Source: an uncultured Planctomycetaceae bacterium (GTDB lineage: Bacteria > Planctomycetota > Planctomycetia > Planctomycetales > Planctomycetaceae). From it: a DNA stretch of 61,682 nt. Numbering within the stretch: position 1 is the stretch's first letter; the number at the start of each line of letters is the position of its first letter. Where the stretch lies: positions 10,247 through 71,928 of the forward strand of contig CAZDGB010000001.1 of assembly GCA_964504645.1 (NCBI GenBank). Reading direction: 5' to 3'. The notes under the pieces are model-generated. The model saw only the letters and a program-made list of their open reading frames with translations. It was not told the DNA's origin and searched no databases. The position numbers were made by a program, and so were the translations under genes. Shown here one piece after another: positions 1 through 61,682 of the stretch.

Positions 1-253
1 TGGTAGCAAGCGAGGTAAAAATCTCAAGGATAAAAATTCTCGAAATCCGGAATGGGGATGCGGATGAATCAGTAGGAATTGATGGGTTTTGAGATACGAA
101 ACCTGGCGAGAATTAAGAGGGGCGATGGGATGCAATCCACCTACAAAACGACGCCTGACTCCCCCACTTTAACAAACTGACCTTGCCCCTTTGGAGCGAA
201 TTCGAGTACCTTCCGCCCGCTCCAATGGACTCTGGGAAAAGGTGCGCGCCGGG

Positions 254-1168
254 ATGGGAAGGGATTTCCGCCGGACGATCCGGGATCGAGGCATCGCGTG
301 GGCGGTCGCCGCGTGCGGTTTATTGCTCGCCGGCGGATGCTTGCCGCGCAACGGGTCCGTCGACTTGCTGCACGCCCGGTTGCGGCAGAACGAAGAGCAA
401 CTCGCCGAACTCCAATCGTCGTTGCAATCGTCGTCGACGCAATTGAAGCAGGCTCGCCGGGAAATCGACTTGCTCCGTACGGAGCTCGCCGAAGCCGGCA
501 ATCCCCGCGTCACGCCGGAACACGCCGCGGCAATGGTGCAGGTCTCCCGCATCGAAGTTTTGCCGTGGCTGACCGGCGGCATCGACAAGGACGACGATCC
601 CGGCGACGACGCGCTCGCCGTCTATTTCACGCCGCGGGACGATCAGGGCGAAGTCGTCAAGTTGCCGGGAAACATCAAGATCACGCTGACCGATCCGGCG
701 TTGGAAACCGATCAGCAGACCGTCGGCAGTTGGACGTTTTCGCCGGAAGAATGCCGCGACGCCTGGACGCGCGGCTTCATGGGCGGCGGCTACCAGTTTA
801 CGCTCCCGTGGGAAAACTCGCCGGTCAACGCGCGGCTGGTCGTGCACGTAGAGTACGCGACCCCCGACGGCCGTTCGTTCGACGACACGCAGCTCGTGAA
901 GGTCCATCCCTCCGCAGAAGCCGTAGCGAAACGCCCGCGTTCGCAGCGCACGGCTCCGAAAGACCTCACTGCCGAAGATCTCACGGCCGACCGGGAATCG
1001 TCCGCGGTTCGCCCCGCGAGCCGTCTGGAGACGCTTCGTCGGCCGGTCTACCGCAACCGGGACGAGTCGTCGGAACCGGATGAGCTGCTCGAAGACGAAG
1101 CCGACGAGCGCCCGCAGACGCCGCACTCGGCGAACTGGACCGACGACACGATCCCGCGTCTGCGGTGA
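254..1168 (+). CDS. hypothetical secreted/lipoprotein-like protein with coiled-coil segment
   Basis: Track ORF 191..1168 starts at TTG. The in-frame ATG at 254 gives MGRDFRRTIRDRGIAWAVAACGLLLAGGC, a signal/lipobox-like N-terminus. A heptad-like segment follows (LRQNEEQLAELQSSLQSSSTQLKQARREIDLLRTELAEAG). Strong G/C third-position bias. No family recognised. Confidence 0.55.
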   Translation: MGRDFRRTIRDRGIAWAVAACGLLLAGGCLPRNGSVDLLHARLRQNEEQLAELQSSLQSSSTQLKQARREIDLLRTELAEAGNPRVTPEHAAAMVQVSRIEVLPWLTGGIDKDDDPGDDALAVYFTPRDDQGEVVKLPGNIKITLTDPALETDQQTVGSWTFSPEECRDAWTRGFMGGGYQFTLPWENSPVNARLVVHVEYATPDGRSFDDTQLVKVHPSAEAVAKRPRSQRTAPKDLTAEDLTADRESSAVRPASRLETLRRPVYRNRDESSEPDELLEDEADERPQTPHSANWTDDTIPRLR

Positions 1169-1292
1169 GGTCCGGTCGCGAATCGCCAGCGGCCCCATTC
1201 AACGCTTGCGAGTTCGCAACTCCATTTGAATTTCCCCGCGCCTTCCGCCATCATTCAGCCGGTCTCGCGTTTCCATCGGCAAAGGATATTCC

Positions 1293-2162
1293 ATGCGGCT
1301 CGCGAAAATCCGGTTGGCGAACGGTTCCACGCACGCGGCGGTTTGGGGGGACGACGACAAGCTCCGGCCGCTCGATCTGTTGCAGATGGAGCAATACCGC
1401 ACGCTGCAGGACGTGCTGCACGCCGCGGACCCGATCGGGCTGTCGAAATATCTCGTCGATCAAAAGGCCGCGCCGCTGCCGCTGGAGAAGGTGACGCTGC
1501 TCGCGCCGATCGACCGACAGGAAGTGTGGGCGGCGGGCGTCACCTACAAGCGCAGCCAGGTCGCGCGGATGCAGGAGTCGGAATCCGGAGCGTCGCACTA
1601 CGACAAGGTCTACACGGCACCGCGGCCGGAGATTTTCTTCAAGGCAACGCCGACTCGTGTCGCCGGCCCAAACCAGCCACTGCGCGTGCGGGCCGACAGC
1701 CAGTGGTCGGTTCCCGAGCCGGAACTGGCGCTGGTCATCTCGCCGGAAAAGAAGCTCGTGGGCTTTACTGTCGGCAACGACATGTCGGCCCGCGACATCG
1801 AAGGGGAGAACCCCCTCTACTTGCCGCAGGCCAAAGTCTACAACCAATGCTGCGGGCTCGGTCCGTGCGTCTGGATTCCCGAAGGCCCCGTCGACCGGCC
1901 GAACACGAAGATCACGCTCACCATCCAGCGGAGCGGTAAAACGGCGTTCACCGGCGAAACCGATCTCGACCACATGAAGCGCAGCTTCGAGGAACTGATC
2001 GACTGGCTTATGCGCGAGAACGATTTGCCGACGGGCGGATTTCTCCTCACCGGCACCGGCGTCGTCCCGCCGGACGACTTCACACTGAAAAACGGCGACG
2101 TCGTCTCCATCGCCATCACGAACATCGGCACGCTGGTGAATCCCATCGTGCAAGAGGTGTGA
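1293..2162 (+). CDS. fumarylacetoacetate hydrolase (FAH) family protein
   Basis: 289-aa ORF with ATG at 1293. FAH-fold-like segments: PEPELALVIS, GFTVGNDMSARDIEGENPLYLPQAKVYNQCCGLGP, LLTGTGVVPP. Resembles 2-keto-3-deoxy-pentonate dehydratase/FAH-type enzymes. Confidence 0.8.
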   Translation: MRLAKIRLANGSTHAAVWGDDDKLRPLDLLQMEQYRTLQDVLHAADPIGLSKYLVDQKAAPLPLEKVTLLAPIDRQEVWAAGVTYKRSQVARMQESESGASHYDKVYTAPRPEIFFKATPTRVAGPNQPLRVRADSQWSVPEPELALVISPEKKLVGFTVGNDMSARDIEGENPLYLPQAKVYNQCCGLGPCVWIPEGPVDRPNTKITLTIQRSGKTAFTGETDLDHMKRSFEELIDWLMRENDLPTGGFLLTGTGVVPPDDFTLKNGDVVSIAITNIGTLVNPIVQEV

Positions 2163-2263
2163 TTCGCGTGGCACAAAGCCGCGGATGGCATCCGCGGTTT
2201 TTCATCGTCGTAGCGCCGTGCAGAAGACCGCGGTTGCCAACCGCGGTTTTGAGTGCGCGGCTT

Positions 2264-5200
2264 TCACCGACGTTCGTTCGTCGGGGATTGGCCGGTGCGG
2301 GGAATGAATGTGCGGGGCGTCGGGCGGTTTTGACGCGGCTCGAAGCTTCCCAAAAATTGCCGCAGGGTGTCGTCGAGCTCCGGGATGGGCCGCACTTCGA
2401 CTTGCGGGTCGCTGATGTCGCCGGAAACGGTCACGCCGTAGAGCCCGTCGCTGAGCAGGCCGATCACGTCGCTGACGATCGGGACGCGGAGACGGTTGCG
2501 GGGCAACTTGGAATAGAACTCCAGATTGACGACGCGGTCGAACCGCACGCTGCCGCGGCCGCGCAGCCGGATGGCGTTCCCCACCAGGTCGATCTCCTGG
2601 AAGTTGAACCGCTGGTCGCCGACGGTGAACAGCATCGTCGCTTCCTGAAACGCCGAGCGTTCCTGAAACTGCGGGCCGAGCGCCTGGAACATCTTCACGA
2701 AGACGGGGGCGTCGTACAATTCCGCCGGGCGAATGACCATGCGGCCGGAACCGGTCATTGATTCGGCGTCCTCGCCGCGGCCTTGCAGATCGAGCCAGCC
2801 GTTGATGTTGCCGCGGACATTGTTCTGCCCCTGGAGGTACGATTTCGCATAGCGTTCCAGGTTGCCGCCGATCATCAGCAGCCGCAGCCGGTACTGGCAT
2901 TCGGGATCGAACTTGACGATGGCGTTCATCGTCAGCGTGCCGTCGATCGCTTTGGCGTTGATCTGGTCGGCGAGCGGCACATTCTCCGCGGCTTGCATGA
3001 CCGGTCCGACGGCGGCCTGCCGGGAGCCGGCGATGATTTCTCCCTGCTGAAAGCGGAACGGCCCGCGGACTTCCGTGAGTTGATGCTGCAGGATTTCCAA
3101 CGAATCGAGATCGAGCATGCCTTGGCGGATTTCCGTGGTCTTGCCATCCCAAGACCCTTGCAGCGAGACGCGGCCGTAGATGTTCTCGATCCGTTGTCCC
3201 AGCGTGAGATTCGATCCCGACAAGAGCAGATCGGAGTTCCATTCCATACGGATCGTGTCGCGGTCTTCGTTCGGCCCGTAAAACGCAATCGGCCCCTGTA
3301 CGGAGACCGTCCCCGTGGGATTGAGCGAGTCGACCACCGTGCGGAGTTCGCCCGGCAGCGTGCGCCGCAACGCGGGGGTCATCGGCAAGTCGTCGACGAA
3401 GAATTCATTGAACCGGAATTGCCACGGCCGATCGGCGGGAAAGACGCCGGCCCCTTTCCCGCGCAGCCGGCAGTCGTCGTGCTCGGCGTGCAGCTCGTGC
3501 ACCGTCAGCCGGTCGTGCTCGTAGCTCATGTCGGCGGCGACGTCGTTCCATGGGAAGGGAAAGTTCCGCAGCGTGACGCCGGCGTTCTTCAGCTTGATGT
3601 TCGGCAGCTTGAGTTCGAACTCGCCTCCCGGAGTCCAGGCGACGTGCGTCTCGGCGTCGAACCGTCCGGTCGGGCGAAATTCGTTCCAAGCGTCTTGCAA
3701 GCGGGGCGGAAGCGCCTCGAGCAGTTCGGCGTCGAACGGCGCGTCGTTGATGTGGATTACAAGCTTCAGCTTGCCATTCGCCGGCGCCTTGGCAAACGTG
3801 CCGTTGCAGGTGAAGACGGCGTCGGCGTGCTTGCCTTTGAGCGACTCGAACTTCGCGACCTCGCCATTCCAGCGGACCAGCCCGGTGATGCGGTCGATCC
3901 GCAGCGGAAAACGCTGGAAATGCACGCTGCAGTCTTTCAGCCGCGTGACGACATGCGTCTCGGCTTTCGCGCCGATGCCCGCCGGCTTGATGAACTTGAC
4001 CCAGGCATCCGCCGCACCGCGCAGCTCGAGCGTCTGAGCCGCCATCCGCACGGCGGCCGGACTGGCCTGCAGCAGCGCGGCGTCGATGGGCACGTCGTCG
4101 GCCTTCAGCAGAATCACCATTTCCGCGCCCGGTCCCGGCTTCGTGATCGTTCCCGTCACCACCACCGGCGACGAGCCGGCGTTGCCGCGGCCTTCCAGAT
4201 GGGCCTGGTCGCCGTGCCAGGAGAGTTTGCCGGTGACGTCGCGCACCGGATAGCGGAACTTCTCGTAGTTCACGCTGCCGTCGCGCAACGTCAGTTCGAC
4301 GTCGGGAAGATAGACTTGCTCGGTCCGTGTGAGCTGCGCGTCGAGATCGCATATCCCGCGCAGCGACAGCGTGCGGATCAGCCGCGCGAGCGGTTCCGGC
4401 AAACGGGCCGTCAGCATGTCGTCGATGACGATCTCGCGAGCCTTCACCGTGAGGGCCGGAAACTTGCCGGTCTCCCATTTTGCGGAGCAGGTGATCGTCG
4501 ATTCGCCGTGCCGGCCGCGCAATTCTTGCATGACGACTTGTGAGGAATCGGCGTAGAACTTGCCGGTCACGCCATCCATCGGCAGCGGCAAGAGCTTGTT
4601 CGTCAAGCGCCCGTCGCGGATATCGGCCATGACCTGGAACTTCGGCGCTGCGCCTGGTTCCGCACTCGAAAAGCGGGCCTGCAGATGGGTCAGGAGCTGC
4701 ACGCCGAGTTCCGGGACGCCGGAGCTTTGGGCCATCAAGTCTTGCGGGCGGTTGCCGGTGACGTCGGGCCGCTGCAATTTTCCTTTGGCGAGGTGTATCC
4801 ACCGCGTTTGATGCTGCTCGAGCAGTTGCCGCCATTCCGGCCGGATGGTGAGAATCTTCCCGATGAGCGCTTTGTCGATCACCAGGCCGTCGACGTCGAC
4901 ACCCAGTTTCCACGGGGAGCCGTCGAGAGACAGATCGCCGTCGATGCGCACCGGTCCCGTCCCGTCCACGCGGCTCGACAGCGCCACGGCCCAACTGCGG
5001 TCCGACGATGGCGTCGCCGTGAGTCGCAACTCCGTGCAGTTGATGTCGAGCGGCGGTTCGGGCCGCGGCTGCTCGAACTGTACCGTCACCGTGCCGTGCT
5101 CGATCTCCACGTCGGGCAACAATCCGCCCGGCGTGCGCTGCACCTGCAACTGCTTCCAGTTCCACGTCTCATCCGTCCGCCGTACGACCCACGCCCGCGG

Positions 5201-5539
5201 CTTGATCAGGCGAATGCGCTGGACCTGCAAGTCCTGCGATTCGGCGAGTTGATCCCGGTCGAGCGTGATGACCAGTTCCGCAATGGTGAGCGAGGCGAAA
5301 TCGTCGCCGGGTAGTGTCATCCGGACCTGATAAGCCCGCACTTGCCCGGTGAACAGATCGGGATGCGCCCGGTCGAGTTCGATCTCGGTGCCGGGGAACA
5401 TCGTCTGCAACTGAGACAGCAACTCTTGCTTGAGGAGTTCGTCGCTGCGCGTGAAGAACCAATACGCCCCCGCTCCGCCGGCCGCGATGAGGGCCAGCAG
5501 CAGATAAACGAGCCAGCGAAGAGTACGAACGAATTCCAC
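2264..5539 (-). CDS. AsmA/TamB-like large envelope protein (single N-terminal TM)
   Basis: Track ORF 2264..5755 trimmed to GTG 5539 (VEFVRTLRWLVYLLLALIAAGGAGAYWFF), because the upstream part overlaps the neighbouring gene's 3' end. About 1090 aa and beta-rich. The C-terminal segment LYGVTVSGDISDPQVEVRP is typical of AsmA-like C-termini. Confidence 0.65.
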   Translation of the reverse strand: MEFVRTLRWLVYLLLALIAAGGAGAYWFFTRSDELLKQELLSQLQTMFPGTEIELDRAHPDLFTGQVRAYQVRMTLPGDDFASLTIAELVITLDRDQLAESQDLQVQRIRLIKPRAWVVRRTDETWNWKQLQVQRTPGGLLPDVEIEHGTVTVQFEQPRPEPPLDINCTELRLTATPSSDRSWAVALSSRVDGTGPVRIDGDLSLDGSPWKLGVDVDGLVIDKALIGKILTIRPEWRQLLEQHQTRWIHLAKGKLQRPDVTGNRPQDLMAQSSGVPELGVQLLTHLQARFSSAEPGAAPKFQVMADIRDGRLTNKLLPLPMDGVTGKFYADSSQVVMQELRGRHGESTITCSAKWETGKFPALTVKAREIVIDDMLTARLPEPLARLIRTLSLRGICDLDAQLTRTEQVYLPDVELTLRDGSVNYEKFRYPVRDVTGKLSWHGDQAHLEGRGNAGSSPVVVTGTITKPGPGAEMVILLKADDVPIDAALLQASPAAVRMAAQTLELRGAADAWVKFIKPAGIGAKAETHVVTRLKDCSVHFQRFPLRIDRITGLVRWNGEVAKFESLKGKHADAVFTCNGTFAKAPANGKLKLVIHINDAPFDAELLEALPPRLQDAWNEFRPTGRFDAETHVAWTPGGEFELKLPNIKLKNAGVTLRNFPFPWNDVAADMSYEHDRLTVHELHAEHDDCRLRGKGAGVFPADRPWQFRFNEFFVDDLPMTPALRRTLPGELRTVVDSLNPTGTVSVQGPIAFYGPNEDRDTIRMEWNSDLLLSGSNLTLGQRIENIYGRVSLQGSWDGKTTEIRQGMLDLDSLEILQHQLTEVRGPFRFQQGEIIAGSRQAAVGPVMQAAENVPLADQINAKAIDGTLTMNAIVKFDPECQYRLRLLMIGGNLERYAKSYLQGQNNVRGNINGWLDLQGRGEDAESMTGSGRMVIRPAELYDAPVFVKMFQALGPQFQERSAFQEATMLFTVGDQRFNFQEIDLVGNAIRLRGRGSVRFDRVVNLEFYSKLPRNRLRVPIVSDVIGLLSDGLYGVTVSGDISDPQVEVRPIPELDDTLRQFLGSFEPRQNRPTPRTFIPRTGQSPTNERR

Positions 5540-5588
5540 GCGAGACGCTTCAACAGGGAAGCCGCGGGGCTGCGACCCCGCGGTAAAA

Positions 5589-6836
5589 TCACCGAGGGGG
5601 CGCGGCCCCTCGACTGCCAAACCACTGGGACAGACCGACACCGGACAACACGGCCAACGGATACTCGGCCGGCAGCCGATAACGGATCGACCCGACGAAC
5701 AGCATGTGCACCGCGGCGAAATACAGAATGGGGGCCCACGCGAACAGCAACACATCCGGCCGCCGCCGCGACAGCCACGTGCCGTACAGAGCAGGAATCA
5801 GAATCATCAGCGACGACGCTAAGACCACGGCCCGCATCCAGACTTGCTGGAACTGCTCGGCGTTTGGCCAAGGCGCGGCGTAACGTCCGAGTTTGATGAA
5901 CATCAATTCGAGCGCCCGCCCCGGATGATCCCACGCGTACTGCTTCGCGCGGCGAGCGTATTCGCGGTCCATGTCGTATTCGCTCATCTCGCCCAGGAAA
6001 TTGTCCCGGTCGAAGAACGCCATGTGGCTATCGCCGGTCGCTTCCGGATTGAGTCCGTCATACAGGCTCGGCCCGAACCAGAACGTCGTCAGCTTGAAAT
6101 GCCCGGTGACGACTTGATTGCGCAGTCCCCACGGCAGCATCGCGAGGAACAACACGGCGCAGACGATGACTCCGGCGAGTAATCGCCGGGGAAATTGCTT
6201 CCAAGGCTGCAACAACACGAGCGCCATCGGCCCGACTAGCAGCCATGTGGGACGCAAATACGTCGCCGCGGCGATCAGAGCGCCGCTCAACGTCGCCCAC
6301 AGGCTGTAGCGGTTCGCGGGGGATTCCTGCAAACGACGAGCGAGTTTCGCGAGAGCGAACAGACTCGCCGTCATCGCTGCGGCAAACGCCGTTTCGCTGA
6401 GAAGCAGCACGCTGAACATCGCCAGCACGGGAGAGATCGCCGTGACAGCGGCGGCCCACAATCCCACCTTGGCATCGCAGAGTTCTCGTCCGAGCAGATA
6501 GACGAACCCGCACGCCGACGTCCCAATGACGGCCAGCCACAGCCGGACCGCCAGCAGATTCTCGCCAAACGCCATCCGCGGCAACGCGAGCAGGAACGGA
6601 AAGCCCGGCATCCGCATCACCCGCCGCGGCGGATCATAGATTTCGTAGTCTTTCCCGGCGGCGATTTGGCCGGCGAGATACCAATACCCGTCGGCGTCGC
6701 CGGGAATCAGACAGACTTCGCGCGAGCCGTGATCCAGCCGCCATTGCACGCCGATGGCGCACGCGACGCGCAGCAACAGCGCGACGATGAGAATCGCCGC
6801 GAGAAGATGCCCTTCGGACCACGAACCGCCGCGCAT
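5589..6836 (-). CDS. ArnT/PMT-like (GT39/GT83-type) membrane glycosyltransferase
   Basis: 415-aa polytopic membrane protein with many hydrophobic helices. First-loop acidic motif PGDADGYWYLAGQIAAGKDYEIYDPP. Overall layout matches dolichyl/undecaprenyl-phosphate-sugar dependent glycosyltransferases. Confidence 0.7.
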   Translation of the reverse strand: MRGGSWSEGHLLAAILIVALLLRVACAIGVQWRLDHGSREVCLIPGDADGYWYLAGQIAAGKDYEIYDPPRRVMRMPGFPFLLALPRMAFGENLLAVRLWLAVIGTSACGFVYLLGRELCDAKVGLWAAAVTAISPVLAMFSVLLLSETAFAAAMTASLFALAKLARRLQESPANRYSLWATLSGALIAAATYLRPTWLLVGPMALVLLQPWKQFPRRLLAGVIVCAVLFLAMLPWGLRNQVVTGHFKLTTFWFGPSLYDGLNPEATGDSHMAFFDRDNFLGEMSEYDMDREYARRAKQYAWDHPGRALELMFIKLGRYAAPWPNAEQFQQVWMRAVVLASSLMILIPALYGTWLSRRRPDVLLFAWAPILYFAAVHMLFVGSIRYRLPAEYPLAVLSGVGLSQWFGSRGAAPPR

Positions 6837-6961
6837 GGCGCATTATCCCCCGCCAGATGAAAAGCGGGGAATAATATGTCGGCCGCGGCAATTCGGTCAA
6901 GATGGAGCGAGATTCACTGACGCTTTGCGAGGGTTATTGACCCACGAAGCGTAAGCGCGGA

Positions 6962-8539
6962 TCAAGACTCTGCGGTGCCTAGCGCTTCCGGAGTCTCAAT
7001 ATGCACCGCTTTGTAGCCGCCGATCGACTTGAAATAGAGAATCAGCAGCAGATAGCACACGGCCATCGTCAACGGCACGTAGGCGGTGAGTTTCAGCGCC
7101 ATCTTTCCGCCGTAGATGCCGGCTTCCTGCACGGGCTTCTTGTCCTCGGGAGCGAACGGTTTGGCCGCGTGCCACCAATCGTTCAATTGCGTGAAATTGG
7201 TGTCGGTGCGGCCTTCCTTCTCCAACAATTCACCGACGCGCTGCAACTCCTTGCCGTTGTCGTCCAGCACGCCAACCTTAGCTCCGTCGAGTCCGATCGT
7301 CTTGAAGCCGAAGAACTCGCTTTCCTTGTTCGCCTTGTAGCGGGAATAGGCGTCGGGCGAGACCTGCTGCAATTGATGCGAGGCGTTGTAGTCCTGCTTG
7401 AAGCCGATCGCGGGGCCGCCCAGCAGCCCGGCGGACAGCATCCCCGCCGCGCCCAGCATGCCGATCGACACGGCTCCCCCCTTGGGATATCGCTCTGAGG
7501 CGACGGCCAACATGGTTGGCCACAGGAACGTCTTGCCGAGGGCATAGACGGTAGCCGCCACGACGCACATCTCCACGGTCGTCGCGGCGCCGAGCATCGT
7601 CAACCCAATCGCGCCGAGGACGCCGCTGGCGAACAGCAGCCCGAGCGGAGAAATCCGATGCACGATCGGTCCGGCGACGAAGCGGAGCAGAAACATCAAG
7701 AGCGACGTGTAGACGAACAGCGCCAAGCCGGCACCGGGGCTGCCCATGATGGCGCCGGTGATCTTGGCGATCCAGGAATCGGTTCCCAGTTCGACGTAGC
7801 CGACCATCGCATGAATGATGAGCAGCACGATCATCAGCGGCGCGAAGAGCGTGCCAACCATTTCGGCGAACGACACGCCGGCCGATTCCGCTTCTGATTT
7901 CGGGAAACGCTGGCCCAACAGCATCGCGCCGTAGATCACTACGGGGATGAGGAACAGCGACATTTGAATTTTCCAATCGACTGGCGCGACCAAGACGGTT
8001 CCCCCTTCGTCGGTCTTGCCGGCCATGAAGAACGACGCCAGGCCGCCCAACACCAGCCCGGCCGGCCAGCCCGCGTGCAGAATGTTGAGGTAATGCGTCT
8101 TGTTTTTCGGGAACAGCGTAGCTGTCAGCGGATTGACGACCGCTTCGCAGAGGCCGTTGCCGACCGCGAAAATGAACATACCCCAGAAGAGGCAACTGAA
8201 CGCGGCGTCTTTGCCGCCGAACTCGAATGCCATCGGTGCGGCGAGCGTGAGAATCCCCGAAGCGAAGTGCAGCAGAAACGCCGTCACCATCAGCTTGCCG
8301 TAGCCGAACTTGTCGGCGATGAGTGAACTGAGGAGGATCACGATGCCGCCGCCCGTCAGGCCGCCGCCGGTGATGGTGCCGAGTTCCGTCATCGTGAAGC
8401 CGAACTGGTTGGCCCATTGAACTAGGATGCCGCCGCGGACGGAAAACCCGACCCCCGCCGCGAGAATGGCCATGAACCCGGCCCAGAGCAGGCGGTAAGC
8501 GTTCGTCGCGACAGCACCGGCTTCAGATGGCGCACTCAT
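6962..8539 (-). CDS. MFS transporter
   Basis: Track ORF 6962..8641 trimmed to ATG 8539 (MSAPSEAGAV...). About 12 glycine-rich hydrophobic helices. An ~100-aa soluble insertion precedes the last TM helix. Confidence 0.8.
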   Translation of the reverse strand: MSAPSEAGAVATNAYRLLWAGFMAILAAGVGFSVRGGILVQWANQFGFTMTELGTITGGGLTGGGIVILLSSLIADKFGYGKLMVTAFLLHFASGILTLAAPMAFEFGGKDAAFSCLFWGMFIFAVGNGLCEAVVNPLTATLFPKNKTHYLNILHAGWPAGLVLGGLASFFMAGKTDEGGTVLVAPVDWKIQMSLFLIPVVIYGAMLLGQRFPKSEAESAGVSFAEMVGTLFAPLMIVLLIIHAMVGYVELGTDSWIAKITGAIMGSPGAGLALFVYTSLLMFLLRFVAGPIVHRISPLGLLFASGVLGAIGLTMLGAATTVEMCVVAATVYALGKTFLWPTMLAVASERYPKGGAVSIGMLGAAGMLSAGLLGGPAIGFKQDYNASHQLQQVSPDAYSRYKANKESEFFGFKTIGLDGAKVGVLDDNGKELQRVGELLEKEGRTDTNFTQLNDWWHAAKPFAPEDKKPVQEAGIYGGKMALKLTAYVPLTMAVCYLLLILYFKSIGGYKAVHIETPEALGTAES

Positions 8540-8700
8540 GGCGTGGGTCCTGTTCGAGGGGGCGGATTTTTGGGAGAATCGCTGGCAGGCAGTCACCGCA
8601 TGGAAACGGGGATTGTATTGCCCCCGGCAACCCTTTTCCACGATTGAGAACCGCGGTGCGCGGACTTTCCACCGATTTCCGCGGCCGGATCGCGTCGTAA

Positions 8701-8721
8701 CGACAAGCTGCCAGCTTGTCG
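8701..8721. repeat. perfect 10-bp-arm palindrome downstream of the recombinase gene
   Basis: CGACAAGCTG C CAGCTTGTCG. No T-tract, so terminator function is uncertain. Confidence 0.5.
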
Positions 8722-8768
8722 CTCCTGCGTGTTGGAACCCACATCCGGGAGAAAGGGGAAGCCGCCGC

Positions 8769-9698
8769 CTACTTCCCGGCCGCCACGCGTTTCTGGTTCT
8801 GCACGGCGTGCGGGTGGGCTTTTTCGTAGGTGTCCTTGAGACGCCGCGTGCTGACGTGGGTGTAGATCTGCGTCGTCGTCAGGCTCTTGTGGCCGAGCAT
8901 TTCCTGCACGCTGCGTAAATCGGCCCCGCCGTCCAGCAAATGCGTGGCGAACGTGTGCCGCAGCGTGTGCGGCGTCGTCTGCTTGTCGAGGCCCGTCAGC
9001 TTGAGATATTTCTCCAGCATGCGGCCGATGCTCCGGGTTGTCAGCCGTTCGCCGAAGCGATTCAGGAACAAAGCGTCCTTGTCGTCTTCGGGAGCGTCGA
9101 GGCTCGGTTCGCGGACTTCGAGCCAGCGGTCAAGCGCCTTCGACGCATGCCGCCCGACGGGGGCAATGCGTTCCTTCCGCCCCTTGCCGAGCACCCGCAG
9201 GATGTTGGCGTCGCGGTCCCAACTGGCGAGATCGAGGCCGACCAGTTCCGCGACGCGCAGCCCGGCGGAGTACATCGTCTCCAGAATGGCCCGGTCGCGC
9301 AGGCCTTCGGGTTCATTCGCCGGCGGCGCTTCGAGCAGCGTGATGATCTGCTCGGTCGTCAAGAAGTGGGGCAGCTTGCGGCCGGTGCGCGGCGTCCGCA
9401 ACGCCTTTGCCGGGTTCGTGGTGACGAGTTGTTCCCGCTGGCAATAGCGGAAGAAACTCCGCAGGCAGGCGAGCCGGCGGGCCATCGTCGTCTTGGCGTA
9501 ATCGCATTCATGCAGATACGCCACGTAGCCGCGGAGCATCGCCGTATCGACTTCGCCGGGCGCGGGAAACCGGCCCACGCGGTCGGCGAGGTAGTCGAGC
9601 AGGCTGTTGAAGTCTTCGGAGTACGACTTGAGCGTCAACTCCGAGGCGTTTCGCTCGATCTTGAGATACCGCAGGAAGCCGTCGATTGCGGTGTGCAT
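8769..9698 (-). CDS. XerC/XerD-family tyrosine recombinase
   Basis: Trimmed to ATG 9698 ([30 protein letters not shown], the core-binding domain). Catalytic C-terminus: [19 protein letters not shown] ... [39 protein letters not shown]. Confidence 0.85.
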
Positions 9699-9714
9699 GG
9701 TGGGGAGGAAGTTT

Positions 9715-9856
9715 GTGGGTTGGGGGTTGTGGGTCGGAGGATGTCGCTCGGCCTCGGTTAGCAAACGTTTGAGCCCGAAGCGCTAGCGAGGATGGGGTCT
9801 CGCTGGCGCTTCGGGCTCCCTTGATACCAGCCTCCAACCAACCACCCTCAACCCAC
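9715..9856. repeat. nested palindromic repeat (GGGTTG/CAACCC arms around a 20-bp-arm hairpin)
   Basis: Inner hairpin: GAGCCCGAAGCGCTAGCGAG (9771-9790) pairs with CTCGCTGGCGCTTCGGGCTC (9799-9818), one mismatch. Outer arms: GTGGGTTGGGGGTTGTGGGT (9715-9734) and CCAACCAACCACCCTCAACCCAC (9834-9856). Confidence 0.8.
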
Positions 9857-10107
9857 TAATTCTCCAGCTTCTCCCGGAAGCGATGCTTCCCGGTGTGCGG
9901 CTCGGGAACGGCGGACGACTGCGAAGCGGGCTGGCCTTGCACGCGCTGGCTCAGGACGGCGGCGTCGTACCAACTGAAGCTCAGCTCCGGGTCCGAAGCG
10001 TAGCGGCCGAGCGTCTGCAGCAGCGTCTCGACGCTATTGTCGTCGTAGAGGAAGACGTAGCGTTCCCCGTTCTTCATCAGCGCCAGCACGTTCACGCCGC
10101 GAGCCAT
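9856..10107 (-). CDS. small hypothetical protein (83 aa)
   Basis: In-frame ATG at 10107 (MARGVNVLALMKNGERYVFLYDDNSVETLLQTLGRY...). Very strong G/C third-position bias. No family recognised. Confidence 0.55.
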   Translation of the reverse strand: MARGVNVLALMKNGERYVFLYDDNSVETLLQTLGRYASDPELSFSWYDAAVLSQRVQGQPASQSSAVPEPHTGKHRFREKLEN

Positions 10108-10201
10108 GGTTCTTCGCCTTCCGTTGGAGTGAACGATAGCGCTGTTCGAAACTCTAACTTCCAAAGATTTGGCGTTTGGAATTTGGAGCTTGCTTCCTGG
10201 C

Positions 10202-11260
10202 TTATCGGTATTTTCGCATCTTGAACACAACCCGTTTCCGGGCTTCGCCGCCGTGCAGTTGCAGCATTTCGACGATCATCACGTGGGCCGTAAAACGAAT
10301 AAAGTCCTCGCTGCGAATGAGGTGGGCTTCCCAGCCGCCGGCCCGCAAATCGCCGCTCAACTCGACGAAATCGCGCAACCGGGCCGTCAGCTTCGCATCC
10401 GCACCGTCGAACATTCGCGTGTACGACATGAGGGGTTGTGTCGGATCGAACGGCATCGCGTTCATCGGCAGCCCGGCGACCGGCCCGAGAGTCTTCGTGA
10501 ACCCCGGAATCTCCTCGGCATTCTCGCTGACGTGCGGCGGCCGCGACGGAAAGACTTTCGGACCGCCGAACTCCGGCGGCACTTCCTCGAGTTCGCCCGA
10601 CTGCGGCGCGACGAGACGCCGCGGCGCCCCCTCTTCGCCGTAGAGCAGAAACTCCGGCAGGCTCACGGGCCGCGCATCGCCCGGCAACTCGTCGTCCGGC
10701 GATTGACCCCGCGAGACGGTGATCGGGGTCTCGGGCGGGCACGATTCGTACATTCCCGGCGGGCACGGGTGCCCTTTGGGCTTTTTCTTGAACAGGCTGA
10801 AGCGCGGCGGCGGCTTGACGAGTTCCCGGGCCGCTTCATCCCCCGGAATGCCGGGATAGAACTGCCACGGCCGCGGCGAATACCACGAGACCTGCAACCC
10901 GATGCGCGGCGGATAGTACGGCTCGTAATCGGTGACGGCCCCCACCGCGACGGCGTCCGCATTCAACAATTGGCACAATTTCAGCACGTCGCCCGGGTTG
11001 TTCATCTGCAGTTGGTGGTCGAACATCGTCTGCTCCACCACGCCCAGCGGGATCACCTGAAATCCCGGCGTCTTCTGGAGTTCGGTGTAGTACGCCAACG
11101 CGAACCGGCGTCCGTCGACCGCGCGCTCCTGGCTCAGATTGAAGAAGGGGACAACGGCGACGGTCGTCAGCCCGACGACGGGGTTCGTCACCCCGACCTC
11201 GAACATCACGCACCCGCACAACAGCGGCAGCCAAGCCGCGCCCCAGAAAACCCGTCGCAC
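10202..11260 (-). CDS. lipoprotein with LpoB/FlgO-like N-terminal domain and Pro-rich linker
   Basis: MRRVFWGAAWLPLLCGC is a signal/lipobox. The N-domain (VAVVPFFNLS...LNADAVAVGAVTDYEPYYPP) resembles the small periplasmic lipoprotein fold of LpoB/FlgO/CsgG-N. Proline-rich middle; C-terminal domain unassigned. Confidence 0.6.
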   Translation of the reverse strand: MRRVFWGAAWLPLLCGCVMFEVGVTNPVVGLTTVAVVPFFNLSQERAVDGRRFALAYYTELQKTPGFQVIPLGVVEQTMFDHQLQMNNPGDVLKLCQLLNADAVAVGAVTDYEPYYPPRIGLQVSWYSPRPWQFYPGIPGDEAARELVKPPPRFSLFKKKPKGHPCPPGMYESCPPETPITVSRGQSPDDELPGDARPVSLPEFLLYGEEGAPRRLVAPQSGELEEVPPEFGGPKVFPSRPPHVSENAEEIPGFTKTLGPVAGLPMNAMPFDPTQPLMSYTRMFDGADAKLTARLRDFVELSGDLRAGGWEAHLIRSEDFIRFTAHVMIVEMLQLHGGEARKRVVFKMRKYR

Positions 11261-11396
11261 AATTCCCCCCCTGGCGAACAGATTCCGCTGTCTTCACTAT
11301 CGGAATTTTCGGCAGAGGAACTTCAATCGATGAACTTTGCGCAACCGGAAAGGTTGGGGAAAGGCATCTCTCGCAAAGAGGAGGGAAAAAGCTTTT

Positions 11397-11484
11397 CGCA
11401 CAGAGGCACAGAGGCCACAGAGAGAAACAAACTCTTTGAAATTCGCTTCTTGATTTTCTCTGTGCCCTCTGTGTCTCTGTGCAG
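11397..11484. repeat. CACAGAGG/CCTCTGTG low-complexity hairpin repeat
   Basis: CGCACAGAGGCACAGAGGCCACAGAGAGAAA (11397-11427) pairs imperfectly with TTTTCTCTGTGCCCTCTGTGTCTCTGTGCAG (11454-11484). Confidence 0.8.
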
Positions 11485-11520
11485 AAACCTGCTTTCTGCT
11501 TTGTGGCTTTCTGCCGGTAC

Positions 11521-12552
11521 TCAACCCACCAACCGGTGCCATTTGGCCTGGAAGCTCGGTTTGTCGAGGACTTCGCGGTTGACGATGCCGTGCGGCGGTT
11601 TGTGCTGGAGGACGTCCAGGAATCCCTGGCAGGCGACGCGGCCGATATCGCGGTAGAGCTCGTCGGTCCAGGCGATGCAGTGCGGAGCGAGCAGCACGTT
11701 GTCGAGGTCGGCATACGGCGGCGGCACGGTCAGCGGCTCGTCCACGAAGCAGTCGATGGCGGCCCCGGCGATCGCCTTGCGATGCAGCGCCTCGTAGAGC
11801 GCCGCGTCGTCGATGATGCCGCCGCGGGCCGTGTTGATGACGTACGCCGTCCGCTTCATCAGCGCGATTTCCTTCGCGCCGATCAGGTTCCGCGTCTGGT
11901 CCGTCAGCGGGCAATGCAGCGACACGAAGTCCGCTTCCTCCAGCAGCTCCGGCAGCGAGACCGCCCGGCAGCCCGCCTGCGCCGCGGCGTCCGGCGTGAG
12001 GAATGGATCGAACACGAGCGGCGTCTGCATGCCGAACGCGGCCAACAGCCGGACGACTTCGCGGCCGATGCCCCCGAAGCCGACGACGCCGAGCGTCCGC
12101 TCGCGGAGTTCGCTCCCCATATAATGGCTGCGCACGTCCCACCGTGCCTCGCGCACCAGCCGGTCCTTGATGAGGAAATGGTGCGAGATGGCGATCATCC
12201 AGCCGACGGTCGCCTCCGCGACGGGACGATCCACGGCTCCGGCGGCGATCGTCAGCAGCACATCATTTGCCGTGCACGCCGCGACGTCGACGTTGTCGTA
12301 CCCGACGCCGAACCGCGCCAGCAGCAAGAGGTTTTCCGCATGCGACAGCGTCTGAACCGTCGTCCGCGGCGTGAGCACGAGAACGCCGTTCGCGTCGCCG
12401 ATCTGGTCCGCCCCGATCTGGGGCCGATGCTCGCGGAACTTCGAGAGTTCGATGCCGTGCGCATCCCGCAGCCGATCGAGGCCGATGTCCTGGAATTTGA
12501 GCTGTCCGGTGGAGTCGTAAAAATCGGCGGTGAGAGCGACGCGAAAGGCCAT
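11521..12552 (-). CDS. D-isomer-specific 2-hydroxyacid dehydrogenase family protein
   Basis: Trimmed to ATG 12552 (MAFRVALTADF...). NAD-binding motif GVVGFGGIGREV. Also LHCPLTDQTRNLIG, INTARGGIIDDAAL, DCFVDEP and LLAPHCIAWT. The start overlaps the stop of the upstream gene (TGATG). Confidence 0.85.
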   Translation of the reverse strand: MAFRVALTADFYDSTGQLKFQDIGLDRLRDAHGIELSKFREHRPQIGADQIGDANGVLVLTPRTTVQTLSHAENLLLLARFGVGYDNVDVAACTANDVLLTIAAGAVDRPVAEATVGWMIAISHHFLIKDRLVREARWDVRSHYMGSELRERTLGVVGFGGIGREVVRLLAAFGMQTPLVFDPFLTPDAAAQAGCRAVSLPELLEEADFVSLHCPLTDQTRNLIGAKEIALMKRTAYVINTARGGIIDDAALYEALHRKAIAGAAIDCFVDEPLTVPPPYADLDNVLLAPHCIAWTDELYRDIGRVACQGFLDVLQHKPPHGIVNREVLDKPSFQAKWHRLVG

Positions 12553-12872
12553 CAGTCGAAAATCCTCAGTTCGGCGCGCAAGACTTGTTCGTTGTAATCG
12601 TGGTAACTGATCAGAAATTGAACGACCGCGCGGTCCGTTACGCCGGCTCCCCGCGAGATGCGGCGCATCCGTTCGCTGTCGATGGTCTCCACGGGATTCT
12701 CTCGCTCCGCCGGTGTCATTGAATCGATGATGCCATAAATCGTTCGGTACTCGCAAAACGCCGCTGCGGCGTCGGACGGATCACAGCTCCCGTCGATCAG
12801 CGACTTTCGCACCGCCGTCATGCCGCGGTCCAGCACTTTTCGATATTCCGACATTTTCGCGTGCCACAGCAT
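12552..12872 (-). CDS. stand-alone SRP54 (Ffh) M-domain C-terminal fragment-like protein
   Basis: 106 aa from ATG 12872. GIIDSMTPAERENPVETIDSERMRRISRGAGVTDRAVVQFL lines up with the Ffh M-domain segment xxSMTxxERxxPxxxxxSRxxRIAxGSGxxxxxVNxxxxxF, which is the SRP-RNA binding helix-turn-helix. No NG domain and no finger-loop region. Confidence 0.6.
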   Translation of the reverse strand: MLWHAKMSEYRKVLDRGMTAVRKSLIDGSCDPSDAAAAFCEYRTIYGIIDSMTPAERENPVETIDSERMRRISRGAGVTDRAVVQFLISYHDYNEQVLRAELRIFD

Positions 12873-13402
12873 GATTGCGCTTCGCAACCCGAGCGGGGGC
12901 CGTAAGGCCCCTGATTGTGCGGGGAAACAATCCCAACTGCAACCAGGTGATGAGCGTCTCGCAGCGGATGCACGGCTACATGGGAATCCGCTTGGCTGTC
13001 CGGAAATTCGGAAAGCCGGATTGGCCACAAAAAGCACAAAATCACAAACAGAACGCCGGGCAGATGTGGTCCGAATCCTCGGGGACTGTTTCAGGTTTTC
13101 TTTTTTGTGCGTATTTGTGCTACGAACGGTCAGAATCTTTGCGCGGCGCGAAGATTCTTCAAAAGCTGTTCCAGAGAAAGCGGGAACGCGGGGCTGCGCC
13201 ACATGGAGGACGCGGAAGCGCGCGGATTGGGACAGCAAGTCGGCTCACCAGTTTTGTCCGCGTTTCTCCGCGGGCTTCCAGCCAGCGTCTTTCCGCGTTC
13301 CGTTTTTCCTCCTGGATCAGAGATTGCCTGATTCCGGTTGCGGGTATCCCGCGCTGGGCCTTTTGTGGCTGAAATTGTTCGGCTTGGAATTCCCGGACGA
13401 TC

Positions 13403-13856
13403 TCACATGGGAATCCGCATGTACGGTTTCGCAAGACCCTCGTTAAGGATCACCGACCGCACTTCCTGGAACGCCGCCCGGTCGCTGGGCCACATCAGGC
13501 GCGCTTCAACCTCGTCGAGATTCACCCATTCCAGGGACGTGTGTTCGGGATTCACCACGGCGTCGTCCTCGGCGCCGACAATCGCGCAAAACATCGGTGC
13601 CGTGTTCAGCGTGTCGTTTTCGGGCCGGTAGAAACTGGTGAGCGTGTCGAGCTGATAAAACTCTCGCGGCGCCAGTCCGGTTTCCTCCCGCATCTCGCGG
13701 AGTGCGCCGCGCCAGGCGACTTCGTTCGGCTCCAGCCCACCGGAAATGAGCTGCCACGTTCCGCCCATGTACTTCTCTGCGCTGTCCCAGCAACAATTGG
13801 TCGCCCGACGCTCGCCGTCGGATGATCAGAACGACCACGAAATAGACGTGCGTCAT
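13403..13856 (-). pseudogene. NUDIX hydrolase interrupted by a frameshift
   Basis: The N-terminal beta-strand region (MTHVYFVVVLIIRRRASGDQLLLGQR) is in the frame starting at 13856. The Nudix box (GGTWQLISGGLEPNEVAWRGALREMREETGL) is in the +1 frame, ORF 13403..13768. The frames join around 13773-13784. No alternative start codon in the Nudix-box frame upstream of 13768. Confidence 0.7.
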
Positions 13857-13893
13857 ACGGTCTCTTCCAAGTCGCGGCGAGCAAAGCCCGGAA

Positions 13894-14190
13894 CCGCAGA
13901 TGTCGCAGATTCACACAGATTCTGAAGCAGCCGAAAGCGGTTGGCCGCAAAGAGGCGCAAGAGGCTCAAAAAATGATTGGGGGCCCGATTTGAAATCTTG
14001 AATTGGGTGGCACGCCCTGAGTCTTCGCAGGGCGTGGGTTTTCGCCCATTCGCCACGCCCTGCGAAGCCTCAGGGCGTGCCACCCGAAATGAGGACACAT
14101 CCCCAAAAATGCCAGACATCGCCATTCCATTTTGCGACTTTTGCGCCTCTTCGTGGCCAATCGTCCGTCTTGAATCTGCGAAATCTGCGG
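13894..14190. repeat. ~300-bp three-tier nested palindrome
   Basis: Outer tier: CGCAGAT-type arms (13894-13922 and 14172-14190). Middle tier: GGTTGGCCGCAAAGAGGCGCAAGAGGCTCAAAA (13939-13972) against TTTTGCGACTTTTGCGCCTCTTCGTGGCCAATC (14130-14162). Centre: two CACGCCCTG/CAGGGCGTG hairpins (14011-14036, 14054-14079). Confidence 0.8.
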
Positions 14191-14228
14191 TTACTGTCTT
14201 CTCCGCTCGCTCCTTCGAAACAGACGCC

Positions 14229-16493
14229 TCACACCAGGCCCCAGCGTTTGCGGAGCGTCCATTCGGCGGTCATCAGGCCGACGAACGCGAACAGCGCCCA
14301 CCAGTTGTCCCACAGCGTGACGGTGCGAACCTGCGTCAGGTCGCCGAATTTGCGTTCGACGAGCCGCTGCGCCCAGCCGGACAAATCTTCCGGCTTGAGC
14401 GGCGCGCCGCCGGTGATGGTGGCGATTTGCCGCATCAGGTCTTCGTCGGCGGCGGGGTGGTCGAGTTCCAGATCGCGGGGGTCGACGATGAACCGCGTGC
14501 TGGCGGGCGGGCCGAGGAGTTCGCCGTTGCGGGTCGCCGTCACGCGGACCCAGTAATCGCCGGCGGCTTGCGTGGCGTTGAAGTCCGCGACGTGATCGCG
14601 GGCGGCTTTTCGCGGCGCGAGCGGGAATTTCTCCTCGTTCGGCGCCACGACTTCGACCTGGTACTCCGCGTCGTCGATCGGTGCGCCGTCCGCGCCGCGC
14701 GAGCCGAACGTGACGCCCACGTTCGCCCCCGGCACAAAGTTCCGCGGCTCGACTCTGGCCCAGACGGTTTGATCGTTGTCGGCGTCCTTGCGGGCCAGCC
14801 ACAGCAACAGTTGCCGCCAGAACCGCTGATGAGCATCCGACTGCCCGTGCTGATACCACAGCCACGTCGAATCGCCGGCGAACGCGGCGGTCCGCGCGCG
14901 GCCCCGGTCGGTCGCCAACAATATCGGCGAGCCGTCCTCCGTCTCAGCCCAGACCTGCACCAGTTCGTGCAGCGGCTTCAACTTGTTCGCCCCGGCGAGG
15001 GGCGGCAGCGACTGCCAGCGGGCGCGGTTCTTCTCCGGGACGTCGATCTGCATCACGTACTGCTGCAAGCCGAGCGTCGTCGGCAGCATTCGCACTTTGC
15101 CGACGATCTGCCCTTGCCCGCCGACGCCCGGCAAGGCGAGCGCGGTATCGAGGACGACGGGGATATAGTCGGCGATGGGCGAATTCGCGTAGCCGCCGGC
15201 GCTGAAGTTCTCGCGGCCGCCGATCATCAGCAGGCTGGCCCCTTCGTCGAGCCGGTCTCGCAGCTTCGTCAGCAGTTCCGGCCCGAAGACTTTCGCGGGG
15301 ACGTCGCCGATGACATAGACGTCGTACTTGCCGCGCTCGAACCAGTCGGCGGGTAATCGCGTCTGCGCCGCGAGTTTTCCCTGATGGACGATCTGCCGGT
15401 CGAGCTGCAGTTTGTCGGCCCCGTTGACCATGCCGAGGGATTGGATCTCCTTGCGAATCACGTCGAAGTAGGCGATCTTCACGCCCCCTTGCCGCACGGA
15501 GAGGATCGTCTCCACGCGGTTGTTGCGTGTGAGCAATTCGCCGTCGACCGCGGTGACTTCCACGGCGATCTTGAGCTCGCCCGGCGTTTGCGGCACGAAC
15601 GTCAGTTCGACTGGGATCGATTCCTTGTCGGTCTTCAGCGTCGTCTCGTAGACAGGACGTGAATTCTGCGCCGGCGGCGCGGGAACGAGGTCGCTGCTCT
15701 GCGACTTGCCGAATTCCTTGCGGCCTTCGACCAGCACCCGGACAGTGACCTTGCGGCCCTTCGCCCCGGCGGCCCGCAGCCGGACTTTGAGCGGCACCAG
15801 CTTGTTCTGGAACACGACCGGATCGACGAGCAGGTCTTCCACGACAAGATCGACGGCGGCCTCGGAGATCGACGTCGTCCCGTAGACGACCGGGTAGACC
15901 GGAATCTGCGATTCGGCCAGTTGCTGCGCGGAGGACAACGGATCGACGTCGTTCGGCGGCAAGGCCCGCTGGGCGCCGTCGGTGAAGAGGAACACGGCCA
16001 TCGTCCGGCGGTCCTGCGATTCCTTCAGCACGTCGGCGAGCGCCTGGCCGATCGCCGTCTGCTCGCCGTCCGGTTCGGTGGCTTCGGGATTGAACGCCGT
16101 CAACCCGCGGGCGAAATCGAACTTGCGGACCTCGACGCGGGAGCCGAGCTTCGCCAGTTCGGTTTCCAATCGTGCGAGATCGTTGCGCTCGGCCTTCCAC
16201 CGCGACTCGCCGTTGGGGGCATCGGTGATGGTCCCGCTGCGGCTGACGTCGGCGAGGAGCAGAATCTGCGCGACGTTCTCCGTCGTCTCCGCGAATTGCA
16301 CCGACGGCCGGAACATCGCGAACAAGAGCACCAGCACCGCCGCGACTTTCAGCCCGAGCAACATCCGCCGCCGAAACGCCGACGGCAACCGGTCCCACTG
16401 CACGCGGTAGCTGACGACGACCAATGCCAGCATCCCCGCCCCCAGCAGCACGACGAGCGGCCACGACCAGATCGGTTCGAGGGCGAGGTTCAT
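14229..16493 (-). CDS. vWA-domain membrane protein (Bat-like)
   Basis: Trimmed to ATG 16493 (MNLALEPIWSWPLVVLLGAGMLALVVV; two N-terminal TM helices). MIDAS-like DxSxS (LLLADVSRSG), FLFTDGAQRA, and a GATase1-like segment LLMIGGRENFSAGGY. C-terminal TM helix. Confidence 0.7.
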   Translation of the reverse strand: MNLALEPIWSWPLVVLLGAGMLALVVVSYRVQWDRLPSAFRRRMLLGLKVAAVLVLLFAMFRPSVQFAETTENVAQILLLADVSRSGTITDAPNGESRWKAERNDLARLETELAKLGSRVEVRKFDFARGLTAFNPEATEPDGEQTAIGQALADVLKESQDRRTMAVFLFTDGAQRALPPNDVDPLSSAQQLAESQIPVYPVVYGTTSISEAAVDLVVEDLLVDPVVFQNKLVPLKVRLRAAGAKGRKVTVRVLVEGRKEFGKSQSSDLVPAPPAQNSRPVYETTLKTDKESIPVELTFVPQTPGELKIAVEVTAVDGELLTRNNRVETILSVRQGGVKIAYFDVIRKEIQSLGMVNGADKLQLDRQIVHQGKLAAQTRLPADWFERGKYDVYVIGDVPAKVFGPELLTKLRDRLDEGASLLMIGGRENFSAGGYANSPIADYIPVVLDTALALPGVGGQGQIVGKVRMLPTTLGLQQYVMQIDVPEKNRARWQSLPPLAGANKLKPLHELVQVWAETEDGSPILLATDRGRARTAAFAGDSTWLWYQHGQSDAHQRFWRQLLLWLARKDADNDQTVWARVEPRNFVPGANVGVTFGSRGADGAPIDDAEYQVEVVAPNEEKFPLAPRKAARDHVADFNATQAAGDYWVRVTATRNGELLGPPASTRFIVDPRDLELDHPAADEDLMRQIATITGGAPLKPEDLSGWAQRLVERKFGDLTQVRTVTLWDNWWALFAFVGLMTAEWTLRKRWGLV

Positions 16494-16527
16494 GGCAAAC
16501 CTCGCAGGGTTTGCCGAGGCGAACCGT

Positions 16528-16640
16528 TTCGAAGGGTGAAGGCGGAAGGCGGAAGGTGGAAGGAAAGTGTGCTTTGTCCCCTCGCACCCACTGCGGGGTC
16601 TCTCCTTCCGCCTTCCGCCTTCGCCCTTCCGCCTTTGTAT
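16528..16640. repeat. GGAAGG/CCTTCC long hairpin between two co-directional vWA/BatA genes
   Basis: GAAGGGTGAAGGCGGAAGGCGGAAGGTGGAAGGAAAG ... CTCTCCTTCCGCCTTCCGCCTTCGCCCTTCCGCC. Confidence 0.8.
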
Positions 16641-16650
16641 TTGGCCATGA

Positions 16651-19149
16651 TCACACCCGGCTCGCCGTCTTGGAAACCATCGCCGCCGGTCGCGCCGCGG
16701 TTCCCGCGCGGACCGTTTCCGTCGGCAGCGCTTCATCCGTGCGATAGAACCACGCCCCGGCGATTTGTTCCATCACGAAGACGCCGATCAGCACGGCGAG
16801 AACGAGACTGTAAACTTCCTGCCCCAACCGCCCGGCCTGTACGTTGCGGACGAGGCTGTCCAATTCCCGGCTGATGGCGTATCGCTGCTCGCCGAGCAAC
16901 TGGTCGAGCTCCAGTTTCGTCAGCTTCGTGAGATTGCTCTCCGCCGGCGGCAGGTTCAGGCTGAATCCCGCCGACGGGCTGGTGCTGTCGTCGGCCGGCA
17001 CGATCTGGTACTGCCCCGGCGACGTCACCTCTTTCAGCCGCAGCGTGTCGGTGAGTTTTGGTACTTCCTGCGGCAATTGCTTGAAGTCGGGCATCCGCAG
17101 CACGCACGTCCGATTCTGTGGCTCGGCGTCGATCCGCACCGACACCGGCTCACCCACCGTCCAGTTGGAACGCCCGGCGGCGGCCGCCGTCAGATAGCCC
17201 GTCAACTGATCGACGAGGACGAGATAACTCCAGCCCCCCATCAAATCGTTCCACGTCGTCGAGTTGATCGCCGTCGTCAGCAGCAACACGCGGCCCTGAC
17301 CGACGGGCCGCTCCAGAATCGCCGGCGGCGCGGCATCGGTCGCATACGGAGCCACGACCGTGCTCGCCTCATCGCGGGCCACGCTCCAATAGCGGCGGAT
17401 TTCCAGCATCGACAGTTCCGGCACCGCGCCGGTCTCATCGAACCGCTGCACGATCGGATGAACCTTGTCGCGGAAATCGATCGTCGCCGCGCCGGGAGGG
17501 AATTTGACCGCGCCCTGCAGCGCGCATGGCAACAGTTCCTGCGCGGCGGGGCTGTTGTAGGAGACTGTGTCGATTCCGCGGCGGTCGTTGATCCGGTTGT
17601 TCGCTCCCAACGCGACAAACAACCCGCCGCCCGCTTCCACGAACGACCGCAGCCGGTCCCACGCCTCCGCCGTCGGACTGCCGGCGTTGATGAGGCACAC
17701 GATGTCGAAGTCTTCGAGTTCCACCGTCGTCAGCTTGTCGGTCGTGACGAACCGGTCCTGAAACGCCGTCCGTTTTCCTTGATCGAGACTGGCGAGCGCC
17801 GTCCGCAAGTGTTCGACCTGCGATTCAGCGTCGCTCACGACCAGCACCTTCCGCGGCGGCAGGATGCGCACGGTGAACGCCAGTTGATCGTCCATCGCCA
17901 ACGGGTCCGCGCCGACAATTCTCAATCGCCCCTGTTGATACCGCTCTTGTCGGGCGTCGATCGGAAACGACACCAGCACTTCGCCCCCGTCCGCCGCCAG
18001 CACTGTCTGCTGGCCCGATTTCACCGACCCGGTCGGTGTTTCGATCTCGGCTTCGACCGTTTGTTCGGCGGAAATATCGCCCAATCGCCGCAGCGTCGCT
18101 TCGACCTGCAATTGCCCGCCGGCCGAAACCGCCTCGCGCGACAGTTTCAGGTTCGTCAGGCTCACGTTCACCGGATCATCGACGCCGACGTCGACGAGAT
18201 AAATTCCTAGCCACGGCCGCGCGGCGATTTCCTCCTTGAGTTGCGGCGACGGCTCCGCCCGCCACGCCGATTTCGCGAAATCGGTAAACAGGTAGACTTC
18301 CCGCAGAAAACGGTCCTGCTGCAATTCCTCGGGGACGCTCGACTGGTCTGAGAGAATCTTTTTGCGGTCGTTTTCCAACGCCTGAATCGCCGCCCGCAGC
18401 CGATCTTCCATCGGCCGCGACAACGGCTGCGATTTCAACGCGTCGACGCGATTCTGCACTGCGGCGAGATCGGCGGAGAAAACGGCGGGCGTCGCCGTGG
18501 CGGTGTCTGAGACGGCCACCTTGCTTCCCGCCGGCAAACGGCCGAGATGACCGCCCGCCAGTTCCGCGGCGACTTCCAGCCGCGTCCGGTTCTGCCGCTG
18601 GTACTGCATGCTCGGACTGGTGTCGAACAAGTAGACCGCCATCACCGGCAAGTCGGCGGCGGCGTTCGACCGCGGTGCAACGATCTCCGCCGCGATCCGC
18701 CGCTGATACGGCCACGCGACACCAAGCAGTAAAAGCAGCGCCGAAATCGCTGCAACGGCGCCGCGGAGGACGGTCCGTTTCGTCAGCCAGACATGCCGCG
18801 GCCACGACCGGCGTTTCCACGACTGGAGCACGCCGAAATACGTAGCGAGCGCCGCGGCGACGATTCCCCCGCCGACGAGCGTCTCGGTCCAGGTGAGAGC
18901 ATAGTTCGCCGGGGGCAATGTGGGCCGCGCGAGGGCGAGGACGATCAGCGCAATGGCCCCCACCCGCAGCAACAGGAGCCACAGATGCCGCAATCGCAAC
19001 CGCCGGCTATTTTGCTTTTGCCGCGTCTGCAACAGCCGCAATGCCGGGAACGGCAACCGCTTTGGACGCGGCCGCATCCACAGATGCAAAATCACCGGAA
19101 TCGCGGCGAGGCCAAGACCGGCGAGCAGTGCGGGATGAAGAAACGACAT
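16651..19149 (-). CDS. BatA N-terminal domain / vWA-domain membrane protein
   Basis: MSFLHPALLAGLGLAAIPVILHLWMRPRPKRLPFPALRLL is the aerotolerance-regulator BatA_N double-TM signature. MIDAS-like VYLFDTSPSMQY; GGGLFVALGANN; C-terminal TM helix. Confidence 0.75.
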   Translation of the reverse strand: MSFLHPALLAGLGLAAIPVILHLWMRPRPKRLPFPALRLLQTRQKQNSRRLRLRHLWLLLLRVGAIALIVLALARPTLPPANYALTWTETLVGGGIVAAALATYFGVLQSWKRRSWPRHVWLTKRTVLRGAVAAISALLLLLGVAWPYQRRIAAEIVAPRSNAAADLPVMAVYLFDTSPSMQYQRQNRTRLEVAAELAGGHLGRLPAGSKVAVSDTATATPAVFSADLAAVQNRVDALKSQPLSRPMEDRLRAAIQALENDRKKILSDQSSVPEELQQDRFLREVYLFTDFAKSAWRAEPSPQLKEEIAARPWLGIYLVDVGVDDPVNVSLTNLKLSREAVSAGGQLQVEATLRRLGDISAEQTVEAEIETPTGSVKSGQQTVLAADGGEVLVSFPIDARQERYQQGRLRIVGADPLAMDDQLAFTVRILPPRKVLVVSDAESQVEHLRTALASLDQGKRTAFQDRFVTTDKLTTVELEDFDIVCLINAGSPTAEAWDRLRSFVEAGGGLFVALGANNRINDRRGIDTVSYNSPAAQELLPCALQGAVKFPPGAATIDFRDKVHPIVQRFDETGAVPELSMLEIRRYWSVARDEASTVVAPYATDAAPPAILERPVGQGRVLLLTTAINSTTWNDLMGGWSYLVLVDQLTGYLTAAAAGRSNWTVGEPVSVRIDAEPQNRTCVLRMPDFKQLPQEVPKLTDTLRLKEVTSPGQYQIVPADDSTSPSAGFSLNLPPAESNLTKLTKLELDQLLGEQRYAISRELDSLVRNVQAGRLGQEVYSLVLAVLIGVFVMEQIAGAWFYRTDEALPTETVRAGTAARPAAMVSKTASRV

Positions 19150-19290
19150 GAGAATTTCCGCGGCAGCCGCCGCTCGCGCGTCCGGCTCGGATCAGGGTCT
19201 CTGCATTGTATCCGCTCGGCGACACCCCGGCGAGGACTCTTCCGGGTCGAACGCTCGCCCTGGCTAGGGCGTCGGGGTAGTGTGGTCGGC

Positions 19291-20034
19291 ATGGCATCCC
19301 AGAAATTGTTCGCCGAAAAACCGCTCGACGCCTGGCGCGAGCAATTTCGTTCATCCCCCACGGCGGAGGAACGGTACCGCGCGCTGCAGGCGATTGTTGC
19401 CCTCGCCGGCGTTGAGGACGCGATCGGTTGGTTAACCCCCGGACTCTCGGATACCGAGGCGTCGATCCGCGCCGGCGCGGCACGCTGGCTGGCGAGTCAG
19501 GCCGAGTTATCGCCGCGGCCCGGCAGCGACGCGGCGTGGCAAACGATTCGCAGTCGCTGGCAAGCGCTGCTGGCGGACGACGATCCCGACGTCCGCTTCG
19601 AGGCGGCCCGCGGGCTGATTCTGCTGGATGCAGAGGGGAACGATGCCGCGTGCAAGCTGTCGGAGTTGCTGCACGACGACGAGACGCAGCCGGTGATGCT
19701 GGCGGCGATCCTGGAGCTTTATCGACGAATGGCGCCGCATGCCGTCGCGCCGCCGGCCTGGTCGCGGTTTCTGCAGCACGAGCAATCCGCCGTCCGCGAG
19801 GCCGCGGCCCGCGCGCTCGGCCGGTGGGCCGCTGGTTCGGAGCAGTTGGCCCGCGATCTGTTGCCGCTGCTCAACGACGAAGACCCGTTCGTCCGCGAGG
19901 AGGCGGCCCGGGCGCTGGGCGTCATCGGCGTCTCGTCGGCGGAGATTCTCGCCGTGCTGAGCGCCTCCGTTAGTGACGAAGATGACGTCGTCGCCGCTGC
20001 GGCGCGGGCCGCGTTACAGCGGCTGCAAAAGTGA
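19291..20034 (+). CDS. HEAT-repeat protein
   Basis: Track ORF 18793..20034 trimmed to ATG 19291 (MASQKLFAEKPLDAW), because the extension overlaps the divergent BatA-like gene. Repeated DxDxxVRxxAARALG units (DDDPDVRFEAARGL, EQSAVREAAARALG, DEDPFVREEAARALG). Confidence 0.7.
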   Translation: MASQKLFAEKPLDAWREQFRSSPTAEERYRALQAIVALAGVEDAIGWLTPGLSDTEASIRAGAARWLASQAELSPRPGSDAAWQTIRSRWQALLADDDPDVRFEAARGLILLDAEGNDAACKLSELLHDDETQPVMLAAILELYRRMAPHAVAPPAWSRFLQHEQSAVREAAARALGRWAAGSEQLARDLLPLLNDEDPFVREEAARALGVIGVSSAEILAVLSASVSDEDDVVAAAARAALQRLQK

Positions 20035-20079
20035 TGGGCGGGAAGAAAGGGTGTTGCAGTTTCGTTGAAGAGGTTTGGT

Positions 20080-20170
20080 CCGCAGCTTGCGCCGATTTCC
20101 GCAGATTAAAACGGCAGGAAGCAACTCTTGCCCTCATGGTTTTATCTGCGTCCATCTGTGAAATCTGCGG
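20080..20170. repeat. CGCAGATT/AATCTGCG hairpin repeat
   Basis: CCGCAGCTTGCGCCGATTTCCGCAGATT (20080-20107) against TTATCTGCGTCCATCTGTGAAATCTGCGG (20142-20170). Related copies at 27301-27318, 27385-27413 and 28962-28985. Confidence 0.7.
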
Positions 20171-20199
20171 ATCGTTCCGGCTTTCTGAATAGGGCGGCC

Positions 20200-21564
20200 A
20201 TGAAATTCGCCTTGCGAACAGTGCTCCTGTTGTGCGGTTTGCTTCCCGCGGTCTGCGCAGAATCGGCGGAAGCGCCGCGGACCAACATTGTCATTCTCTA
20301 CGCCGACGACTGGCGGCACGATACGCTCGGCTGTGCGGGAAACCCAGTCGTCAAGACGCCGCATCTCGATGCCTTGGCGAAGGAGAGTGTGCGGTTTACG
20401 CGGGCGTGCGTGACGACTTCGATCTGCGGCGTCAGTCGGGCCACGCTCCTCACCGGGCAGTGGATGTCCCGCCACGGCAATCGGGCGTTCGGGCCGTTCC
20501 AGACGCCGTGGGCCGAGACGTTTCCCGGCCGGCTGCGGGCGAACGGCTATCGGGTCGGCCACGTCGGCAAATGGCACAACGGGCCGTTCCCCCAGGACCA
20601 GTACGATTTCGGCCGGGCCTACGATGGGCGGCACTTCTTCACGAACCCCGATGGCACGCGGACGCACGTCACGAAACGAAATGAAGCCGATGCGCTGGAG
20701 TTCCTGCAGCAGCGCCCGCCAGAGCAGCCGTTCTGTCTGACGGTCGCGTTCTTCGCGCCGCATGCGGAGGACGGCGATCCGAACCAATACCTGTACCAGC
20801 CGGAGAGCGAGCCGCTCTATCGCGACGCGACGATTCCGTTCCCGTTGACCGGCGACGACGAGCACTTCCGCCGGTTGCCGCCATTTCTCGCGAACGAAAA
20901 GAACGAAGGCCGCCGGCGGTGGCGAATCCGGTTCGACACGCCGGAGAAATATCAGACCTACATGAAGGCGTATTACCGGCTGGTGTCGGAAGTCGACGCC
21001 GCGTGCGGCACGATTCTCGCCGAGCTGCGGCGGCAGGAACTGCTCGATCAGACCCTGGTGATCTTCACGACCGACAACGGCTACTTCCACGGCGAGCACG
21101 GCCTCGCGGACAAGTGGTATCCCTACGAGGAAGCGATCCGCGTGCCGCTGCTGATCCGCGACCCGCGCACGCCGGGGTCACAACGCGGAACCACCTGCGA
21201 CGAGTTTGCGCTGAACGCCGACCTCGCGCCGACGATCCTGACTGCGGCAGGAGTCGAAATTCCCGCCGGCATGCAGGGCCGCGATCTGTCGCCCCTCGCA
21301 TTCGGCCAGACGCCGCCCGATTGGCGGAACGACTACTTCTACGAGCACGCGGTGATCCGGAACGTCGATTTCATCCCATCGTCGGAGGCCCTCGTGCGGA
21401 AAGACTGGAAATACATCCTCTGGCCCGATTTCGATCGGGAGGAACTGTTCGATCTGACGAACGACCCGCACGAGACGAAGGACTTGTCGAACGATCCCGC
21501 CCACGCCGAGCGACTGACCGCACTCCGCCGCGACTTCGCCCAGCGGAAAGCGGAGGCGAAGTAA
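20200..21564 (+). CDS. sulfatase family protein
   Basis: ATG 20200 ([22 protein letters not shown], a signal peptide). [59 protein letters not shown] matches the sulfatase N-terminal metal/FGly region. GKWH and [12 protein letters not shown] are also present. Confidence 0.85.
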
Positions 21565-21573
21565 GGTGTCTTC

Positions 21574-21647
21574 GTAGGGTGGGTCGAGGATCTGCGAGGC
21601 CCAACTTGCCGAAGAGCGGTGGGCCTCGAAGACTCGACCCACCCTAC
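21574..21647. repeat. nested hairpin (TAGGGTGGGTCGAG type) 10 nt after the sulfatase stop; possible terminator
   Basis: GTAGGGTGGGTCGAG (21574-21588) pairs with CTCGACCCACCCTAC (21633-21647). Inner stem: CGAGGCCCA (21595-21603) with TGGGCCTCG (21620-21628). Confidence 0.75.
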
Positions 21648-21696
21648 AAGAATTTGCCCAACGGAAAGCGACAGCGAAGTAACGGCGATAGTCCCC

Positions 21697-22623
21697 ATGG
21701 CTCCCCGAACATCTTCCGTGAATTTATACGATCCTCGTCAGGGCGATCTCGCCGTGCGCGTGGACAGCGTTCAACTCGACGGCTCGGCCCACGAGCCGGC
21801 CCGCACGAATTGTTTTGCGATTTATGTTGTGCGCTCCGGGACGGGGCTTTTCTGGGCGGATGCGACTCAGTTCTCTTTCGGTCCGAATTCGTTGCTGTTC
21901 TTCGTCCCCTATCAGCACATCCGGTTTCTGCCGGAGACGTCGGTGGAGGGAGACGTCCTGAGGTTTCATGCCAATTTCCTCTGCGTCGAGACGTTCCATG
22001 CGGAAGTCGGCTGCAGCGGCATCTTGTTCAACGATCCGTATGGGCCTCCGATCGTCCGTCTGGACAAAGCGTCGCGGACAGAAGTGAAAGGGCTCGTGCA
22101 TCGTCTGCAGCAGGAGCAGACCGAACGGGCGACGGCGTTTCACGAGGTGATGCTGGCTCACTTGAAGGTCCTGCTGATCCTCGCCGCGCGGCTCAAAGCC
22201 GCCGCCGGGAGCGCTTGCCGGGCGGGGTCCGTCGATATGCGGCACCCCGTCCTGGTCCAGCTCCGCGAGTTGATCGAAGCCCATTACCAGGCCTGGCACT
22301 CGCCGGCCGATTACGCCCGGTCGCTGCACATGACGCCGAAAGCCTTGGGCCGGCTCGTGCGGGACCATTTGGGGACGACGCTGACGGACCTCATTCGCAA
22401 TCGGCTGCTCATCCACGCAAAGTGGCAGTTGCTGCACACGCTCCGGCCGGTCAAAGAGATTGCGCGCGAGCTCGGCTTCGACGATGAACTCTATTTCAGC
22501 CGGTTGTTCAAAAAGGCGACCGGACACTCGCCCAAATTCTTCCGGGAGTTCGAAACCGAAATTCGCGGCGGAAGCAATCTGTCCATGTTTTCGACCGCTG
22601 CGCCCATTCTGCCCGCGACGTAA
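21697..22623 (+). CDS. AraC-family transcriptional regulator
   Basis: ATG 21697. Cupin-like N-domain. C-terminal double HTH: ADYARSLHMTPKALGRLVRDHLGTTLTDLIRNRLLIHAKWQLLHTLRPVKEIARELGFDDELYFSRLFKKATGHSP. Confidence 0.85.
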   Translation: MAPRTSSVNLYDPRQGDLAVRVDSVQLDGSAHEPARTNCFAIYVVRSGTGLFWADATQFSFGPNSLLFFVPYQHIRFLPETSVEGDVLRFHANFLCVETFHAEVGCSGILFNDPYGPPIVRLDKASRTEVKGLVHRLQQEQTERATAFHEVMLAHLKVLLILAARLKAAAGSACRAGSVDMRHPVLVQLRELIEAHYQAWHSPADYARSLHMTPKALGRLVRDHLGTTLTDLIRNRLLIHAKWQLLHTLRPVKEIARELGFDDELYFSRLFKKATGHSPKFFREFETEIRGGSNLSMFSTAAPILPAT

Positions 22624-22704
22624 GCGGCCGATACTTCGGTCATGACGACGAGGGTTCCCAATCGGTGGGATACCTGACGTCGCCCTCACCGAAGGAGAAA
22701 GATC

Positions 22705-23289
22705 ATGGGCGTGATGCAATTATTCGAACTGGCCGCGCGGATGGATCACGTCGGCATCGCGGTGACCCGGGTGGGTCTGATCGTCGTGCTGCTGTGGATC
22801 GGCGGCTTGAAGGCATTCCGGTACGAAGCGGACGGCATCGTGCCGTTCGTCGCCAACAGCCCCTTCATGAGTTTTTTCTACGCCGATCCAGGCCACTACA
22901 AGACGCACAAGAACCCCGAAGGCGCGCTCGTGCCGGAAAATCGCTCCTGGCACGTCGCCAATCGGACGTATGAGTTCGCGTACGGCTTAGGGACTGTGAT
23001 CGTGCTCTACGGATTGCTGATCGGCCTGCATCCGTGGTTGCCGCAGGCGGCGGCGGTCGGCAGTTTTCTGGTCTTCGTGATGTCGTTTGTCACGCTGTCG
23101 TTTCTGATCACGACGCCCGAATGCTGGGTGCCGGCGCTCGGCGACGCCCAGCATGGCTTTCCCTATCTGAGCGGCGCCGGCCGGCTCGTGATCAAGGACG
23201 CCATCATGATGGGCGCAGCCCTTGTCACCATGGCTGACTCGGCACAGGCGTACCTGCGACAGCGGAGCGGCGGACAAGAAGCAAGCTGA
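22705..23289 (+). CDS. DUF417 (YkgB/RclC-like) inner-membrane protein
   Basis: GAAGGAG RBS 7 nt upstream of ATG 22705. VTRVGLIVVLLWIGGLKAFRYEADGIVPFVANSPFMSFFY and FPYLSGAGRLVIKDAIMMGAALV are typical of the DUF417 family. Confidence 0.75.
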   Translation: MGVMQLFELAARMDHVGIAVTRVGLIVVLLWIGGLKAFRYEADGIVPFVANSPFMSFFYADPGHYKTHKNPEGALVPENRSWHVANRTYEFAYGLGTVIVLYGLLIGLHPWLPQAAAVGSFLVFVMSFVTLSFLITTPECWVPALGDAQHGFPYLSGAGRLVIKDAIMMGAALVTMADSAQAYLRQRSGGQEAS

Positions 23290-23417
23290 TGAAATTGTGA
23301 CGCGTCGCCGCAAAAGTCCCCTCGCCCCCGCTGCGGGGGAGAGGGGACGGAATTGTTAGCGACGCTTGGTTTTCATGGGAACTTGAGATTTGGAGCTTCA
23401 CTCAATGTTCGCGCCCG

Positions 23418-24224
23418 TCACCAGTGCATCACGAACCCGCCGTCGACGTTGATCGTTTGCCCCGTCACTTGCCCGGCCCGCGCGGAGGAGAGAAAGACGA
23501 TCATGTCGGCGATGTCGTCCGGGGTTTGCCAGCGGCCGAGCGGCACCACCTGGCGGATTTTCTCGGCGGCCCAGTCGTCGTAGGACTTGCGTTGTTCCGG
23601 CGGCTGCCGGTCGTGCCACGCCTGCCAGACGGCGCGGTTCAGCGGCGTCTGCACCATGCCGGGGCAGACGGTGTTGACCCGCACGCCGTGCGGCGCGAGG
23701 TCCTTCGCCAGGCACTGCGCAAAGTTGATGTTCGCCGCCTTCGACGCGCTGTAGGGCGGATCGGTCTGCGAGCCAATCTGCCCAGCGACAGAGCTGACGA
23801 AGACCATCGTCCCCTGCCGCCGCGACACGAAATGCGGCGCGACGGCATGGGCCACATAGGCCATCCCCAGCACATTGATTTCCAGGACCCGCCGCCAGTC
23901 GTCGGGGTCGAGATTCGTGAACGGAAATCCGAACTTGCCGGACCCGATCGCCGCGGAGTGCACGAGATGATCGACCGCGCCGAATTGCGCCAGCGTCGAG
24001 TTCCAGCCCTCGGCGACGCTCTCGGCGCGGCTGATATCGACCGCGAGTCCAATCGCCGTCGGCGCGAGTTCGGCGGCGACCGATTCCACCTGCGGATGGA
24101 CGTCCCACAACGCAACGCGGCACCCCTCGGCAACGAATCGCCGCGCCGTCGCCAGTCCGATACCGCTTGCTCCGCCGGTGACAACGACAGCGTGTTGATC
24201 CAGTTCGAGGTTCATGCCCAGCAT
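23418..24224 (-). CDS. SDR-family oxidoreductase
   Basis: VVVTGGASGIGLATARRF (TGxxxGxG), the catalytic YSASKAA, and PGMVQTPL. Alternative start MNLELD at 24212. Confidence 0.85.
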   Translation of the reverse strand: MLGMNLELDQHAVVVTGGASGIGLATARRFVAEGCRVALWDVHPQVESVAAELAPTAIGLAVDISRAESVAEGWNSTLAQFGAVDHLVHSAAIGSGKFGFPFTNLDPDDWRRVLEINVLGMAYVAHAVAPHFVSRRQGTMVFVSSVAGQIGSQTDPPYSASKAANINFAQCLAKDLAPHGVRVNTVCPGMVQTPLNRAVWQAWHDRQPPEQRKSYDDWAAEKIRQVVPLGRWQTPDDIADMIVFLSSARAGQVTGQTINVDGGFVMHW

Positions 24225-24480
24225 TGTGGCGCACGCAGCGGCACGTTTTCAACAAGCACGATCTTAGCGCGATTGACCGAGCAGCCGGCGTGTCCGATTC
24301 GGACCATTTCTCGACAACTTGTCGCGCAACACCACATGGAAATAGGGAGAGCGGTTTCCACTCGCTGGGGCGCTTTCTCGACACGCTGTCTCGAAATCGA
24401 ACTTGCGCGGAATTCCCCACATGCCCACTGTTCGAGTCGATTGCCTAGCCCGCCCGCTCTACCAAACACGCATTAACGAT

Positions 24481-24687
24481 CGCTGATTTGAGGCTCGCCA
24501 CAGCACGCCAAGCGACAGATAACCGCCAGCTAAGCGACGCTAAGCCGACATTAAGCGACAGTTAAGCGACGATAGGCAGCGCCTCGCGATCACCGACCGC
24601 ACGCTTGATTTGCAAACACTTTGTCGCGCAACGCCGACCGGTTGGATGAGGGGACGATTTGTCGTCTCACGCTCTTTGACAACCCGG
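24481..24687 (-). repeat. ~205-bp repeat element, copy 1 (element orientation on minus strand)
   Basis: Its reverse complement aligns by eye with 43814..44018. Near-identical blocks: CCGGGTTGyCAAAGAGC, ATCGTCCCCTCA, CGGCGTTGCGCrACAAAGTGTTTGCAAA, CGGTTATCTGyCGCTTGGCGTGCTGTGGC, AATCAGCG. Lies about 40 nt downstream of the kinase-family gene stop. Confidence 0.85.
24508..24575 (-). promoter_or_regulatory. equivalent phased direct-repeat array inside repeat copy 1
   Basis: Plus strand reads CCAAGCGACAGA TAACCGCCAGC TAAGCGACGC TAAGCCGACAT TAAGCGACAGT TAAGCGACGAT, a TAAGCG core every 10-12 nt. Confidence 0.6.
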
Positions 24688-24727
24688 ATGAAACTCTTTT
24701 GGACCGCGACTCGCTGTCCGGCGAACG

Positions 24728-25309
24728 TCAAGGCGCCGCACGGAGATTGTGCCAGCGCAGGCTCGGCAACCGGCCGGCGAGTCGCGCGAAATGGCGGTCC
24801 ACCAATTCGGTCGCACTAGCTTCCGTGAATGACATCCCTGGCGGCAAATCGGCCGACTTCAGCAGCCAGAGTTCGTCGGCGTGCCACTGCAGCGCGACCC
24901 ACGCCGCGAGCGAATCGCTGGTGACCTCCCACGACGCCGGCAGGTCGTCCGTGCTCGCGGGATTCTGTGCGAGCCACGATTTCACATTGAGCACCGGCCG
25001 CTCGCCGCGCGACCAGCAGGCTTCCGCGGCAGCGAAGGAATCGACGACTCGACCGCGCGGCAAGCGATGGGCCAGCAGACTCGCCGTGGTGCTCATCGTC
25101 TCGAGCGCCAGTTCATGACAGAACTGCTCGCCCAGCGCGAGTGCTGCGTCCCACGCGCGAACCACGTCTGCCAGTGCGCCGCCGCCGGCGATGAAGACGG
25201 GCCGCAGCGCCGGCGAATCGTGCAGCAACTTTTCCAGCCGCGCGGAGAGATCAGGGAGCGTCAACACGCTGCCGCCGACTTTGACGACGATCAATGGAGA
25301 ATCCAACAT
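24728..25309 (-). CDS. amino-acid-kinase (Asp/Glu/uridylate kinase) family protein, short form
   Basis: N-terminal LIVVKVGGSVL and FIAGGGALAD motifs of the AAK fold in only 193 aa. Resembles the small kinases linked to methanopterin/methanofuran-type cofactor pathways; that link is inference only. Confidence 0.6.
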   Translation of the reverse strand: MLDSPLIVVKVGGSVLTLPDLSARLEKLLHDSPALRPVFIAGGGALADVVRAWDAALALGEQFCHELALETMSTTASLLAHRLPRGRVVDSFAAAEACWSRGERPVLNVKSWLAQNPASTDDLPASWEVTSDSLAAWVALQWHADELWLLKSADLPPGMSFTEASATELVDRHFARLAGRLPSLRWHNLRAAP

Positions 25310-25426
25310 GAGGGGATTCTTGCGATTCGCCCGCGAACCCGGTAGCGTGCAGTATGGTTTGCTTCGTGCCGGGGCGGGATGAGGAGGCTCGCCGGGGACG
25401 AAGCGTCTTCGCCGTCAGTTCGTTCC

Positions 25427-27289
25427 ATGCCGCGGATTCAACGTCTCTCGCCGAGCGTCGTGAACAAGATCGCGGCGGGCGAAGTGGTCGAGCGGCCGGC
25501 GAGCGTCGTCAAGGAGCTGATGGAGAACAGCCTCGACGCCCTCGCGATCCGCATCGACGTCGAGATCGCCGCCGGCGGCAGCGAACTGATCCGCATCGCC
25601 GATGACGGTGAAGGAATCGCGCCGGACGACCTACCCCTCGCCGTGGCCAGCCACGCCACCAGCAAGATCCGCTCCGCCGACGATCTGTTTCATGTCCACA
25701 CGATGGGCTTTCGCGGCGAGGCGCTGGCGTCGGTCGCCGAGGTCAGCCGATTCACGCTGCGCAGCCGTCGTGAAGACGCAGTCTCCGGCGCGGAACTCGT
25801 CGTAAACTTCGGCGAGCTTGGATCGACTCAGCCGTGCGGCTGCCCGTGCGGGACGGTCATCGAAGTCCGGCAGCTCTTCGAGAACACGCCGGTGCGGCGG
25901 AAGTTTCTCCGCAATGTGACGACCGAATTCGGCCACATCGCCGAGCAGTTCACGCGGATCGCGCTGGCCCACTCCCGGCTGCATCTGACGCTGAGGCACA
26001 ACGGCAAACCGGTCTTCGAACTGCCGCCGGCGGCGAGTTCGCTCGATCGCTTGCGATTGCTCTTCGGCGACGAGCTCGCCGAGCAGTTGGTCGCAGTCGA
26101 GTCGGAACACGACGGCACGCGTATGTCGGGCTACGTCGGTCTGCCTTCGCTCAGCAAATCGACGCGGAAGCAGCAATATCTCTTTCTCAATGGCAGGTGG
26201 ATTCAAGACCGGACGCTGCAGCACGCGTTGACTGAAGCTTATCGCGGGTTGCTGATGGTCGGACGGCAACCGGTGGCGTTTCTCTCCGTCGATCTGCCTC
26301 CCGATCGGGTCGACGTGAATGTCCATCCGACGAAAGTCGAGGTCCGGTTTCAGGACGCGCAGCAGTTGTACCGGCAACTCCTCGGCATGATCCGCAAACG
26401 GTTTTTGGGGATGGACCTGCAGTCCACGCTGCACGTCTCGCCGAACGCCGCCGGAATGGGGATGAACGATTCGTCGTTGCGGTTTTCCGCGCCGGCTCCC
26501 ACCTCGCCGGCGAAGCAGCAAGAGTTGCAGGCCGAGTTCGCCGATTGGGCCCAGTCGCAACTCGCCGCGTGGCAGCCGCCCAGCGCGGCCGAGAACGCCG
26601 CGTGGGAGCAAACGACGACGGCAACGCTCGACGCGGTCGAGGATGCAGAGAAAACTGCGAACCCGGCCGCTGTGATGGAACAGGTTCCGACAGCCACGCA
26701 TCCCGGCTGGAACGATGCGCCGCGGGCGTTGCAGATTCACGACTGTTATCTTGTGCTGGAAACCGACGAAGGAATGACGGTCATCGATCAGCACGCGTTG
26801 CACGAACGGATTCTCTACGAGCAACTGCGCGGACGGGTGCTCGACGGCACGATCGAATCACAGAAGTTGCTGCTGCCCGTGACACTGGAACTCACGGCCC
26901 GCGAAGTGGCGGCGCTGGCGGGAAATCGGGAGATTCTCGAACAACTCGGGTTCAGCGTCGAGGAGTTCGGACAAGGGACGGTGCTCGTCAGCCGGCATCC
27001 GGTGCTGTTGGGGCGCACGAACTTGACGGAGCTGATCAAGGAACTGGCGGAAAAGCTCGATTCGGGCGAGCGGGCGCCGAGCCGCCGCGATATAATTGAC
27101 GAGCTACTGCATCTGATGTCGTGCAAAGCCGCCATCAAAGCGGGCCAGCGGCTGAGCACGGAGGAGATCGAGAGCCTGCTCGTGCAGCGGCATCTGGTGG
27201 ACGACGCCCACCACTGCCCCCACGGCCGGCCCACGGCGTTGTCCTTGAGCCGCACAGAACTCGACCGGCAATTCGGACGATTGGGATGA
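25427..27289 (+). CDS. mutL: DNA mismatch repair protein MutL
   Basis: ATG 25427. MPRIQRLSPSVVNKIAAGEVVERPASVVKELMENSLDA is the GHKL ATPase N-terminus. Also GFRGEALASV, and the C-terminal dimerisation/endonuclease region with HCPHGRP. Confidence 0.9.
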   Translation: MPRIQRLSPSVVNKIAAGEVVERPASVVKELMENSLDALAIRIDVEIAAGGSELIRIADDGEGIAPDDLPLAVASHATSKIRSADDLFHVHTMGFRGEALASVAEVSRFTLRSRREDAVSGAELVVNFGELGSTQPCGCPCGTVIEVRQLFENTPVRRKFLRNVTTEFGHIAEQFTRIALAHSRLHLTLRHNGKPVFELPPAASSLDRLRLLFGDELAEQLVAVESEHDGTRMSGYVGLPSLSKSTRKQQYLFLNGRWIQDRTLQHALTEAYRGLLMVGRQPVAFLSVDLPPDRVDVNVHPTKVEVRFQDAQQLYRQLLGMIRKRFLGMDLQSTLHVSPNAAGMGMNDSSLRFSAPAPTSPAKQQELQAEFADWAQSQLAAWQPPSAAENAAWEQTTTATLDAVEDAEKTANPAAVMEQVPTATHPGWNDAPRALQIHDCYLVLETDEGMTVIDQHALHERILYEQLRGRVLDGTIESQKLLLPVTLELTAREVAALAGNREILEQLGFSVEEFGQGTVLVSRHPVLLGRTNLTELIKELAEKLDSGERAPSRRDIIDELLHLMSCKAAIKAGQRLSTEEIESLLVQRHLVDDAHHCPHGRPTALSLSRTELDRQFGRLG

Positions 27290-27445
27290 AAGACATGAAA
27301 CCGCAGATTTCGCAGATGCCCGCTGGTTTTAGCGAACCTGGATCGACAGGCTCGACGAACCACACGCTCTGACAATTCCGTTTTCATCTGCGAACCCTCT
27401 GCGAAATTTGTGGTTCCAGGTCTTCCAAGTTTTTCGGTGGAGATT

Positions 27446-28930
27446 ATGCCGCTCGTTTGCGTCAGTATCGCCCGCACGCGACACAAGATGATGCTCGCCG
27501 AGCACCGGGCCCTGGCCGATCGCGGCGCCCAGCTCGTGGAGTTGCGACTCGACTTCTTGCAGAAGGCTCCCGACCTGAACCGGCTGCTCGGCGAGCGGCC
27601 GACTCCGGTGATCGTCACCTGCCGCCGGCCGGCGGATCAGGGCCGCTGGGCCGGCAGCGAAGAGCAGCGGCAAATGCTGCTCCGCTCCGCCATCGCCGCG
27701 GGGGTCGAATACGTCGACCTCGAAGACGACATCGCCAAGAAGATTCCGCGCTATGGCAAGACGAAGCGGATCATCAGCCGGCACAACTTCGAGGAAACCC
27801 CCTACGAGCTTCCGGAACTGCACGAGCACCTGGCAAAGCTCGATCCCGACGTGATCAAGATCGCCACGATGGCGAACTCGCCGAGCGACTGCATCCGCAT
27901 GCTCGATCTCGTCCGGCATGCGAAGATTCCGACCGTCGGCTTCTGCATGGGCGAGTTCGGCCAAATGAGCCGTATCCTCTGCGGCAAGTACGGCGCCCCG
28001 TTCTCCTACGCCACCTTCAGCAAGGAGCGCGAGCTCGCGCCGGGGCAGTTCTCGTTCCAGGAAATGCGCGACGTCTATCACTTCGAGCAGATCAACCGGC
28101 AGACCGACGTCTTCGCCATCGTCGGCGATCCGGTGAGCCACAGTCTCAGTCCGCTCTTGCACAACACGGCACTACGAAAGATCGGCTACAACGGCGTCTA
28201 CCTGCCGCTCCGCGTGACGGAGGACCAGTTCGACCGGACACTCGACGAACTCGAAGAGCTCAAGTTCCGCGGCTACAGCGTAACGATCCCACACAAGGAA
28301 GCCGCGCTGCGGAAATATCCGCAGGCGGAGGAGGTCGTCCAGGCAATCGGCGCGGCGAACACGATCTATCGCGATTCCAGCGCTTTCTGGCGGAGCGACA
28401 ACACCGACTATGCCGCGGCGATGGACGCGCTGCAGCTCGCGCTCAAGCCGGGCGACACGCTGGCGGGCAAGCGGATTCTGATGCTCGGCGCGGGGGGCGT
28501 GGCGCGGGCTATTGGCTTCGGTGTGACGCGGGCCGGCGCGGCGCTCGTCATCGCCAACCGGACGCAGGAGCGGGCCAAGCGGCTCGCCGAACAACTGATG
28601 TGCCGGTTCACGAGTTGGGAGAACCGCGGCTCGGAATCGGTGGACATCCTGATCAACTGCACGCCGATCGGCATGCACCCCAACATCAACGAAACGCCCT
28701 TCCCGCAGCACTGGTTCCGCGAAGAGATGGGCGTCTTCGATACGATCTACAACCCGGAACAGACGCTGATGCTGAAAGAGGCCAGGGAACGCAACTGCCG
28801 GACGGTCTCGGGCATCGAGCTTTTCATCCGCCAGGCGCAAACGCAGTTCGAGCGGTTCACCGGCAAATCGGTCTCGCTGGACGACCTCCGCGAAACGCTC
28901 CGCAAGGGGATATCGGCGGCGAAACTGTGA
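27446..28930 (+). CDS. bifunctional 3-dehydroquinate dehydratase (type I) / shikimate 5-dehydrogenase
   Basis: ATG 27446. N-terminal half is DHQase-I-like (VELRLDFL, VIVTCRR, ISRHNFEETP, KIATMA). C-terminal half is AroE-like (FAIVGDPVSHSLSPLLHN, YSVTIPHK, NTD, GAGGVARAI). Confidence 0.85.
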   Translation: MPLVCVSIARTRHKMMLAEHRALADRGAQLVELRLDFLQKAPDLNRLLGERPTPVIVTCRRPADQGRWAGSEEQRQMLLRSAIAAGVEYVDLEDDIAKKIPRYGKTKRIISRHNFEETPYELPELHEHLAKLDPDVIKIATMANSPSDCIRMLDLVRHAKIPTVGFCMGEFGQMSRILCGKYGAPFSYATFSKERELAPGQFSFQEMRDVYHFEQINRQTDVFAIVGDPVSHSLSPLLHNTALRKIGYNGVYLPLRVTEDQFDRTLDELEELKFRGYSVTIPHKEAALRKYPQAEEVVQAIGAANTIYRDSSAFWRSDNTDYAAAMDALQLALKPGDTLAGKRILMLGAGGVARAIGFGVTRAGAALVIANRTQERAKRLAEQLMCRFTSWENRGSESVDILINCTPIGMHPNINETPFPQHWFREEMGVFDTIYNPEQTLMLKEARERNCRTVSGIELFIRQAQTQFERFTGKSVSLDDLRETLRKGISAAKL

Positions 28931-29038
28931 GGCGGTGAAATGAAAGGGCGAAAAGCTGGAACCGCAGATTCCAGCAGATTTCATCCGTAATGATTCGTGC
29001 CATCCGCGGCTAAATGCCTTTGAATTTGAGTTGGTGTG

Positions 29039-30055
29039 ATGTCGGACATCGATCCTCTTTCCCCCGCCGCGTCAACGCCGCCCTCGTTTGAGTCGCTCGC
29101 CCGGCAGCAGCTCATCGACGAGTTGAAGCAGACGGCGGACAAGCTGGCGAAAGACCAGGCGTCGCTGGGAGACTTGAAGCTCCTCGCGCGGGCGCTGAAG
29201 GAACTGCGTTACGCCTTCAAGGTCTTCACGCCGTATCGGCTGCGGCGGAAGGTGTCGGTCTTCGGCTCGGCCCGCACGCCCCCCGATCATCCCGATTTCC
29301 TGGCCTCGGTCGCGTTCGGCAAATTGATGGCCGCCGAGGGCTGGATGGTGGTGACCGGGGCCGGCAACGGCATCATGGAAGGAGCGCATCTCGGCGCGGG
29401 GCCGGAACTCTCGATGGGGGTCAACATCATGCTCCCCTTCGAGCAGGAGGCAAACCCCGTCATCGCCAAGGACGAAAAGCTCGTCACGCTCCGCTACTTC
29501 TTCACCCGCAAATTGATGTTCGTGAAAGAGGTCCACGCGGCGGCCCTCTTCCCCGGCGGCTTCGGCACGCAGGACGAGCTCTTCGAAATCCTCACGCTGG
29601 TGCAGACCGGCAAGCGCGACATGCTCCCCATCGTCTGCGTCGAAAGCCCCGGCAACGATTACTGGGAACAGTGGGTGCAATTCGTCAAACGGCAACTGCT
29701 CGACCGGAAATTGATCTCGCCGGAAGACCTGTCGCTGTTCCGCATCGCCAAGACCCCCGAAGACGCCGTCGCGGAGATCGTGCGTTTCTATTCGGTCTAT
29801 CACAGCGCCCGCTACATCCGCGACAAGCTGATCCTGCGTTTGCAAAAGGAGCCGACCGACGCGCTGCTCGCGCAGTTGAACGAGGACTTCGCGGGAATTC
29901 TCGATGGCGGCAAAATCGAACGCGTCAAGACGCATCCGCACGAGCAGGACGACGAACACACCCGGCATTTCCCGCGGATTTCGCTCCACTTCAACCGCCG
30001 CGACGCCGGCCGCTTACGCCAGATGATCGACGTCATCAACCGCGAGTTGGCGTAG
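29039..30055 (+). CDS. LOG-family (TIGR00730-type) nucleotide phosphoribohydrolase-like protein
   Basis: [21 protein letters not shown], and [12 protein letters not shown] (the PGGxGTxxE LOG signature). Has ~70-aa N-terminal and ~110-aa C-terminal extensions, PpnN-like. GTG 29036 is an alternative start. Confidence 0.8.
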
Positions 30056-30194
30056 CGGAAGTTTGCAAAGCCACAGTTGGCAACCGCGGTCCTCTGAACG
30101 ATGTCGAATTCGGGCCTCCGTGTTGCCAAAACGCAACGGGCGGAATTTTCGCCGGCAACCGGTTCTTTGATTTCCCGAACCCCAGCATCTCGTC

Positions 30195-31010
30195 TTGCGA
30201 ACGGTCTTGTGCGCCGGCAATAGTAGACCGGGACTCGCGTTCCACTCGATATCCGGGAAATCCGTGTCATCCGTGGCAAAAAATTCAGGCTATCTTCCCA
30301 CCGATGGCTACCTGCGCCCGCTGATGATCTGCCTGGCGTTGCAGAGCGCGCTCGCCGTCTATTCGGCCTGGACGTCGCCGCCGCAGGTGCCGTTGGTCGC
30401 GCGGTGGCTCGTCGGCATGGACGCCGCTGTCGCCGAACAGACGCCCGACGTCGACCGCGCGCGGGCCGTCTCGTGGCTGGAGATCGTGACGGGCATCTCG
30501 GCAGCCGTGCTGTTTTTCCCCATGCTGGCGCGGATCAACCAGAACGCCCGCGGGCTCGGCACGCCCGATCTGGATGCGACGCCCGGCTGGACGATCGGCT
30601 GCTTTCTGGTGCCGATCCTGAATCTCTACAAGCCGCACAAGGTCGTGCAGGAACTCTGGAAGGCGAGCTCGCCGTCGCCCGGCCCGTGGCGCGCCAATCC
30701 TGCGTCGCTGTTGATCACTGTCTGGTGGTGTCAGCGGCTGTTTGACGGCGGCTGGAGCCAGGCGCTGTGGCTGTGGCGGCGCTGGTATCCGCTGGAGACC
30801 GTCGTCGGTTTCCTGGGAGACATCGAAGTCGCACGCCTCGCCGCGATCTCACAAGGCCTGCACATCGTCCAATTCTCGCTAACGGGACTGGTCGCCGTAG
30901 CGCTGCATCGCCGGCAAACGGCGCGGCTGCAAATGCGGCGCGCGGAAGCGAAATCCGCCGGCGATGACAATTCGCTGTCGCGCCCCACCGTTGAGTTGGC
31001 GACTGTGTGA
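30195..31010 (+). CDS. polytopic membrane protein, DUF4328-like
   Basis: Several TM helices. GWTIGCFLVPILNLYKPHKVVQELWKAS resembles the conserved DUF4328 loop. The start is uncertain; the in-frame ATG at 30324 is the first ATG. Confidence 0.55.
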   Translation: MRTVLCAGNSRPGLAFHSISGKSVSSVAKNSGYLPTDGYLRPLMICLALQSALAVYSAWTSPPQVPLVARWLVGMDAAVAEQTPDVDRARAVSWLEIVTGISAAVLFFPMLARINQNARGLGTPDLDATPGWTIGCFLVPILNLYKPHKVVQELWKASSPSPGPWRANPASLLITVWWCQRLFDGGWSQALWLWRRWYPLETVVGFLGDIEVARLAAISQGLHIVQFSLTGLVAVALHRRQTARLQMRRAEAKSAGDDNSLSRPTVELATV

Positions 31011-31090
31011 CGCCGTTTGCACGACGGCATCGCGTTTGATATGAGGTAGACAGTCTCTGGCCAACGCCTGCTGCTGTCTCTCGGCGCGAC

Positions 31091-32227
31091 ATGTTCGATC
31101 TCTCCACGGTCAGTCGATGGCTCGCATCCGGCTCGAAGTCCTCGGAGCCATGGGTCACCCGTCTGGCCATCGTCGCCTGCATCGGGGTGTTCATCGCGTT
31201 GGCCGCCTTGAACGACTATGAGAATTGGGACACGCTGGCGTCGTTCGGATATCTCCCGCCGGAGTCGATCTGGCGCGGCCGCCTCTGGAGCCTGATCACA
31301 TCTACGTTCGTGCACTTCGAACTGTGGCACGTCGCGTTCAACGTCTATTGGCTGTGGATGCTCGGCCGCCGGATGGAGCTTGCCGTCGGGTCGTTCGCCT
31401 ATCTGTTGTTCTTTCTGTCTGCCGCGTTTGTCAGTTCGACTCTACAACTGGCCGCATCCGACACGACCGGCATCGGTGCTTCGGGCGTCGGCTATGCGAT
31501 CTTCGGTTTTCTCTGGGCCGCCCGCGATCGAGACCCATCTTTTCGCGAAATCCTTACAGATCGATTGGTGAAACTGTTCCTGATCTGGCTCGTCGGCTGC
31601 ATCGTCGTCACGGAACTCGGCATACTCGAGATCGGCAACATGGCCCACGTCGCAGGACTGCTCTTCGGCCTGCTGGCGGCGCACGCCAGCTACTCTTTGC
31701 GCTATCAGGCCGAGGCGCGCGGCGGAGTGGCGGCGCTGGTGTCCGTGTCGGTTCTCGTTCTCGTCTGGTGTCCGTGGTCGGTCACTTGGCTCAGCATCAA
31801 AGCCTACGACGCCCATGAGGCAGGCCGGTACGAAGAGGCGGTCGGTTACTATTCGAGAATCCTCGATACCAACCCGGAGCATTCGTGGGCGCTTCTCAAT
31901 CGCAGCTATGTCTATTCGTCCCTGCATCGAAATGAACTGGCCGAAGCTGATCGCCAGGCGGCGCGGCGGATTGATCCGACGATTGATGAAGCGGATCGTC
32001 TTCGCGGAGAGGCCTATCAGGTCCATGCCGAAAACCGGCTCGAGGATGCGGTCTTGCTGTATTCGCGCCTCCTCGTGTTGAATCCTGCCGACGCCTGGGC
32101 CTTGCTCAATCGCAGCTACGCTTATCAGGCTCTCGGCAAAAATGATCTGGCGAAAGCCGACCGTGAAGTGGCACTGTCGATTGATCCCCAAATCGAGAAC
32201 TCGCGTTCACCAGACGCCGGCCAATAA
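31091..32227 (+). CDS. rhomboid-family intramembrane serine protease fused to C-terminal TPR repeats
   Basis: WSLITSTFVHFELWHVAFNVYWLW, GASGVGYAIFG (GxSG catalytic Ser) and MAHVAGLLFG (catalytic His). Four TPR-like units follow (NPEHSWALLNRSYVY..., NPADAWALLNRSYAY...). Confidence 0.8.
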   Translation: MFDLSTVSRWLASGSKSSEPWVTRLAIVACIGVFIALAALNDYENWDTLASFGYLPPESIWRGRLWSLITSTFVHFELWHVAFNVYWLWMLGRRMELAVGSFAYLLFFLSAAFVSSTLQLAASDTTGIGASGVGYAIFGFLWAARDRDPSFREILTDRLVKLFLIWLVGCIVVTELGILEIGNMAHVAGLLFGLLAAHASYSLRYQAEARGGVAALVSVSVLVLVWCPWSVTWLSIKAYDAHEAGRYEEAVGYYSRILDTNPEHSWALLNRSYVYSSLHRNELAEADRQAARRIDPTIDEADRLRGEAYQVHAENRLEDAVLLYSRLLVLNPADAWALLNRSYAYQALGKNDLAKADREVALSIDPQIENSRSPDAGQ

Positions 32228-32306
32228 AGCCGCTTCATCCCCTTTTTTGCGAGGAATCGCTATCCTGAAATGGCTGGTCGCTTGACCGGTCTTGAACTCC
32301 GACAGG

Positions 32307-35300
32307 ATGCTTCCTCGCATGGCAGATACTGATTCCGCGGCCGCGCGCGAGCCGCTCGCCGTCATTGGCTTGAGTTGTCTCTTCCCCAAAGCGTCCGGCG
32401 TCGACGAGTTCTGGTCGAACATCCGTTGCGGCGTTGATGCGATCACCGAAATCCCCGCGACGCATTGGGATCCCGACGCCTATTTCGACGCCGACCCCAA
32501 AGCGCCCGACAAAACCTACGCCCGCCGCGGCGGGTTTTTGTCGCCGGTCGACTTCGATCCGCTCGAGTTCGGCATCGCACCGAGCAACCTGGAAGCGATC
32601 GATACGTCGCAGCTGCTAGGGCTCGTCGGCGCGAAACGGGCGCTGGATGACGCCGGGTATGGAGCCGGGCGAAACTTCGATCGCTCGCGCATCGGCTGCA
32701 TCCTCGGCGTGACGGGGACGCTGGAGATGGTGATCCCGCTGGGGGCGCGGCTCGGTCATCCGAAATGGCGGCAGGCGTTGAAAGACGCCGGGGTCGCGGA
32801 CGACGTCGCTGCGGACGTCATCCAGCGGATCGGCGAGTCGTATGTGCCGTGGCAGGAGAACTCGTTTCCCGGTCTCCTGGGGAACGTCGTCGCGGGACGC
32901 ATCGCCAACCGGCTCGATCTCGGCGGCACGAACTGCGTGGTCGATGCGGCGTGTGCGAGTTCGCTCAGCGCGATGCACCTCGCGGCGCTGGAACTCTGGT
33001 CGGGCCGGGCCGACATGGTCGTGACGGGCGGCATCGACACGTTCAACGACATTTTCATGTACATGTGCTTCAGCAAGACGCCGGCCCTCTCGCCGACCGG
33101 CGATGCGAAGCCGTTCAGCGAGCACGGCGACGGGACGATCCTCGGCGAAGGCGTCGGCATGGTCGTGCTGAAACGGCTGCGCGACGCCGAACGCGACGGC
33201 GATAAAATTTACGCATTGATCCGTGGCATCGGCACATCGAGCGACGGCGCGGGGAACGCCGTCTACGCTCCGAAAAAAGAAGGCCAGGTCCGCTGCTTGC
33301 AAGACGCCTATCGCTCCGCGGGGGTTTCGCCCGCGACAGTGGAACTGATCGAAGCGCACGGCACCGGGACAAAAGTCGGCGACGCGACGGAACTCGCGGG
33401 GCTGACCGAAGTCTTTCAATCGACCGAGCAGACCGGCCGCTGGTGCGCCGTCGGATCGATCAAATCGCAGATCGGCCACACGAAAGCGGCGGCTGGCGCG
33501 GCCGGTGTGTTGAAAGCGATTCTCGCCCTCGATCACCGCGTGCTGCCGCCCACGATCAAACTCGATGCGCCGCTGCCGGCGCTCAAGGACGACTCGTCGC
33601 CGCTGTACGCCAACACGCACAGCCGTCCGTGGCTCGCGCGGCGGAACCACCCGCGCCGCGCCGGTGTGAGCGCGTTCGGCTTCGGCGGTAGCAATTTTCA
33701 TTGCGTGCTGGAGGAATCGCCGGTGAATAATCCCGGCATCGATTGGGGCGACGACGTCTTCTTCGCCGCATGGTCGGCCGATTCGCGCGAGAAACTCGCC
33801 ACGCAGCTTAACGACTGGCAGCCCGTTGGGGATCGTGCCGAACAGCGTCGCCGCGCGGCGCAGACGCGGGCTCAATTCGACGTGACTCACGCATATCGCC
33901 TGGTGATCGTCGCCGACGCGGATTCGGCGAACGTTTCGCAACTCGTCGTTTCGGCGCGGAAGAATCTGGCGACTTACGCCGATCGCGCCGCGTGGTCGAC
34001 GCCGGACGGAATCTACTTCGGCCAGGGACCGCGGGCCGGAAAACTCGGACTGTTGTTTCCGGGACAAGGATCGCAGTACGTCAACATGCAGCGCGAGCTG
34101 GCGTGTCGATTTCCGCTGCTGCAGGACGTGCTCACCGAGGCGAACGATGTCTTTGCGGCATCCACCGATCGCCCGTTACGGCTGAGCGACTATGTCTATC
34201 CCTTCCCCGCGTTTGATGAGAAGGCACGCGATCGACAGGAAGCCGCGCTGCGTGACACCGAGATCGCCCAGCCTGCGCTCGGCGCGGTCAGCCTGGGATT
34301 GCTCGCGGTATTGTCGGAGTTCGGCGTGCGGGCCGATGTGGTGGCCGGGCACAGTTACGGCGAATTGACGGCGCTCTGCGCGTCGAAGCGGTTCGCGCCG
34401 GACGCCCTCTATCGGCTGTCGCTGCTGCGCGGTCGGTTGATGGCGGAGGCCCAGGAGATCGAAGGGGGAATGCTCGCCGTCGGGGCGCCGCTGAATCAAG
34501 TCGAAGCCGCGCTCAAGGAAGCGGCCGTCGATCTGGTGATTGCCAATCGCAACAGCCCCACGCAGGTCGTGCTCTCGGGCCGCGTGTCCGAGTTGGATCG
34601 CGCCGACGAAGTGTTGACGCGCCGGAAGATTCGCGGCAAACGGTTGCCGGTCGCCGCGGCGTTTCACAGCCCGCTGGTCGCCGCCGCGAGTTCGCGGTTC
34701 CGCCCGGTGCTGGACGAGATCGAGTTCCGCGCGCCGGAGATCCCGGTCTATGCGAACACGCATGCCGAGGAATACCCGCTCGACGCCGACGAGGCCCGCA
34801 CGCTGCTCGCCGGGCAACTCGCGCAGCCGGTCGAGTTCGTGCGGCAGATCGAGAACATGTACGCCGCCGGCGTGCGGACGTTTGTGGAAGTCGGCCCGGG
34901 CGCCGTGCTGACAGGCCTCGTCGGCTCGATCCTGTCCGGCCGTGAGTTCCGCGCGATCGCCGTGGACGCCTCCGCGGGGCGCCGCTCGGGGATGCTCGAC
35001 ATGGCGCTCGCCTTGGGACAACTCGCCGTCGCGGGCGTGCCGGTGAATGTCGCCGCGTGGCACCCGCTGCTCCCTCAAGCCTCAAGTCTCCAGCCTCAAG
35101 CCTCGCCTTCGCCGCGGCTGACGATCCCGATCTGCGGCGCGAACTACGTGAAACCGCGCACGCCGAAACCGCCGCGCATTGTGGAAAGTCCGAAGGTGGA
35201 AGGCGCAACACGGAAGGAAGCGAACGGGCAGAGCAACGCGCCGGTTCCAACGTCTCCCCCTCGTCAGGTCTCCAGCCTCAAGCCTCAAGCCTCGACACCA

Positions 35301-38300
35301 AAAGCAGCAGGTGTAACGCGGAAGGAAAGACCGCTGGCATTTTCTCAACCCCCCACTTCCAACCCGCCACCCGCCAGCCTCCACGTCCTGCAGCAGATGT
35401 TCGAGCAGACGGCTCGCTTGCATCAGCAGTTCCTCACCGGCCAGGAGCAGGCGCTGGCGACGCTGGAACGGCTCGCGGGGGGGAGTGTCGTACAGGAAAC
35501 AGTCGCTGTAACACCGGTTCCCGCAGTCGAAGCTCCCAGACTTCAACCACCGGTCCCCGTGTTCCAACCGGCCGCAGTAGTCAAACCCGCGAACCCTGCT
35601 CCGCTTCCTACCCCGGCCGCTCCTCCGACGGCCGCATCCAATGCTCTTTCGTCCGCCGTGCTGCAAATCGTCTCTGAGAAAACCGGCTACCCCACGGAGA
35701 TGCTACGGCCGGAGATGAGCCTCGATCACGACCTGGGGATCGATTCGATCAAGCGAGTAGAAATCCTCTCGGCCTTGCAAGAGCGGCATCCGTACCTGCC
35801 CGCTGTCACGCCCGATCAACTGGGCACGCTCCACCGCCTCGACGACGTCATTCAACTTCTCAGTCAGGCCAACAACGTCGATTTCGCGGATTCGCCCCCG
35901 CCGTCGCTCGCGGTTTCGCAGTCATCGCCGGAAGCAACCCTCTCCCTCGAGTCCCCGCGCGCGATTCCCTTGACCGATTTCGGCCGCCGGCTGTCGATCG
36001 CGTCCGGCGCGACGTTCTTGATTACCGACGACGGCGGCGAACTTTCGGCGCGGTTGTCCCAGGAACTCCAGCGGCGCGGGTTCGCCACGCAGGTTGTCGC
36101 GCTGCAGGCTCCCGACCGTTCGCTGCCGGACCACCTCGCCGGGTTGATTCTCATCGCGCCCTGCACTGGGCTGAGCGATACGCATCTCTGGAATGCCCTG
36201 CACTGGACGCAGGTCTGCGGTTCATCCTTGCGCCACACCGGCGGCGACGCAGTCTTTGCTACGATCAGCCGGCTCGATGGGCGATTCGGATTTGACTCGG
36301 CTGTGCCCGCGGCGAGTTCGTTGAGCGGTGCGCTGGCCGGTCTGGCGAAAACCGTCCGCCACGAATGGCCCGGCGTCACCGCCACGGCGTTCGACATTTC
36401 TACAGATTCGCCCAGCGGCGAGTTCATTTCGCAACTCGCGGATCGACTACTGTCGTCGGGCCCGGCGGAAATCGGTTTCACGGCAGATGGCTGGACGCAG
36501 GTCGAACTCGATCCCCGCGACGTGTCGGCTCCAGCAAATCCGCCGATTCAACCCGGCGATCTGGTGCTCGTCACCGGCGGAGCGCGGGGCGTGACGGCGG
36601 CGTGTGCGCTCGCCGTCGCAAACGCCTGGCGTCCGCGGCTCGTTCTCTGCGGCCGCACGCCGCTAGCAACGGACGAACCCGCGTGGCTGGACGGACGTCA
36701 TTCCGCGGCCCAGATCAAATCGGCGCTCGCTCAATATCGGCCGGCGGGAACGCCATTGCGGCAGATCGACCAGGAATGCCGGCAGATCCTCGCCAATCGC
36801 GAAGTCAATGCGACGCTGGCGAGTTTGCAGTCGTCGGGCGTTGACGCCGAATATCTGTCGCTCGACCTGCGCGACAGCGAAGCGGTCGCGGCGGCGCTGA
36901 GCGACGTGCAACGCCAATACGGCCCGCTGCGCGGCGTCGTGCATGGCGCCGGCGTGCTCGAAGACCGCCGCATCGAAGACAAAACACACGAACAATTCGG
37001 CCACGTCTTCGCCACAAAAATCGTCGGCCTGCGGAACGTGCTCGCGTCGCTTGAGCCGGACGAACTGCGGTTTCTGGCTCTCTTCTCGTCGTCAACGGGG
37101 CGCTTCGGCCGCACGGGGCAGGTCGACTACGCGATGGCCAACGAGGCGCTCAACAAGCTCGCCGCCGAGTTCCAGATGAACCACCCCCGCTGCCGGACGA
37201 GGTCGTTCAACTGGGGCCCGTGGAACGGCGGTATGGTGACCGATTCGCTCAAGCCTCTCTTCGCGAAGGAAGGGATCGGCCTCATCCCGCTCGACGCCGG
37301 CGCCGACCTGCTCGTCCGCGAACTGGAACGCGAGACGGGAACGGTGGAACTCGTCGTCCTGGCGAAGCTGGCGGGAAGTGCGCAGGCGAAAGGCGAAAGG
37401 CAGAAGGAAGACGTTCCTGCCTCTCCTTCCAACCCCCAACCTCCAACCCCCAATACCCAACTCACATCCCTCGTCCTCGATATCGTCTCCGAGAAAACCG
37501 GCTACCCCGTCGAGATGCTCAAGCCGGAGATGTCGCTCGACCACGACCTCGGCATCGATTCCATCAAGCGCGTGGAGATTCTTTCCGCGCTACAGGAACG
37601 CCGGCCCGAGTTGCCCGCCGTCACGCCGGAACAGTTGCAGACGCTGCATCGTCTCGCCGACGTGATCGCGCTCTTGGAAGGAAGTGCGCCGGCGGAAGGC
37701 GGAAACCGGAAGGAAGAGGCTCCTGCTGCTCATTCCAATTCCCAACACTCAACCCTCAACCCTCAACTCTCAACCCTCGTCCTCGACATCGTCGCCGAGA
37801 AAACCGGCTATCCCGTCGAAATGCTCAGGCCCGAGATGTCGCTTGATCACGACCTCGGCATCGATTCCATCAAGCGCGTGGAAATCCTTTCCGCGCTACA
37901 GGAACGCCGGCCCGAATTGCCTGCCGTCACGCCGGAGCAGTTGCAGACCCTGCATCGCCTCGCCGACGTGATCGCCCTGCTGGCGGGAAATGCGCAGGTG
38001 GAAGGTGGACGGCGGAAGGAAGAAGCCCTTCCGACTTCCGCCTTGGCTCTTCCGCTCTTTGCCCAACCTGCAACCCCCAACCCACAACCTTCCCGCAGCG
38101 GCTGGGAACGCACGCTCTCCGTCGCCGGGCATCCGTATCTCGCGTCTCACGTTCTCGGCGGCAAGGCCGTGCTGCCGACGGCGATGATTCTCGAAATCCT
38201 GGCTCACGCGGCGATGCACCATCATCCGGGACTCGAATTCGCCGGGCTGTCGAACCTGCGGATCTTCAAGGGCGTGCGTCTCGATTGGGACGAACGGCTC

Positions 38301-38933
38301 GTCCTGCGGGCGCTGACCGACAAAGCCGTGCGGCAAGGCAGCGACTTCCAGATTCCGACGCGGCTGGCGGGCAGCGCCGACAACCGTGAAGTGCACCACG
38401 CGGAGGCCACGATCTCGTTGAGTGCGACTCGCCGGCGCGCGGCGGAGAGCCGATTGCACCTTCATGGCCGCTACACGGCGACTCCTGTCAACTGGTACAA
38501 CGACCTCTTGTTCCACGGCTCGTTGCTGCAGGGGTTGGTATCGATCGAGCGACTGACGTCCGAGGGGATCGTCGTCCAAGCGCAGTCGGCGCCGCCGCCG
38601 ACCCAATGGCTGGCCGATGCGTGGCGGGGAAGCTGGCTCGCCGATCCGCTGGCGATCGACGTCCTCTTGCAGGCGATCATCGTCTGGACGCAGACCGTGT
38701 GCGGTCGGGCGTCGCTGCCGACGGCGATCGGGAGCTATCGCCAGTTCCAGCGGACGTTCCCGGCGGACGGCGTGCGAGTCGCCGTGCGAGCCGAACGAAA
38801 GAACGACGCGACGGTCGTCGCCGACGCCGAGATTCTCGACGCCCGCGGCACGCCGGTCGCGGACTTCGCGGGCATCGAATACGTCCTCGACGCGCAGCTT
38901 ACGGCAGCGTTCGGGCGGAATCGGTTCGAGTGA
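32307..38933 (+). CDS. PfaA-like iterative type I polyketide/fatty-acid synthase, KS-AT-ACP-KR-ACP-ACP-DH
   Basis: Single ~2200-aa ORF (track 32292..38933; ATG at 32307 or 32319). KS: DAACASS (Cys codon 32952-32954), HGTGT, GHT. AT: GQGSQ, GHSYG (Ser codon 34353-34355), AFHSP. Three ACPs with LGIDSIKRVEIL (Ser codons 35745, 37560, 37866). KR: LVTGGARGV ... YAMAN. DH: HVLGGKAVLP (HxxxGxxxxP). Confidence 0.9.
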   Translation: MLPRMADTDSAAAREPLAVIGLSCLFPKASGVDEFWSNIRCGVDAITEIPATHWDPDAYFDADPKAPDKTYARRGGFLSPVDFDPLEFGIAPSNLEAIDTSQLLGLVGAKRALDDAGYGAGRNFDRSRIGCILGVTGTLEMVIPLGARLGHPKWRQALKDAGVADDVAADVIQRIGESYVPWQENSFPGLLGNVVAGRIANRLDLGGTNCVVDAACASSLSAMHLAALELWSGRADMVVTGGIDTFNDIFMYMCFSKTPALSPTGDAKPFSEHGDGTILGEGVGMVVLKRLRDAERDGDKIYALIRGIGTSSDGAGNAVYAPKKEGQVRCLQDAYRSAGVSPATVELIEAHGTGTKVGDATELAGLTEVFQSTEQTGRWCAVGSIKSQIGHTKAAAGAAGVLKAILALDHRVLPPTIKLDAPLPALKDDSSPLYANTHSRPWLARRNHPRRAGVSAFGFGGSNFHCVLEESPVNNPGIDWGDDVFFAAWSADSREKLATQLNDWQPVGDRAEQRRRAAQTRAQFDVTHAYRLVIVADADSANVSQLVVSARKNLATYADRAAWSTPDGIYFGQGPRAGKLGLLFPGQGSQYVNMQRELACRFPLLQDVLTEANDVFAASTDRPLRLSDYVYPFPAFDEKARDRQEAALRDTEIAQPALGAVSLGLLAVLSEFGVRADVVAGHSYGELTALCASKRFAPDALYRLSLLRGRLMAEAQEIEGGMLAVGAPLNQVEAALKEAAVDLVIANRNSPTQVVLSGRVSELDRADEVLTRRKIRGKRLPVAAAFHSPLVAAASSRFRPVLDEIEFRAPEIPVYANTHAEEYPLDADEARTLLAGQLAQPVEFVRQIENMYAAGVRTFVEVGPGAVLTGLVGSILSGREFRAIAVDASAGRRSGMLDMALALGQLAVAGVPVNVAAWHPLLPQASSLQPQASPSPRLTIPICGANYVKPRTPKPPRIVESPKVEGATRKEANGQSNAPVPTSPPRQVSSLKPQASTPKAAGVTRKERPLAFSQPPTSNPPPASLHVLQQMFEQTARLHQQFLTGQEQALATLERLAGGSVVQETVAVTPVPAVEAPRLQPPVPVFQPAAVVKPANPAPLPTPAAPPTAASNALSSAVLQIVSEKTGYPTEMLRPEMSLDHDLGIDSIKRVEILSALQERHPYLPAVTPDQLGTLHRLDDVIQLLSQANNVDFADSPPPSLAVSQSSPEATLSLESPRAIPLTDFGRRLSIASGATFLITDDGGELSARLSQELQRRGFATQVVALQAPDRSLPDHLAGLILIAPCTGLSDTHLWNALHWTQVCGSSLRHTGGDAVFATISRLDGRFGFDSAVPAASSLSGALAGLAKTVRHEWPGVTATAFDISTDSPSGEFISQLADRLLSSGPAEIGFTADGWTQVELDPRDVSAPANPPIQPGDLVLVTGGARGVTAACALAVANAWRPRLVLCGRTPLATDEPAWLDGRHSAAQIKSALAQYRPAGTPLRQIDQECRQILANREVNATLASLQSSGVDAEYLSLDLRDSEAVAAALSDVQRQYGPLRGVVHGAGVLEDRRIEDKTHEQFGHVFATKIVGLRNVLASLEPDELRFLALFSSSTGRFGRTGQVDYAMANEALNKLAAEFQMNHPRCRTRSFNWGPWNGGMVTDSLKPLFAKEGIGLIPLDAGADLLVRELERETGTVELVVLAKLAGSAQAKGERQKEDVPASPSNPQPPTPNTQLTSLVLDIVSEKTGYPVEMLKPEMSLDHDLGIDSIKRVEILSALQERRPELPAVTPEQLQTLHRLADVIALLEGSAPAEGGNRKEEAPAAHSNSQHSTLNPQLSTLVLDIVAEKTGYPVEMLRPEMSLDHDLGIDSIKRVEILSALQERRPELPAVTPEQLQTLHRLADVIALLAGNAQVEGGRRKEEALPTSALALPLFAQPATPNPQPSRSGWERTLSVAGHPYLASHVLGGKAVLPTAMILEILAHAAMHHHPGLEFAGLSNLRIFKGVRLDWDERLVLRALTDKAVRQGSDFQIPTRLAGSADNREVHHAEATISLSATRRRAAESRLHLHGRYTATPVNWYNDLLFHGSLLQGLVSIERLTSEGIVVQAQSAPPPTQWLADAWRGSWLADPLAIDVLLQAIIVWTQTVCGRASLPTAIGSYRQFQRTFPADGVRVAVRAERKNDATVVADAEILDARGTPVADFAGIEYVLDAQLTAAFGRNRFE
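32349..33710 (+). other. PKS domain: ketosynthase (KS)
   Basis: EPLAVIGLSCLFPKA ... VDAACASSL ... EAHGTGTKVGD ... GSIKSQIGHTKAAAG ... GFGGSNFHCVLEE. Boundaries are approximate. Confidence 0.85.
34040..34930 (+). other. PKS domain: acyltransferase (AT)
   Basis: GLLFPGQGSQY ... VVAGHSYGELTAL ... VAAAFHSPLV ... FVEVGPGAVLTGLV. Boundaries are approximate. Confidence 0.85.
35646..35866 (+). other. PKS domain: ACP1
   Basis: LSSAVLQIVSEKTGYPTEMLRPEMSLDHDLGIDSIKRVEILSALQERHPYLPAVTPDQLGTLHRLDDVIQLL. Confidence 0.85.
35990..37350 (+). other. PKS domain: ketoreductase (structural + catalytic subdomains)
   Basis: Pseudo-Rossmann segment ATFLITDDGGELS. Then GDLVLVTGGARGVTAACA ... VVHGAGVLED ... FSSSTGRFGRTGQVDYAMANEAL. 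Boundaries are approximate. Confidence 0.75.
37374..37985 (+). repeat. 306-bp tandem duplication (linker + ACP) inside the PKS gene, with a third partial linker copy up to ~38095
   Basis: GGAAGTG at 37374 and 37680, and the variant GGAAATG at 37986, are in register at 306-nt spacing. The ACP2 and ACP3 DNA segments differ at roughly 1 position in 10 by eye, mostly at synonymous sites. Confidence 0.85.
37461..37682 (+). other. PKS domain: ACP2
   Basis: LTSLVLDIVSEKTGYPVEMLKPEMSLDHDLGIDSIKRVEILSALQERRPELPAVTPEQLQTLHRLADVIALLEG. Confidence 0.85.
37767..37988 (+). other. PKS domain: ACP3
   Basis: LSTLVLDIVAEKTGYPVEMLRPEMSLDHDLGIDSIKRVEILSALQERRPELPAVTPEQLQTLHRLADVIALLAG. Lies exactly 306 nt downstream of ACP2. 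Confidence 0.85.
38098..38930 (+). other. PKS domain: PKS-type dehydratase (DH)
   Basis: WERTLSVAGHPYLASHVLGGKAVLPTAMILE, with His codon at 38148-38150 inside the HxxxGxxxxP motif. Double-hotdog-sized C-terminal region. Confidence 0.7.
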
Positions 38934-40626
38934 TCGGCTCGGCTGTCGACAGGCTGCGGACCGTATCGCCGAGACGCAGACGGTATTCGTCGCTGCCGCG
39001 GCGGACGGTCGCCTGATTCGCGGCGATGCCGGTGATCACGCCCGAGATGTCGGCAATCTTCAGTTCGTCGCCGACGCGCAGGATCGACTTGCGGTTCTGC
39101 GACCTATCGAGCAGCCAGAGTTCCGGGGCTTCGTTGACGCTGCCGACGGCGATGACGACGGTCTGCTTCGCCGTGTCCTCGGCGACTTTCAGCGAAACCG
39201 TGGCCGTGGACGACGCCGGCGGCGCGCCGTCGTCAGTCGCCGTGATCGAAATGGCGAGCGGTCCGAGCGCCTGATCGTCGCCCGGCGTCCAGGTGATCTC
39301 GCCGGTCGTTTCGTTGAGGACGCAGCCGGACGGGACCGAACCGCCGAACTTGTAGGTCAGCTTCTGTCCGTTGTCGTTATCCTTGGCTTCGACTTTTTTC
39401 TTCCAGGGCAGGCCGCGATAGACCGTTTGCGGCGCGAGCGACGGGAAGCGCGGCGTCGAATTGGGTTCCGCGAATTTCAGCGCCAGCTCTTCCGAGACGA
39501 CGCCGTTCGGTGCGGATGGATGCTTCACTTCGACCGTCGCGGTGTATTCGCCCGCGGGGAAGTCTCGTTCCGCCTTCCAGACGAGCTGGCCCGTCGTCTC
39601 ATTCAACGTCAACCCGGCGGGAATTGCGCCGACGAAGCGGTATTTCGGTTCGCCGCGAGCCGGGTCGAAATCGCGGGCCGCGATCGAGAAGTCCCAGCGG
39701 CGGCCGCGAATCGCCAGCGGCGGCGAGAACGGGCCGAATTTGAAATCGTACTCCATCGGCGGCGTCGGTTTGACGAAGACGTTTGTCCGCACGAACTCGC
39801 GGAACTCTTCGCGGCCCAGCGGAGTCACGTCGCGGGCGACTTTCACCAGGCTCAGCGGCGCTTTGGCCGGATGCTCGGCCGGTTCGGTCCGCTCCACGCC
39901 GCGGGCCACCGTCCACGTGCGACCATTGAAGCTCGTCACGTCGAGCAATTCGCGATCGAGCCGGATGCGGAAGGGCGCCTTATGCGGAAAGCCAGTCCCC
40001 GCGGAGACCGTCAGTTCGGTGGCCGACGGCCCCAGGTCGTCCGCCAGATTCGTGCGGGGGAACATTGGTCCCCGGGCCGGCACGCCGACGAGCGCCAACG
40101 CGTTCGCTTCGAGCGTGAACCGCACCGGCGGATCGCCGATGACGTCGTCGCTGCTGATCTGCAACCGGCCGACGCGGTGCAACAGGTCGGTCCGATAGAA
40201 CCGGTCGAGCAGTTCGGCGAGTTGCGACAACCGGCCCTCGCCGTCGATCTGCACGACGACTTCGAGATAGACGTTCTTCCGCGAGATGGAGCGCGGCACC
40301 ACGGTGATCTCGTCGAAGCCGACGGCGTGCGCCAGTTCCGTCAGCCACGCCGTGTATTGTCGATGCGCTTCCAACGCCTCCGGACGGGTCCGCTTGCCGG
40401 CATCGGGAGCGAAGCTCTTCGCCTGCCACGCCATCATCTTCGCTTCGGCGAGTTCGATCGCCGTGAGCTTGTCCTCTTTCTGGCCGACGCGGTCGCGTCG
40501 CTCGGCGACCTGATGTCGCAAATCGCGCAACGGTTCCAGGAACAGACGATCGCCCCACACGCTCCCCTGCCACAGCAGCACAGCGGCGATCAATCCCAAC
40601 AACAGTTGTTTCTGACGCGTCGGCAT
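38899..40626 (-). CDS. PilO/GspM-like N-terminal domain fused to two Ig/cadherin-like domains and a PilP/GspC-like C-terminal domain
   Basis: ATG 40626 overlaps the upstream stop (TGATG). N-terminus has a TM helix (LLLGLIAAVLLW), a coiled coil, and a ferredoxin-like PilO/GspM-type segment. Two LTLNETTGQLVW / VLNETTGEITW Ig-type repeats follow. The C-terminal ILRVGDELKIADISGVITGIAANQATVRRGSDEYRLRLGD resembles the PilP/GspC HR domain. Confidence 0.55.
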   Translation of the reverse strand: MPTRQKQLLLGLIAAVLLWQGSVWGDRLFLEPLRDLRHQVAERRDRVGQKEDKLTAIELAEAKMMAWQAKSFAPDAGKRTRPEALEAHRQYTAWLTELAHAVGFDEITVVPRSISRKNVYLEVVVQIDGEGRLSQLAELLDRFYRTDLLHRVGRLQISSDDVIGDPPVRFTLEANALALVGVPARGPMFPRTNLADDLGPSATELTVSAGTGFPHKAPFRIRLDRELLDVTSFNGRTWTVARGVERTEPAEHPAKAPLSLVKVARDVTPLGREEFREFVRTNVFVKPTPPMEYDFKFGPFSPPLAIRGRRWDFSIAARDFDPARGEPKYRFVGAIPAGLTLNETTGQLVWKAERDFPAGEYTATVEVKHPSAPNGVVSEELALKFAEPNSTPRFPSLAPQTVYRGLPWKKKVEAKDNDNGQKLTYKFGGSVPSGCVLNETTGEITWTPGDDQALGPLAISITATDDGAPPASSTATVSLKVAEDTAKQTVVIAVGSVNEAPELWLLDRSQNRKSILRVGDELKIADISGVITGIAANQATVRRGSDEYRLRLGDTVRSLSTAEPITRTDSARTLP

Positions 40627-42113
40627 CAAGGAGTTTTGGCTTGAGGCTTGAGGCTTGAGGCTTGGGGGACCGCCGCCGGTTTTGCCAGCAGGTTGGCGTT
40701 GATTTCGAAGCGGTAGGCGTATTCGTCGTCGTTGCTCGTTTGCGTCAGTTGCCGCGGCTGGAGGCTGTAGCTCTTCGAGTCGATCATCCGCTGCTGGAGT
40801 TGCAGCACGTCTTCCCGCGACTTGGCGTTACCGGTCGCCTGCAAGTTGCCGGCGGACTCTCCCTGCCCGGCGGTGAAGGCGTACTGCGAAAGGTACATCC
40901 GGTCGGTCCCCTCCATCAGTCCTTCGAGAGCCGACATCTGCTGCAATTGATTCCGGCTCGCGGCCTGCCACTGCGAAATCTGGTTGGCTGCGGCGAGCGT
41001 CGCTTCGCCGGGCTTGATCTTGCTGTCGAGATCGATCTCCCGCTGCTGGAGCGCGTCGAGTTCCCGCAGCAGGCTGCCGCGAGTCCCTTCGACCACGCCG
41101 AAGAACAGAGCCGCAACCAGCAATGCCGCCGCCGCGCCGACGGCGAGGCGTTGCTTCCGCAAATTGACTTTCGCGGGCGGTTGCCGGGGATGCAGAAAAT
41201 CGAATGGCGCCGTGCGGTGGTCGGCCTCCGCGGCCGCCAATCCGATGAGCGCGGGACTCAATTCCTTCGCTTGCGTTTCGCGGATCGCAGAAATTCGAGC
41301 CGCATCCACGCGCTCCGCCGGCGCGCCGATTCGTTCATTCAACGCGGCGAGCAACGCGTCGTCGGCCGTTCCGACGACGTAGGCCCGATCGATTTGCAAC
41401 TGCGGGTGCAATCGCTGGGCGGCGACGATCGTCCGGCTGATTTCCGGCAGCAGCGCCAGGTTTGACGCCGTGTCCCCTTCATGCGGCAAGCGGGCCGAGT
41501 GGGCGTACTGCAGGCGGTTGTTCGTGACGATGACGAGTTCCACCCGCTCGTCGTTCAACCATGCTCCGAGCATCGTCTGCGGGGCCGGTTCGTTTTTCGG
41601 CCGCGAAACGTGTGCGATGAATTCTGCCAGACCGATCGAACTGAACGTGATCGCCGCCGGGGCGAGTCCGGCGGCCCGCAACACGGCCTGCACGCCGTCG
41701 ACCTGTGCACGGGAGGCGGTGAGCGCCAGCACCGGACGGCCATGCCCGCCGGGCGATTTTTCCAAGGGCAGATAATCGAGAGCGAGTTGTTCGAGCGGAG
41801 TCGTCGAACGCGCGGCGGCCTGGAATTTGACAAGGTCCGGCAGTTCCTCGTCGGGAACATCCGGGACTTCGAGATGCCGCAGAATGACGTCTTCCCGCGA
41901 GAGGCAGACGATCACCCGTTCGGGCGGAACGGCGGGGTTCTTCAACAGGCCGCGGAGCTTGTCGCCGGCCTGGGCCGGGGATTGGAGCGGATCGAATTCG
42001 GCAGGCCAAGCATGGCTGAACGCTTCCTGCACGCGCACGGAGCCGTGTTCCGACTCCGCGATGCATCCGCAGAGTCGGCGGCGTTCCCACTGCAACAGGA
42101 CGATCTGTGCCAT
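40626..42113 (-). CDS. PilM-like (actin/FtsA-fold) protein fused to a PilN-like TM + periplasmic domain
   Basis: Trimmed to ATG 42113 (MAQIVLLQW...). RVIVCLSREDVILRHLEVPDVPDEELPDLVKFQAAARSTTPLEQLALDY matches the PilM N-terminal region. Then a TM helix (LAVGAAAALLVAALFFGVV), a coiled coil, and a PilN-like domain. The C-terminal tail PQASSLKPQAKTP is encoded by a GCCTCAAG repeat. Confidence 0.6.
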   Translation of the reverse strand: MAQIVLLQWERRRLCGCIAESEHGSVRVQEAFSHAWPAEFDPLQSPAQAGDKLRGLLKNPAVPPERVIVCLSREDVILRHLEVPDVPDEELPDLVKFQAAARSTTPLEQLALDYLPLEKSPGGHGRPVLALTASRAQVDGVQAVLRAAGLAPAAITFSSIGLAEFIAHVSRPKNEPAPQTMLGAWLNDERVELVIVTNNRLQYAHSARLPHEGDTASNLALLPEISRTIVAAQRLHPQLQIDRAYVVGTADDALLAALNERIGAPAERVDAARISAIRETQAKELSPALIGLAAAEADHRTAPFDFLHPRQPPAKVNLRKQRLAVGAAAALLVAALFFGVVEGTRGSLLRELDALQQREIDLDSKIKPGEATLAAANQISQWQAASRNQLQQMSALEGLMEGTDRMYLSQYAFTAGQGESAGNLQATGNAKSREDVLQLQQRMIDSKSYSLQPRQLTQTSNDDEYAYRFEINANLLAKPAAVPQASSLKPQAKTP

Positions 42114-42421
42114 GCCGTAATTGTTCTTTCCAGAGATATGCGTCAATTCATCATGGTGCCGGGCCTCTGGTCGATCAAGGCGGATCAACGGGCCGAACCA
42201 ACTCCCTTGGGGGAACCGATACTGCGAACCGTTTCTGCGGGGGCGTTGTCAAAAGGCAACGGACATCGTTGGTTCGCGAAGCGCAAGCGTTCAGGAACGA
42301 CGAACCTTCTTGCAGTCATTCCGCCGAACGGATTACGATCCGTAGACCATATTTAACCCCTGTCCGCTCCCTCGGTTTCTGAAGTTTTCCCGTCCCGCTG
42401 CCTCCAACCCCCAATCTACCT

Positions 42422-43762
42422 ATGCCCCGTTCGTCCGATCCGTTTGACGCTTTGCGCGAGGCCGTGCGGCTTTCGCCGGACAATATCCCGTTGCGGCAGC
42501 ATTTGGCGGAGCAATTGTTGTCGTCCGGATTCGCCGATCAGGCCGAGGCCGAGTTCCGCAAAGCGCTCACGCAAGCGCCGCAGAACCGCGAGTTGAAAGT
42601 CGGCCTCGCGCGGGCCTTCTTTCAGCAGAGCAAGGACAGTGCGGCCCTCGTCATCGTCGAGGACCTGCTGAAGCAGATCGATCCGCCGGCGGAGGCGTAT
42701 CTCCTCGGAGCGCGATTGATGATTCGGGCCGGCGACATTCCGCGGGCGGTCGCTCAATACAAAGCGGCCATCGAATCCGATCCTGATCTCGCCGACGCCG
42801 AACTCGCGGGCCGCCTGGGCATCGACGCGTCGCCCGACGCCGAAGTCGTCGACGGTCGGATTCGCGCAGGCTACGAGGAAGCGGGCGGCGAGTTCGAAGT
42901 CCAGATCGAGAAGCCCAAGATCAAGTTCGCAGAGGTCGGCGGGATGGAGCCGCTCAAGGAAGAGATCCGGCTGAAGATCCTCTACCCGCTGCAGCATCCG
43001 GAGCTCTACAAAGCGTACGGCAAAACGATCGGCGGCGGCATTCTGATGTATGGCCCGCCCGGCTGCGGCAAGACGTATCTCGCCCGCGCCACCGCCGGTG
43101 AACTCGGCGCCGGCTTTTTGTCGGTCGGCATCAACGACGTGCTGGAGATGTGGATCGGCAGCAGCGAACGCAATCTGCACGAGCTCTTCGAGCAGGCCCG
43201 CAGCCACACGCCGTGCGTTTTGTTCTTCGATGAAGTCGATGCGCTCGGCGCTCGCCGGTCCGACTTGCAGCACAGCGCGGGGCGGCAATTGATCAATCAG
43301 TTTCTCGCCGAGATGGACGGCGTGAACTCGTCCAACGAAGGGGTGCTGATTCTCGCTGCGACGAATGCGCCGTGGCATCTCGATCCGGCGTTCCGCCGAC
43401 CGGGGCGCTTCGATCGCATCCTCTTCGTGCCGCCGCCAGATCAAACGGCTCGCGCCGAAGTCTTGCGGATTCTCTGCCAGGGGAAGCCGCTGCAAGATGT
43501 CGACTTCGATCATCTCGGCAAGAAGACACCGGAGTTTTCCGGAGCCGATTTGAAGGCCGTGCTCGATCTGGCCATCGAACAGAAATTGAAGCAGGCGTTC
43601 AAGGACGGCGTGCCGAAACCGCTGACGACCGCCGATCTCGCGAACGCCGCGAAGACGCTGCGGCCGACGACGAAGGAGTGGTTCAGCACGGCCCGCAACT
43701 ACGCGCTCTACTCGAATCAAGGCGGGACATACGACGACATCTTGAAGTACCTGAAGATGTGA
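42422..43762 (+). CDS. TPR-domain AAA+ ATPase (CDC48/FtsH-type AAA module, no protease domain)
   Basis: N-terminal TPR-like helices. Walker A ILMYGPPGCGKTYLA, Walker B VLFFDEVDAL, second region of homology ILAATNAPWHLDPAFRRPGRFDR. Confidence 0.85.
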   Translation: MPRSSDPFDALREAVRLSPDNIPLRQHLAEQLLSSGFADQAEAEFRKALTQAPQNRELKVGLARAFFQQSKDSAALVIVEDLLKQIDPPAEAYLLGARLMIRAGDIPRAVAQYKAAIESDPDLADAELAGRLGIDASPDAEVVDGRIRAGYEEAGGEFEVQIEKPKIKFAEVGGMEPLKEEIRLKILYPLQHPELYKAYGKTIGGGILMYGPPGCGKTYLARATAGELGAGFLSVGINDVLEMWIGSSERNLHELFEQARSHTPCVLFFDEVDALGARRSDLQHSAGRQLINQFLAEMDGVNSSNEGVLILAATNAPWHLDPAFRRPGRFDRILFVPPPDQTARAEVLRILCQGKPLQDVDFDHLGKKTPEFSGADLKAVLDLAIEQKLKQAFKDGVPKPLTTADLANAAKTLRPTTKEWFSTARNYALYSNQGGTYDDILKYLKM

Positions 43763-43772
43763 CGTCCCCCGA

Positions 43773-43798
43773 AACCGCGGGGCCGCGCCCCCGCGGTT
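43773..43798 (+). terminator. GC-rich hairpin 11 nt after the AAA ATPase stop (no T-tract)
   Basis: AACCGCGGGG (43773-43782) pairs with CCCCGCGGTT (43789-43798), with a 6-nt loop CCGCGC. No U-tract follows, so intrinsic-terminator function is uncertain. Confidence 0.35.
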
Positions 43799-43813
43799 CT
43801 GACTCAGTTCCCA

Positions 43814-44018
43814 CCGGGTTGCCAAAGAGCACTGGACGAAGATCGTCCCCTCACCTGACCGGGCGGCGTTGCGCAACAAAGTGTTTGCAAACAGGCGCCC
43901 GGCCGAGGGTCGCCGCGCGCCGCATATCGCCGCTTAGTTGACGCTTAATGACGCCTTCTCGACTCTTAGTTGACGGTTATCTGCCGCTTGGCGTGCTGTG
44001 GCCTACTACGAATCAGCG
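43814..44018 (+). repeat. ~205-bp repeat element, copy 2
   Basis: Same blocks as copy 1, in inverted orientation relative to it. Starts about 50 nt after the AAA ATPase stop and ends 4 nt before the left 26-bp inverted repeat of the cassette. Confidence 0.85.
43931..43995 (+). promoter_or_regulatory. array of six ~11-bp phased direct repeats (consensus CGCTTAnnTGa) inside repeat copy 2
   Basis: Units: CGCTTAGTTGA / CGCTTAATGA / CGCCTTCTCGA / CTCTTAGTTGA / CGGTTATCTGC / CGCTTGGCGTG. Periods are 11, 10, 11, 11, 11 nt. Confidence 0.6.
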
Positions 44019-44022
44019 AAGG

Positions 44023-44048
44023 CCGCAATTTGCGGGTTTGTGCACACA
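44023..44048 (+). repeat. left terminal inverted repeat (26 bp)
   Basis: CCGCAATTTGCGGGTTTGTGCACACA is the exact reverse complement of 47084..47109. The outer 13 nt (CCGCAATTTGCGG) is itself a near-palindrome. Confidence 0.9.
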
Positions 44049-44076
44049 GCCGCTTTCCCGCGCCCGCCCACCTTGA

Positions 44077-44093
44077 CGTAGCCACGTTAAGTC
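44077..44093 (+). promoter_or_regulatory. 17-nt GTAGCCAC motif, copy 1
   Basis: CGTAGCCACGTTAAGTC, preceded by TTGA. Lies 42 nt upstream of ATG 44136. Confidence 0.55.
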
Positions 44094-44135
44094 TGACAAT
44101 TGCCCTGTGGATTCACTGCACTACAGGAGCAAGCG

Positions 44136-44462
44136 ATGAATGCCAGGGGGCAGCTAAGCCAGGAAGAGATTGCGAAAGTAAAGGCGTGGATTTCTGAGAA
44201 CCGCGAGGACGCTTCGCGGTGCCCATTTTGCGGTTGCAACGGCGATATGGATGTCGCCCCGCACGTCGTGCAGCTTTCGGCGTGGCGTCCGAAATCGTCA
44301 GACAAGCGAACGCTAACTTATCCGGCAGTGATGTGGGCATGTTTGAGATGCGGCTATATGGCGTTGCTCAATGCGTTAATCGTTGGCGTGTTGGAGACGA
44401 ACGCCGAAGACATTCTTCAGCCTGTGGAAAAGCCCTCTGACGAGGAGAAGTCCAATGGCTGA
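44136..44462 (+). CDS. small four-Cys zinc-ribbon protein (108 aa), unknown family
   Basis: AGGAG RBS 6 nt upstream of ATG 44136. CPFCGC ... CLRCGY cysteine pairs. Hydrophobic C-proximal helix MALLNALIVGVL. Overlaps the next ORF by 8 nt. Confidence 0.6.
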   Translation: MNARGQLSQEEIAKVKAWISENREDASRCPFCGCNGDMDVAPHVVQLSAWRPKSSDKRTLTYPAVMWACLRCGYMALLNALIVGVLETNAEDILQPVEKPSDEEKSNG

Positions 44463-44877
44463 TCCGAACTGCAATGACCCCAAAGAGAGCGGACAGACAA
44501 AAGCGCCGCGCAATAGAAGAAAATTGGCCGGCGCTTCGCCAAGCGGTGCGGTCTACAGACAAACGCACATGGAGCGGGACGTGAAAATATATCCGATAGA
44601 CGAAACCGGGATGAAAATGCTGGCGATGCTGAACGACCTCAGCACGTTCTTCTTTTCAGCGGCGGTGTTCTGCGCGACCACGGCGTTCGACCTGTGGTCT
44701 GGCATTGAAATCGAGAACAGCCCAGCCGAAAACGCTAAGCACGAGATGGGGAAAATTGAATGGGTATGCCTTGTCCTCGGCATCGGTTGCTTCTTGGCGG
44801 GTTGCTATGCCGTTTGGTCGCGAAACACGGAGATCAGCAGAATCAAGAGGGAGTCGCGGGAAGTGACCATTAACTAA
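44455..44877 (+). CDS. small 2-TM membrane protein (140 aa), unknown family
   Basis: GAGGAG RBS 7 nt upstream of ATG 44455. Basic, disordered N-terminus. TM helices LSTFFFSAAVFCATTAFDLW and WVCLVLGIGCFLAGCYAVW. The last 8 nt overlap the convergent transposase 3' end. Confidence 0.55.
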   Translation: MADPNCNDPKESGQTKAPRNRRKLAGASPSGAVYRQTHMERDVKIYPIDETGMKMLAMLNDLSTFFFSAAVFCATTAFDLWSGIEIENSPAENAKHEMGKIEWVCLVLGIGCFLAGCYAVWSRNTEISRIKRESREVTIN

Positions 44878-45766
44878 CCAGTTCACGATGCGGCAAACGG
44901 CGTCCGTTCGATTGAGTCAGAATCCGCTGAAAAAAGTGATCGTTCCGATCCTTCCGCGAGTTGAAGCGGGAATCGAATTCCGAGAGATACCGATGAAGAT
45001 GCTTCTTGCTAATGCGGTGAAACGAACCGATGCAGGCGCGGGCAAACAGGCTCCACGCATTCTCGGCACCGTTGCAATGAACGCCTCCCGGCGACACGAA
45101 CCAGTCGGAGTGATCGCAGACGCCGTGGCTACGGCACATTTCGCCGAGTTGGTTGTAAGACTTCAGCTGATCGGTATGCAGGTCCGTGTTCTCCATGTCG
45201 ATGTAGTTCTCGGCGAACTCAATCATGGTCGCCTTGCGAACGTTCGGAATGTGCGCCGTGCGAATCTTGCCGGTGCTGGACTCCACGGCACCGAGAACAA
45301 TCGGACGATCCGTGGCGCGGCCATTCTTGCTCTTACCCGAACCACGGCGGGGCGGGCCACCAGCGAAGTGCTCGTCCATTTGGACGATGCCGCTGAACAG
45401 TTCCGTGCCATCTTCACGCATCGCTTCGCGGATTCTGTGACACATGTGCCAGCAGCATTCCTGCGAGATTTTGAGTTCGCGGTTCATCTCCAGCGACGAC
45501 TTGGACTTCTTGGCGTTCAACAGGATGAAAATCGCCATGAACCACTTTTTCAGTCCAATGTGCGACTGGTGGAAAATCGTGCCGCTCGTTGCCGAGAACC
45601 GGTAGCGACAACCAAGACACGTCCATTGGCGACGCTTCGGAAGCACGCTCACGCGAGCGCAGTTGCACTTCGGGCATTGAACGCCGTCTGGCCAGCGAAC
45701 GCGAATCAAGTGTTGGCGGCACGCTTCGTCATTGGGGAATTGTTCCAACAGTTCAAACAATGTCAT
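44870..45766 (-). CDS. IS1595-family (ISXO2-like) DDE transposase
   Basis: N-terminal transposase Zn-ribbon: WPDGVQCPKCNCARVSVLPKRRQWTCLGCRYRFSATSGTIF. DDE region: VQMDEHFAGG ... LHTDQLKSYNQL ... NGAENAWSLFARACIGSFHRISKKHLHRYLSEFDSRFNSR. Confidence 0.85.
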   Translation of the reverse strand: MTLFELLEQFPNDEACRQHLIRVRWPDGVQCPKCNCARVSVLPKRRQWTCLGCRYRFSATSGTIFHQSHIGLKKWFMAIFILLNAKKSKSSLEMNRELKISQECCWHMCHRIREAMREDGTELFSGIVQMDEHFAGGPPRRGSGKSKNGRATDRPIVLGAVESSTGKIRTAHIPNVRKATMIEFAENYIDMENTDLHTDQLKSYNQLGEMCRSHGVCDHSDWFVSPGGVHCNGAENAWSLFARACIGSFHRISKKHLHRYLSEFDSRFNSRKDRNDHFFQRILTQSNGRRLPHRELVS

Positions 45767-45896
45767 CGAACTCGCCTTGAGGCTGCGGCGGGTTCGCGTA
45801 CAATTCGGTTTACCAGACGCGATTGGGCGAACCAGCCTGATTGTGTTGCCCGTCAGTCGTTAGCGCGACTGGCGGGTTTTCTTTTCATGTCGTAAG

Positions 45897-45913
45897 TGTA
45901 GCCACACTTACTC
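45897..45913 (+). promoter_or_regulatory. 17-nt GTAGCCAC motif, copy 2
   Basis: TGTAGCCACACTTACTC, immediately followed by AGGAG and the GTG at 45928. Confidence 0.55.
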
Positions 45914-45927
45914 AGGAGTCAATAGTC

Positions 45928-46173
45928 GTGGCCACAAAAATCGGATTGACAATCAAAAAAAACGTAGCTACGCTTACTCGGATGGGAAGGCCGATGCTGC
46001 CAGACGACGAGCGCCGCGAGAAGCCGCTTAGAATCCGCATGTCGGATGAAGAGCGCGAGCTTGTCGATAGAGCCGCCGAGGCGACTGGCCAGACCACATC
46101 TCAGTGGGCGCGGGACATTCTTGAGCGCGCCGCCAAGAAGCAAGTTGGCGACGAGAAGCGACCCAAGAACTAG
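45928..46173 (+). CDS. ribbon-helix-helix (CopG/MetJ-type) DNA-binding protein
   Basis: KPLRIRMSDEERELVDRAAEATGQTTSQWARDILERAA has the strand-helix-helix pattern. Start is either GTG 45928 (AGGAG 10 nt upstream) or ATG 45982. Confidence 0.6.
   Translation: MATKIGLTIKKNVATLTRMGRPMLPDDERREKPLRIRMSDEERELVDRAAEATGQTTSQWARDILERAAKKQVGDEKRPKN
45963..45979 (+). promoter_or_regulatory. 17-nt motif, copy 3 (perfect palindromic core GTAGCTAC)
   Basis: CGTAGCTACGCTTACTC, 2 nt upstream of the ATG at 45982. Sits 66 nt from copy 2. Confidence 0.5.
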
Positions 46174-46256
46174 GTCGGAAGTCTGGGCGATTCGTCCATG
46201 ATGCTGTCGTAACGCATCGGCGGCGGTCGCAGATCACCCTATTCGGGAGGCGAGCC

Positions 46257-47021
46257 GTGTATTTATTGCGTTTGGCTCAAGGCGTTGCCAGGTTTGTTGG
46301 CGGCCTTTTTGGCGCGATTTGGAAGTCGCTTCGCACGCCGTATCCAGTCCCCCCTTACGATTCCGAATGGGAAAAGGACTACGAGTGGTATCAGACTTTT
46401 CAGCCCAGCAAAGACACCGGACTTTACTCTCGGCTGAAGGACGATGCGAGCGAACGCTACAAGGAGCTTGTCGAAGTCTTTAACTCCATCGACTCAAAGG
46501 CGGAGTGGGTTTTCGGCATTGCCATCGGCGGATTGGCCGGTGTCTTTGCTGCAGTATTGCCGTGGAAACTACCGTTTCTGTCCATACTTCCCACGGTAGC
46601 CGCGCTCTTGGTCACAATGTGGGTCGCGCTTCGGTGCCGGATTCCGAACGACCGCCCGGCACCGATGACAGTGCAGCGCATGATGAAGTTGGTGGAAACG
46701 TACCCCGCCGAGTTCGACGGCATTTATAGCGCCAGCACACACATGGCAATCGAGGGACTCAAGCGCGTGAATAAGTGGAAAACGCTTTTGGTTCGAGGAG
46801 CGGTTTACTCACTTTTGGTTGGCGCGCTGGGCTTCATCTTTCCTTTGGGTTTCCTCGAAATTCAACGTCACCGGGACGCGGCTTCCAACCGTTCTAAATC
46901 ATGTCAATTGGCGGTGGACGCTCGGCAGGCGGCGGCGTGGGTGTGGGATTGGGAGTGGCGGGCGTCGGATTCGGCGGCGAAGAAGAACCAGAACCAGGAT
47001 CAGACATTGATGGCTCCCTGA
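46257..47021 (+). CDS. multi-TM membrane protein (254 aa), unknown family; weak resemblance to SLATT/Pycsar-type TM effector N-regions
   Basis: GGGAGG RBS ~7 nt upstream of GTG 46257. Soluble helical N-region (ASERYKELVEVFNSIDSKAEW) runs into TM helices VFGIAIGGLAGVFAAVL, LSILPTVAALLVTMWVAL and AVYSLLVGALGFIFPLGFL. The family resemblance is from memory only. Confidence 0.55.
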   Translation: MYLLRLAQGVARFVGGLFGAIWKSLRTPYPVPPYDSEWEKDYEWYQTFQPSKDTGLYSRLKDDASERYKELVEVFNSIDSKAEWVFGIAIGGLAGVFAAVLPWKLPFLSILPTVAALLVTMWVALRCRIPNDRPAPMTVQRMMKLVETYPAEFDGIYSASTHMAIEGLKRVNKWKTLLVRGAVYSLLVGALGFIFPLGFLEIQRHRDAASNRSKSCQLAVDARQAAAWVWDWEWRASDSAAKKNQNQDQTLMAP

Positions 47022-47042
47022 GAGACAGTCGCCAGGACAAGG

Positions 47043-47059
47043 CGTAGCCACATTATGTC
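47043..47059 (+). promoter_or_regulatory. 17-nt GTAGCCAC motif, copy 4
   Basis: CGTAGCCACATTATGTC. Ends 24 nt before the right inverted repeat and faces outward toward gene 47083..47412. Confidence 0.55.
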
Positions 47060-47082
47060 AATCAGGATACGGACTTACAACA

Positions 47083-47412
47083 GTGTGTGCACAAACCCGC
47101 AAATTGCGGGCCGCGTTGATCCTGGCGACGGCGTGGCATCTGCGAGATCGCGCCGCCTATGCGGGCGCGTGCGTCCTGTTCTGGAGCGGGGCGGCGCTGA
47201 TTCCGCTCGTCACCGTGAAAACCGCTGCGGCGCGTACGATCCTGGCGCTGGTCGCGGCCAGCTATGCGATCACCGGCGTGCTGACTGTCCTTACGCTGTG
47301 TGATCCGCCGCGAATCGCGATTTCGCCCGACATCGTGTGGCTGCACTGGCTCGCGGCACTGTGCGTACCGGTGTCGCTGTGGATCGTCAGTTTGTGGGAG
47401 CCGGAGGAATAA
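47083..47412 (+). CDS. small high-GC membrane protein (3-4 TM), unknown family
   Basis: Strong G/C third-position bias in this frame. Helices ALILATAWHL.., ACVLFWSGAALIPLV, ILALVAASYAITGVLTVL, WLHWLAALCVPVSLWIV. The first 9 codons of the longest ORF lie in the 26-bp right inverted repeat, so the real start may be TTG 47104 or TTG 47116. Confidence 0.55.
   Translation: MCAQTRKLRAALILATAWHLRDRAAYAGACVLFWSGAALIPLVTVKTAAARTILALVAASYAITGVLTVLTLCDPPRIAISPDIVWLHWLAALCVPVSLWIVSLWEPEE
47084..47109 (-). repeat. right terminal inverted repeat (26 bp)
   Basis: TGTGTGCACAAACCCGCAAATTGCGG is the exact reverse complement of 44023..44048. Confidence 0.9.
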
Positions 47413-47451
47413 CGGCGAGCGGCGCGGCGTCAGGCAATCGCTCGACTCGAA

Positions 47452-47868
47452 CTACGATGCGAACGCCGCGATTTGAAATGCGACGCCGTAGTCGATGAAG
47501 TCCTCTTCGGGAATCGGACGGTTGCGGACGACGCGACCGGGCATCCAGCGAATCAGACCATCGGGCCGTTTCAGCCCGATCGATACCACCAGGTCGACGA
47601 TGGGGACCAACGCAACGAACCCGATGCCTCCCTGCGAGAGATTGTAAGCCCAGGCGGGAAACGTGGTCGGGTGGTCTTCGCTCGGCGGCGGGCCTTCGGG
47701 CGACACCAGGCAGACCAGAATCTGCCCCTGAAAGTCTTTGCGGTCGTGCTTCCGCACGCGCTTGTACTGGGTCTCCGTCCGGTTCTCTGACGCCGACAAT
47801 TTGTCGAGGATCCGCTTGAGCGAACGGTTTTCCCGCTCGGTGTATTGAGGGATTCCAATGGCCGGCAT
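47452..47868 (-). CDS. PilZ-domain (c-di-GMP binding) protein
   Basis: RKHDRKDF is the RxxxR motif. NLSQGGIGF, about 30 residues later, is the (D/N)xSxxG motif. Confidence 0.8.
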   Translation of the reverse strand: MPAIGIPQYTERENRSLKRILDKLSASENRTETQYKRVRKHDRKDFQGQILVCLVSPEGPPPSEDHPTTFPAWAYNLSQGGIGFVALVPIVDLVVSIGLKRPDGLIRWMPGRVVRNRPIPEEDFIDYGVAFQIAAFAS

Positions 47869-47892
47869 GATGCGCTCGCTACAGCGGTGAGA

Positions 47893-48438
47893 TTACACCG
47901 GTTGAGAGACAAAGGCGTCCAGACGTTCCAGTTCCTGCCGCACGGCATCAAGGAAATGTCCGGCGGCGTCGACTTCGTTTTCCTGTACCAGCCGGGTGAT
48001 CACCTCGGCGACTTTCAGCAGCGCGCTGCTCGTGTCGACGCGGCCCGCCGGCGCACCCTGAATCGCTTCCAGCGTGGTCTTCAGCAATTCGGGATCGATG
48101 GGCTTGAAGAGGACGTCGACGAAGCCGATGTCTTTCGCCAGCCGGATTTTCTCGACGTCCTTCAGCGGAGATTTCTCCTGGCCTGGACGCACGGCGGTCA
48201 TCAGCACGAAAGCCGGCGCAGTCCTCCGGAGGCGCGACGACTGTTTGAACAGCTCCACGCCGTCCATTTCCGGCATGATCAAGTCGGTGAGCACGATGCC
48301 GATCGTCGGATCTTCTTCCAGGACCTGTAGCGCCTGCGCGCCGGATTCAGCCGCCAGAGATTTGAAGCCGAATTTTTGCAACAGCCGCGTGTGGTAGTGC
48401 CGCGAGTATCCGACGTCGTCGACCACCAAAACCTTCAT
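47893..48438 (-). CDS. CheY-like response regulator (REC domain plus ~50-aa C-terminal extension, no output domain)
   Basis: MKVLVVDDVGYSR, phospho-acceptor context IVLTDLIMPEMDG, and conserved Lys in VLFKP. Confidence 0.85.
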   Translation of the reverse strand: MKVLVVDDVGYSRHYHTRLLQKFGFKSLAAESGAQALQVLEEDPTIGIVLTDLIMPEMDGVELFKQSSRLRRTAPAFVLMTAVRPGQEKSPLKDVEKIRLAKDIGFVDVLFKPIDPELLKTTLEAIQGAPAGRVDTSSALLKVAEVITRLVQENEVDAAGHFLDAVRQELERLDAFVSQPV

Positions 48439-48492
48439 GAAGTCACTTTCCAGAGCGCAAGGAAGAACAAAGAGATGATGGGCAAAGAGAGA

Positions 48493-48873
48493 CTAGCGGT
48501 GCGACGACAGAAAATGGGTCACCGCCACATCGAGCTGAGCGAGCGAAGATTTGAGCGCGTCGAACAGCAGCGGCGCGTCCTCCAGGGACTGGTTCTTGCC
48601 GCTGAATTCCAATTCCCGCGCGAGGTGATACGGACGTTTGGTGGAGAACGTGCCGATCGACCCTTTGAGCGTGTGAGCCACGAGCGCAATGCGGTCCCCG
48701 TCCCGGACGGCCACGGCGTCGGCGAGTTCTACCAGCAGCCGGTCGCGGTTCTCCGCGAACAGTTCCGCCAGTTCCCCGAGCAGCTCCAGATCGTCGCAAG
48801 CCCGATCCATCGCCTCCGCGGGGTCGAAGATCTCGGACTCGGAAAGGGAAGCAGTGACTAGCTCCGACATCAC
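48493..48873 (-). CDS. Hpt (histidine phosphotransfer) domain protein
   Basis: LLGELAELFAENRDRLLVELADAV ... ALVAHTLKGSIGTF, which contains the HxxKG phospho-His motif. Confidence 0.8.
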   Translation of the reverse strand: MMSELVTASLSESEIFDPAEAMDRACDDLELLGELAELFAENRDRLLVELADAVAVRDGDRIALVAHTLKGSIGTFSTKRPYHLARELEFSGKNQSLEDAPLLFDALKSSLAQLDVAVTHFLSSHR

Positions 48874-49073
48874 GTCGTCCTCACGCCGAGGGATGAAAAT
48901 CCCGGGTTTGGTGTGTCCGAGGGACTGCGCAACGAGACGTGTTGCACTTTGGAAACGTAGCTTCCAATCGTCCGGGTCTTCACAAAATTCTTGGTGCGGA
49001 ACGACTGGCTGACGCGGCGTTTAGAAGTTGCCGTCCGGTTATGCCGGTCGTAGGACGCCGGAGGAAAGACGCA

Positions 49074-49862
49074 TCAGGGGAGCTCGATAGGCCAGTTCAT
49101 GCCGGAGGTGAAACCCCCATCCACGTAGAGGATTTGGCCCGTCAGAAAGGCCGAGGCGGGACTGGCCAGAAAGATCGCCGTGCCGACCATGTCTTCCGGC
49201 ACACCGAGGCGCCGCAGCGGCGTGTTGGGGATGCCCCAGGCCTGCATCGTCGGCTCGGACCAGAGCCTCTGGGTCAGATCGGTGAGGACGAATCCCGGCG
49301 CGAGCGAATTGACGCGGATGCCGTGCGGACCCCATTCCATCGCGAGACCGCGGGTCATCATGCCGATGCCGGCTTTGCTCATGGCGTACGGCAGCACGCC
49401 GCGCAGCGGCGCGTAGGTGTTCAGCGATTCGATGTTGATGACCGTTCCGCCGCCGCCGCGGGAAATCATGTGCCGGCCGGCGGCCTGCGCCAGGAAGAAC
49501 GCCCCGCGCAGATTGATGTTCACAATGTAATCGTACTCTTCGACGGTGTACGTCTCCGACCGCTTGCGGATGTTGACGCCGGCAACGTTCAAGAGCGAAT
49601 CGACGCGGCCGTGCTTCGCCACGACCTGTTCGACGACCTCGCCGGCTTTCTCGGCTGCAGCGACGTCGCTGACGACGAAATCGACCGGATGCCGGCCGGT
49701 GGAAATCTCTTTCGCCGTCGCGGCGAGCGTGTCCTCGTTGCGCCCGGTGATGACGACTTTCGCCCCGCGCTCCGCGAACTCGCCGGCGAGCGCCCGGCCG
49801 ATTCCCCGGCTGCCCCCGGACACCAGCACCACCAGATCGTCGACGGAAAAGAGATCGTTCAT
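49074..49862 (-). CDS. SDR-family oxidoreductase (gluconate-5-dehydrogenase-like)
   Basis: VLVSGGSRGIGRALA, NIESLN, YAMSKAG, PGFVLTDL. Confidence 0.85.
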   Translation of the reverse strand: MNDLFSVDDLVVLVSGGSRGIGRALAGEFAERGAKVVITGRNEDTLAATAKEISTGRHPVDFVVSDVAAAEKAGEVVEQVVAKHGRVDSLLNVAGVNIRKRSETYTVEEYDYIVNINLRGAFFLAQAAGRHMISRGGGGTVINIESLNTYAPLRGVLPYAMSKAGIGMMTRGLAMEWGPHGIRVNSLAPGFVLTDLTQRLWSEPTMQAWGIPNTPLRRLGVPEDMVGTAIFLASPASAFLTGQILYVDGGFTSGMNWPIELP

Positions 49863-50227
49863 GACAGTAGAGTCGAGAGTCGACGGACAAGAGTCAAGAG
49901 TTGCGCATGAAGTAGAACGTCGGTGTCAAGCTTTACCGATTGACGCCCGGTGCAGATGGCGGGAGGATGTGGGCGTGCAAAGCATTTTCGCCTCAATACG
50001 CAGAAGCAGGTCGGCTCGCAAATTTGCGCGAGCATGGGCATTTCTCTCTGTAGTGAGCGGGATAATGTTTCTTGTGATAAGCGTTTTGCCTCCACTCAAT
50101 TTGAGTGGATCGGCTTTTCATTATCTATTTAGCGCTTGCCGGCCTGGAATGTGGTTGGCTCATGTGACAATGGGCCGGGCGTGCGGAATAGCCACAACCG
50201 AACTTCATCCGCACGCCTTTCTCAGGT

Positions 50228-51481
50228 ATGCTCGCCGGGATGACTTCCTCCCCCATTGAGACGGCCCGGCTCGACAACGGTCTGACGCTGCTGGTCGAAA
50301 CGCTGCCCGACGTCCAATCGGCCGCGTGGTCGCTGATGATTCCCGCCGGCAGCGCAGCCGAACCGGAGGGAGCGAACGGCGTGGCGGCCACGCTGTGCGA
50401 CTGGCTCTTCCGCGGCGCGGGGCCGTACTCGAATCAGGAATTGTCCGGCGAGCTCGATTCGCTCGGCATCCAGAATCACGAATCGGTCTCTGCCAGCCAT
50501 ATCACGCTGCAAGGGGCGTGTCTCGCGAAAAATCTGCCGGCGGCGTTCGGCGTTTACGGCGAGATTGTCCAGCGGCCGCTGCTGGAGGAAGAAGAATTCG
50601 AGCCGACGCTGATGGGCGTCGCGCAGTCGCTGCAGGCGCTGGAAGACGACCCGCGGCAGAAAGTGATGGTGGAACTCGTCCGCCGCTGCTATCCGCCGCC
50701 GTGGAACCGTCCGCCGGAAGGGACGCTGGAGGAATTGGAGTCCATCGCGCCGAAAAAGGTCCGCGGCCATTTCCAGTCAAGCTTCTCACCGCACGACGCG
50801 ATTCTGGGCGTCGCGGGGAATGTAAAATTTGACGATGTGCTGGCGGTCGTGCGGAAGACCTTCGGCGACTGGCCGGTGCGAAAGCCTCTTCACATCGCGA
50901 CGGCGCAGCCGCGAGCCGGATCGCGGCACCATTTGCCGCAAGAATCGACGCAGACGCAGATCGGCGTGGCGTACCGGGCGGTGCCCTATCGCGATCCCGA
51001 TTACTACGCCGCGTGGGCCGCGGTGAGCATTCTCAGCGGCGGCATGAGCTCGCGGCTGCTCGCCGAAGTCCGCGAGAAGCGCGGCTTGTGCTATTCGATT
51101 TACGCCTCGCTCCACAGCCTGAAAGACGCCGGCTACGTGCTCTGCTACGCCGGCACTACCAACGAGCGTGCCGCGGAGACCTTGGAATTGACGATCCGTG
51201 AATTGCGGCGGTTGCAGGACGGGATCGCCGTCGACGAATTGAGCCGCTGCCGGGCGCGGGCGAAAAGTTCGCTGATCATGTCGCAGGAGTCGACCAGCTC
51301 GCGGGCGTCGTCGCTGGCGCGAGACTGGTATTACCTCGGTCGAACGGTGACGCTCGACGAAATCCGCGGCCGGATCGAAGCGTTGACGCCGGACCACGTC
51401 GTCGATTACGTCCGCCGCCACCCGGCGGAGGATTTCACGCTGGTGACGATGGGACCGAAAGAACTCGGCGTTTCCGGTTAG
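50228..51481 (+). CDS. M16-family peptidase-like protein lacking the HxxEH zinc motif (non-catalytic partner)
   Basis: RLDNGLTLLVE ... GVAATLCDWLFRGAG sits where HFLEHMxFKG is expected. The rest has the M16 fold layout. Confidence 0.8.
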   Translation: MLAGMTSSPIETARLDNGLTLLVETLPDVQSAAWSLMIPAGSAAEPEGANGVAATLCDWLFRGAGPYSNQELSGELDSLGIQNHESVSASHITLQGACLAKNLPAAFGVYGEIVQRPLLEEEEFEPTLMGVAQSLQALEDDPRQKVMVELVRRCYPPPWNRPPEGTLEELESIAPKKVRGHFQSSFSPHDAILGVAGNVKFDDVLAVVRKTFGDWPVRKPLHIATAQPRAGSRHHLPQESTQTQIGVAYRAVPYRDPDYYAAWAAVSILSGGMSSRLLAEVREKRGLCYSIYASLHSLKDAGYVLCYAGTTNERAAETLELTIRELRRLQDGIAVDELSRCRARAKSSLIMSQESTSSRASSLARDWYYLGRTVTLDEIRGRIEALTPDHVVDYVRRHPAEDFTLVTMGPKELGVSG

Positions 51482-51541
51482 CCGCGACGCGAAGGGTTTC
51501 CGAGCGGAGCGCTTCGCAAAGCCTCCGCGTCGCGGCTAACC

Positions 51542-52804
51542 ATGAATCACAACATCAACAAACAACTCATGAACTTCCATCACGCTACGCTTGCTAACGG
51601 TCTCGATGTCGTCGCGGAGCTCAATCCGGCGGTGCACAGCGTGGCGTTCGGGTTCTTCGTGAAGGCTGGGTCGCGGGATGAGACGCCGGACGTGCATGGC
51701 GTCAGCCATTTTCTGGAGCACATGGCGTTCAAGGGGACCGAGCGGTTTTCGGCCGAGGATGTCAATCGCATCTTCGACGACTTCGGGGCCGACTACAACG
51801 CGGCGACGAGCGAGGAATCGACGGTGTTCTACGCCGCCGTGTTGCCGGAGTACTTGCCGCAGACGTTCGAGCTGCAAGCGGCGCTGGTGCAGCCGTCGCT
51901 GCGCGACGACGACTTCCAGACCGAGAAGAAGATCATCCTGGAAGAGATCGGCATGTACGACGATCAGCCGCACATCGTGGCGTACGACGCCATTATGCAG
52001 ACACACTTTCAGGGGCATCCGCTGGGCTGCACGATTCTCGGCACGACCCAAAGCATCACCGATCTCACGCCGGACCAGATGCGGCACTATCATCGCGAGC
52101 ATTACGGGGCGGGGAACATCGTGCTCGCCGTCGCGGGGAACGCCGACTGGGACGACGTGCTGTCGCTGGCGAAACAACACTGCGCCGCGTGGCCGGCGGG
52201 CGTCGCTCCGCGGGCGTTGAAACCGGCGGCGGGCGCCGGCGGGTGCCGCGTCATCACGCGAGACGCGTTGCAGATGGAACAGGTGATGCAGATCGGCCCG
52301 GCGCCGGATGTGTTCGACCCGCTGCGCTACGCCGCCGAATTGCTGACGGTGATCGTCGGCGACGAACAGAACAGCCGTTTGTTCTGGGGACTCGTCGATC
52401 CCGGATATGCGGAGCTCGCCGAGCTGAACTACAACGATTTCGACGATACGGGAACGTATCTGTTCCTGTTGAGCGGTGAACCAGAGGAGACGGCTGAGAA
52501 TTTGTCTCGCGCCGCGGCGATTCTCGACGCCGTCAACCGCGAGGGGGTGACCGAGCGCGAGCTGCAGCAGGCGAAGACGAAAGTCGCCTCGCGGATCGTG
52601 CTGCGCGGCGAGCGGCCAATGGGTCGCTTGTCGTCGTTGGGAGGGAACTGGCTGGCCCGCAAGGAATATCGGACGATCGCCGATGATCTGCGGACGGTCG
52701 AAGCCCTCACGCGGGATGACATTCGGCAGTTGCTCGACCGCTTCCCGCTGAAATTGCAGACGACCGTCGGCGTCGGCCCGTTGAGCGAGATTCGCGTCCC
52801 TTAG
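51542..52804 (+). CDS. M16-family zinc peptidase (catalytic subunit)
   Basis: LANGLDVVAE ... GVSHFLEHMAFKGTERFSAEDVN (HxxEH) ... EEIGMY (downstream Glu). Confidence 0.85.
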   Translation: MNHNINKQLMNFHHATLANGLDVVAELNPAVHSVAFGFFVKAGSRDETPDVHGVSHFLEHMAFKGTERFSAEDVNRIFDDFGADYNAATSEESTVFYAAVLPEYLPQTFELQAALVQPSLRDDDFQTEKKIILEEIGMYDDQPHIVAYDAIMQTHFQGHPLGCTILGTTQSITDLTPDQMRHYHREHYGAGNIVLAVAGNADWDDVLSLAKQHCAAWPAGVAPRALKPAAGAGGCRVITRDALQMEQVMQIGPAPDVFDPLRYAAELLTVIVGDEQNSRLFWGLVDPGYAELAELNYNDFDDTGTYLFLLSGEPEETAENLSRAAAILDAVNREGVTERELQQAKTKVASRIVLRGERPMGRLSSLGGNWLARKEYRTIADDLRTVEALTRDDIRQLLDRFPLKLQTTVGVGPLSEIRVP

Positions 52805-53079
52805 CGGCGTTGCGCAGAATCATCATTTTCGCCGAATTTCTGCAACGCGATCAAAACGAAGCGGGTAGATTCTACCAACACGGTCGCCGTGCGCGCCGAA
52901 CAGGCGGCGAGGCAGTTTTTGTGATCCGCCTCGTTGCGGACGGCGTTCAGTTCCATTGAGTCGGCGCACGAAAATCGCCAAGATACACGGCGACGCTGCC
53001 AGGGAACTCTGCGGCACACTCGAATTCCGGCCGTCGCTGGGGCGGCGGCCGACCCTCTTTCGCTGAAGGATGCACTAGA

Positions 53080-54816
53080 ATGAGACGATTCAGGATGCGG
53101 GCGGCATGGGCGTGGACGTTGGCAGCGTGCCTGGCGGTGACGGCCGTTCCGGTCCGGGCGGAGGACGACGATGAGGACGGCGCCGGCGGCGAATCGCTGC
53201 TGCCGCGGGAAACGCTCGTCTACTTCTCCATCCCCAGCCTCCCCGAATTCAAGGAGCAGCTCGACAACTCGCTCTTCGGCGAAATGCTGAAAGATCCCGA
53301 GCTGCAGCCGTTCATCGACGGCGTGAAAGCGAAGATCGGCGAAGGCGCCGGCGCGATCAAGGACGAAGTCGGCGTCTCGCTGGAAGACATCCTGGCGATT
53401 CCCTCCGGCGAAATCACGTTCGCCGCCGTCGAACTCTCCACGCGGAAAATCGGCCTGGTCCTGCTGCTGGAGTACGGCGACCACAAGTCGACGGTCGACA
53501 CCCTCTTGGACAAGATGGAAGGCGCGCTCAAGGAGATGGGCGGCGAAGTCGAGGGTGAGGACGTGGAAGGCGTCAATATCCGCACCTTCACGTTCCCGTC
53601 GGAACAGGACCTGCCGTTCGACAAGATGGCCTACTTCGACCACGACGAATATCTCGTCCTCGCCAGCGATCCCGAGGCGCTCAAGGCGATTCTGGAGCGT
53701 TGGGACGGCAAGAGCGACGACACGTTCGCCGAACACGACACCTACAAGTACCTAATGGAAAAATGCGTCGCCGAAGGCCAGGAGCCGGCCCTCAAGTGGT
53801 TCGTCAATCCGATCGGCTTGGCGCAGTCGGTCATCGGCATGATGCAGGCGGAATACCCGCAGGCCGGCATGGCGCTCGGCGTGTTGCCGATCCTTGGTTT
53901 GGACAAGCTCAAGGCGCTGGGCGGCGCCGGCCTGGTGAGCGTCGATGATTTCGACGGACTGTCCAAGATGTTCATCTACGTCGACCAGCCGACGACGGGC
54001 ATCCTGAATCTGTTCCAATTCCCCGCCGCGGAACTGGCTCCGCCGAAGTGGGTGCCGGCCGACGTCGGCATGTACTGGGCCATGAACTGGAACGTGGCCA
54101 GCGCGTACAGCGCGACGGAGATCCTGTTCGATTCGTTCTCCGGACCGGGTTCGTTCGGGAAGATTATCGACCAGATGGCGGAGCGCGAGGACGGCCCCGG
54201 CCTGCATTTGAAGAAGGACGTGATCGATCAACTCTCCGGACAGATCCATGTCGTCATGGGGGAAAGCGAAGCTGAGGATGGCTTGGCGCCGACGCCGAAG
54301 ATGATGTTCGCGCTCGATCTGAAGAATCCGTCGAAGATGAACGCCGTGCTGGCCAAGGCCGCGAAGTCGGACGGCTTCCGCGGCGAGACGCGCGACTTCG
54401 AAGGGACGACGATTTACGACGTGGAAGGGGCCGGGGACGGCAATGCGTCGCTGGCAGTCGCCGAAAAGCACCTCTTCATCGCCACGGATACGGCTCTCTT
54501 GGAGAACGCGTTGCGGCCGCGGAGCGAGATGCCCGCGCTCGCCGCCGATCCCGTCTACAAGAAGCTGGCGGCGAAGTTCCCGAAGAAAGCGTCGATGGTG
54601 GGCTACCAGAACGGCAGCAGCCAGTTGAAGTCGGTCTACCAGGTGATGAAATCGGGCAACATCCCCGGCGACGTGCCGGAGGACGTCCGCGAATTGATCG
54701 GCAAGCTGCCCGACTTCGAAGTTCTCGAGAAGTACCTGCGGGCGAACGGCAGCTACACCGTGCCCGACAAGAAGGGGGCGTTGACCACGTCGTTCACCCT
54801 CCGCGATCAGGACTAA
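53080..54816 (+). CDS. secreted hypothetical protein (578 aa)
   Basis: Signal peptide MRRFRMRAAWAWTLAACLAVTAVPVRA, followed by an acidic stretch. Strong coding bias. No family confidently recognised. Confidence 0.6.
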   Translation: MRRFRMRAAWAWTLAACLAVTAVPVRAEDDDEDGAGGESLLPRETLVYFSIPSLPEFKEQLDNSLFGEMLKDPELQPFIDGVKAKIGEGAGAIKDEVGVSLEDILAIPSGEITFAAVELSTRKIGLVLLLEYGDHKSTVDTLLDKMEGALKEMGGEVEGEDVEGVNIRTFTFPSEQDLPFDKMAYFDHDEYLVLASDPEALKAILERWDGKSDDTFAEHDTYKYLMEKCVAEGQEPALKWFVNPIGLAQSVIGMMQAEYPQAGMALGVLPILGLDKLKALGGAGLVSVDDFDGLSKMFIYVDQPTTGILNLFQFPAAELAPPKWVPADVGMYWAMNWNVASAYSATEILFDSFSGPGSFGKIIDQMAEREDGPGLHLKKDVIDQLSGQIHVVMGESEAEDGLAPTPKMMFALDLKNPSKMNAVLAKAAKSDGFRGETRDFEGTTIYDVEGAGDGNASLAVAEKHLFIATDTALLENALRPRSEMPALAADPVYKKLAAKFPKKASMVGYQNGSSQLKSVYQVMKSGNIPGDVPEDVRELIGKLPDFEVLEKYLRANGSYTVPDKKGALTTSFTLRDQD

Positions 54817-54849
54817 CCGGCGTTCCCTTCCACGCTTGCAAGTTCGCAG

Positions 54850-54884
54850 CCGCCGGGACGGTTTTACCGTCCCGGCGGTTTTTT
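54850..54884 (+). terminator. Rho-independent terminator
   Basis: CCGCCGGGACGG (54850-54861), loop TTTTA, CCGTCCCGGCGG (54867-54878), then TTTTTT. Lies 34 nt after the stop at 54816. Confidence 0.85.
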
Positions 54885-54994
54885 GTTGCATGAATTCGGG
54901 CCGGCCGGCGATACCCATTCCCGTTCGTCGGGTTCAATCTGGTATCGTGTAGGACAAATCCCGGCTTCGGTCGATCCGTCAGGGAGCCTCAATC

Positions 54995-55918
54995 ATGCGT
55001 CCCATCCAATTGTTCTTCGGCGTTGCAATCTGCTTCCTTTTCCATGCGAATCTCCCGGCGGAAGACGGCGTGCCGGAGGCGAAGGCGTTGTTCCAGAAAC
55101 TCGACGCCAACGGCGACGGGAAACTCGTCGCCAAGGAAGTTCCCGAGGAGCAGACGCGCTTCTTCGAACGGCTGCTGCGGAACGAAGATAAGAACAAAGA
55201 CGGCGAGCTGTCGCTCGACGAGTTTCTCGCCGGGCACAAGTCCGACGACGGACCCGGCTTGCCGTTGAACGGCCTCGGCGGACCCGCCCGCGGCCGCGGC
55301 GACCTCAAGCAGCGGTTCGAAATGCTCGATCGAAACAAGGACGGCAAAGTCACCCGCGACGAAGTTCCCCCCTTCGCCCGCGAACGATTGCAGCCGTTGT
55401 TCGACCGGCTCGGCAAGGATGAAATTTCACTCGAAGACTTCACGCGGATGCAGCGGCCCCCCGGTGGTGAGCGCCCGGGGATGGAGCGCGGCGAAGGCGC
55501 CCGCCCGCGCGGACCATTGATCGCCCGTTTGCTCGACGCCAACGGCGACGGCCGCATCAGCAAAGCCGAGTTGGCCAAGGCCGCCGATTTGTTCGAGCAA
55601 CTCGATCAGAACCAGGACGGCGAGTTGGACATGTTCGAATTGCTCGGCCCGCCGCCGGACGGACCGCGGCCGCGCGGCCCGGAAATGGAACGGGGCGAAG
55701 GAGGCCGGCCGGATCGTCCATTCTTCGCGCGGATGGACGCCAATCAAGACGGCAAGCTCACCAAGGACGAGTTGCCCGAACGCTTGCGCGACCGGTTCGA
55801 TCAGCTTGACCGCAACCAGGACGGAACCCTGTCGCCCGACGAACTCCCCGCGGGCCCCGGCCGGCGACCCGAGTCGCCCGACAGTCCCGCACGTCCGAAA
55901 CGGCCGGCGGCGGAGTAA
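54995..55918 (+). CDS. secreted EF-hand calcium-binding repeat protein
   Basis: AGGGAG RBS and a signal peptide. Seven DxDxDG-type loops: DANGDGKLVAKE, DKNKDGELSLDE, DRNKDGKVTRDE, DANGDGRISKAE, DQNQDGELDMFE, DANQDGKLTKDE, DRNQDGTLSPDE. Confidence 0.8.
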   Translation: MRPIQLFFGVAICFLFHANLPAEDGVPEAKALFQKLDANGDGKLVAKEVPEEQTRFFERLLRNEDKNKDGELSLDEFLAGHKSDDGPGLPLNGLGGPARGRGDLKQRFEMLDRNKDGKVTRDEVPPFARERLQPLFDRLGKDEISLEDFTRMQRPPGGERPGMERGEGARPRGPLIARLLDANGDGRISKAELAKAADLFEQLDQNQDGELDMFELLGPPPDGPRPRGPEMERGEGGRPDRPFFARMDANQDGKLTKDELPERLRDRFDQLDRNQDGTLSPDELPAGPGRRPESPDSPARPKRPAAE

Positions 55919-55927
55919 TCATTTTCC

Positions 55928-55985
55928 GAGCGGGGGGCGTGAGCCCCCTGGTTCAGCGTCCACAGGGGGCTTACGCCCCCCGCTC
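55928..55985. repeat. 23-bp-arm hairpin repeat (GGGGCGTGAGCCCCC type)
   Basis: GAGCGGGGGGCGTGAGCCCCCTG (55928-55950) pairs with CAGGGGGCTTACGCCCCCCGCTC (55963-55985), one mismatch. Begins 10 nt after the EF-hand gene stop. Confidence 0.75.
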
Positions 55986-55991
55986 AGTGGA

Positions 55992-56034
55992 CTCAAAACA
56001 AAACGGCTCCGCATCGGTTAGGATGCGGAGCCGT
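55992..56034 (-). terminator. Rho-independent terminator for the Skp-like gene
   Basis: Stem CGGCTCCGCATC (56004-56015) pairs with GATGCGGAGCCG (56022-56033). On the minus strand it is followed by TTTGTTTTG. Confidence 0.75.
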
Positions 56035-56065
56035 TGAATTCAAGCACTCGGCGAACAGCGAAACG

Positions 56066-56761
56066 CTATTCGATTTCCTTTGACTTCTTCGCTTCGGCCG
56101 TCTTCTTCTCGTCGGACTTCTTCTTCGGCTTGGTCTGCTCGGCATCGGCCGTCGGCTTCGTTTCGGCGGGCGGCGCGGCTTCGGTCGCCGGGGCCGGCTT
56201 CACTTCGGTCGACGTCTTGCGGGTCTGCAGCGCGAGGATCACGTCGTTGGTGATGTCGCTGCCGGGTTCCACGCTCAACAGCAGCGCGTCGTTCTTCGGA
56301 ATGACGATGCTGAAGCCCTTCTTGGCGGCGATTTCCTGCGCCACCGGGCGGACGACCGCGCGGAACTGAACCTTCAGCTGGTTCTCGAACTTCGCGAGCT
56401 CGGCCTGGGCCTGGTTCTGCATCATTTGCCGTTTGGCGTTCGCCGTGGCCGATTCCTTCTGAATCTTCCGGGCTTCTTCCGCCGGAACCTGCTCCGGATG
56501 CTCGGCTTTGACTTCTTCGATCAGCGTTTTGAGTCCCTCGGTCAGCTCGGTGTCGGCCTTGACGAGGGCGTTGTTGAGCGAGACCTTCTTCATCTTGAGC
56601 ATGTCGTCGAGGCGGGCGCTGACGCCGACCGCTTTCGCGATCTCATCCAGGTCGACGACCGCGAGTCCGCCCTTGGCCGAGCTCGCCGATCCCTGCCAGC
56701 CGCAACCGATGACCCCCGCCAGCGAGCCGGCGAGGACGCAGCACAGTCCCCAGTGACGCAT
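56066..56761 (-). CDS. OmpH/Skp-family periplasmic chaperone-like lipoprotein with Lys/Ala/Pro-rich tail
   Basis: Signal/lipobox LAGSLAGVIGCG. LAVVDLDEIAKAV..., then a long coiled-coil with KRQMMQNQAQAELAKFENQLKVQFRAVVRPVAQEIAAKKGFSIVI, the typical Skp layout. Confidence 0.7.
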   Translation of the reverse strand: MRHWGLCCVLAGSLAGVIGCGWQGSASSAKGGLAVVDLDEIAKAVGVSARLDDMLKMKKVSLNNALVKADTELTEGLKTLIEEVKAEHPEQVPAEEARKIQKESATANAKRQMMQNQAQAELAKFENQLKVQFRAVVRPVAQEIAAKKGFSIVIPKNDALLLSVEPGSDITNDVILALQTRKTSTEVKPAPATEAAPPAETKPTADAEQTKPKKKSDEKKTAEAKKSKEIE

Positions 56762-56846
56762 GAAAACCTCCTTGTTTTGGTGGAATTGTGTGGTGAGTGG
56801 CGGGGTTGTAGTTCAGATGCATTCACGCGTCCAGATCAGTTTGGCC

Positions 56847-56929
56847 GGGGTTGAGGGTTTATGGTTGAGGGTGGAAAAGACGGCGGCCAGATCTGCCCGT
56901 CTAGCTCTCAACCATCAACTCTCAACCCC
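56847..56929. repeat. GGTTGAGGG/CCCTCAACC hairpin repeat between porin and Skp genes
   Basis: GGGGTTGAGGGTTTATGGTTGAGGGTGG (56847-56874) against CTCTCAACCATCAACTCTCAACCCC (56905-56929). Confidence 0.8.
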
Positions 56930-56931
56930 CT

Positions 56932-58491
56932 TCACCAATCCACCTGTGCCCGCAAGCCGTAGATGTCGGTGGCGGCGTTGGGGAGCGTGAAACCCGATTG
57001 GTACGCGCGGATGTAGTTGAACTGGACCTTCGTGTAGCCGTTGAGATGCCAGTTGAGTCCCGCGGTGACGTCCAACAACCGGCCGCCGTTGATGTTGGCG
57101 TCGTTCAGGTTGATGTAAGAGCCCCGCAAGGCGAATTCCCAGGCTCCCGTGCCGCTGCCGCAGCCGTTATCGGTCAGGAACGGCGACTTCGGGATGATGC
57201 GGTCGAGCACGGCGAACTTGCGGTCGTACGGGCGGCTTTCTCCCGTCAGAAACACGCTGGCGAAGGCGTACATCCCCCAGAACGTCAGTTGCGGCCCGCC
57301 GTTCCGCTGGGCGAGCGTCGACAGCTGCGCCTCCGATTGGATCGAGACCGGGCCGTTGACGTACAAAAATTCCGTGCCGACGTTGCTGAAGAAGTGGATG
57401 GGAATGGCGCCGGTGTTCACGAACGGAGGCGTGCCGTTGATGATATTGGGAATGGCAATCTTGCTCGTGCCGATGGGACTGTTGGGATAGGATCCCAGCG
57501 CTCCGACGAAGGCTTCGGGGATCGTGGCGATGCGCAGCTCGTTGCTCTGCGGGTCGCCGACGTAGTAGCCGCTGCCCAGATGCAGGTAATGCAGGTCGTC
57601 GCCTTCCTGCTCGTAGAACGGCAGAAACGTGATGCGCCCGGCCGAGCCGTTGCCGCCGGCATCGCCGATGTCGTTGCCGAACAAGTCTTGTCCTTGCCGA
57701 AACGCCGACATGGCCCAGGTCATGGTCTCGTCTTCATTCCAGTCGTAGAACCCGAGGCCGATGCGGCGGAAGGGATCGAACGATTGAAACAGCAGCGAGC
57801 GCTCGAGAAACGTCTGGAACCGCACGCTGGTGACCACTTCGAGGCTGTAGGGCTGCTTCCACTGGCCGAAGCGGACGTTGCCGAAGAACGGCACCTTGGT
57901 GACTTCGCCCCACACGTCGGCGAACAAGGGCCGGCCCAGGGCGAAATCCAACTGGGCGAAGTAATTCACGTTCTCGATGACGCTGCCGCGCGCCGACAGA
58001 CGGAAGCGGCGGAAATCGGCCCCGTCCTGCACATTCCCGTTGAGCGCGTGGCTCTGCGGATCCTGGCCGAAGTACATCGTGTCGGCCTGAAAGAAGCCGT
58101 TGACGATGACGATGGGATACTTCAGTTGTGGCGGCAGATTGACGGCCGGCGCCGCGCCCGTCGTCGCGGGAGCGGGCGGCGGTTGCGTCCACAGCGATTC
58201 GAGCGGCGGCGCGGGCGACGGCGGCAAAGGGATGCGGCTCGCCATCCGGTCCGTCGCATACGGGTCTTCGAGGTACTCGACTTCGGGAGGCTCTGGCGGC
58301 AACTCGCCTGAAATCGGCGTGATATGTCGCAGCCGCGCGACTTCGGCTTCCAGTTGCGTCAAGCGCCGCGCCAACGCCTGCGATTCCGTTTCCTGCGCGC
58401 ACGCCGACTCCAGCAGCCCCTGCCACAACAGCAGCAGGAGGGGCAATACGCAAATGCGGAGCGGAAAATTCACAAGGGACGCCGGCGGCAA
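56932..58491 (-). CDS. phosphate-selective porin O/P-family outer-membrane protein
   Basis: Signal peptide and an N-terminal coiled coil (LARRLTQLEAEVARLR). A beta-barrel-type alternating pattern follows, ending ...GLNWHLNGYTKVQFNYIRAY...LRAQVDW (aromatic C-terminus). Confidence 0.6.
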   Translation of the reverse strand: MPPASLVNFPLRICVLPLLLLLWQGLLESACAQETESQALARRLTQLEAEVARLRHITPISGELPPEPPEVEYLEDPYATDRMASRIPLPPSPAPPLESLWTQPPPAPATTGAAPAVNLPPQLKYPIVIVNGFFQADTMYFGQDPQSHALNGNVQDGADFRRFRLSARGSVIENVNYFAQLDFALGRPLFADVWGEVTKVPFFGNVRFGQWKQPYSLEVVTSVRFQTFLERSLLFQSFDPFRRIGLGFYDWNEDETMTWAMSAFRQGQDLFGNDIGDAGGNGSAGRITFLPFYEQEGDDLHYLHLGSGYYVGDPQSNELRIATIPEAFVGALGSYPNSPIGTSKIAIPNIINGTPPFVNTGAIPIHFFSNVGTEFLYVNGPVSIQSEAQLSTLAQRNGGPQLTFWGMYAFASVFLTGESRPYDRKFAVLDRIIPKSPFLTDNGCGSGTGAWEFALRGSYINLNDANINGGRLLDVTAGLNWHLNGYTKVQFNYIRAYQSGFTLPNAATDIYGLRAQVDW

Positions 58492-58674
58492 CCAGGCTGT
58501 TGACGGGAGTTTGCGGGCTTGTAGTCCGCCGACAACTGAGCGTCAACGAGTCTCACCGGCCCCACGCCCCCGCGCCAGCAGGCCGCGCAGATTAGAGAAG
58601 CGCGACGAGCGATCTTCAATCGTCGGAAGAATTCGGAGCGGCAAAAGTTGCCGATGACGATCCGCCTGCCAGGC

Positions 58675-60819
58675 TTATTTGCGGAATTGTCCGTTCGGTG
58701 GCGTTTCCGCCTTCAAGAGCCATCGGTCGAACCACGCCAGATTCCGCTCCATGCAATCCAGGAGCAGCCGCGGCTCCTCGATGCCGTGCGGCGTGCGCGG
58801 ATAAACGACCATCCGCGTTTCGCAGCCCTGGCGTTTCAGCGCGTTGTAGAGTTCCTGACCCTGCGACAGCGGCACGCGCTCGTCGCGCTCGCCGTGCTGG
58901 ATCAACGTTGGCGTGCGGATTCCTTGAATGTGGGCCATCGGCGAGCGCTGGTCGTACACGCTCACTCCGTTCCAATATTCGCCGTGAAAGTAATCCGGCA
59001 GGAATCCCGGAATGTCGGCGGTGCCGGTAAAGCTCCGCAAATTGGTGACGCCCGCGCCGACCGATGCCGCCTGGAAACGCGGCGTCTGCGTAATGATCCA
59101 ACTCGTCATGTAACCGCCGTAGCTCCAGCCCATCACGCCGAGACGATCGGCATCCGCGACGCCGAGTTCGATCACATGATCGACGCCGGTCATCACGTCC
59201 TGAAAATCGCCGCCGCCCCAATCGTCGTAGTTGGCATAGCGGAATTTGGCCCCGTAGCCGCTGCTGCCGCGGGGATTTGGCCGCAACACGGCATAGCCGC
59301 GATCCGCGAACGCCGCGACCGGATACGTCGCGGGCGAACCATCGAGCGTCTGCGTGAAGACGCCCATCGGTCCGCCATGAATCACCAGCAGTAACGGATA
59401 CCGTTTTCCCTCGTCGTAGCCCTTGGGATACGTCAGAAACCCTTCGATCTCCAGGCCGTCCGACGATTTCCAGCGAATAATGTCAGTGCGAGGAGGCAGC
59501 GGCCAGACGTTCGTTTCCGAGCGCACGGACCTCACGGCGTCCTGAATGCTGCTGACATAGCAAGCCGTCCAGGGTTCAATCTCGGCGACGATGGCTTCGC
59601 CCGGTTGCGACAAGGTCTCCCAACCGAAGCCGACGTGCGTGCGACGGGAATTGAGGAACATGCCGCCGAGCGACATTCCCTGCAGCACGGCCGGAGGATC
59701 GGACCGGCCGCTCAGTTCAATCGGTTCGCCGTCGAGGGGCATCGCCATCAGCCGCAGTCGCGTACCGCAGGCTTCCGTGTAGAGCAGACGCTCGCCGTCT
59801 GCGGACCAGCCAAGCAATTCGGAATAGCGTCCGAAGCCATCGTACGTTTCCGCGAACGCACGCGATTCGCCGCCGCGCACGGGAACCACGCGCAGAAATT
59901 TGCGGCCGGCCCACGTCGGCGGATCGTCGCTCGCCAGATAGGCAAGCTGTTTTCCATTCGGCGAAAAATACGGCGCGGTCTCGGCGGCGTTTGCTTTCAC
60001 CAGCGAACGAATCGTGCCGCTCGACAGCGTCACGAGCGAAATATCGGCCGATGGCCAGTCGTTCGGCCGCGGGCTGAAAGCATGCGAAAACGCAATCGTG
60101 GCACTATCCGGCGACCAATCGAACGGCGGCGACGCGGGACGAAACAGATCGCCGCCGACGTTCAGTTCGCCCGGCGTGAGCAGCCGCGCGTCTTTATGAA
60201 CTGCCGCCGCATCCACATGGATCACGTACAACCGCTGGCGTTTGATGTTCTCGTCGACGACTTTCGCGTCGTTCTTTGCGTCCCGCGCGGCGTGTTCCTC
60301 GGGGGTGATGGCATCGAGCGCGGTGAAGGCGATCGTACGTACGTCCGGCGACCATTTGAAACCGCTGATCTCCGTGCGAACGTCGGTCAGCGGCTGCGCT
60401 TCGCCGCCGTCAGGACGAATCCGCCAGAGATTCTTCACGCCGGACCGGGCCGAGAGGAATGCGATCCACTCGCCGTCGGGAGACCATTGCGGATCGTCGC
60501 AGGAGAATTCGCCCTGCGTCAGTTGGCGCGATTCCGTCTGGCCGACCGTGCCGAGATGGATGTGGGTCCGGTATTCGCTTTTGTCGTCGGCGAGTTCCGC
60601 CGTCTTGACGGTGAACGCAGCCCGCGTGCCGTCCGGCGAGACCTGCACGCTGCCGATCCGCTTGATCCGGAGCATTAACTCCGGCGTCCATCGGTCGTTG
60701 GGGTTTTCGTCCGCCATGCCGCACACTCCGCTCACTACGAGAATCAACAGGCCGCCCAGCCCGCCAGTTCGCAGCCGAACCATGAGAATGCTCCGTCGAG
60801 ACGCTGAATCGCAGGACAC
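58675..60819 (-). CDS. S9-family serine peptidase (prolyl oligopeptidase/acylaminoacyl peptidase type) with N-terminal beta-propeller
   Basis: Propeller repeats (SPDG.. motifs). Catalytic GVMGWSYGGYMTSW (GxSxGG), then ERDERVP and PRTPHGI. Alternative start ATG 60783 (MVRLRTGGLGGLLILVVSG, a signal peptide). Confidence 0.85.
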   Translation of the reverse strand: MSCDSASRRSILMVRLRTGGLGGLLILVVSGVCGMADENPNDRWTPELMLRIKRIGSVQVSPDGTRAAFTVKTAELADDKSEYRTHIHLGTVGQTESRQLTQGEFSCDDPQWSPDGEWIAFLSARSGVKNLWRIRPDGGEAQPLTDVRTEISGFKWSPDVRTIAFTALDAITPEEHAARDAKNDAKVVDENIKRQRLYVIHVDAAAVHKDARLLTPGELNVGGDLFRPASPPFDWSPDSATIAFSHAFSPRPNDWPSADISLVTLSSGTIRSLVKANAAETAPYFSPNGKQLAYLASDDPPTWAGRKFLRVVPVRGGESRAFAETYDGFGRYSELLGWSADGERLLYTEACGTRLRLMAMPLDGEPIELSGRSDPPAVLQGMSLGGMFLNSRRTHVGFGWETLSQPGEAIVAEIEPWTACYVSSIQDAVRSVRSETNVWPLPPRTDIIRWKSSDGLEIEGFLTYPKGYDEGKRYPLLLVIHGGPMGVFTQTLDGSPATYPVAAFADRGYAVLRPNPRGSSGYGAKFRYANYDDWGGGDFQDVMTGVDHVIELGVADADRLGVMGWSYGGYMTSWIITQTPRFQAASVGAGVTNLRSFTGTADIPGFLPDYFHGEYWNGVSVYDQRSPMAHIQGIRTPTLIQHGERDERVPLSQGQELYNALKRQGCETRMVVYPRTPHGIEEPRLLLDCMERNLAWFDRWLLKAETPPNGQFRK

Positions 60820-60894
60820 CGGATCATATCCTCGCCGCGCGCGGTTCTGCTATCTTGTGAGGGAACCGTTCGTTTCTGCCCCCTGGACATCGCC

Positions 60895-61682
60895 ATGATT
60901 CGCCAATTCAGCCTCCTCGTCGCTCTGCTCGTTTGTCTGCTGACAGGTCATGTGCTGCGATCCGAAGAACCCGCCGCGCGGCGGGAGCGGGCCGTGCAGT
61001 TTCATCTTCGCGCCCAGGAGCGGACCGGGTTGCTCGTTCCGCTCTACGTCTACCCGGCAGACATCCATACCAACAAAGTCTACAACCGGCTGATCGATCT
61101 CAAGCGCCGCTACGAGACAGTGCCGATGTGGGTCATCGTCAACCCGGCGTCGGGGCCGGGGAAGGACGTCGACGCCAACTACACGAAGGCCATCGACCGG
61201 TTGCAGGGCGCGGGCTGCGTGACGCTGGGCTACGTCTCGACGAGCTACAGCAAGCGGCCCAAGAAAGAGATCGAAGCCGACGTCGACACGTGGCTCAAAC
61301 TGTATCCGCGGACGCAGGGTTTGTTCTTCGATGAGATGATCTATGAGGACACCGACGCCGGCGTGGAATTCATGCAGAGCCTGAACCGCTACGCCCGCGA
61401 CGCCGGCTGCTGGCCGGTCGTGGCCAACCCGGGGACCGACACGCCGGGCCGCTATTTCGCCGGCGATTGCGCCGACGTGATCGTCGTCCACGAGGGCGAC
61501 CAGTGGCCCGCGGAGGCGAGAATGAAGGGCGACTTCTTCGGCGGCTACTCCGACCACCCGCCGTTCACGCGCGCCGTACTGATCCATTCACTGGCCAAGT
61601 TCGATCCGAAACCGCTCGGCATGGTCCGCAAATACGCTCGCTGGATCTACGTCACCGACGACCCATACCGTCCGAACGATTC
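60895..61682 (+). CDS. spherulation-specific family 4 (spherulin-4-like) protein, 3'-truncated by window end
   Basis: Not in the ORF track because no stop is reached. Hand translation from ATG 60895 is open to the end: MIRQFSLLVALLVCLLTG... LLVPLYVYPADIHTNKVYNRLIDLKRRYETVPMWVIVNPASGPGKDVDANYTKAIDRLQGAGCVTLGYVSTSY...GLFFDEM, the family signature. Confidence 0.7.
   Translation, partial: MIRQFSLLVALLVCLLTGHVLRSEEPAARRERAVQFHLRAQERTGLLVPLYVYPADIHTNKVYNRLIDLKRRYETVPMWVIVNPASGPGKDVDANYTKAIDRLQGAGCVTLGYVSTSYSKRPKKEIEADVDTWLKLYPRTQGLFFDEMIYEDTDAGVEFMQSLNRYARDAGCWPVVANPGTDTPGRYFAGDCADVIVVHEGDQWPAEARMKGDFFGGYSDHPPFTRAVLIHSLAKFDPKPLGMVRKYARWIYVTDDPYRPND

Follow-up and report, generated by a model that had tools for sequence, protein, structure and literature searches.

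A solitary planctomycete pfaA gene with acyl carrier proteins on both sides of the ketoreductase, a putative component of a dispersed pfaA-pfaD secondary lipid synthase

The window, the whole 61.7-kb stretch of DNA analysed here (61,682 nucleotides), contains a solitary pfaA-like gene that we read, with a probability of roughly 0.55, as the PfaA of a 'secondary lipid' synthase that is reduced, dispersed and composed of pfaA and pfaD, in an uncultivated Planctomycetales-like bacterium. The gene represents an unusual form of a known machine and not a self-sufficient new one, since in its closest relatives the gene for the partner reductase is retained at another place in the genome. The encoded protein displays the domain order KS-AT-ACP-KR-ACP-ACP-DH, in which one acyl carrier protein (ACP) precedes the ketoreductase (KR) and two lie between the KR and the dehydratase (DH).

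The open reading frame is unbroken from 32292 to 38933 on the forward strand and has candidate ATG codons at 32307 and 32319, the second of which is the start in the public gene call (P0001; 2204 aa). Coordinates of all domains are presented in Table 1. Over its whole length the protein scores 1544.3 bits with the NCBIfam model TIGR02813 (omega_3_PfaA; cut-off 1010.1), which confirms the membership of the PfaA family proposed in the initial annotation. Pfam matches delimit the ketosynthase (KS) at residues 15-419, with a C-terminal extension to residue 531, the acyltransferase (AT), the KR at 1420-1640, three PP-binding stretches, PKS_DH_N at 1922-2016 and PS-DH at 2059-2191. The KS carries its active-site Cys in DAACASS (213-219) and the catalytic His residues in HGTGT (351) and GHTK (390), while the motifs of the AT suggest a malonyl-type enzyme. 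The KR comprises an N-terminal structural half, whose extent is estimated from an alignment of homologues, and a catalytic half with GGARGVT at 1423 and YAMAN at 1608. The motif LGIDSIKR recurs at residues 1143, 1748 and 1850 in the three ACPs; the phosphopantetheine Ser of ACP1 lies in LGIDS at 1143-1147, and the best PP-binding stretch of ACP2 spans residues 1722-1786. The DH displays HxxxGxxxxP at 1948 and a DxxxQ motif (DVLLQ) in its C-terminal half. By Pfam and motifs the PfaA set of KS, malonyl-AT, tandem ACPs, KR and PKS-type DH is complete with its catalytic residues, as had been claimed for every domain, and at the level of sequence the domain assignments are unambiguous. Pfam and motif boundaries also agree that the protein departs from the canonical order KS-AT-(ACP)n-KR-DH with its one tandem ACP array. 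No C-terminal ACPS/PPTase or thioesterase domain was matched by Pfam in the protein, and promoter and terminator scans for the gene were uninformative.

Table 1. Features of the pfaA-like gene, in positions of the window; dN/dS values are rough, dS being near saturation
Feature	Position	Strand	Residues	Evidence and remarks
pfaA-like gene	32307..38933	+	2208 aa from ATG 32307	open reading frame and translation; TIGR02813
Ketosynthase	32349..33716	+	15-470	Pfam PF00109, PF02801; dN/dS 0.08-0.09
Acyltransferase	34053..34919	+	583-871	Pfam PF00698; GHSYG 681, AAFHS 784
ACP1	35643..35873	+	1113-1189	PP-binding and NCBIfam ACP matches; canonical pre-KR position
Ketoreductase	35949..37256	+	~1215-1650	Pfam PF08659, PF00106
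ACP2	37455..37691	+	1717-1795	non-canonical, between KR and DH; LGIDS at 1748
ACP3	37761..37997	+	1819-1897	second post-KR ACP; LGIDS at 1850
PKS-type dehydratase	38070..38879	+	1922-2191	Pfam PF21089, PF14765; dN/dS 0.22-0.28

The layout, described earlier as non-canonical, is also rare: among the 120 best homologues a post-KR ACP is present in five of the 119 other proteins (P0002-P0006) and lacking in the remaining 114. The KS phylogeny recommended in the initial annotation was calculated as a neighbour-joining tree of the KS-AT region, which groups the window protein, five protein clusters and one GTDB MAG in a monophyletic post-KR-ACP clade (100/100 bootstraps). This clade is nested in a larger planctomycete clade of solitary pfaA genes (78/100 bootstraps), which is sister to a Schlesneria-type clade with linked pfaD and pfaA ("Type J"). 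The window PfaA is ~62% identical to PfaA of Schlesneria paludicola and 73% identical to that of its closest relative, the MAG JAXMBR01, which also has a post-KR ACP (layout ACP2-KR-ACP-DH). A MutL marker, together with the PfaA phylogeny, points to Planctomycetales/Planctomycetaceae relatives such as Schlesneria and Planctellipticum, and not to the Pirellulales first suggested.

Three context patterns were observed at 80 related genome loci. Distant relatives (≤55% identity) display pfaD-pfaA-pfaBC, mostly followed by ole genes, some loci have pfaD-pfaA only, and the closest relatives ('Planctomycetaceae bacterium' MAGs, 59-73% identity) show no pfaD, pfaC or ole genes in the available flanks of up to 10 kb. 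Members of the P0007/P0008 sub-clade have, 4-6 kb downstream of their solitary pfaA, a further PKS set that encodes proteins of 1498 aa (KS-AT-ACP), 498 aa (KR) and 1619 aa (KS-AT-DH-PPTase).

Within the window, tblastn searches with PfaD (two sources), PfaBC, OleA and OleB gave no match outside the PKS itself, pfaD being absent within 32 kb upstream and 23 kb downstream of pfaA. Pfam and NCBIfam searches of the ~45 open reading frames revealed no PPTase, thioesterase, FabA-type DH, type III PKS or enoyl reductase, and no match of the chalcone/stilbene synthase type. By tblastn and Pfam, therefore, the 61.7 kb hold no pfa operon in which pfaA is accompanied by pfaB, pfaC or pfaD; the earlier statement that partner genes are not linked stands, and the solitary arrangement is also kept in relatives. 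Two generic SDR genes (23418-24224 and 49074-49862), considered as a trans-acting enoyl reductase (ER) on account of their Pfam 'enoyl-ACP reductase' label (adh_short_C2), were rejected because no curated cut-off, FabI or other, was reached.

Both relatives that were checked carry an unlinked pfaD elsewhere in the genome. In JAXMBR01, pfaD (P0214) is located on contig JAXMBR010000010.1 and pfaA on JAXMBR010000002.1 (L008), and the PfaD passes TIGR02814 (637 bits; cut-off 449); in JBGATC01, a second MAG with a solitary pfaA, pfaD (P0222) lies on JBGATC010000001.1 and pfaA on JBGATC010000006.1. The description of the synthase as an ER-less single polypeptide is not sustained by these findings. 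The initial annotation had also named partner pfa genes elsewhere as grounds for abandoning its reading; this applies in part, to the pfaD of relatives and not to the window's own genome or to pfaB/C. The solitary pfaD locus, comprising pfaD, EPSP synthase, FAA hydrolase, trpA and trpB, is syntenic between two MAGs, one of them a third MAG, and a PfaD subclade of five clusters (79-93% mutual identity) parallels the post-KR-ACP clade of PfaA. In at least 13 Schlesneria-type pairs PfaD and PfaA are found on equally long contigs, which is never observed for the PfaDs of 61-66% identity. Mis-binning of the pfaD contig in the two MAGs, formally conceivable, is argued against by the independence of the two bins and by the matching phylogenetic distances of pfaD and pfaA. 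Extrapolation from these two relatives suggests that the window's genome carries pfaD as well, while pfaC would be absent from it. The possibility that the pfaD locus is a rearranged part of the window was rejected, as tblastx of three loci (L090, L091 and L088) against the window remained at noise level. The PfaD cluster P0239, an NCBI sequence, falls in the subclade that matches the post-KR-ACP clade.

The arrangement may have arisen by stepwise reduction. The cluster pfaD-pfaA-pfaBC-oleABCD, still whole in Geobacter, Gemmataceae and Isosphaeraceae and probably the ancestral state, would have been reduced to pfaD-pfaA ('Type J') in Planctomycetaceae, and in the lineage of the window the two genes would then have separated, leaving pfaA solitary and pfaD, the trans-acting ER, at a locus of its own. 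PfaA would provide KS, malonyl-AT, three carriers, KR and DH, and PfaD the ER, which together would cover every activity that an iterative type I fatty-acid-like synthase requires. Such a synthase is predicted to use malonyl units to build a long acyl chain, for the most part saturated and perhaps hydroxylated in part or mono-unsaturated; methylene-interrupted cis double bonds are not expected, since the KS-CLF and the FabA-type isomerising dehydratases are lacking in a PfaA plus PfaD system. Priming would depend on a PPTase encoded elsewhere, and the chain may be off-loaded by a trans-acting acyltransferase or thioesterase, or by a downstream synthase that takes it from the ACP, for which the ArsA/ArsD fatty acid synthase of Azotobacter offers a precedent. 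ArsA/ArsD reportedly lacks a thioesterase and passes its chain directly from the ACP to the next enzyme.

Among known systems the closest is Type J, described as pfaD and pfaA only in the complete genome of Planctomyces (Planctopirus) limnophilus (Shulse and Allen 2011), so that a planctomycete pfaA without pfaB/C is not new. Type J of P. limnophilus and S. paludicola shares with the window a planctomycete PfaA with few ACPs, no adjoining pfaBC and no assigned product, and the KS-AT tree places the window PfaA next to the Type I/J planctomycete KS domains. Type J differs in having pfaD immediately upstream of pfaA and the order KS-AT-ACPn-KR-DH, whereas the window has no PfaD match and places two ACPs between KR and DH. 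Type I clusters (Geobacter/Geomonas, Gemmataceae, Isosphaeraceae and others) encode homologous PfaAs with the same domain types at 47-55% identity; these contain one to five ACPs by motif count, all preceding the KR, in contrast with the 1+2 distribution around the KR seen here, and are accompanied by a fused PfaBC (KS-CLF-AT-2xFabA DH) and mostly by ole genes, none of which is linked in the window. The marine PUFA PfaAs of Shewanella, Moritella and Colwellia share TIGR02813, the KS, the malonyl-AT, tandem ACPs with LGIDSI, the KR and the PKS-type DH. Their order, however, is KS-AT-ACP(4-6)-KR-DH, and they belong to a pfaA-D operon with pfaE, whereas the window's three ACPs are split 1+2 and no operon is present. 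For a system made of PfaA and an ER only, the functional analogue that has been characterised best is ArsA/ArsD of Azotobacter vinelandii ('Type P'); the ars genes cluster with two type III PKS genes, whereas the window has no type III PKS. Enediyne PKSEs (SgcE, CalE8) display KS-AT-ACP-KR-DH with no ER and share an evolutionary relationship with PUFA synthases. They have a single ACP, a C-terminal PPTase and a dedicated adjoining thioesterase, none of which is found in the window protein or its neighbours. Literature searches revealed no planctomycete pfaA or hglE-KS cluster with a characterised product.

Best placed among the alternatives, although unlikely, is a fully dispersed PUFA/olefin pathway, with pfaBC (KS-CLF-AT-DH/I), pfaD, pfaE and perhaps oleABCD scattered in the genome and PfaA working as in Type I systems, which supply head-to-head olefin (C31:9) or PUFA synthesis with polyunsaturated chains. 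Of the complete clusters, those nearest in the tree are indeed of the pfaD-pfaA-pfaBC-ole kind, the unlinked pfaD of the relatives implies that other partners could be unlinked too, and ole genes can sit elsewhere in a genome (Shulse and Allen 2011). However, the sister Schlesneria type has pfaD beside pfaA without adjoining pfaBC, only pfaD and pfaA are reported from the complete P. limnophilus genome, and neither pfaBC nor ole genes occur in the 61.7 kb or in the flanks of ~10 relatives; the low number of ACPs (2-3 vs 4-6) may also suit a lower-throughput role.

Quite unlikely, too, is a two-branched reading in which the unlinked PfaA and PfaD form a minimal complete synthase with specialised post-KR ACPs or, failing that, pfaD serves another purpose and PfaA acts alone as an ER-less enzyme. 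Under the first branch the synthase would need no KS-CLF/PfaC, PfaB or thioesterase and would make an undescribed planctomycete lipid, the post-KR ACPs reflecting a division of labour in which they serve the reductive/dehydrating end and the trans-ER. Under the second, PfaA alone would be a genuine polyene or hydroxy-acyl synthase.

An autonomous, iterative PKS without ER or thioesterase, similar to the enediyne PKSEs and making a conjugated polyene or a hydroxy/enoyl chain, is improbable. The ER is absent from both protein and window, the domain set KS-AT-ACP-KR-DH resembles that of polyene-forming PKSEs and the solitary arrangement is conserved, all of which is compatible with such an enzyme. 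Yet a conserved PfaD is kept, at a locus of its own, in both relatives checked, and PfaD subclades mirror those of PfaA, which would be hard to explain had PfaD lost its only known partner; moreover, the protein sits firmly within the PfaA family, lacks the C-terminal PPTase domain and has no PKSE-type thioesterase in the window. More improbable still is that PfaA builds a lipid starter, with enoyl reduction by PfaD or type II FAS enzymes, which its ACPs hand over directly to a second PKS of type I or III encoded elsewhere. The PKS set downstream of pfaA in the P0007/P0008 sub-clade, the precedents of ArsA/ArsD and of hybrid Pfa-PKS-NRPS pathways and the type III PKS genes that 70% of described planctomycete species carry argue for this proposal, whereas no such PKS is present in the window or near the other post-KR-ACP relatives, and in chain making the proposal overlaps with the preferred pfaA-pfaD synthase.

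The ACP2 and ACP3 coding regions form a tandem duplicate with a period of 306 nt (37352-37651 and 37658-37957, 85% identical) and encode proteins 90% identical, while the repeat copy in ACP2 (37461-37666) is 74% identical to that in ACP1 (35646-35851). At the protein level ACP copies are most alike within one protein, even across the KR, and the pre-KR and post-KR copies of P0005 are 94% identical. Comparison of pfaA with two orthologues gave an overall dN/dS of ~0.19-0.22, and 0.19 for ACP2 against the post-KR ACP of P0005 and 0.16 for ACP3 against that of P0003, rough values as dS is near saturation. With dN/dS between 0.08 and 0.33 in every domain, post-KR ACPs included (again rough, at near-saturated dS), the estimates point to purifying selection on all domains. 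That the layout is a mis-assembly across ACP repeats, or that the gene is what remains, in decay, of a cluster since lost, is hardly credible: repeats can mislead assemblers and Type J has been termed 'apparently partial' (Shulse and Allen 2011), but the three repeats are just 73-85% identical in DNA, the sequence at the KR-to-ACP and ACP-to-DH junctions is unique, the same architecture class occurs in six independent assemblies, and the 6.6-kb open reading frame is unbroken, has all catalytic motifs and evolves at the dN/dS given above.

The unusual position may have originated in a single event that placed an ACP repeat in the linker between KR and DH, after which copy number would have shifted on both sides of the KR, giving 1+2 here and 2+1 and 1+1 in relatives; gene conversion would have homogenised the copies, and recombination among the repeats would have moved ACPs. 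The tandem ACPs of PfaA reportedly can stand in for one another and are held on flexible linker tethers, and thus the enzyme probably tolerates the new position, which would not be decisive for mechanism.

PUFA-synthase-like 'secondary lipid' synthases are widespread and mostly lack an assigned product. The system described here is not a new machine type, but a natural PfaA with carriers split around the KR tests the mobility of tethered megasynthase ACPs, which is useful for the engineering of PUFA and lipid synthases. The conservation of pfaA and pfaD at unlinked loci means that cluster mining of the antiSMASH style misreads such systems as incomplete or 'ER-less', while pfaA, pfaD and a PPTase offer a tractable two-gene system for learning the products of Type J.

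At the gene's 3' end, a forward-strand open reading frame (38617-40644) that overlaps the PKS was rejected as a gene because it has no Pfam match and the minus-strand frame at 38899-40629 encodes a conserved He_PIG protein. Synteny of the neighbouring DUF4328, rhomboid, He_PIG and PilM-like genes is kept only within the post-KR-ACP sub-clade, and these genes were left out of the system since the next sub-clade has different neighbours.

The synthase gene occupies a single unbroken ORF at window positions 32292-38933 (+), which offers ATG starts at 32307 and 32319; the public gene call, P0001 (2204 aa), begins at 32319, and a start at 32307 gives 2208 aa. The protein scores 1544 bits against TIGR02813 (omega_3_PfaA, NCBIfam; curated cut-off 1010) and, by this curated model and its domain content, belongs to the PfaA family. 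The motif positions establish the domain order KS-AT-ACP-KR-ACP-ACP-DH, which the initial annotation had proposed and the Pfam domains bear out. No PPTase, thioesterase or ER domain was revealed by the domain scan of the protein, and two customary PfaA features are missing, namely the grouping of all ACPs in one tandem array ahead of the KR and an operon with pfaB-D.

Domains of the window's PfaA (aa) and other genes of the window (nt)
Feature	Position	Strand	Evidence and remarks
KS	aa 15-419		Pfam; C-terminal extension to 531; Cys at 213
AT	aa 583-871		Pfam; GHSYG at 681
ACP (three)	LGIDSIKR at aa 1143, 1748, 1850		three PP-binding stretches (Pfam)
KR	aa 1420-1640		Pfam; GGARGVT at 1423
PKS-type dehydratase	PKS_DH_N aa 1922-2016; PS-DH aa 2059-2191		Pfam; DH HxxxGxxxxP at 1948
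Tyrosine recombinase	8769-9764	-	XerC/XerD or phage-integrase family; SAM-like N-terminal domain
SDR	23418-24224
SDR	49074-49862
MutL	25379-27289	+	Pfam; upstream of PKS
Fused type I 3-dehydroquinase/shikimate dehydrogenase (AroD-AroE), 506 aa	27410-28930	+	Pfam; upstream
LOG-family protein	29036-30055	+	Pfam; upstream
DUF4328 membrane protein	30195-31010	+	Pfam; upstream
Rhomboid-TPR protein	31091-32227	+	Pfam; upstream
He_PIG Ig-domain protein	38899-40629	-	downstream; convergent; overlaps PKS stop by 35 nt
PilM-like protein	40626-42188	-	Pfam; downstream
TPR-AAA ATPase	42422-43762		Pfam; downstream
IS1595-family transposase	44870-45766	-	DDE_Tnp_IS1595 and zinc ribbon

About 45 ORFs of the window were picked by third-position GC and scanned with Pfam, and the window was searched by tblastn with PfaD (Schlesneria, Geomonas), Geomonas PfaBC, OleA and OleB, the sole match being the PKS itself. 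The reported lack of linked partner genes is confirmed by both approaches over 32 kb upstream and 23 kb downstream. The two SDR genes, considered as enoyl reductases, were rejected as generic and below every curated cut-off, FabI or otherwise. The DUF4328, rhomboid, He_PIG and PilM-like neighbours are syntenic in relatives that also carry an ACP between KR and DH (loci L002, L003 and L005); other genes replace them in the next sub-clade, and they are thus not counted in the system.

Placement in the Pirellulales, as first suggested, is unsupported: among named organisms, the window's MutL comes closest to Planctellipticum variicoloris (62%) and to Schlesneria paludicola (59-64%), members of the family Planctomycetaceae, Planctomycetales, and no Pirellulales name occurs among the best 120 MutL matches. 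The window's PfaA, at 62% identity to Schlesneria PfaA, is as distant as MutL, which is consistent with vertical descent.

A survey of 80 related loci from GTDB species genomes revealed three patterns. In pattern (a), exemplified by L006, oleA/oleB mostly come after pfaD-pfaA-pfaBC where the contig extends far enough; hosts include Geobacter/Geomonas, Gemmataceae, Isosphaeraceae (Singulisphaera), Verrucomicrobia, Gammaproteobacteria and others (47-55% identity), and the arrangement is the "Type I" of Shulse and Allen 2011. Pattern (b), pfaD-pfaA alone as in Schlesneria paludicola, is their "Type J", which they called "apparently partial" and which consists of "just two genes" in the complete genome of Planctomyces limnophilus. 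Pattern (c), a solitary pfaA, is shown by eight MAGs labelled 'Planctomycetaceae bacterium' (59-73% identity) and by the metagenome contigs that encode protein clusters P0003, P0005, P0007 and P0008, with no pfaD, pfaC or ole gene in the flank present on the contig, up to 10 kb. In a neighbour-joining tree of the KS-AT region, group (c) is monophyletic (bootstrap 78/100) and sister to group (b). In the P0007/P0008 relatives the solitary pfaA is accompanied, 4-6 kb further downstream, by another PKS set, which is split and has no counterpart in the window (L007:20284-26531; L004/L016:22405 to end). It consists of a KS-AT-ACP protein of 1498 aa that lacks a precomputed Pfam match, a free-standing KR of 498 aa and a protein of 1619 aa carrying KS, AT, PS-DH and PPTase (ACPS). 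A FabH-like/ACP_syn_III gene lies a few kb from the solitary pfaA in L002 (5689-6804, -) and L008 (18893-19795, +), with a weak OleA-like tblastn match (52-53 bits) and no counterpart in the window.

PfaD homologues were searched with Schlesneria PfaD as query. Group (b) accounts for the matches with more than 70% identity, at least 13 of which lie on contigs equal in size to that of a listed PfaA, suggesting that pfaD and pfaA are linked in this group. A second tier, at 61-66% identity, is as distant from Schlesneria as is the window's PfaA from its Schlesneria counterpart, and its contigs never equal in size that of any solitary PfaA. Three of its members were looked up. P0214 lies on JAXMBR010000010.1 and the pfaA of the same MAG (L008, with a post-KR ACP) on JAXMBR010000002.1; P0222 lies on JBGATC010000001.1 and the solitary pfaA of that MAG (L017) on JBGATC010000006.1. 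P0223, 93% identical to P0214, comes from a third MAG (GCA_964409115.1), of which the pfaD locus alone was viewed, and shares an identical context (pfaD, EPSP synthase, FAA hydrolase, trpA, trpB). With 637 bits, the JAXMBR protein clears the cut-off of 449 set for the PfaD family model. Since pfaD resides on another contig in two solitary-pfaA MAGs, it has not been lost in the lineage but is split from pfaA and kept at its own locus. P0214, P0223, P0210, P0226 and P0239 form a PfaD subclade (79-93% mutual identity) that parallels the PfaA clade with post-KR ACPs; P0239 (NCBI source) is a speculative candidate for the PfaD encoded by the genome from which the window comes. The stand-alone pfaD loci of two MAGs (L090:10001-16402; L091:10001-16486) share a conserved housekeeping context, in which aroA (EPSP synthase), trpA/trpB and a gene for an FAA hydrolase adjoin pfaD, and the window's pfaA lies within 3.4 kb after the aroD/aroE fusion; that both neighbourhoods hold aromatic amino-acid genes may be coincidence.

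The system is not a new type of machine; its most economical reading, with a probability of roughly 0.55, is as a two-gene Type J system whose genes have been dispersed. PfaA would supply KS, AT (malonyl-specific, to judge from its AAFHS motif), three ACPs, KR and DH, and a trans-acting PfaD, presumably encoded in the window's own genome, would supply the ER. Between them, the two proteins would cover all the activities that an iterative type I fatty-acid-like synthase needs. Cis double bonds are introduced by PfaC through its FabA-type dehydratase/isomerases. Because these enzymes and the KS-CLF pair would be lacking, pfaC probably being absent, the expected product would be an acyl chain that is long and for the most part saturated, perhaps with some hydroxylation or a single double bond. 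Priming would depend on a PPTase encoded elsewhere, Type J not being listed among the types with a linked PPTase (Shulse and Allen 2011). Chain release would fall to a trans enzyme. The best characterised functional analogue of such a PfaA plus ER system is ArsA/ArsD, which reportedly works without a thioesterase and passes its chain straight from ACP to the next enzymes. In the literature searched, no product of any Type J-like system and no conserved unlinked pfaA/pfaD pair was found; such unlinking is a caution for cluster-based genome mining.

It is possible, though unlikely, that all partners, pfaBC and ole included, are scattered through the genome, as the unlinking of pfaD might suggest; the Type J genomes of the sister group speak against this. 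The initial annotation's single-polypeptide, ER-less synthase of polyenes or hydroxy-acyl chains, the source of the striking look of the protein, is probably wrong and now appears improbable: pfaD, at a separate locus in two relatives' MAGs, is conserved and co-diverging, and PKSE hallmarks are missing. Slightly less probable again is that PfaA feeds another PKS, a role compatible with the downstream set of the P0007/P0008 sub-clade but with no such set in the window.

The coding segment of ACP1 is 73-74% identical in DNA to those of ACP2 and ACP3, which are 85% identical to each other with a period of 306 nt, and unique sequence forms the junctions from KR to ACP and from ACP to DH, so that a mis-assembly driven by the repeats is not credible. 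Rough dN/dS values (dS ~1) of 0.08-0.09 for KS, 0.13 for AT, 0.23-0.33 for KR, 0.16-0.19 for the post-KR ACPs and 0.22-0.28 for DH point to purifying selection on every domain, so that, with the repeats and junctions, an artefact or relic has a negligible chance. Motif mapping of the best 120 homologues, drawn from 5.8 billion clustered proteins, located a post-KR ACP only in the five closest clusters, ordered ACP-ACP-KR-ACP-DH in P0002 and P0003 and ACP-KR-ACP-DH in P0004, P0005 and P0006; of the GTDB species genomes, one, L008 (MAG STL-PLA41, 73% identical), has the P0002-type order. These proteins form one clade (bootstrap 100/100, same tree), which indicates that an ACP entered the KR-DH linker once and copy number then shifted on both sides of the KR. 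ACP copies are most alike within one protein, even across the KR (pre- and post-KR copies of P0005 are 94% identical, following linker included; the window's ACP2 and ACP3, 90%), the hallmark of ongoing gene conversion among repeats. Tandem PfaA ACPs have been reported to be interchangeable, their number governing throughput, and the relocated ACPs are thus most simply read as a tolerated by-product of recombination among repeats. Domain reshuffling is documented in Pfa-like systems (extra ACP in PfaD homologues, pfaD-pfaA and pfaBC fusions); ACPs placed between KR and DH were not described in the literature searched, and the window's PfaA offers a useful natural experiment on ACP placement.

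All four of the genomes examined that have a post-KR ACP (besides the window, L002:9041-9820, L008:5487-5957 and L005:2-151) carry a DUF4328 gene upstream of pfaA. It is absent there in the next sub-clade, and no other neighbour of unknown function follows the clade. No tRNA genes occur in the whole window. The IS1595-family transposase lies inside a low-GC stretch (~44000-47000), where GC falls from ~0.63 to 0.55-0.60, and is thus probably a recent insertion sequence.

Follow-up and report, generated by a model that had tools for sequence, protein, structure and literature searches.

Overall, we conclude that the 3087-bp segment at 44023-47109 of the window (the whole 61,682-nt stretch of DNA that was analyzed) is very likely a complete transporter IS (tIS) of the IS1595 family, with a core that includes a ribbon-helix-helix (RHH) gene, unrelated cargo and a present location at a deletion junction. 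It represents a variation on a known type of tIS and not a new kind of system, and it is probably active.

The left terminal inverted repeat (IRL), CCGCAATTTGCGGGTTTGTGCACACA, occupies 44023-44048 (plus strand) on the side of the operon for the 108- and 140-aa cargo proteins, and its exact reverse complement (IRR, 26/26) lies at 47084-47109 (minus strand). The preliminary description had judged that such repeats could not match by chance, and indeed no third copy of the 26-mer was present in the whole window at up to three mismatches, nor did any arise in 100 shuffles. Weaker pairing extends the match into the flanks (37 nt, 89%) because the target preference is palindromic. Shorter IS ends tightly bordering the transposase gene, which would have argued against the larger unit, were not found by repeat search, and the limits of homology to relatives agree. 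Since only one copy of the exact 3087-bp element is on record, movement of this unit is deduced from its relatives and its junctions. Six relatives (L002, L004, L005, L011, L103 and L104), which span 2282-3915 bp and whose transposases are 62-94% identical to that of the window copy, have homologous inverted repeats at the same relative positions and lie at different sites. All six are flanked by perfect target duplications (CTTTCG, TAACAA, CGAACT, AAACGG, AATAGG and CGCCCC), which upholds the proposed IS1595-family tIS bounded by 26-bp repeats and corrects the expected length of its duplication from 8 to 6 bp. Their target is palindromic, roughly GCATCAA-N6-TTGATGC; of 14 half-sites analyzed, 12 have A at -5, 13 have T at -4 and 13 have A at -2, and ATCAR-N6-YTGAT occurs once in the 61.7-kb window.

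Sequence comparison thus identifies the 26-bp repeats as genuine IS ends and delineates a planctomycete subgroup of IS1595, which may already bear a name in ISfinder. As drawn from these alignments, the subgroup is marked by 26-bp ends (nCGCAATTTGCGGnTTwyTGCACA), 6-bp duplications and a palindromic target near GCATCAA-N6-TTGATGC; its core pairs the transposase gene with an RHH gene that is transcribed divergently from it. One cargo slot separates an inverted repeat from the 3′ end of the transposase gene, and some elements have another at the opposite end, flanked by the RHH gene and the remaining repeat. Homology between the window copy and L002 is confined to the inverted repeats and the transposase-RHH core (87%). 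Except in the L103/L104 pair, the cargo proteins of different elements are mutually unrelated, and most are membrane proteins without a known family.

Base composition also sets the element apart. Its G+C content is 55.9% compared with 63.4% for the remaining window, and it is the lowest-GC stretch, the minimum among 262 other 3087-bp segments being 60.6%. The contrast reported earlier is therefore real, but its size (57% versus 68%) was overestimated; only the 303-bp gene fragment directly outside the element reaches 66%. Third-position G+C (GC3) is 0.65-0.70 in the cargo and transposase genes and 0.77-0.85 in host genes. Four of the five non-transposase ORFs initially listed are supported (108 aa, 140 aa, the 63-aa RHH protein and 254 aa), each with GC3 > GC1 > GC2, as in the transposase gene.

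The transposase (44870-45766, minus strand) is intact, as first described: its 298 residues comprise an N-terminal zinc ribbon and a DDE domain at full length, with matches to Pfam DDE_Tnp_IS1595 (6.7e-29) and Zn_ribbon_IS1595 (4.1e-12) and to NCBIfam transpos_IS1595 (1.5e-49). We found 1811 homologues; D131, D199, N232 and E235 are invariant in a 28-sequence alignment, and the window protein has all family-invariant residues. Divergent from it lies the 63-aa RHH gene (45982-46173, plus strand), whose product matches NikA-like, TacA and DUF6290 models in Pfam, an Arc-like repressor in PHROG and RelB-type antitoxin models. RHH matches occur in 17 loci overall, including all seven elements with complete ends and every clade element with at least 50% transposase identity; no RHH gene was found among the ISNwi1-like relatives. 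Because the gene is conserved in all clade elements, it belongs to the IS core and not to the cargo, where it had been placed before.

Between the two genes is a divergent control region (45895-45981) with three GT[AG]GC[CT]AC boxes at 45898, 45928 and 45964 that are invariant in an alignment of the seven elements. These boxes overlap a predicted transposase promoter, TTGACT-16-TACACT (45922-45895, minus strand; promoter scan), and a candidate RHH promoter recognized by eye, TTGACA-17-TACGCT (plus strand), from which the RHH mRNA would probably be leaderless. A further GTAGCCAC box (44078-44085, plus strand) lies in the spacer of the promoter-like site of the left cargo operon, TTGACG-16-GACAAT (44073-44100, plus strand; promoter scan), and a sixth GTAGCCAC box (47044-47051, plus strand), 32 bp inside IRR, adjoins a promoter-like site that points inward (47080-47052, minus strand). 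All of these promoters are predictions, and planctomycete promoters are poorly known. In total, the element contains six boxes against 0.22 expected, and the other 58.6 kb contain none. Three boxes occur in the control region of each relative, and in five relatives another lies 20-41 bp ahead of the cargo start; the motif CTTGACGT[AG]GC[CT]ACG precedes a cargo gene in L004 and L011 as well, and L002 has no box upstream of its cargo. On this pattern, the RHH protein is probably a repressor acting on the boxes, and its predicted binding would repress the transposase, RHH and cargo promoters together.

Two cargo genes occupy the left slot. The first (44136-44462, plus strand; GC3 of 0.65) encodes a 108-aa protein with two CxxC pairs, resembling a zinc ribbon, which gave only a sub-threshold Lar-like match in Pfam and no match in PADLOC, PHROG, NCBIfam or PDB. 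The second (44455-44877, plus strand), whose start overlaps the first gene's stop and is apparently coupled to it, encodes a 140-aa protein with two transmembrane (TM) helices; a search of 5.8 billion proteins recovered only the protein itself, and no family match was found in Pfam, PADLOC or PHROG. The third cargo gene (46257-47021, plus strand), downstream of the RHH gene, encodes a 254-aa all-helical membrane protein with 135 remote homologue clusters. Its AlphaFold2 model (pLDDT of 91) has no fold match in PDB, and the protein has no Pfam family. Within its protein family, 11 of 60 members match PADLOC PycTM (best, 6.4e-6), although the window protein itself reaches only E = 0.02; similarly, a 149-aa cargo protein of L002 shows a weak RexB match (6e-4). 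No known toxin or defense model in Pfam, PADLOC, NCBIfam or PHROG was significant for the three window cargo proteins. The suggestion of a membrane-effector or abortive-infection cargo gains a little weight from the PycTM-like matches. We infer that the cargo is passenger DNA whose expression is predicted, and our best guess is that it encodes membrane-acting conflict or exclusion proteins.

The passengers might instead form two toxin-antitoxin or abortive-infection pairs that stabilize the element, with the RHH protein as the antitoxin of the 254-aa protein. We consider this doubtful. The TacA- and RelB-type matches of the RHH protein, the effector-like membrane proteins (PycTM-like in the 254-aa family, weakly RexB-like in L002) and the overlapping, apparently coupled 108- and 140-aa genes are in its favor. 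However, the RHH gene is present in all seven complete elements, and in five of them nothing lies between it and the inverted repeat, so it is not a dedicated partner of the 254-aa protein; as it belongs to the core, the earlier idea of two pairs, each combining a membrane protein with a small protein that binds DNA or metal, fails. Moreover, the RHH protein also matches NikA-like and Arc-like repressors and has its candidate operators at the transposase promoter, and significant toxin or defense models are lacking for the three cargo proteins. The zinc-ribbon and two-TM genes may nevertheless form such a toxin-antitoxin or abortive-infection module by themselves.

Cargo gene 2 and the transposase gene overlap by 8 bp at their 3′ ends, and the strongest terminator-like site of the region, an intrinsic terminator with a 13-bp stem and a T-run (45848-45887, plus strand), faces transcripts antisense to the transposase gene. 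All seven elements retain it, with compensatory changes, and in every one the antisense strand gives the more stable structure (-20.6 to -25.8 kcal/mol compared with -15.4 to -21.3 kcal/mol). The cargo operon is therefore predicted to be transcribed convergently through the entire transposase gene and to end at this terminator, so that cargo expression would damp transposase expression via antisense RNA or transcriptional interference.

As previously noted, the window copy lacks a visible target duplication: the flanking 6-mers, CGAAGG (left) and GCCGCG (right), agree at one of six bases. Each flank nevertheless retains a correctly spaced half-target (left, ATCAG-N6; right, N6-TTGAT). The left flank (43814-44022, minus strand) is a half copy of the intergenic repeat RepA, downstream of an AAA-ATPase gene, and shares 81% identity with 24497-24687, which lies on the opposite strand. 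That sequence belongs to an intact, unoccupied RepA copy (24225-24690, plus strand). This copy carries tandem repeats of 11 bp (24510-24570) and, around 24470, a target-like site at which 8 of 10 flanking positions agree with the consensus. The left flank is also 96.7% identical to that of L002, which occupies the identical RepA position and has both RepA halves and a duplication, its two flanks aligning to the halves of the intact window copy. By contrast, the right flank (47110-47412, plus strand) holds the last 100 codons of a gene for a TPR-plus-membrane protein cut by the element. This gene is intact in the related L098 and L100 (at least 355 aa), with at least 271 aa in L099. These three contigs supply the empty site sought in relatives, for the right junction: their homology to the window stops exactly at IRR. 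Since the 5′ part of the gene is absent left of the element and from the whole window, the two flanks never formed one target, and the duplication is missing because they derive from different target sites.

This arrangement leads us to a deletion: the window copy looks like one that sits at a deletion junction truncating a host gene. IRL abuts the RepA target and IRR a different target within the TPR-membrane gene. The intervening DNA would have been lost in one of two ways: two copies in direct orientation recombined, or the element transposed intramolecularly, as in the adjacent deletions of IS1. The deletion is deduced from the two surviving junctions.

Three other origins were weighed against such a deletion. 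An old simple insertion whose duplication decayed, leaving a fixed, immobile genomic island, would fit the absent duplication and the single exact copy, and had been offered as an alternative. It is highly improbable: the inverted repeats are still identical, the transposase is full length with all invariant residues, the flanking 6-mers share a single base, and the L098-L100 contigs, which put the 5′ part of the TPR gene outside the window, rule it out. The other early suggestion, a site-specific DNA switch inverting between 26-bp recombination sites, likewise accommodates perfect repeats without a duplication, yet it has almost no likelihood, as neither the segment nor the adjacent DNA encodes a serine or tyrosine recombinase, the same repeats bound transposase elements with duplications at unrelated sites, and all four independent junction contigs (L001, L097, L101 and L102) are in the window orientation. 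Finally, recombination or horizontal transfer may have replaced a resident element at the RepA site with a diverged relative. This would also explain why the window copy and L002 share a site, left junction and orientation, with a nearly identical flank, despite unrelated cargo and cores only 87% identical, evenly along their length. Nonetheless, replacement is unlikely: it leaves the right flank, the 3′ part of a gene intact in relatives, unexplained; 26-bp repeats are too short for efficient homologous exchange; and the target fits a strict, rare consensus, which makes two independent insertions at the same site plausible.

Passenger-carrying tIS of the IS1595 family were defined by Siguier, Gagnevin and Chandler (2009). 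Similar to these, the window element has one DDE transposase (zinc ribbon at the N terminus), terminal inverted repeats, target duplication (in its relatives) and passenger genes unrelated to transposition. Its subgroup differs in its 6-bp duplication, end sequence, strongly palindromic target, and conserved RHH gene with repeated boxes; the published norm in the IS1595 family is 8 bp. ISNwi1-like relatives (L018-L096; 35-43% identical) share the convergent passenger gene in the slot downstream of the transposase gene; they span 1.8-3.3 kb, and their passengers are also without a Pfam family, several having two N-terminal TM helices. However, they have GGGATTATATACTTGACA... ends, 8-bp duplications and no RHH gene. 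The ISNha5 subgroup comprises large tIS with CGGnnTT ends and a reported 8-bp duplication; the end motif CGCAATT of the window element agrees with CGGnnTT at 6 of 7 positions and both are large and cargo-carrying, a likeness that serves as a lead only. Regarding Pycsar PycTM and lambda RexB of abortive infection, the cargo resembles them in its small helical membrane proteins, but the element has no cyclase, cyclic-nucleotide-binding domain or RexA match, and on present evidence the 254-aa protein is not a member of these systems. The IS1595 family is described as IS1-related in the title of Siguier 2009 (cited in PMC3129680). Similar to IS1 with its InsA, the window element has a small DNA-binding regulator, probably a repressor of the transposase promoter, and is associated with an apparent IS-adjacent deletion; InsA, however, is a zinc-finger/HTH protein that shares the transposase reading frame, whereas the regulator here is a divergently encoded RHH protein.

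The 3087-bp segment at 44023-47109 is a genuine cargo-carrying IS1595-family element of a distinct subgroup. It is bounded by the 26-mer CCGCAATTTGCGGGTTTGTGCACACA at 44023-44048 (left inverted repeat, IRL) and by its exact reverse complement at 47084-47109 (right inverted repeat, IRR; 26/26 positions), and no further match to the 26-mer was found in the window at up to three mismatches or in 100 shuffles. The minus-strand gene at 44870-45766 encodes a 298-aa transposase with the IS1595 DDE domain (DDE_Tnp_IS1595, PF12762, E = 6.7e-29), the N-terminal IS1595 zinc ribbon (PF12760, 4.1e-12) and the NCBIfam model transpos_IS1595 (NF033547, 1.5e-49), every one above its curated cut-off. The perfect repeats around an IS1595 transposase reported in the preliminary description were thus borne out. 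The lower G+C content noted there is also real (55.9% versus 63.4% in the rest of the window, below all 262 other windows of the same size), but the contrast is smaller than first estimated, and our ORF list contains four ORFs besides the transposase gene instead of five.

Six independent related elements with complete ends were recognized among the fetched contigs encoding the closest transposases: L002, L004, L005 (also L006-L010), L011 (also L012-L013), L103 and L104 (transposases 62-94% identical). Homologues of the 26-mer, inverted and 2282-3915 bp apart, enclose the transposase gene and form the element boundaries in each of them, and the homology between elements ends at these outer repeats. 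Shorter true ends lying tightly around the transposase gene would have been an alternative, but a repeat search of the window revealed no such inverted repeats. All six related elements are flanked by perfect 6-bp direct repeats (CTTTCG, TAACAA, CGAACT, AAACGG, AATAGG and CGCCCC) located outside the inverted repeats. The next base is in every case identical to the base with which the left inverted repeat starts, and duplications of 6 and 7 bp are therefore indistinguishable here. The ISfinder norm for the IS1595 family is an 8-bp duplication; the relatives have 6 bp in six of six cases and the window copy has none. The homologous ends and the duplications in six relatives support the reading of the element as a transporter IS (tIS), that is, an insertion sequence carrying passenger genes, bounded by the 26-bp repeats. 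Cargo ORFs lie between the repeats in all seven elements, which occupy six distinct insertion sites (the window copy and L002 share one), and an empty site is available for the right junction. Several identical copies of the exact window element were looked for and not found. The window element is probably active.

The duplicated bases lie within a palindromic target sequence of approximately GCATCAA-N6-TTGATGC. Among 14 half-sites, the five bases beside the duplicated hexamer were A in 12, T in 13, C in 9, A in 13 and A in 10, and the 61.7-kb window has a single match to the relaxed pattern ATCAR-N6-YTGAT. It is because of this palindromic target that the inverted repeat of the window copy appears to extend into the flanks (37 nt, 89%).

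The flanks explain why the window copy lacks a duplication. Its left flank (43814-44022) is one half of RepA, an intergenic repeat with an intact copy at 24225-24690. The L002 element occupies the identical position and orientation in RepA, but there both halves of the repeat are retained and the duplication is normal; its flank is 96.7% identical to the left flank of the window copy. On the right side, contigs L097, L101 and L102 have the same arrangement as the window, whereas L098, L099 and L100 are 95-96.5% identical to the window only as far as 47105-47110, the outer edge of IRR, beyond which they contain the remainder of a TPR-plus-membrane protein gene (at least 355 aa). L098-L100 are the empty site for the right junction, of the kind that the preliminary description had proposed to search for. 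The 109-aa ORF at 47083-47412 is therefore what is left of the TPR-membrane gene after truncation, its 3′ end; the 5′ part was not found anywhere in the window. Half-targets are kept at the right spacing on both sides (ATCAG-N6 beside IRL and N6-TTGAT beside IRR); the ends of the window copy therefore abut two different genuine targets, and for this reason the duplication is absent. From this arrangement of sequences, we conclude that the element marks a deletion junction and that the DNA which once separated the RepA repeat from the central part of the TPR gene was lost. Recombination between two directly oriented copies, or intramolecular transposition, could have produced the deletion.

Other accounts of the junction were considered. 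Inversion between two copies cannot place the RepA half by IRL and the 3′ part of the gene by IRR on the same copy; a deletion alone produces this combination. A 125-aa in-frame host ORF (43948-44022 joined to 47110-47412) could have been split by a duplication-free insertion, but the left flank is a noncoding repeat and the true uninterrupted gene has at least 355 aa and a different 5′ part. A site-specific invertible segment, raised in the preliminary description, does not agree with our data either, since no serine or tyrosine invertase domain was detected among the ORFs and the four junction-covering contigs all present one orientation. Regarding the site shared by the window copy and L002, the cores are 13% diverged and the cargo is unrelated, whereas the host DNA differs by about 4%. 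Separate insertions of the two elements into a target that is rare and close to the consensus are the best explanation, although replacement of one element by another at this site is possible.

Several features of the neighborhood deserve description. RepA is about 400 bp long, and its half copy by the element is inverted relative to the intact copy and 81% identical to it. The intact copy includes 5.6 tandem copies of the 11-bp unit AAGCGACAGCT at 24510-24570, and the repeat contains the palindromes GTTGCGCAAC and GTTTGCAAAC. RepA has served as the insertion site of two different tIS; a protein-binding array, a MITE and a regulatory region are candidates for its nature. To the right of the element, a small signaling cluster (47452-48873, minus strand) encodes a PilZ-like protein of 138 aa, a response-regulator receiver protein and a 126-aa ORF (48493-48873). 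The PilZ-like gene is identical in six metagenome contigs (L097-L102), as is its protein across six samples. The short-read assembly of the source sample (L001 and L097, SRR13608714) breaks within the element at about 46234-46246, between the ribbon-helix-helix (RHH) gene and the gene of a 254-aa protein, which could reflect low coverage or a second variant with only part of the element in common. No Rfam RNA family was matched anywhere in the window.

Between the window copy and L002, DNA homology is confined to the inverted repeats and a 1.26-kb core (44876-46137; 87% identity, evenly spread), which comprises the transposase gene and a divergent RHH gene (45982-46173, 63 aa; Pfam NikA-like, TacA and DUF6290; Arc-like repressor family in PHROGs). 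We built an HMM from the elements' RHH proteins, and it detected the gene in every element of the window's clade and in none of 79 more distant fetched relatives. Judged by this distribution, the RHH gene is part of the insertion sequence and not of its cargo. The preliminary description had placed it in a pairing of small DNA- or metal-binding proteins with membrane proteins, read as a membrane-effector, toxin-antitoxin or abortive-infection-like module. A type II module with an RHH antitoxin and an adjacent toxin was rejected, since five of the seven elements have no gene between the RHH gene and the inverted repeat.

The region between the two genes is strongly conserved and contains three copies of the 8-mer GT[AG]GC[CT]AC (box). 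These overlap a sigma-70-like transposase promoter found by the promoter scan (TTGACT-16-TACACT) and a similar putative RHH promoter read by eye. The RHH start codon lies 7-8 nt after the −10 element of the latter, a spacing that suggests a leaderless mRNA. The element has six boxes in 3087 bp (0.22 expected), and the other 58.6 kb of the window have none. Each relative carries the three control-region boxes, and in five of six a fourth lies 20-41 bp upstream of the cargo start codon. In the simplest reading, the boxes would be RHH operators, through which the RHH protein would regulate its own gene as well as the transposase gene and the cargo. One more box, GTGGCTAC at 45125-45132, is located inside the transposase coding region, where chance or an internal operator is possible. 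Just inside IRR, within 47044-47083, the sixth box (GTAGCCAC) lies beside an inward-facing promoter-like site on the minus strand (TTGTAA-17-CATAAT). This arrangement resembles the cargo-promoter module at the other inverted repeat; it may be left over from an earlier cargo slot, or it may act as a promoter antisense to the 254-aa gene.

The strongest terminator-like site of the region, a 13-bp hairpin followed by a T-run, lies on the plus strand at 45848-45887. The hairpin is kept in all seven elements with compensatory changes, and in each of them G-U pairs give it the greater stability on the strand that runs antisense to the transposase gene. A candidate cargo promoter (TTGACG-16-GACAAT) was located by IRL at 44073-44100. 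Transcripts starting there would cross the cargo genes, run antisense across the whole transposase gene and stop at the terminator. In every element the cargo gene and the transposase gene are convergent, and the cargo gene frequently extends into the 3′ end of the transposase gene; cargo transcription would thereby damp transposase expression.

The cargo differs in every element, with only the L103 and L104 proteins detectably related. The window copy encodes a 108-aa zinc-ribbon protein, a 140-aa protein with two transmembrane (TM) helices and the 254-aa protein. L002 encodes a 291-aa DUF6731 protein and a 149-aa protein with four TM helices, together with ORFs of 164 and 44 aa. The other elements carry single ORFs (268, 331, 349, 269 and 418 aa) whose N-termini, by eye, look hydrophobic and TM-like. 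In the cargo ORFs, G+C varies over the three codon positions as it does in real genes, a pattern in common with the transposase gene, and the GC3 of cargo and transposase genes is 0.65-0.70, compared with 0.77-0.85 in host genes. No cargo protein matched a Pfam family except DUF6731, for which our literature search found no paper mentioning the family.

A word-indexed search of 5.8 billion proteins recovered only the 140-aa and 254-aa proteins themselves, and exact look-up returned no match for the 254-aa protein or for the AAA ATPase, downstream of whose gene the RepA half lies. By exhaustive HMMER search, the 254-aa protein was assigned to a family of remote homologues comprising 135 clusters, and 11 of 60 aligned family members matched the PADLOC models of PycTM, the Pycsar membrane effector (best 6.4e-6); the window protein itself gave only E = 0.02. 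Its AlphaFold2 model is all-helical (pLDDT 91), and Foldseek found no PDB match below E = 0.27. The closest looked-up relative of this protein is located outside any tIS. In L002, the 291-aa and 149-aa proteins match prophage (PHROG) families of unknown function, and the 149-aa protein weakly resembles RexB (6e-4). The two genes form a unit at 3039-4360 whose order and sizes recall rexA-rexB, and no relevant PDB match linked the DUF6731 protein to RexA. That the cargo consists of membrane-acting conflict or exclusion proteins is a reasonable guess with weak support. Going further, we entertain the rather unlikely idea that this IS1595 subgroup, and perhaps the wider group of ISNwi1-like tIS, might be a dedicated shuttle for small, fast-turnover membrane conflict genes (abortive-infection, exclusion or toxin-like). 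These would sit in a standard slot with a promoter under the element's RHH repressor, and antisense cargo transcription would make cargo expression and transposition mutually exclusive. Such an element would be a minimal mobile expression platform, like an integron cassette site but built into an insertion sequence.

A degenerate inverted-repeat scan of 185,579 species genomes, a collection without the source genome, matched only the L011 metagenome-assembled genome (MAG; GCA_041940305.1, Planctomycetaceae) and one Saccharibacteria MAG, the latter probably by chance. No close relative was present in the plasmid collection (best transposase match at most 35% identical), and a metagenome scan with the transposase profile yielded nothing but distant ISNwi1-like relatives (35-52%), which could serve solely as an outgroup. 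The neighboring genes in the relatives, of the PSCyt, PSD and DUF1501 families, point to planctomycete hosts. A transposase 51% identical to that of the window (P0035) was tried as a multi-copy test and rejected, since all its contigs represent the same locus in different samples and it belongs to a different tIS with other ends. This 3447-bp tIS (L107, 3261-6707) occupies the same chromosomal locus in many samples, contains four small ORFs without a Pfam match and has 38-bp ends (ATAATATAACGCACTGTAGTCCAATTTGCACACGG...), of which only the inner TGCACACG part is in common with the window's family.

Overall, tIS make insertion sequences harder to separate from transposons, and their cargo content and expression are little understood. 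They were first defined among IS1595-family elements and are described as confined to that family and IS66 (PMC3129680; bioRxiv 10.1101/2021.05.26.445724). Our subgroup offers a compact, sequence-defined model, with defined ends, a strict palindromic target, an RHH regulator with countable candidate operator boxes, an antisense terminator that is conserved, and a slot for cargo, occupied in nearly all elements by an unknown membrane protein that differs from one to the next. The window copy further illustrates how such an element remodels a planctomycete chromosome, with a host TPR-membrane gene truncated at the deletion junction. If the cargo genes serve defense or conflict, tIS would be a further class of carrier beside integrons, prophages and Tn7-like elements; if not, the element is a well-documented but ordinary IS annotation.

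Compared with known systems, the likeness to Pycsar is limited to sub-threshold or remote PycTM similarity: Pycsar combines a PycC cyclase with a PycTM effector bearing a cyclic-nucleotide-binding domain, whereas neither a cyclase nor a cNMP-binding domain was found in the element. Within the IS1595 family, the ISNha5 subgroup has CGGnnTT ends, a DDER/K motif and lengths of 3.4-7.9 kb with passengers, and the end motif of the window subgroup may resemble its ends, at six of seven positions; a named ISfinder equivalent of our subgroup is possible. The ISNwi1 subgroup is characterized by ggnnatTAT ends and an 8-bp duplication, in contrast to the nCGCAATTTGCGG... ends and 6-bp duplication of the window family. 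The relatives with 35-43% identical transposases have GGGATTAT... ends of the GGGATTATATACTTGACA type, 8-bp duplications, lengths of 1.8-3.3 kb and convergent passengers without Pfam families, and they have no RHH gene; in these features they fit the ISNwi1-type tIS. Many ISNwi1-like tIS from soil and peat metagenomes (L018-L096) share a recurrent passenger, about 300-320 aa long, with the N-terminal sequence MT(V/I)GIG.LCE... and no Pfam match (for example L084 1455-2420, L091 3126-4094, L095, L061, L049, L066 and L073), and the passengers of L041, L031, L046 and L056 have two N-terminal TM helices. The passengers of this wider group seem to be largely uncharacterized proteins. The regulatory layout of the window element is attractive, and the element, caught at a deletion junction, is of a known kind, an IS1595-family tIS, within a distinct subgroup. 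What sets this subgroup apart from the ISNwi1-like relatives is its ends, the length of its duplications, the strict palindromic target and control by RHH protein and boxes.
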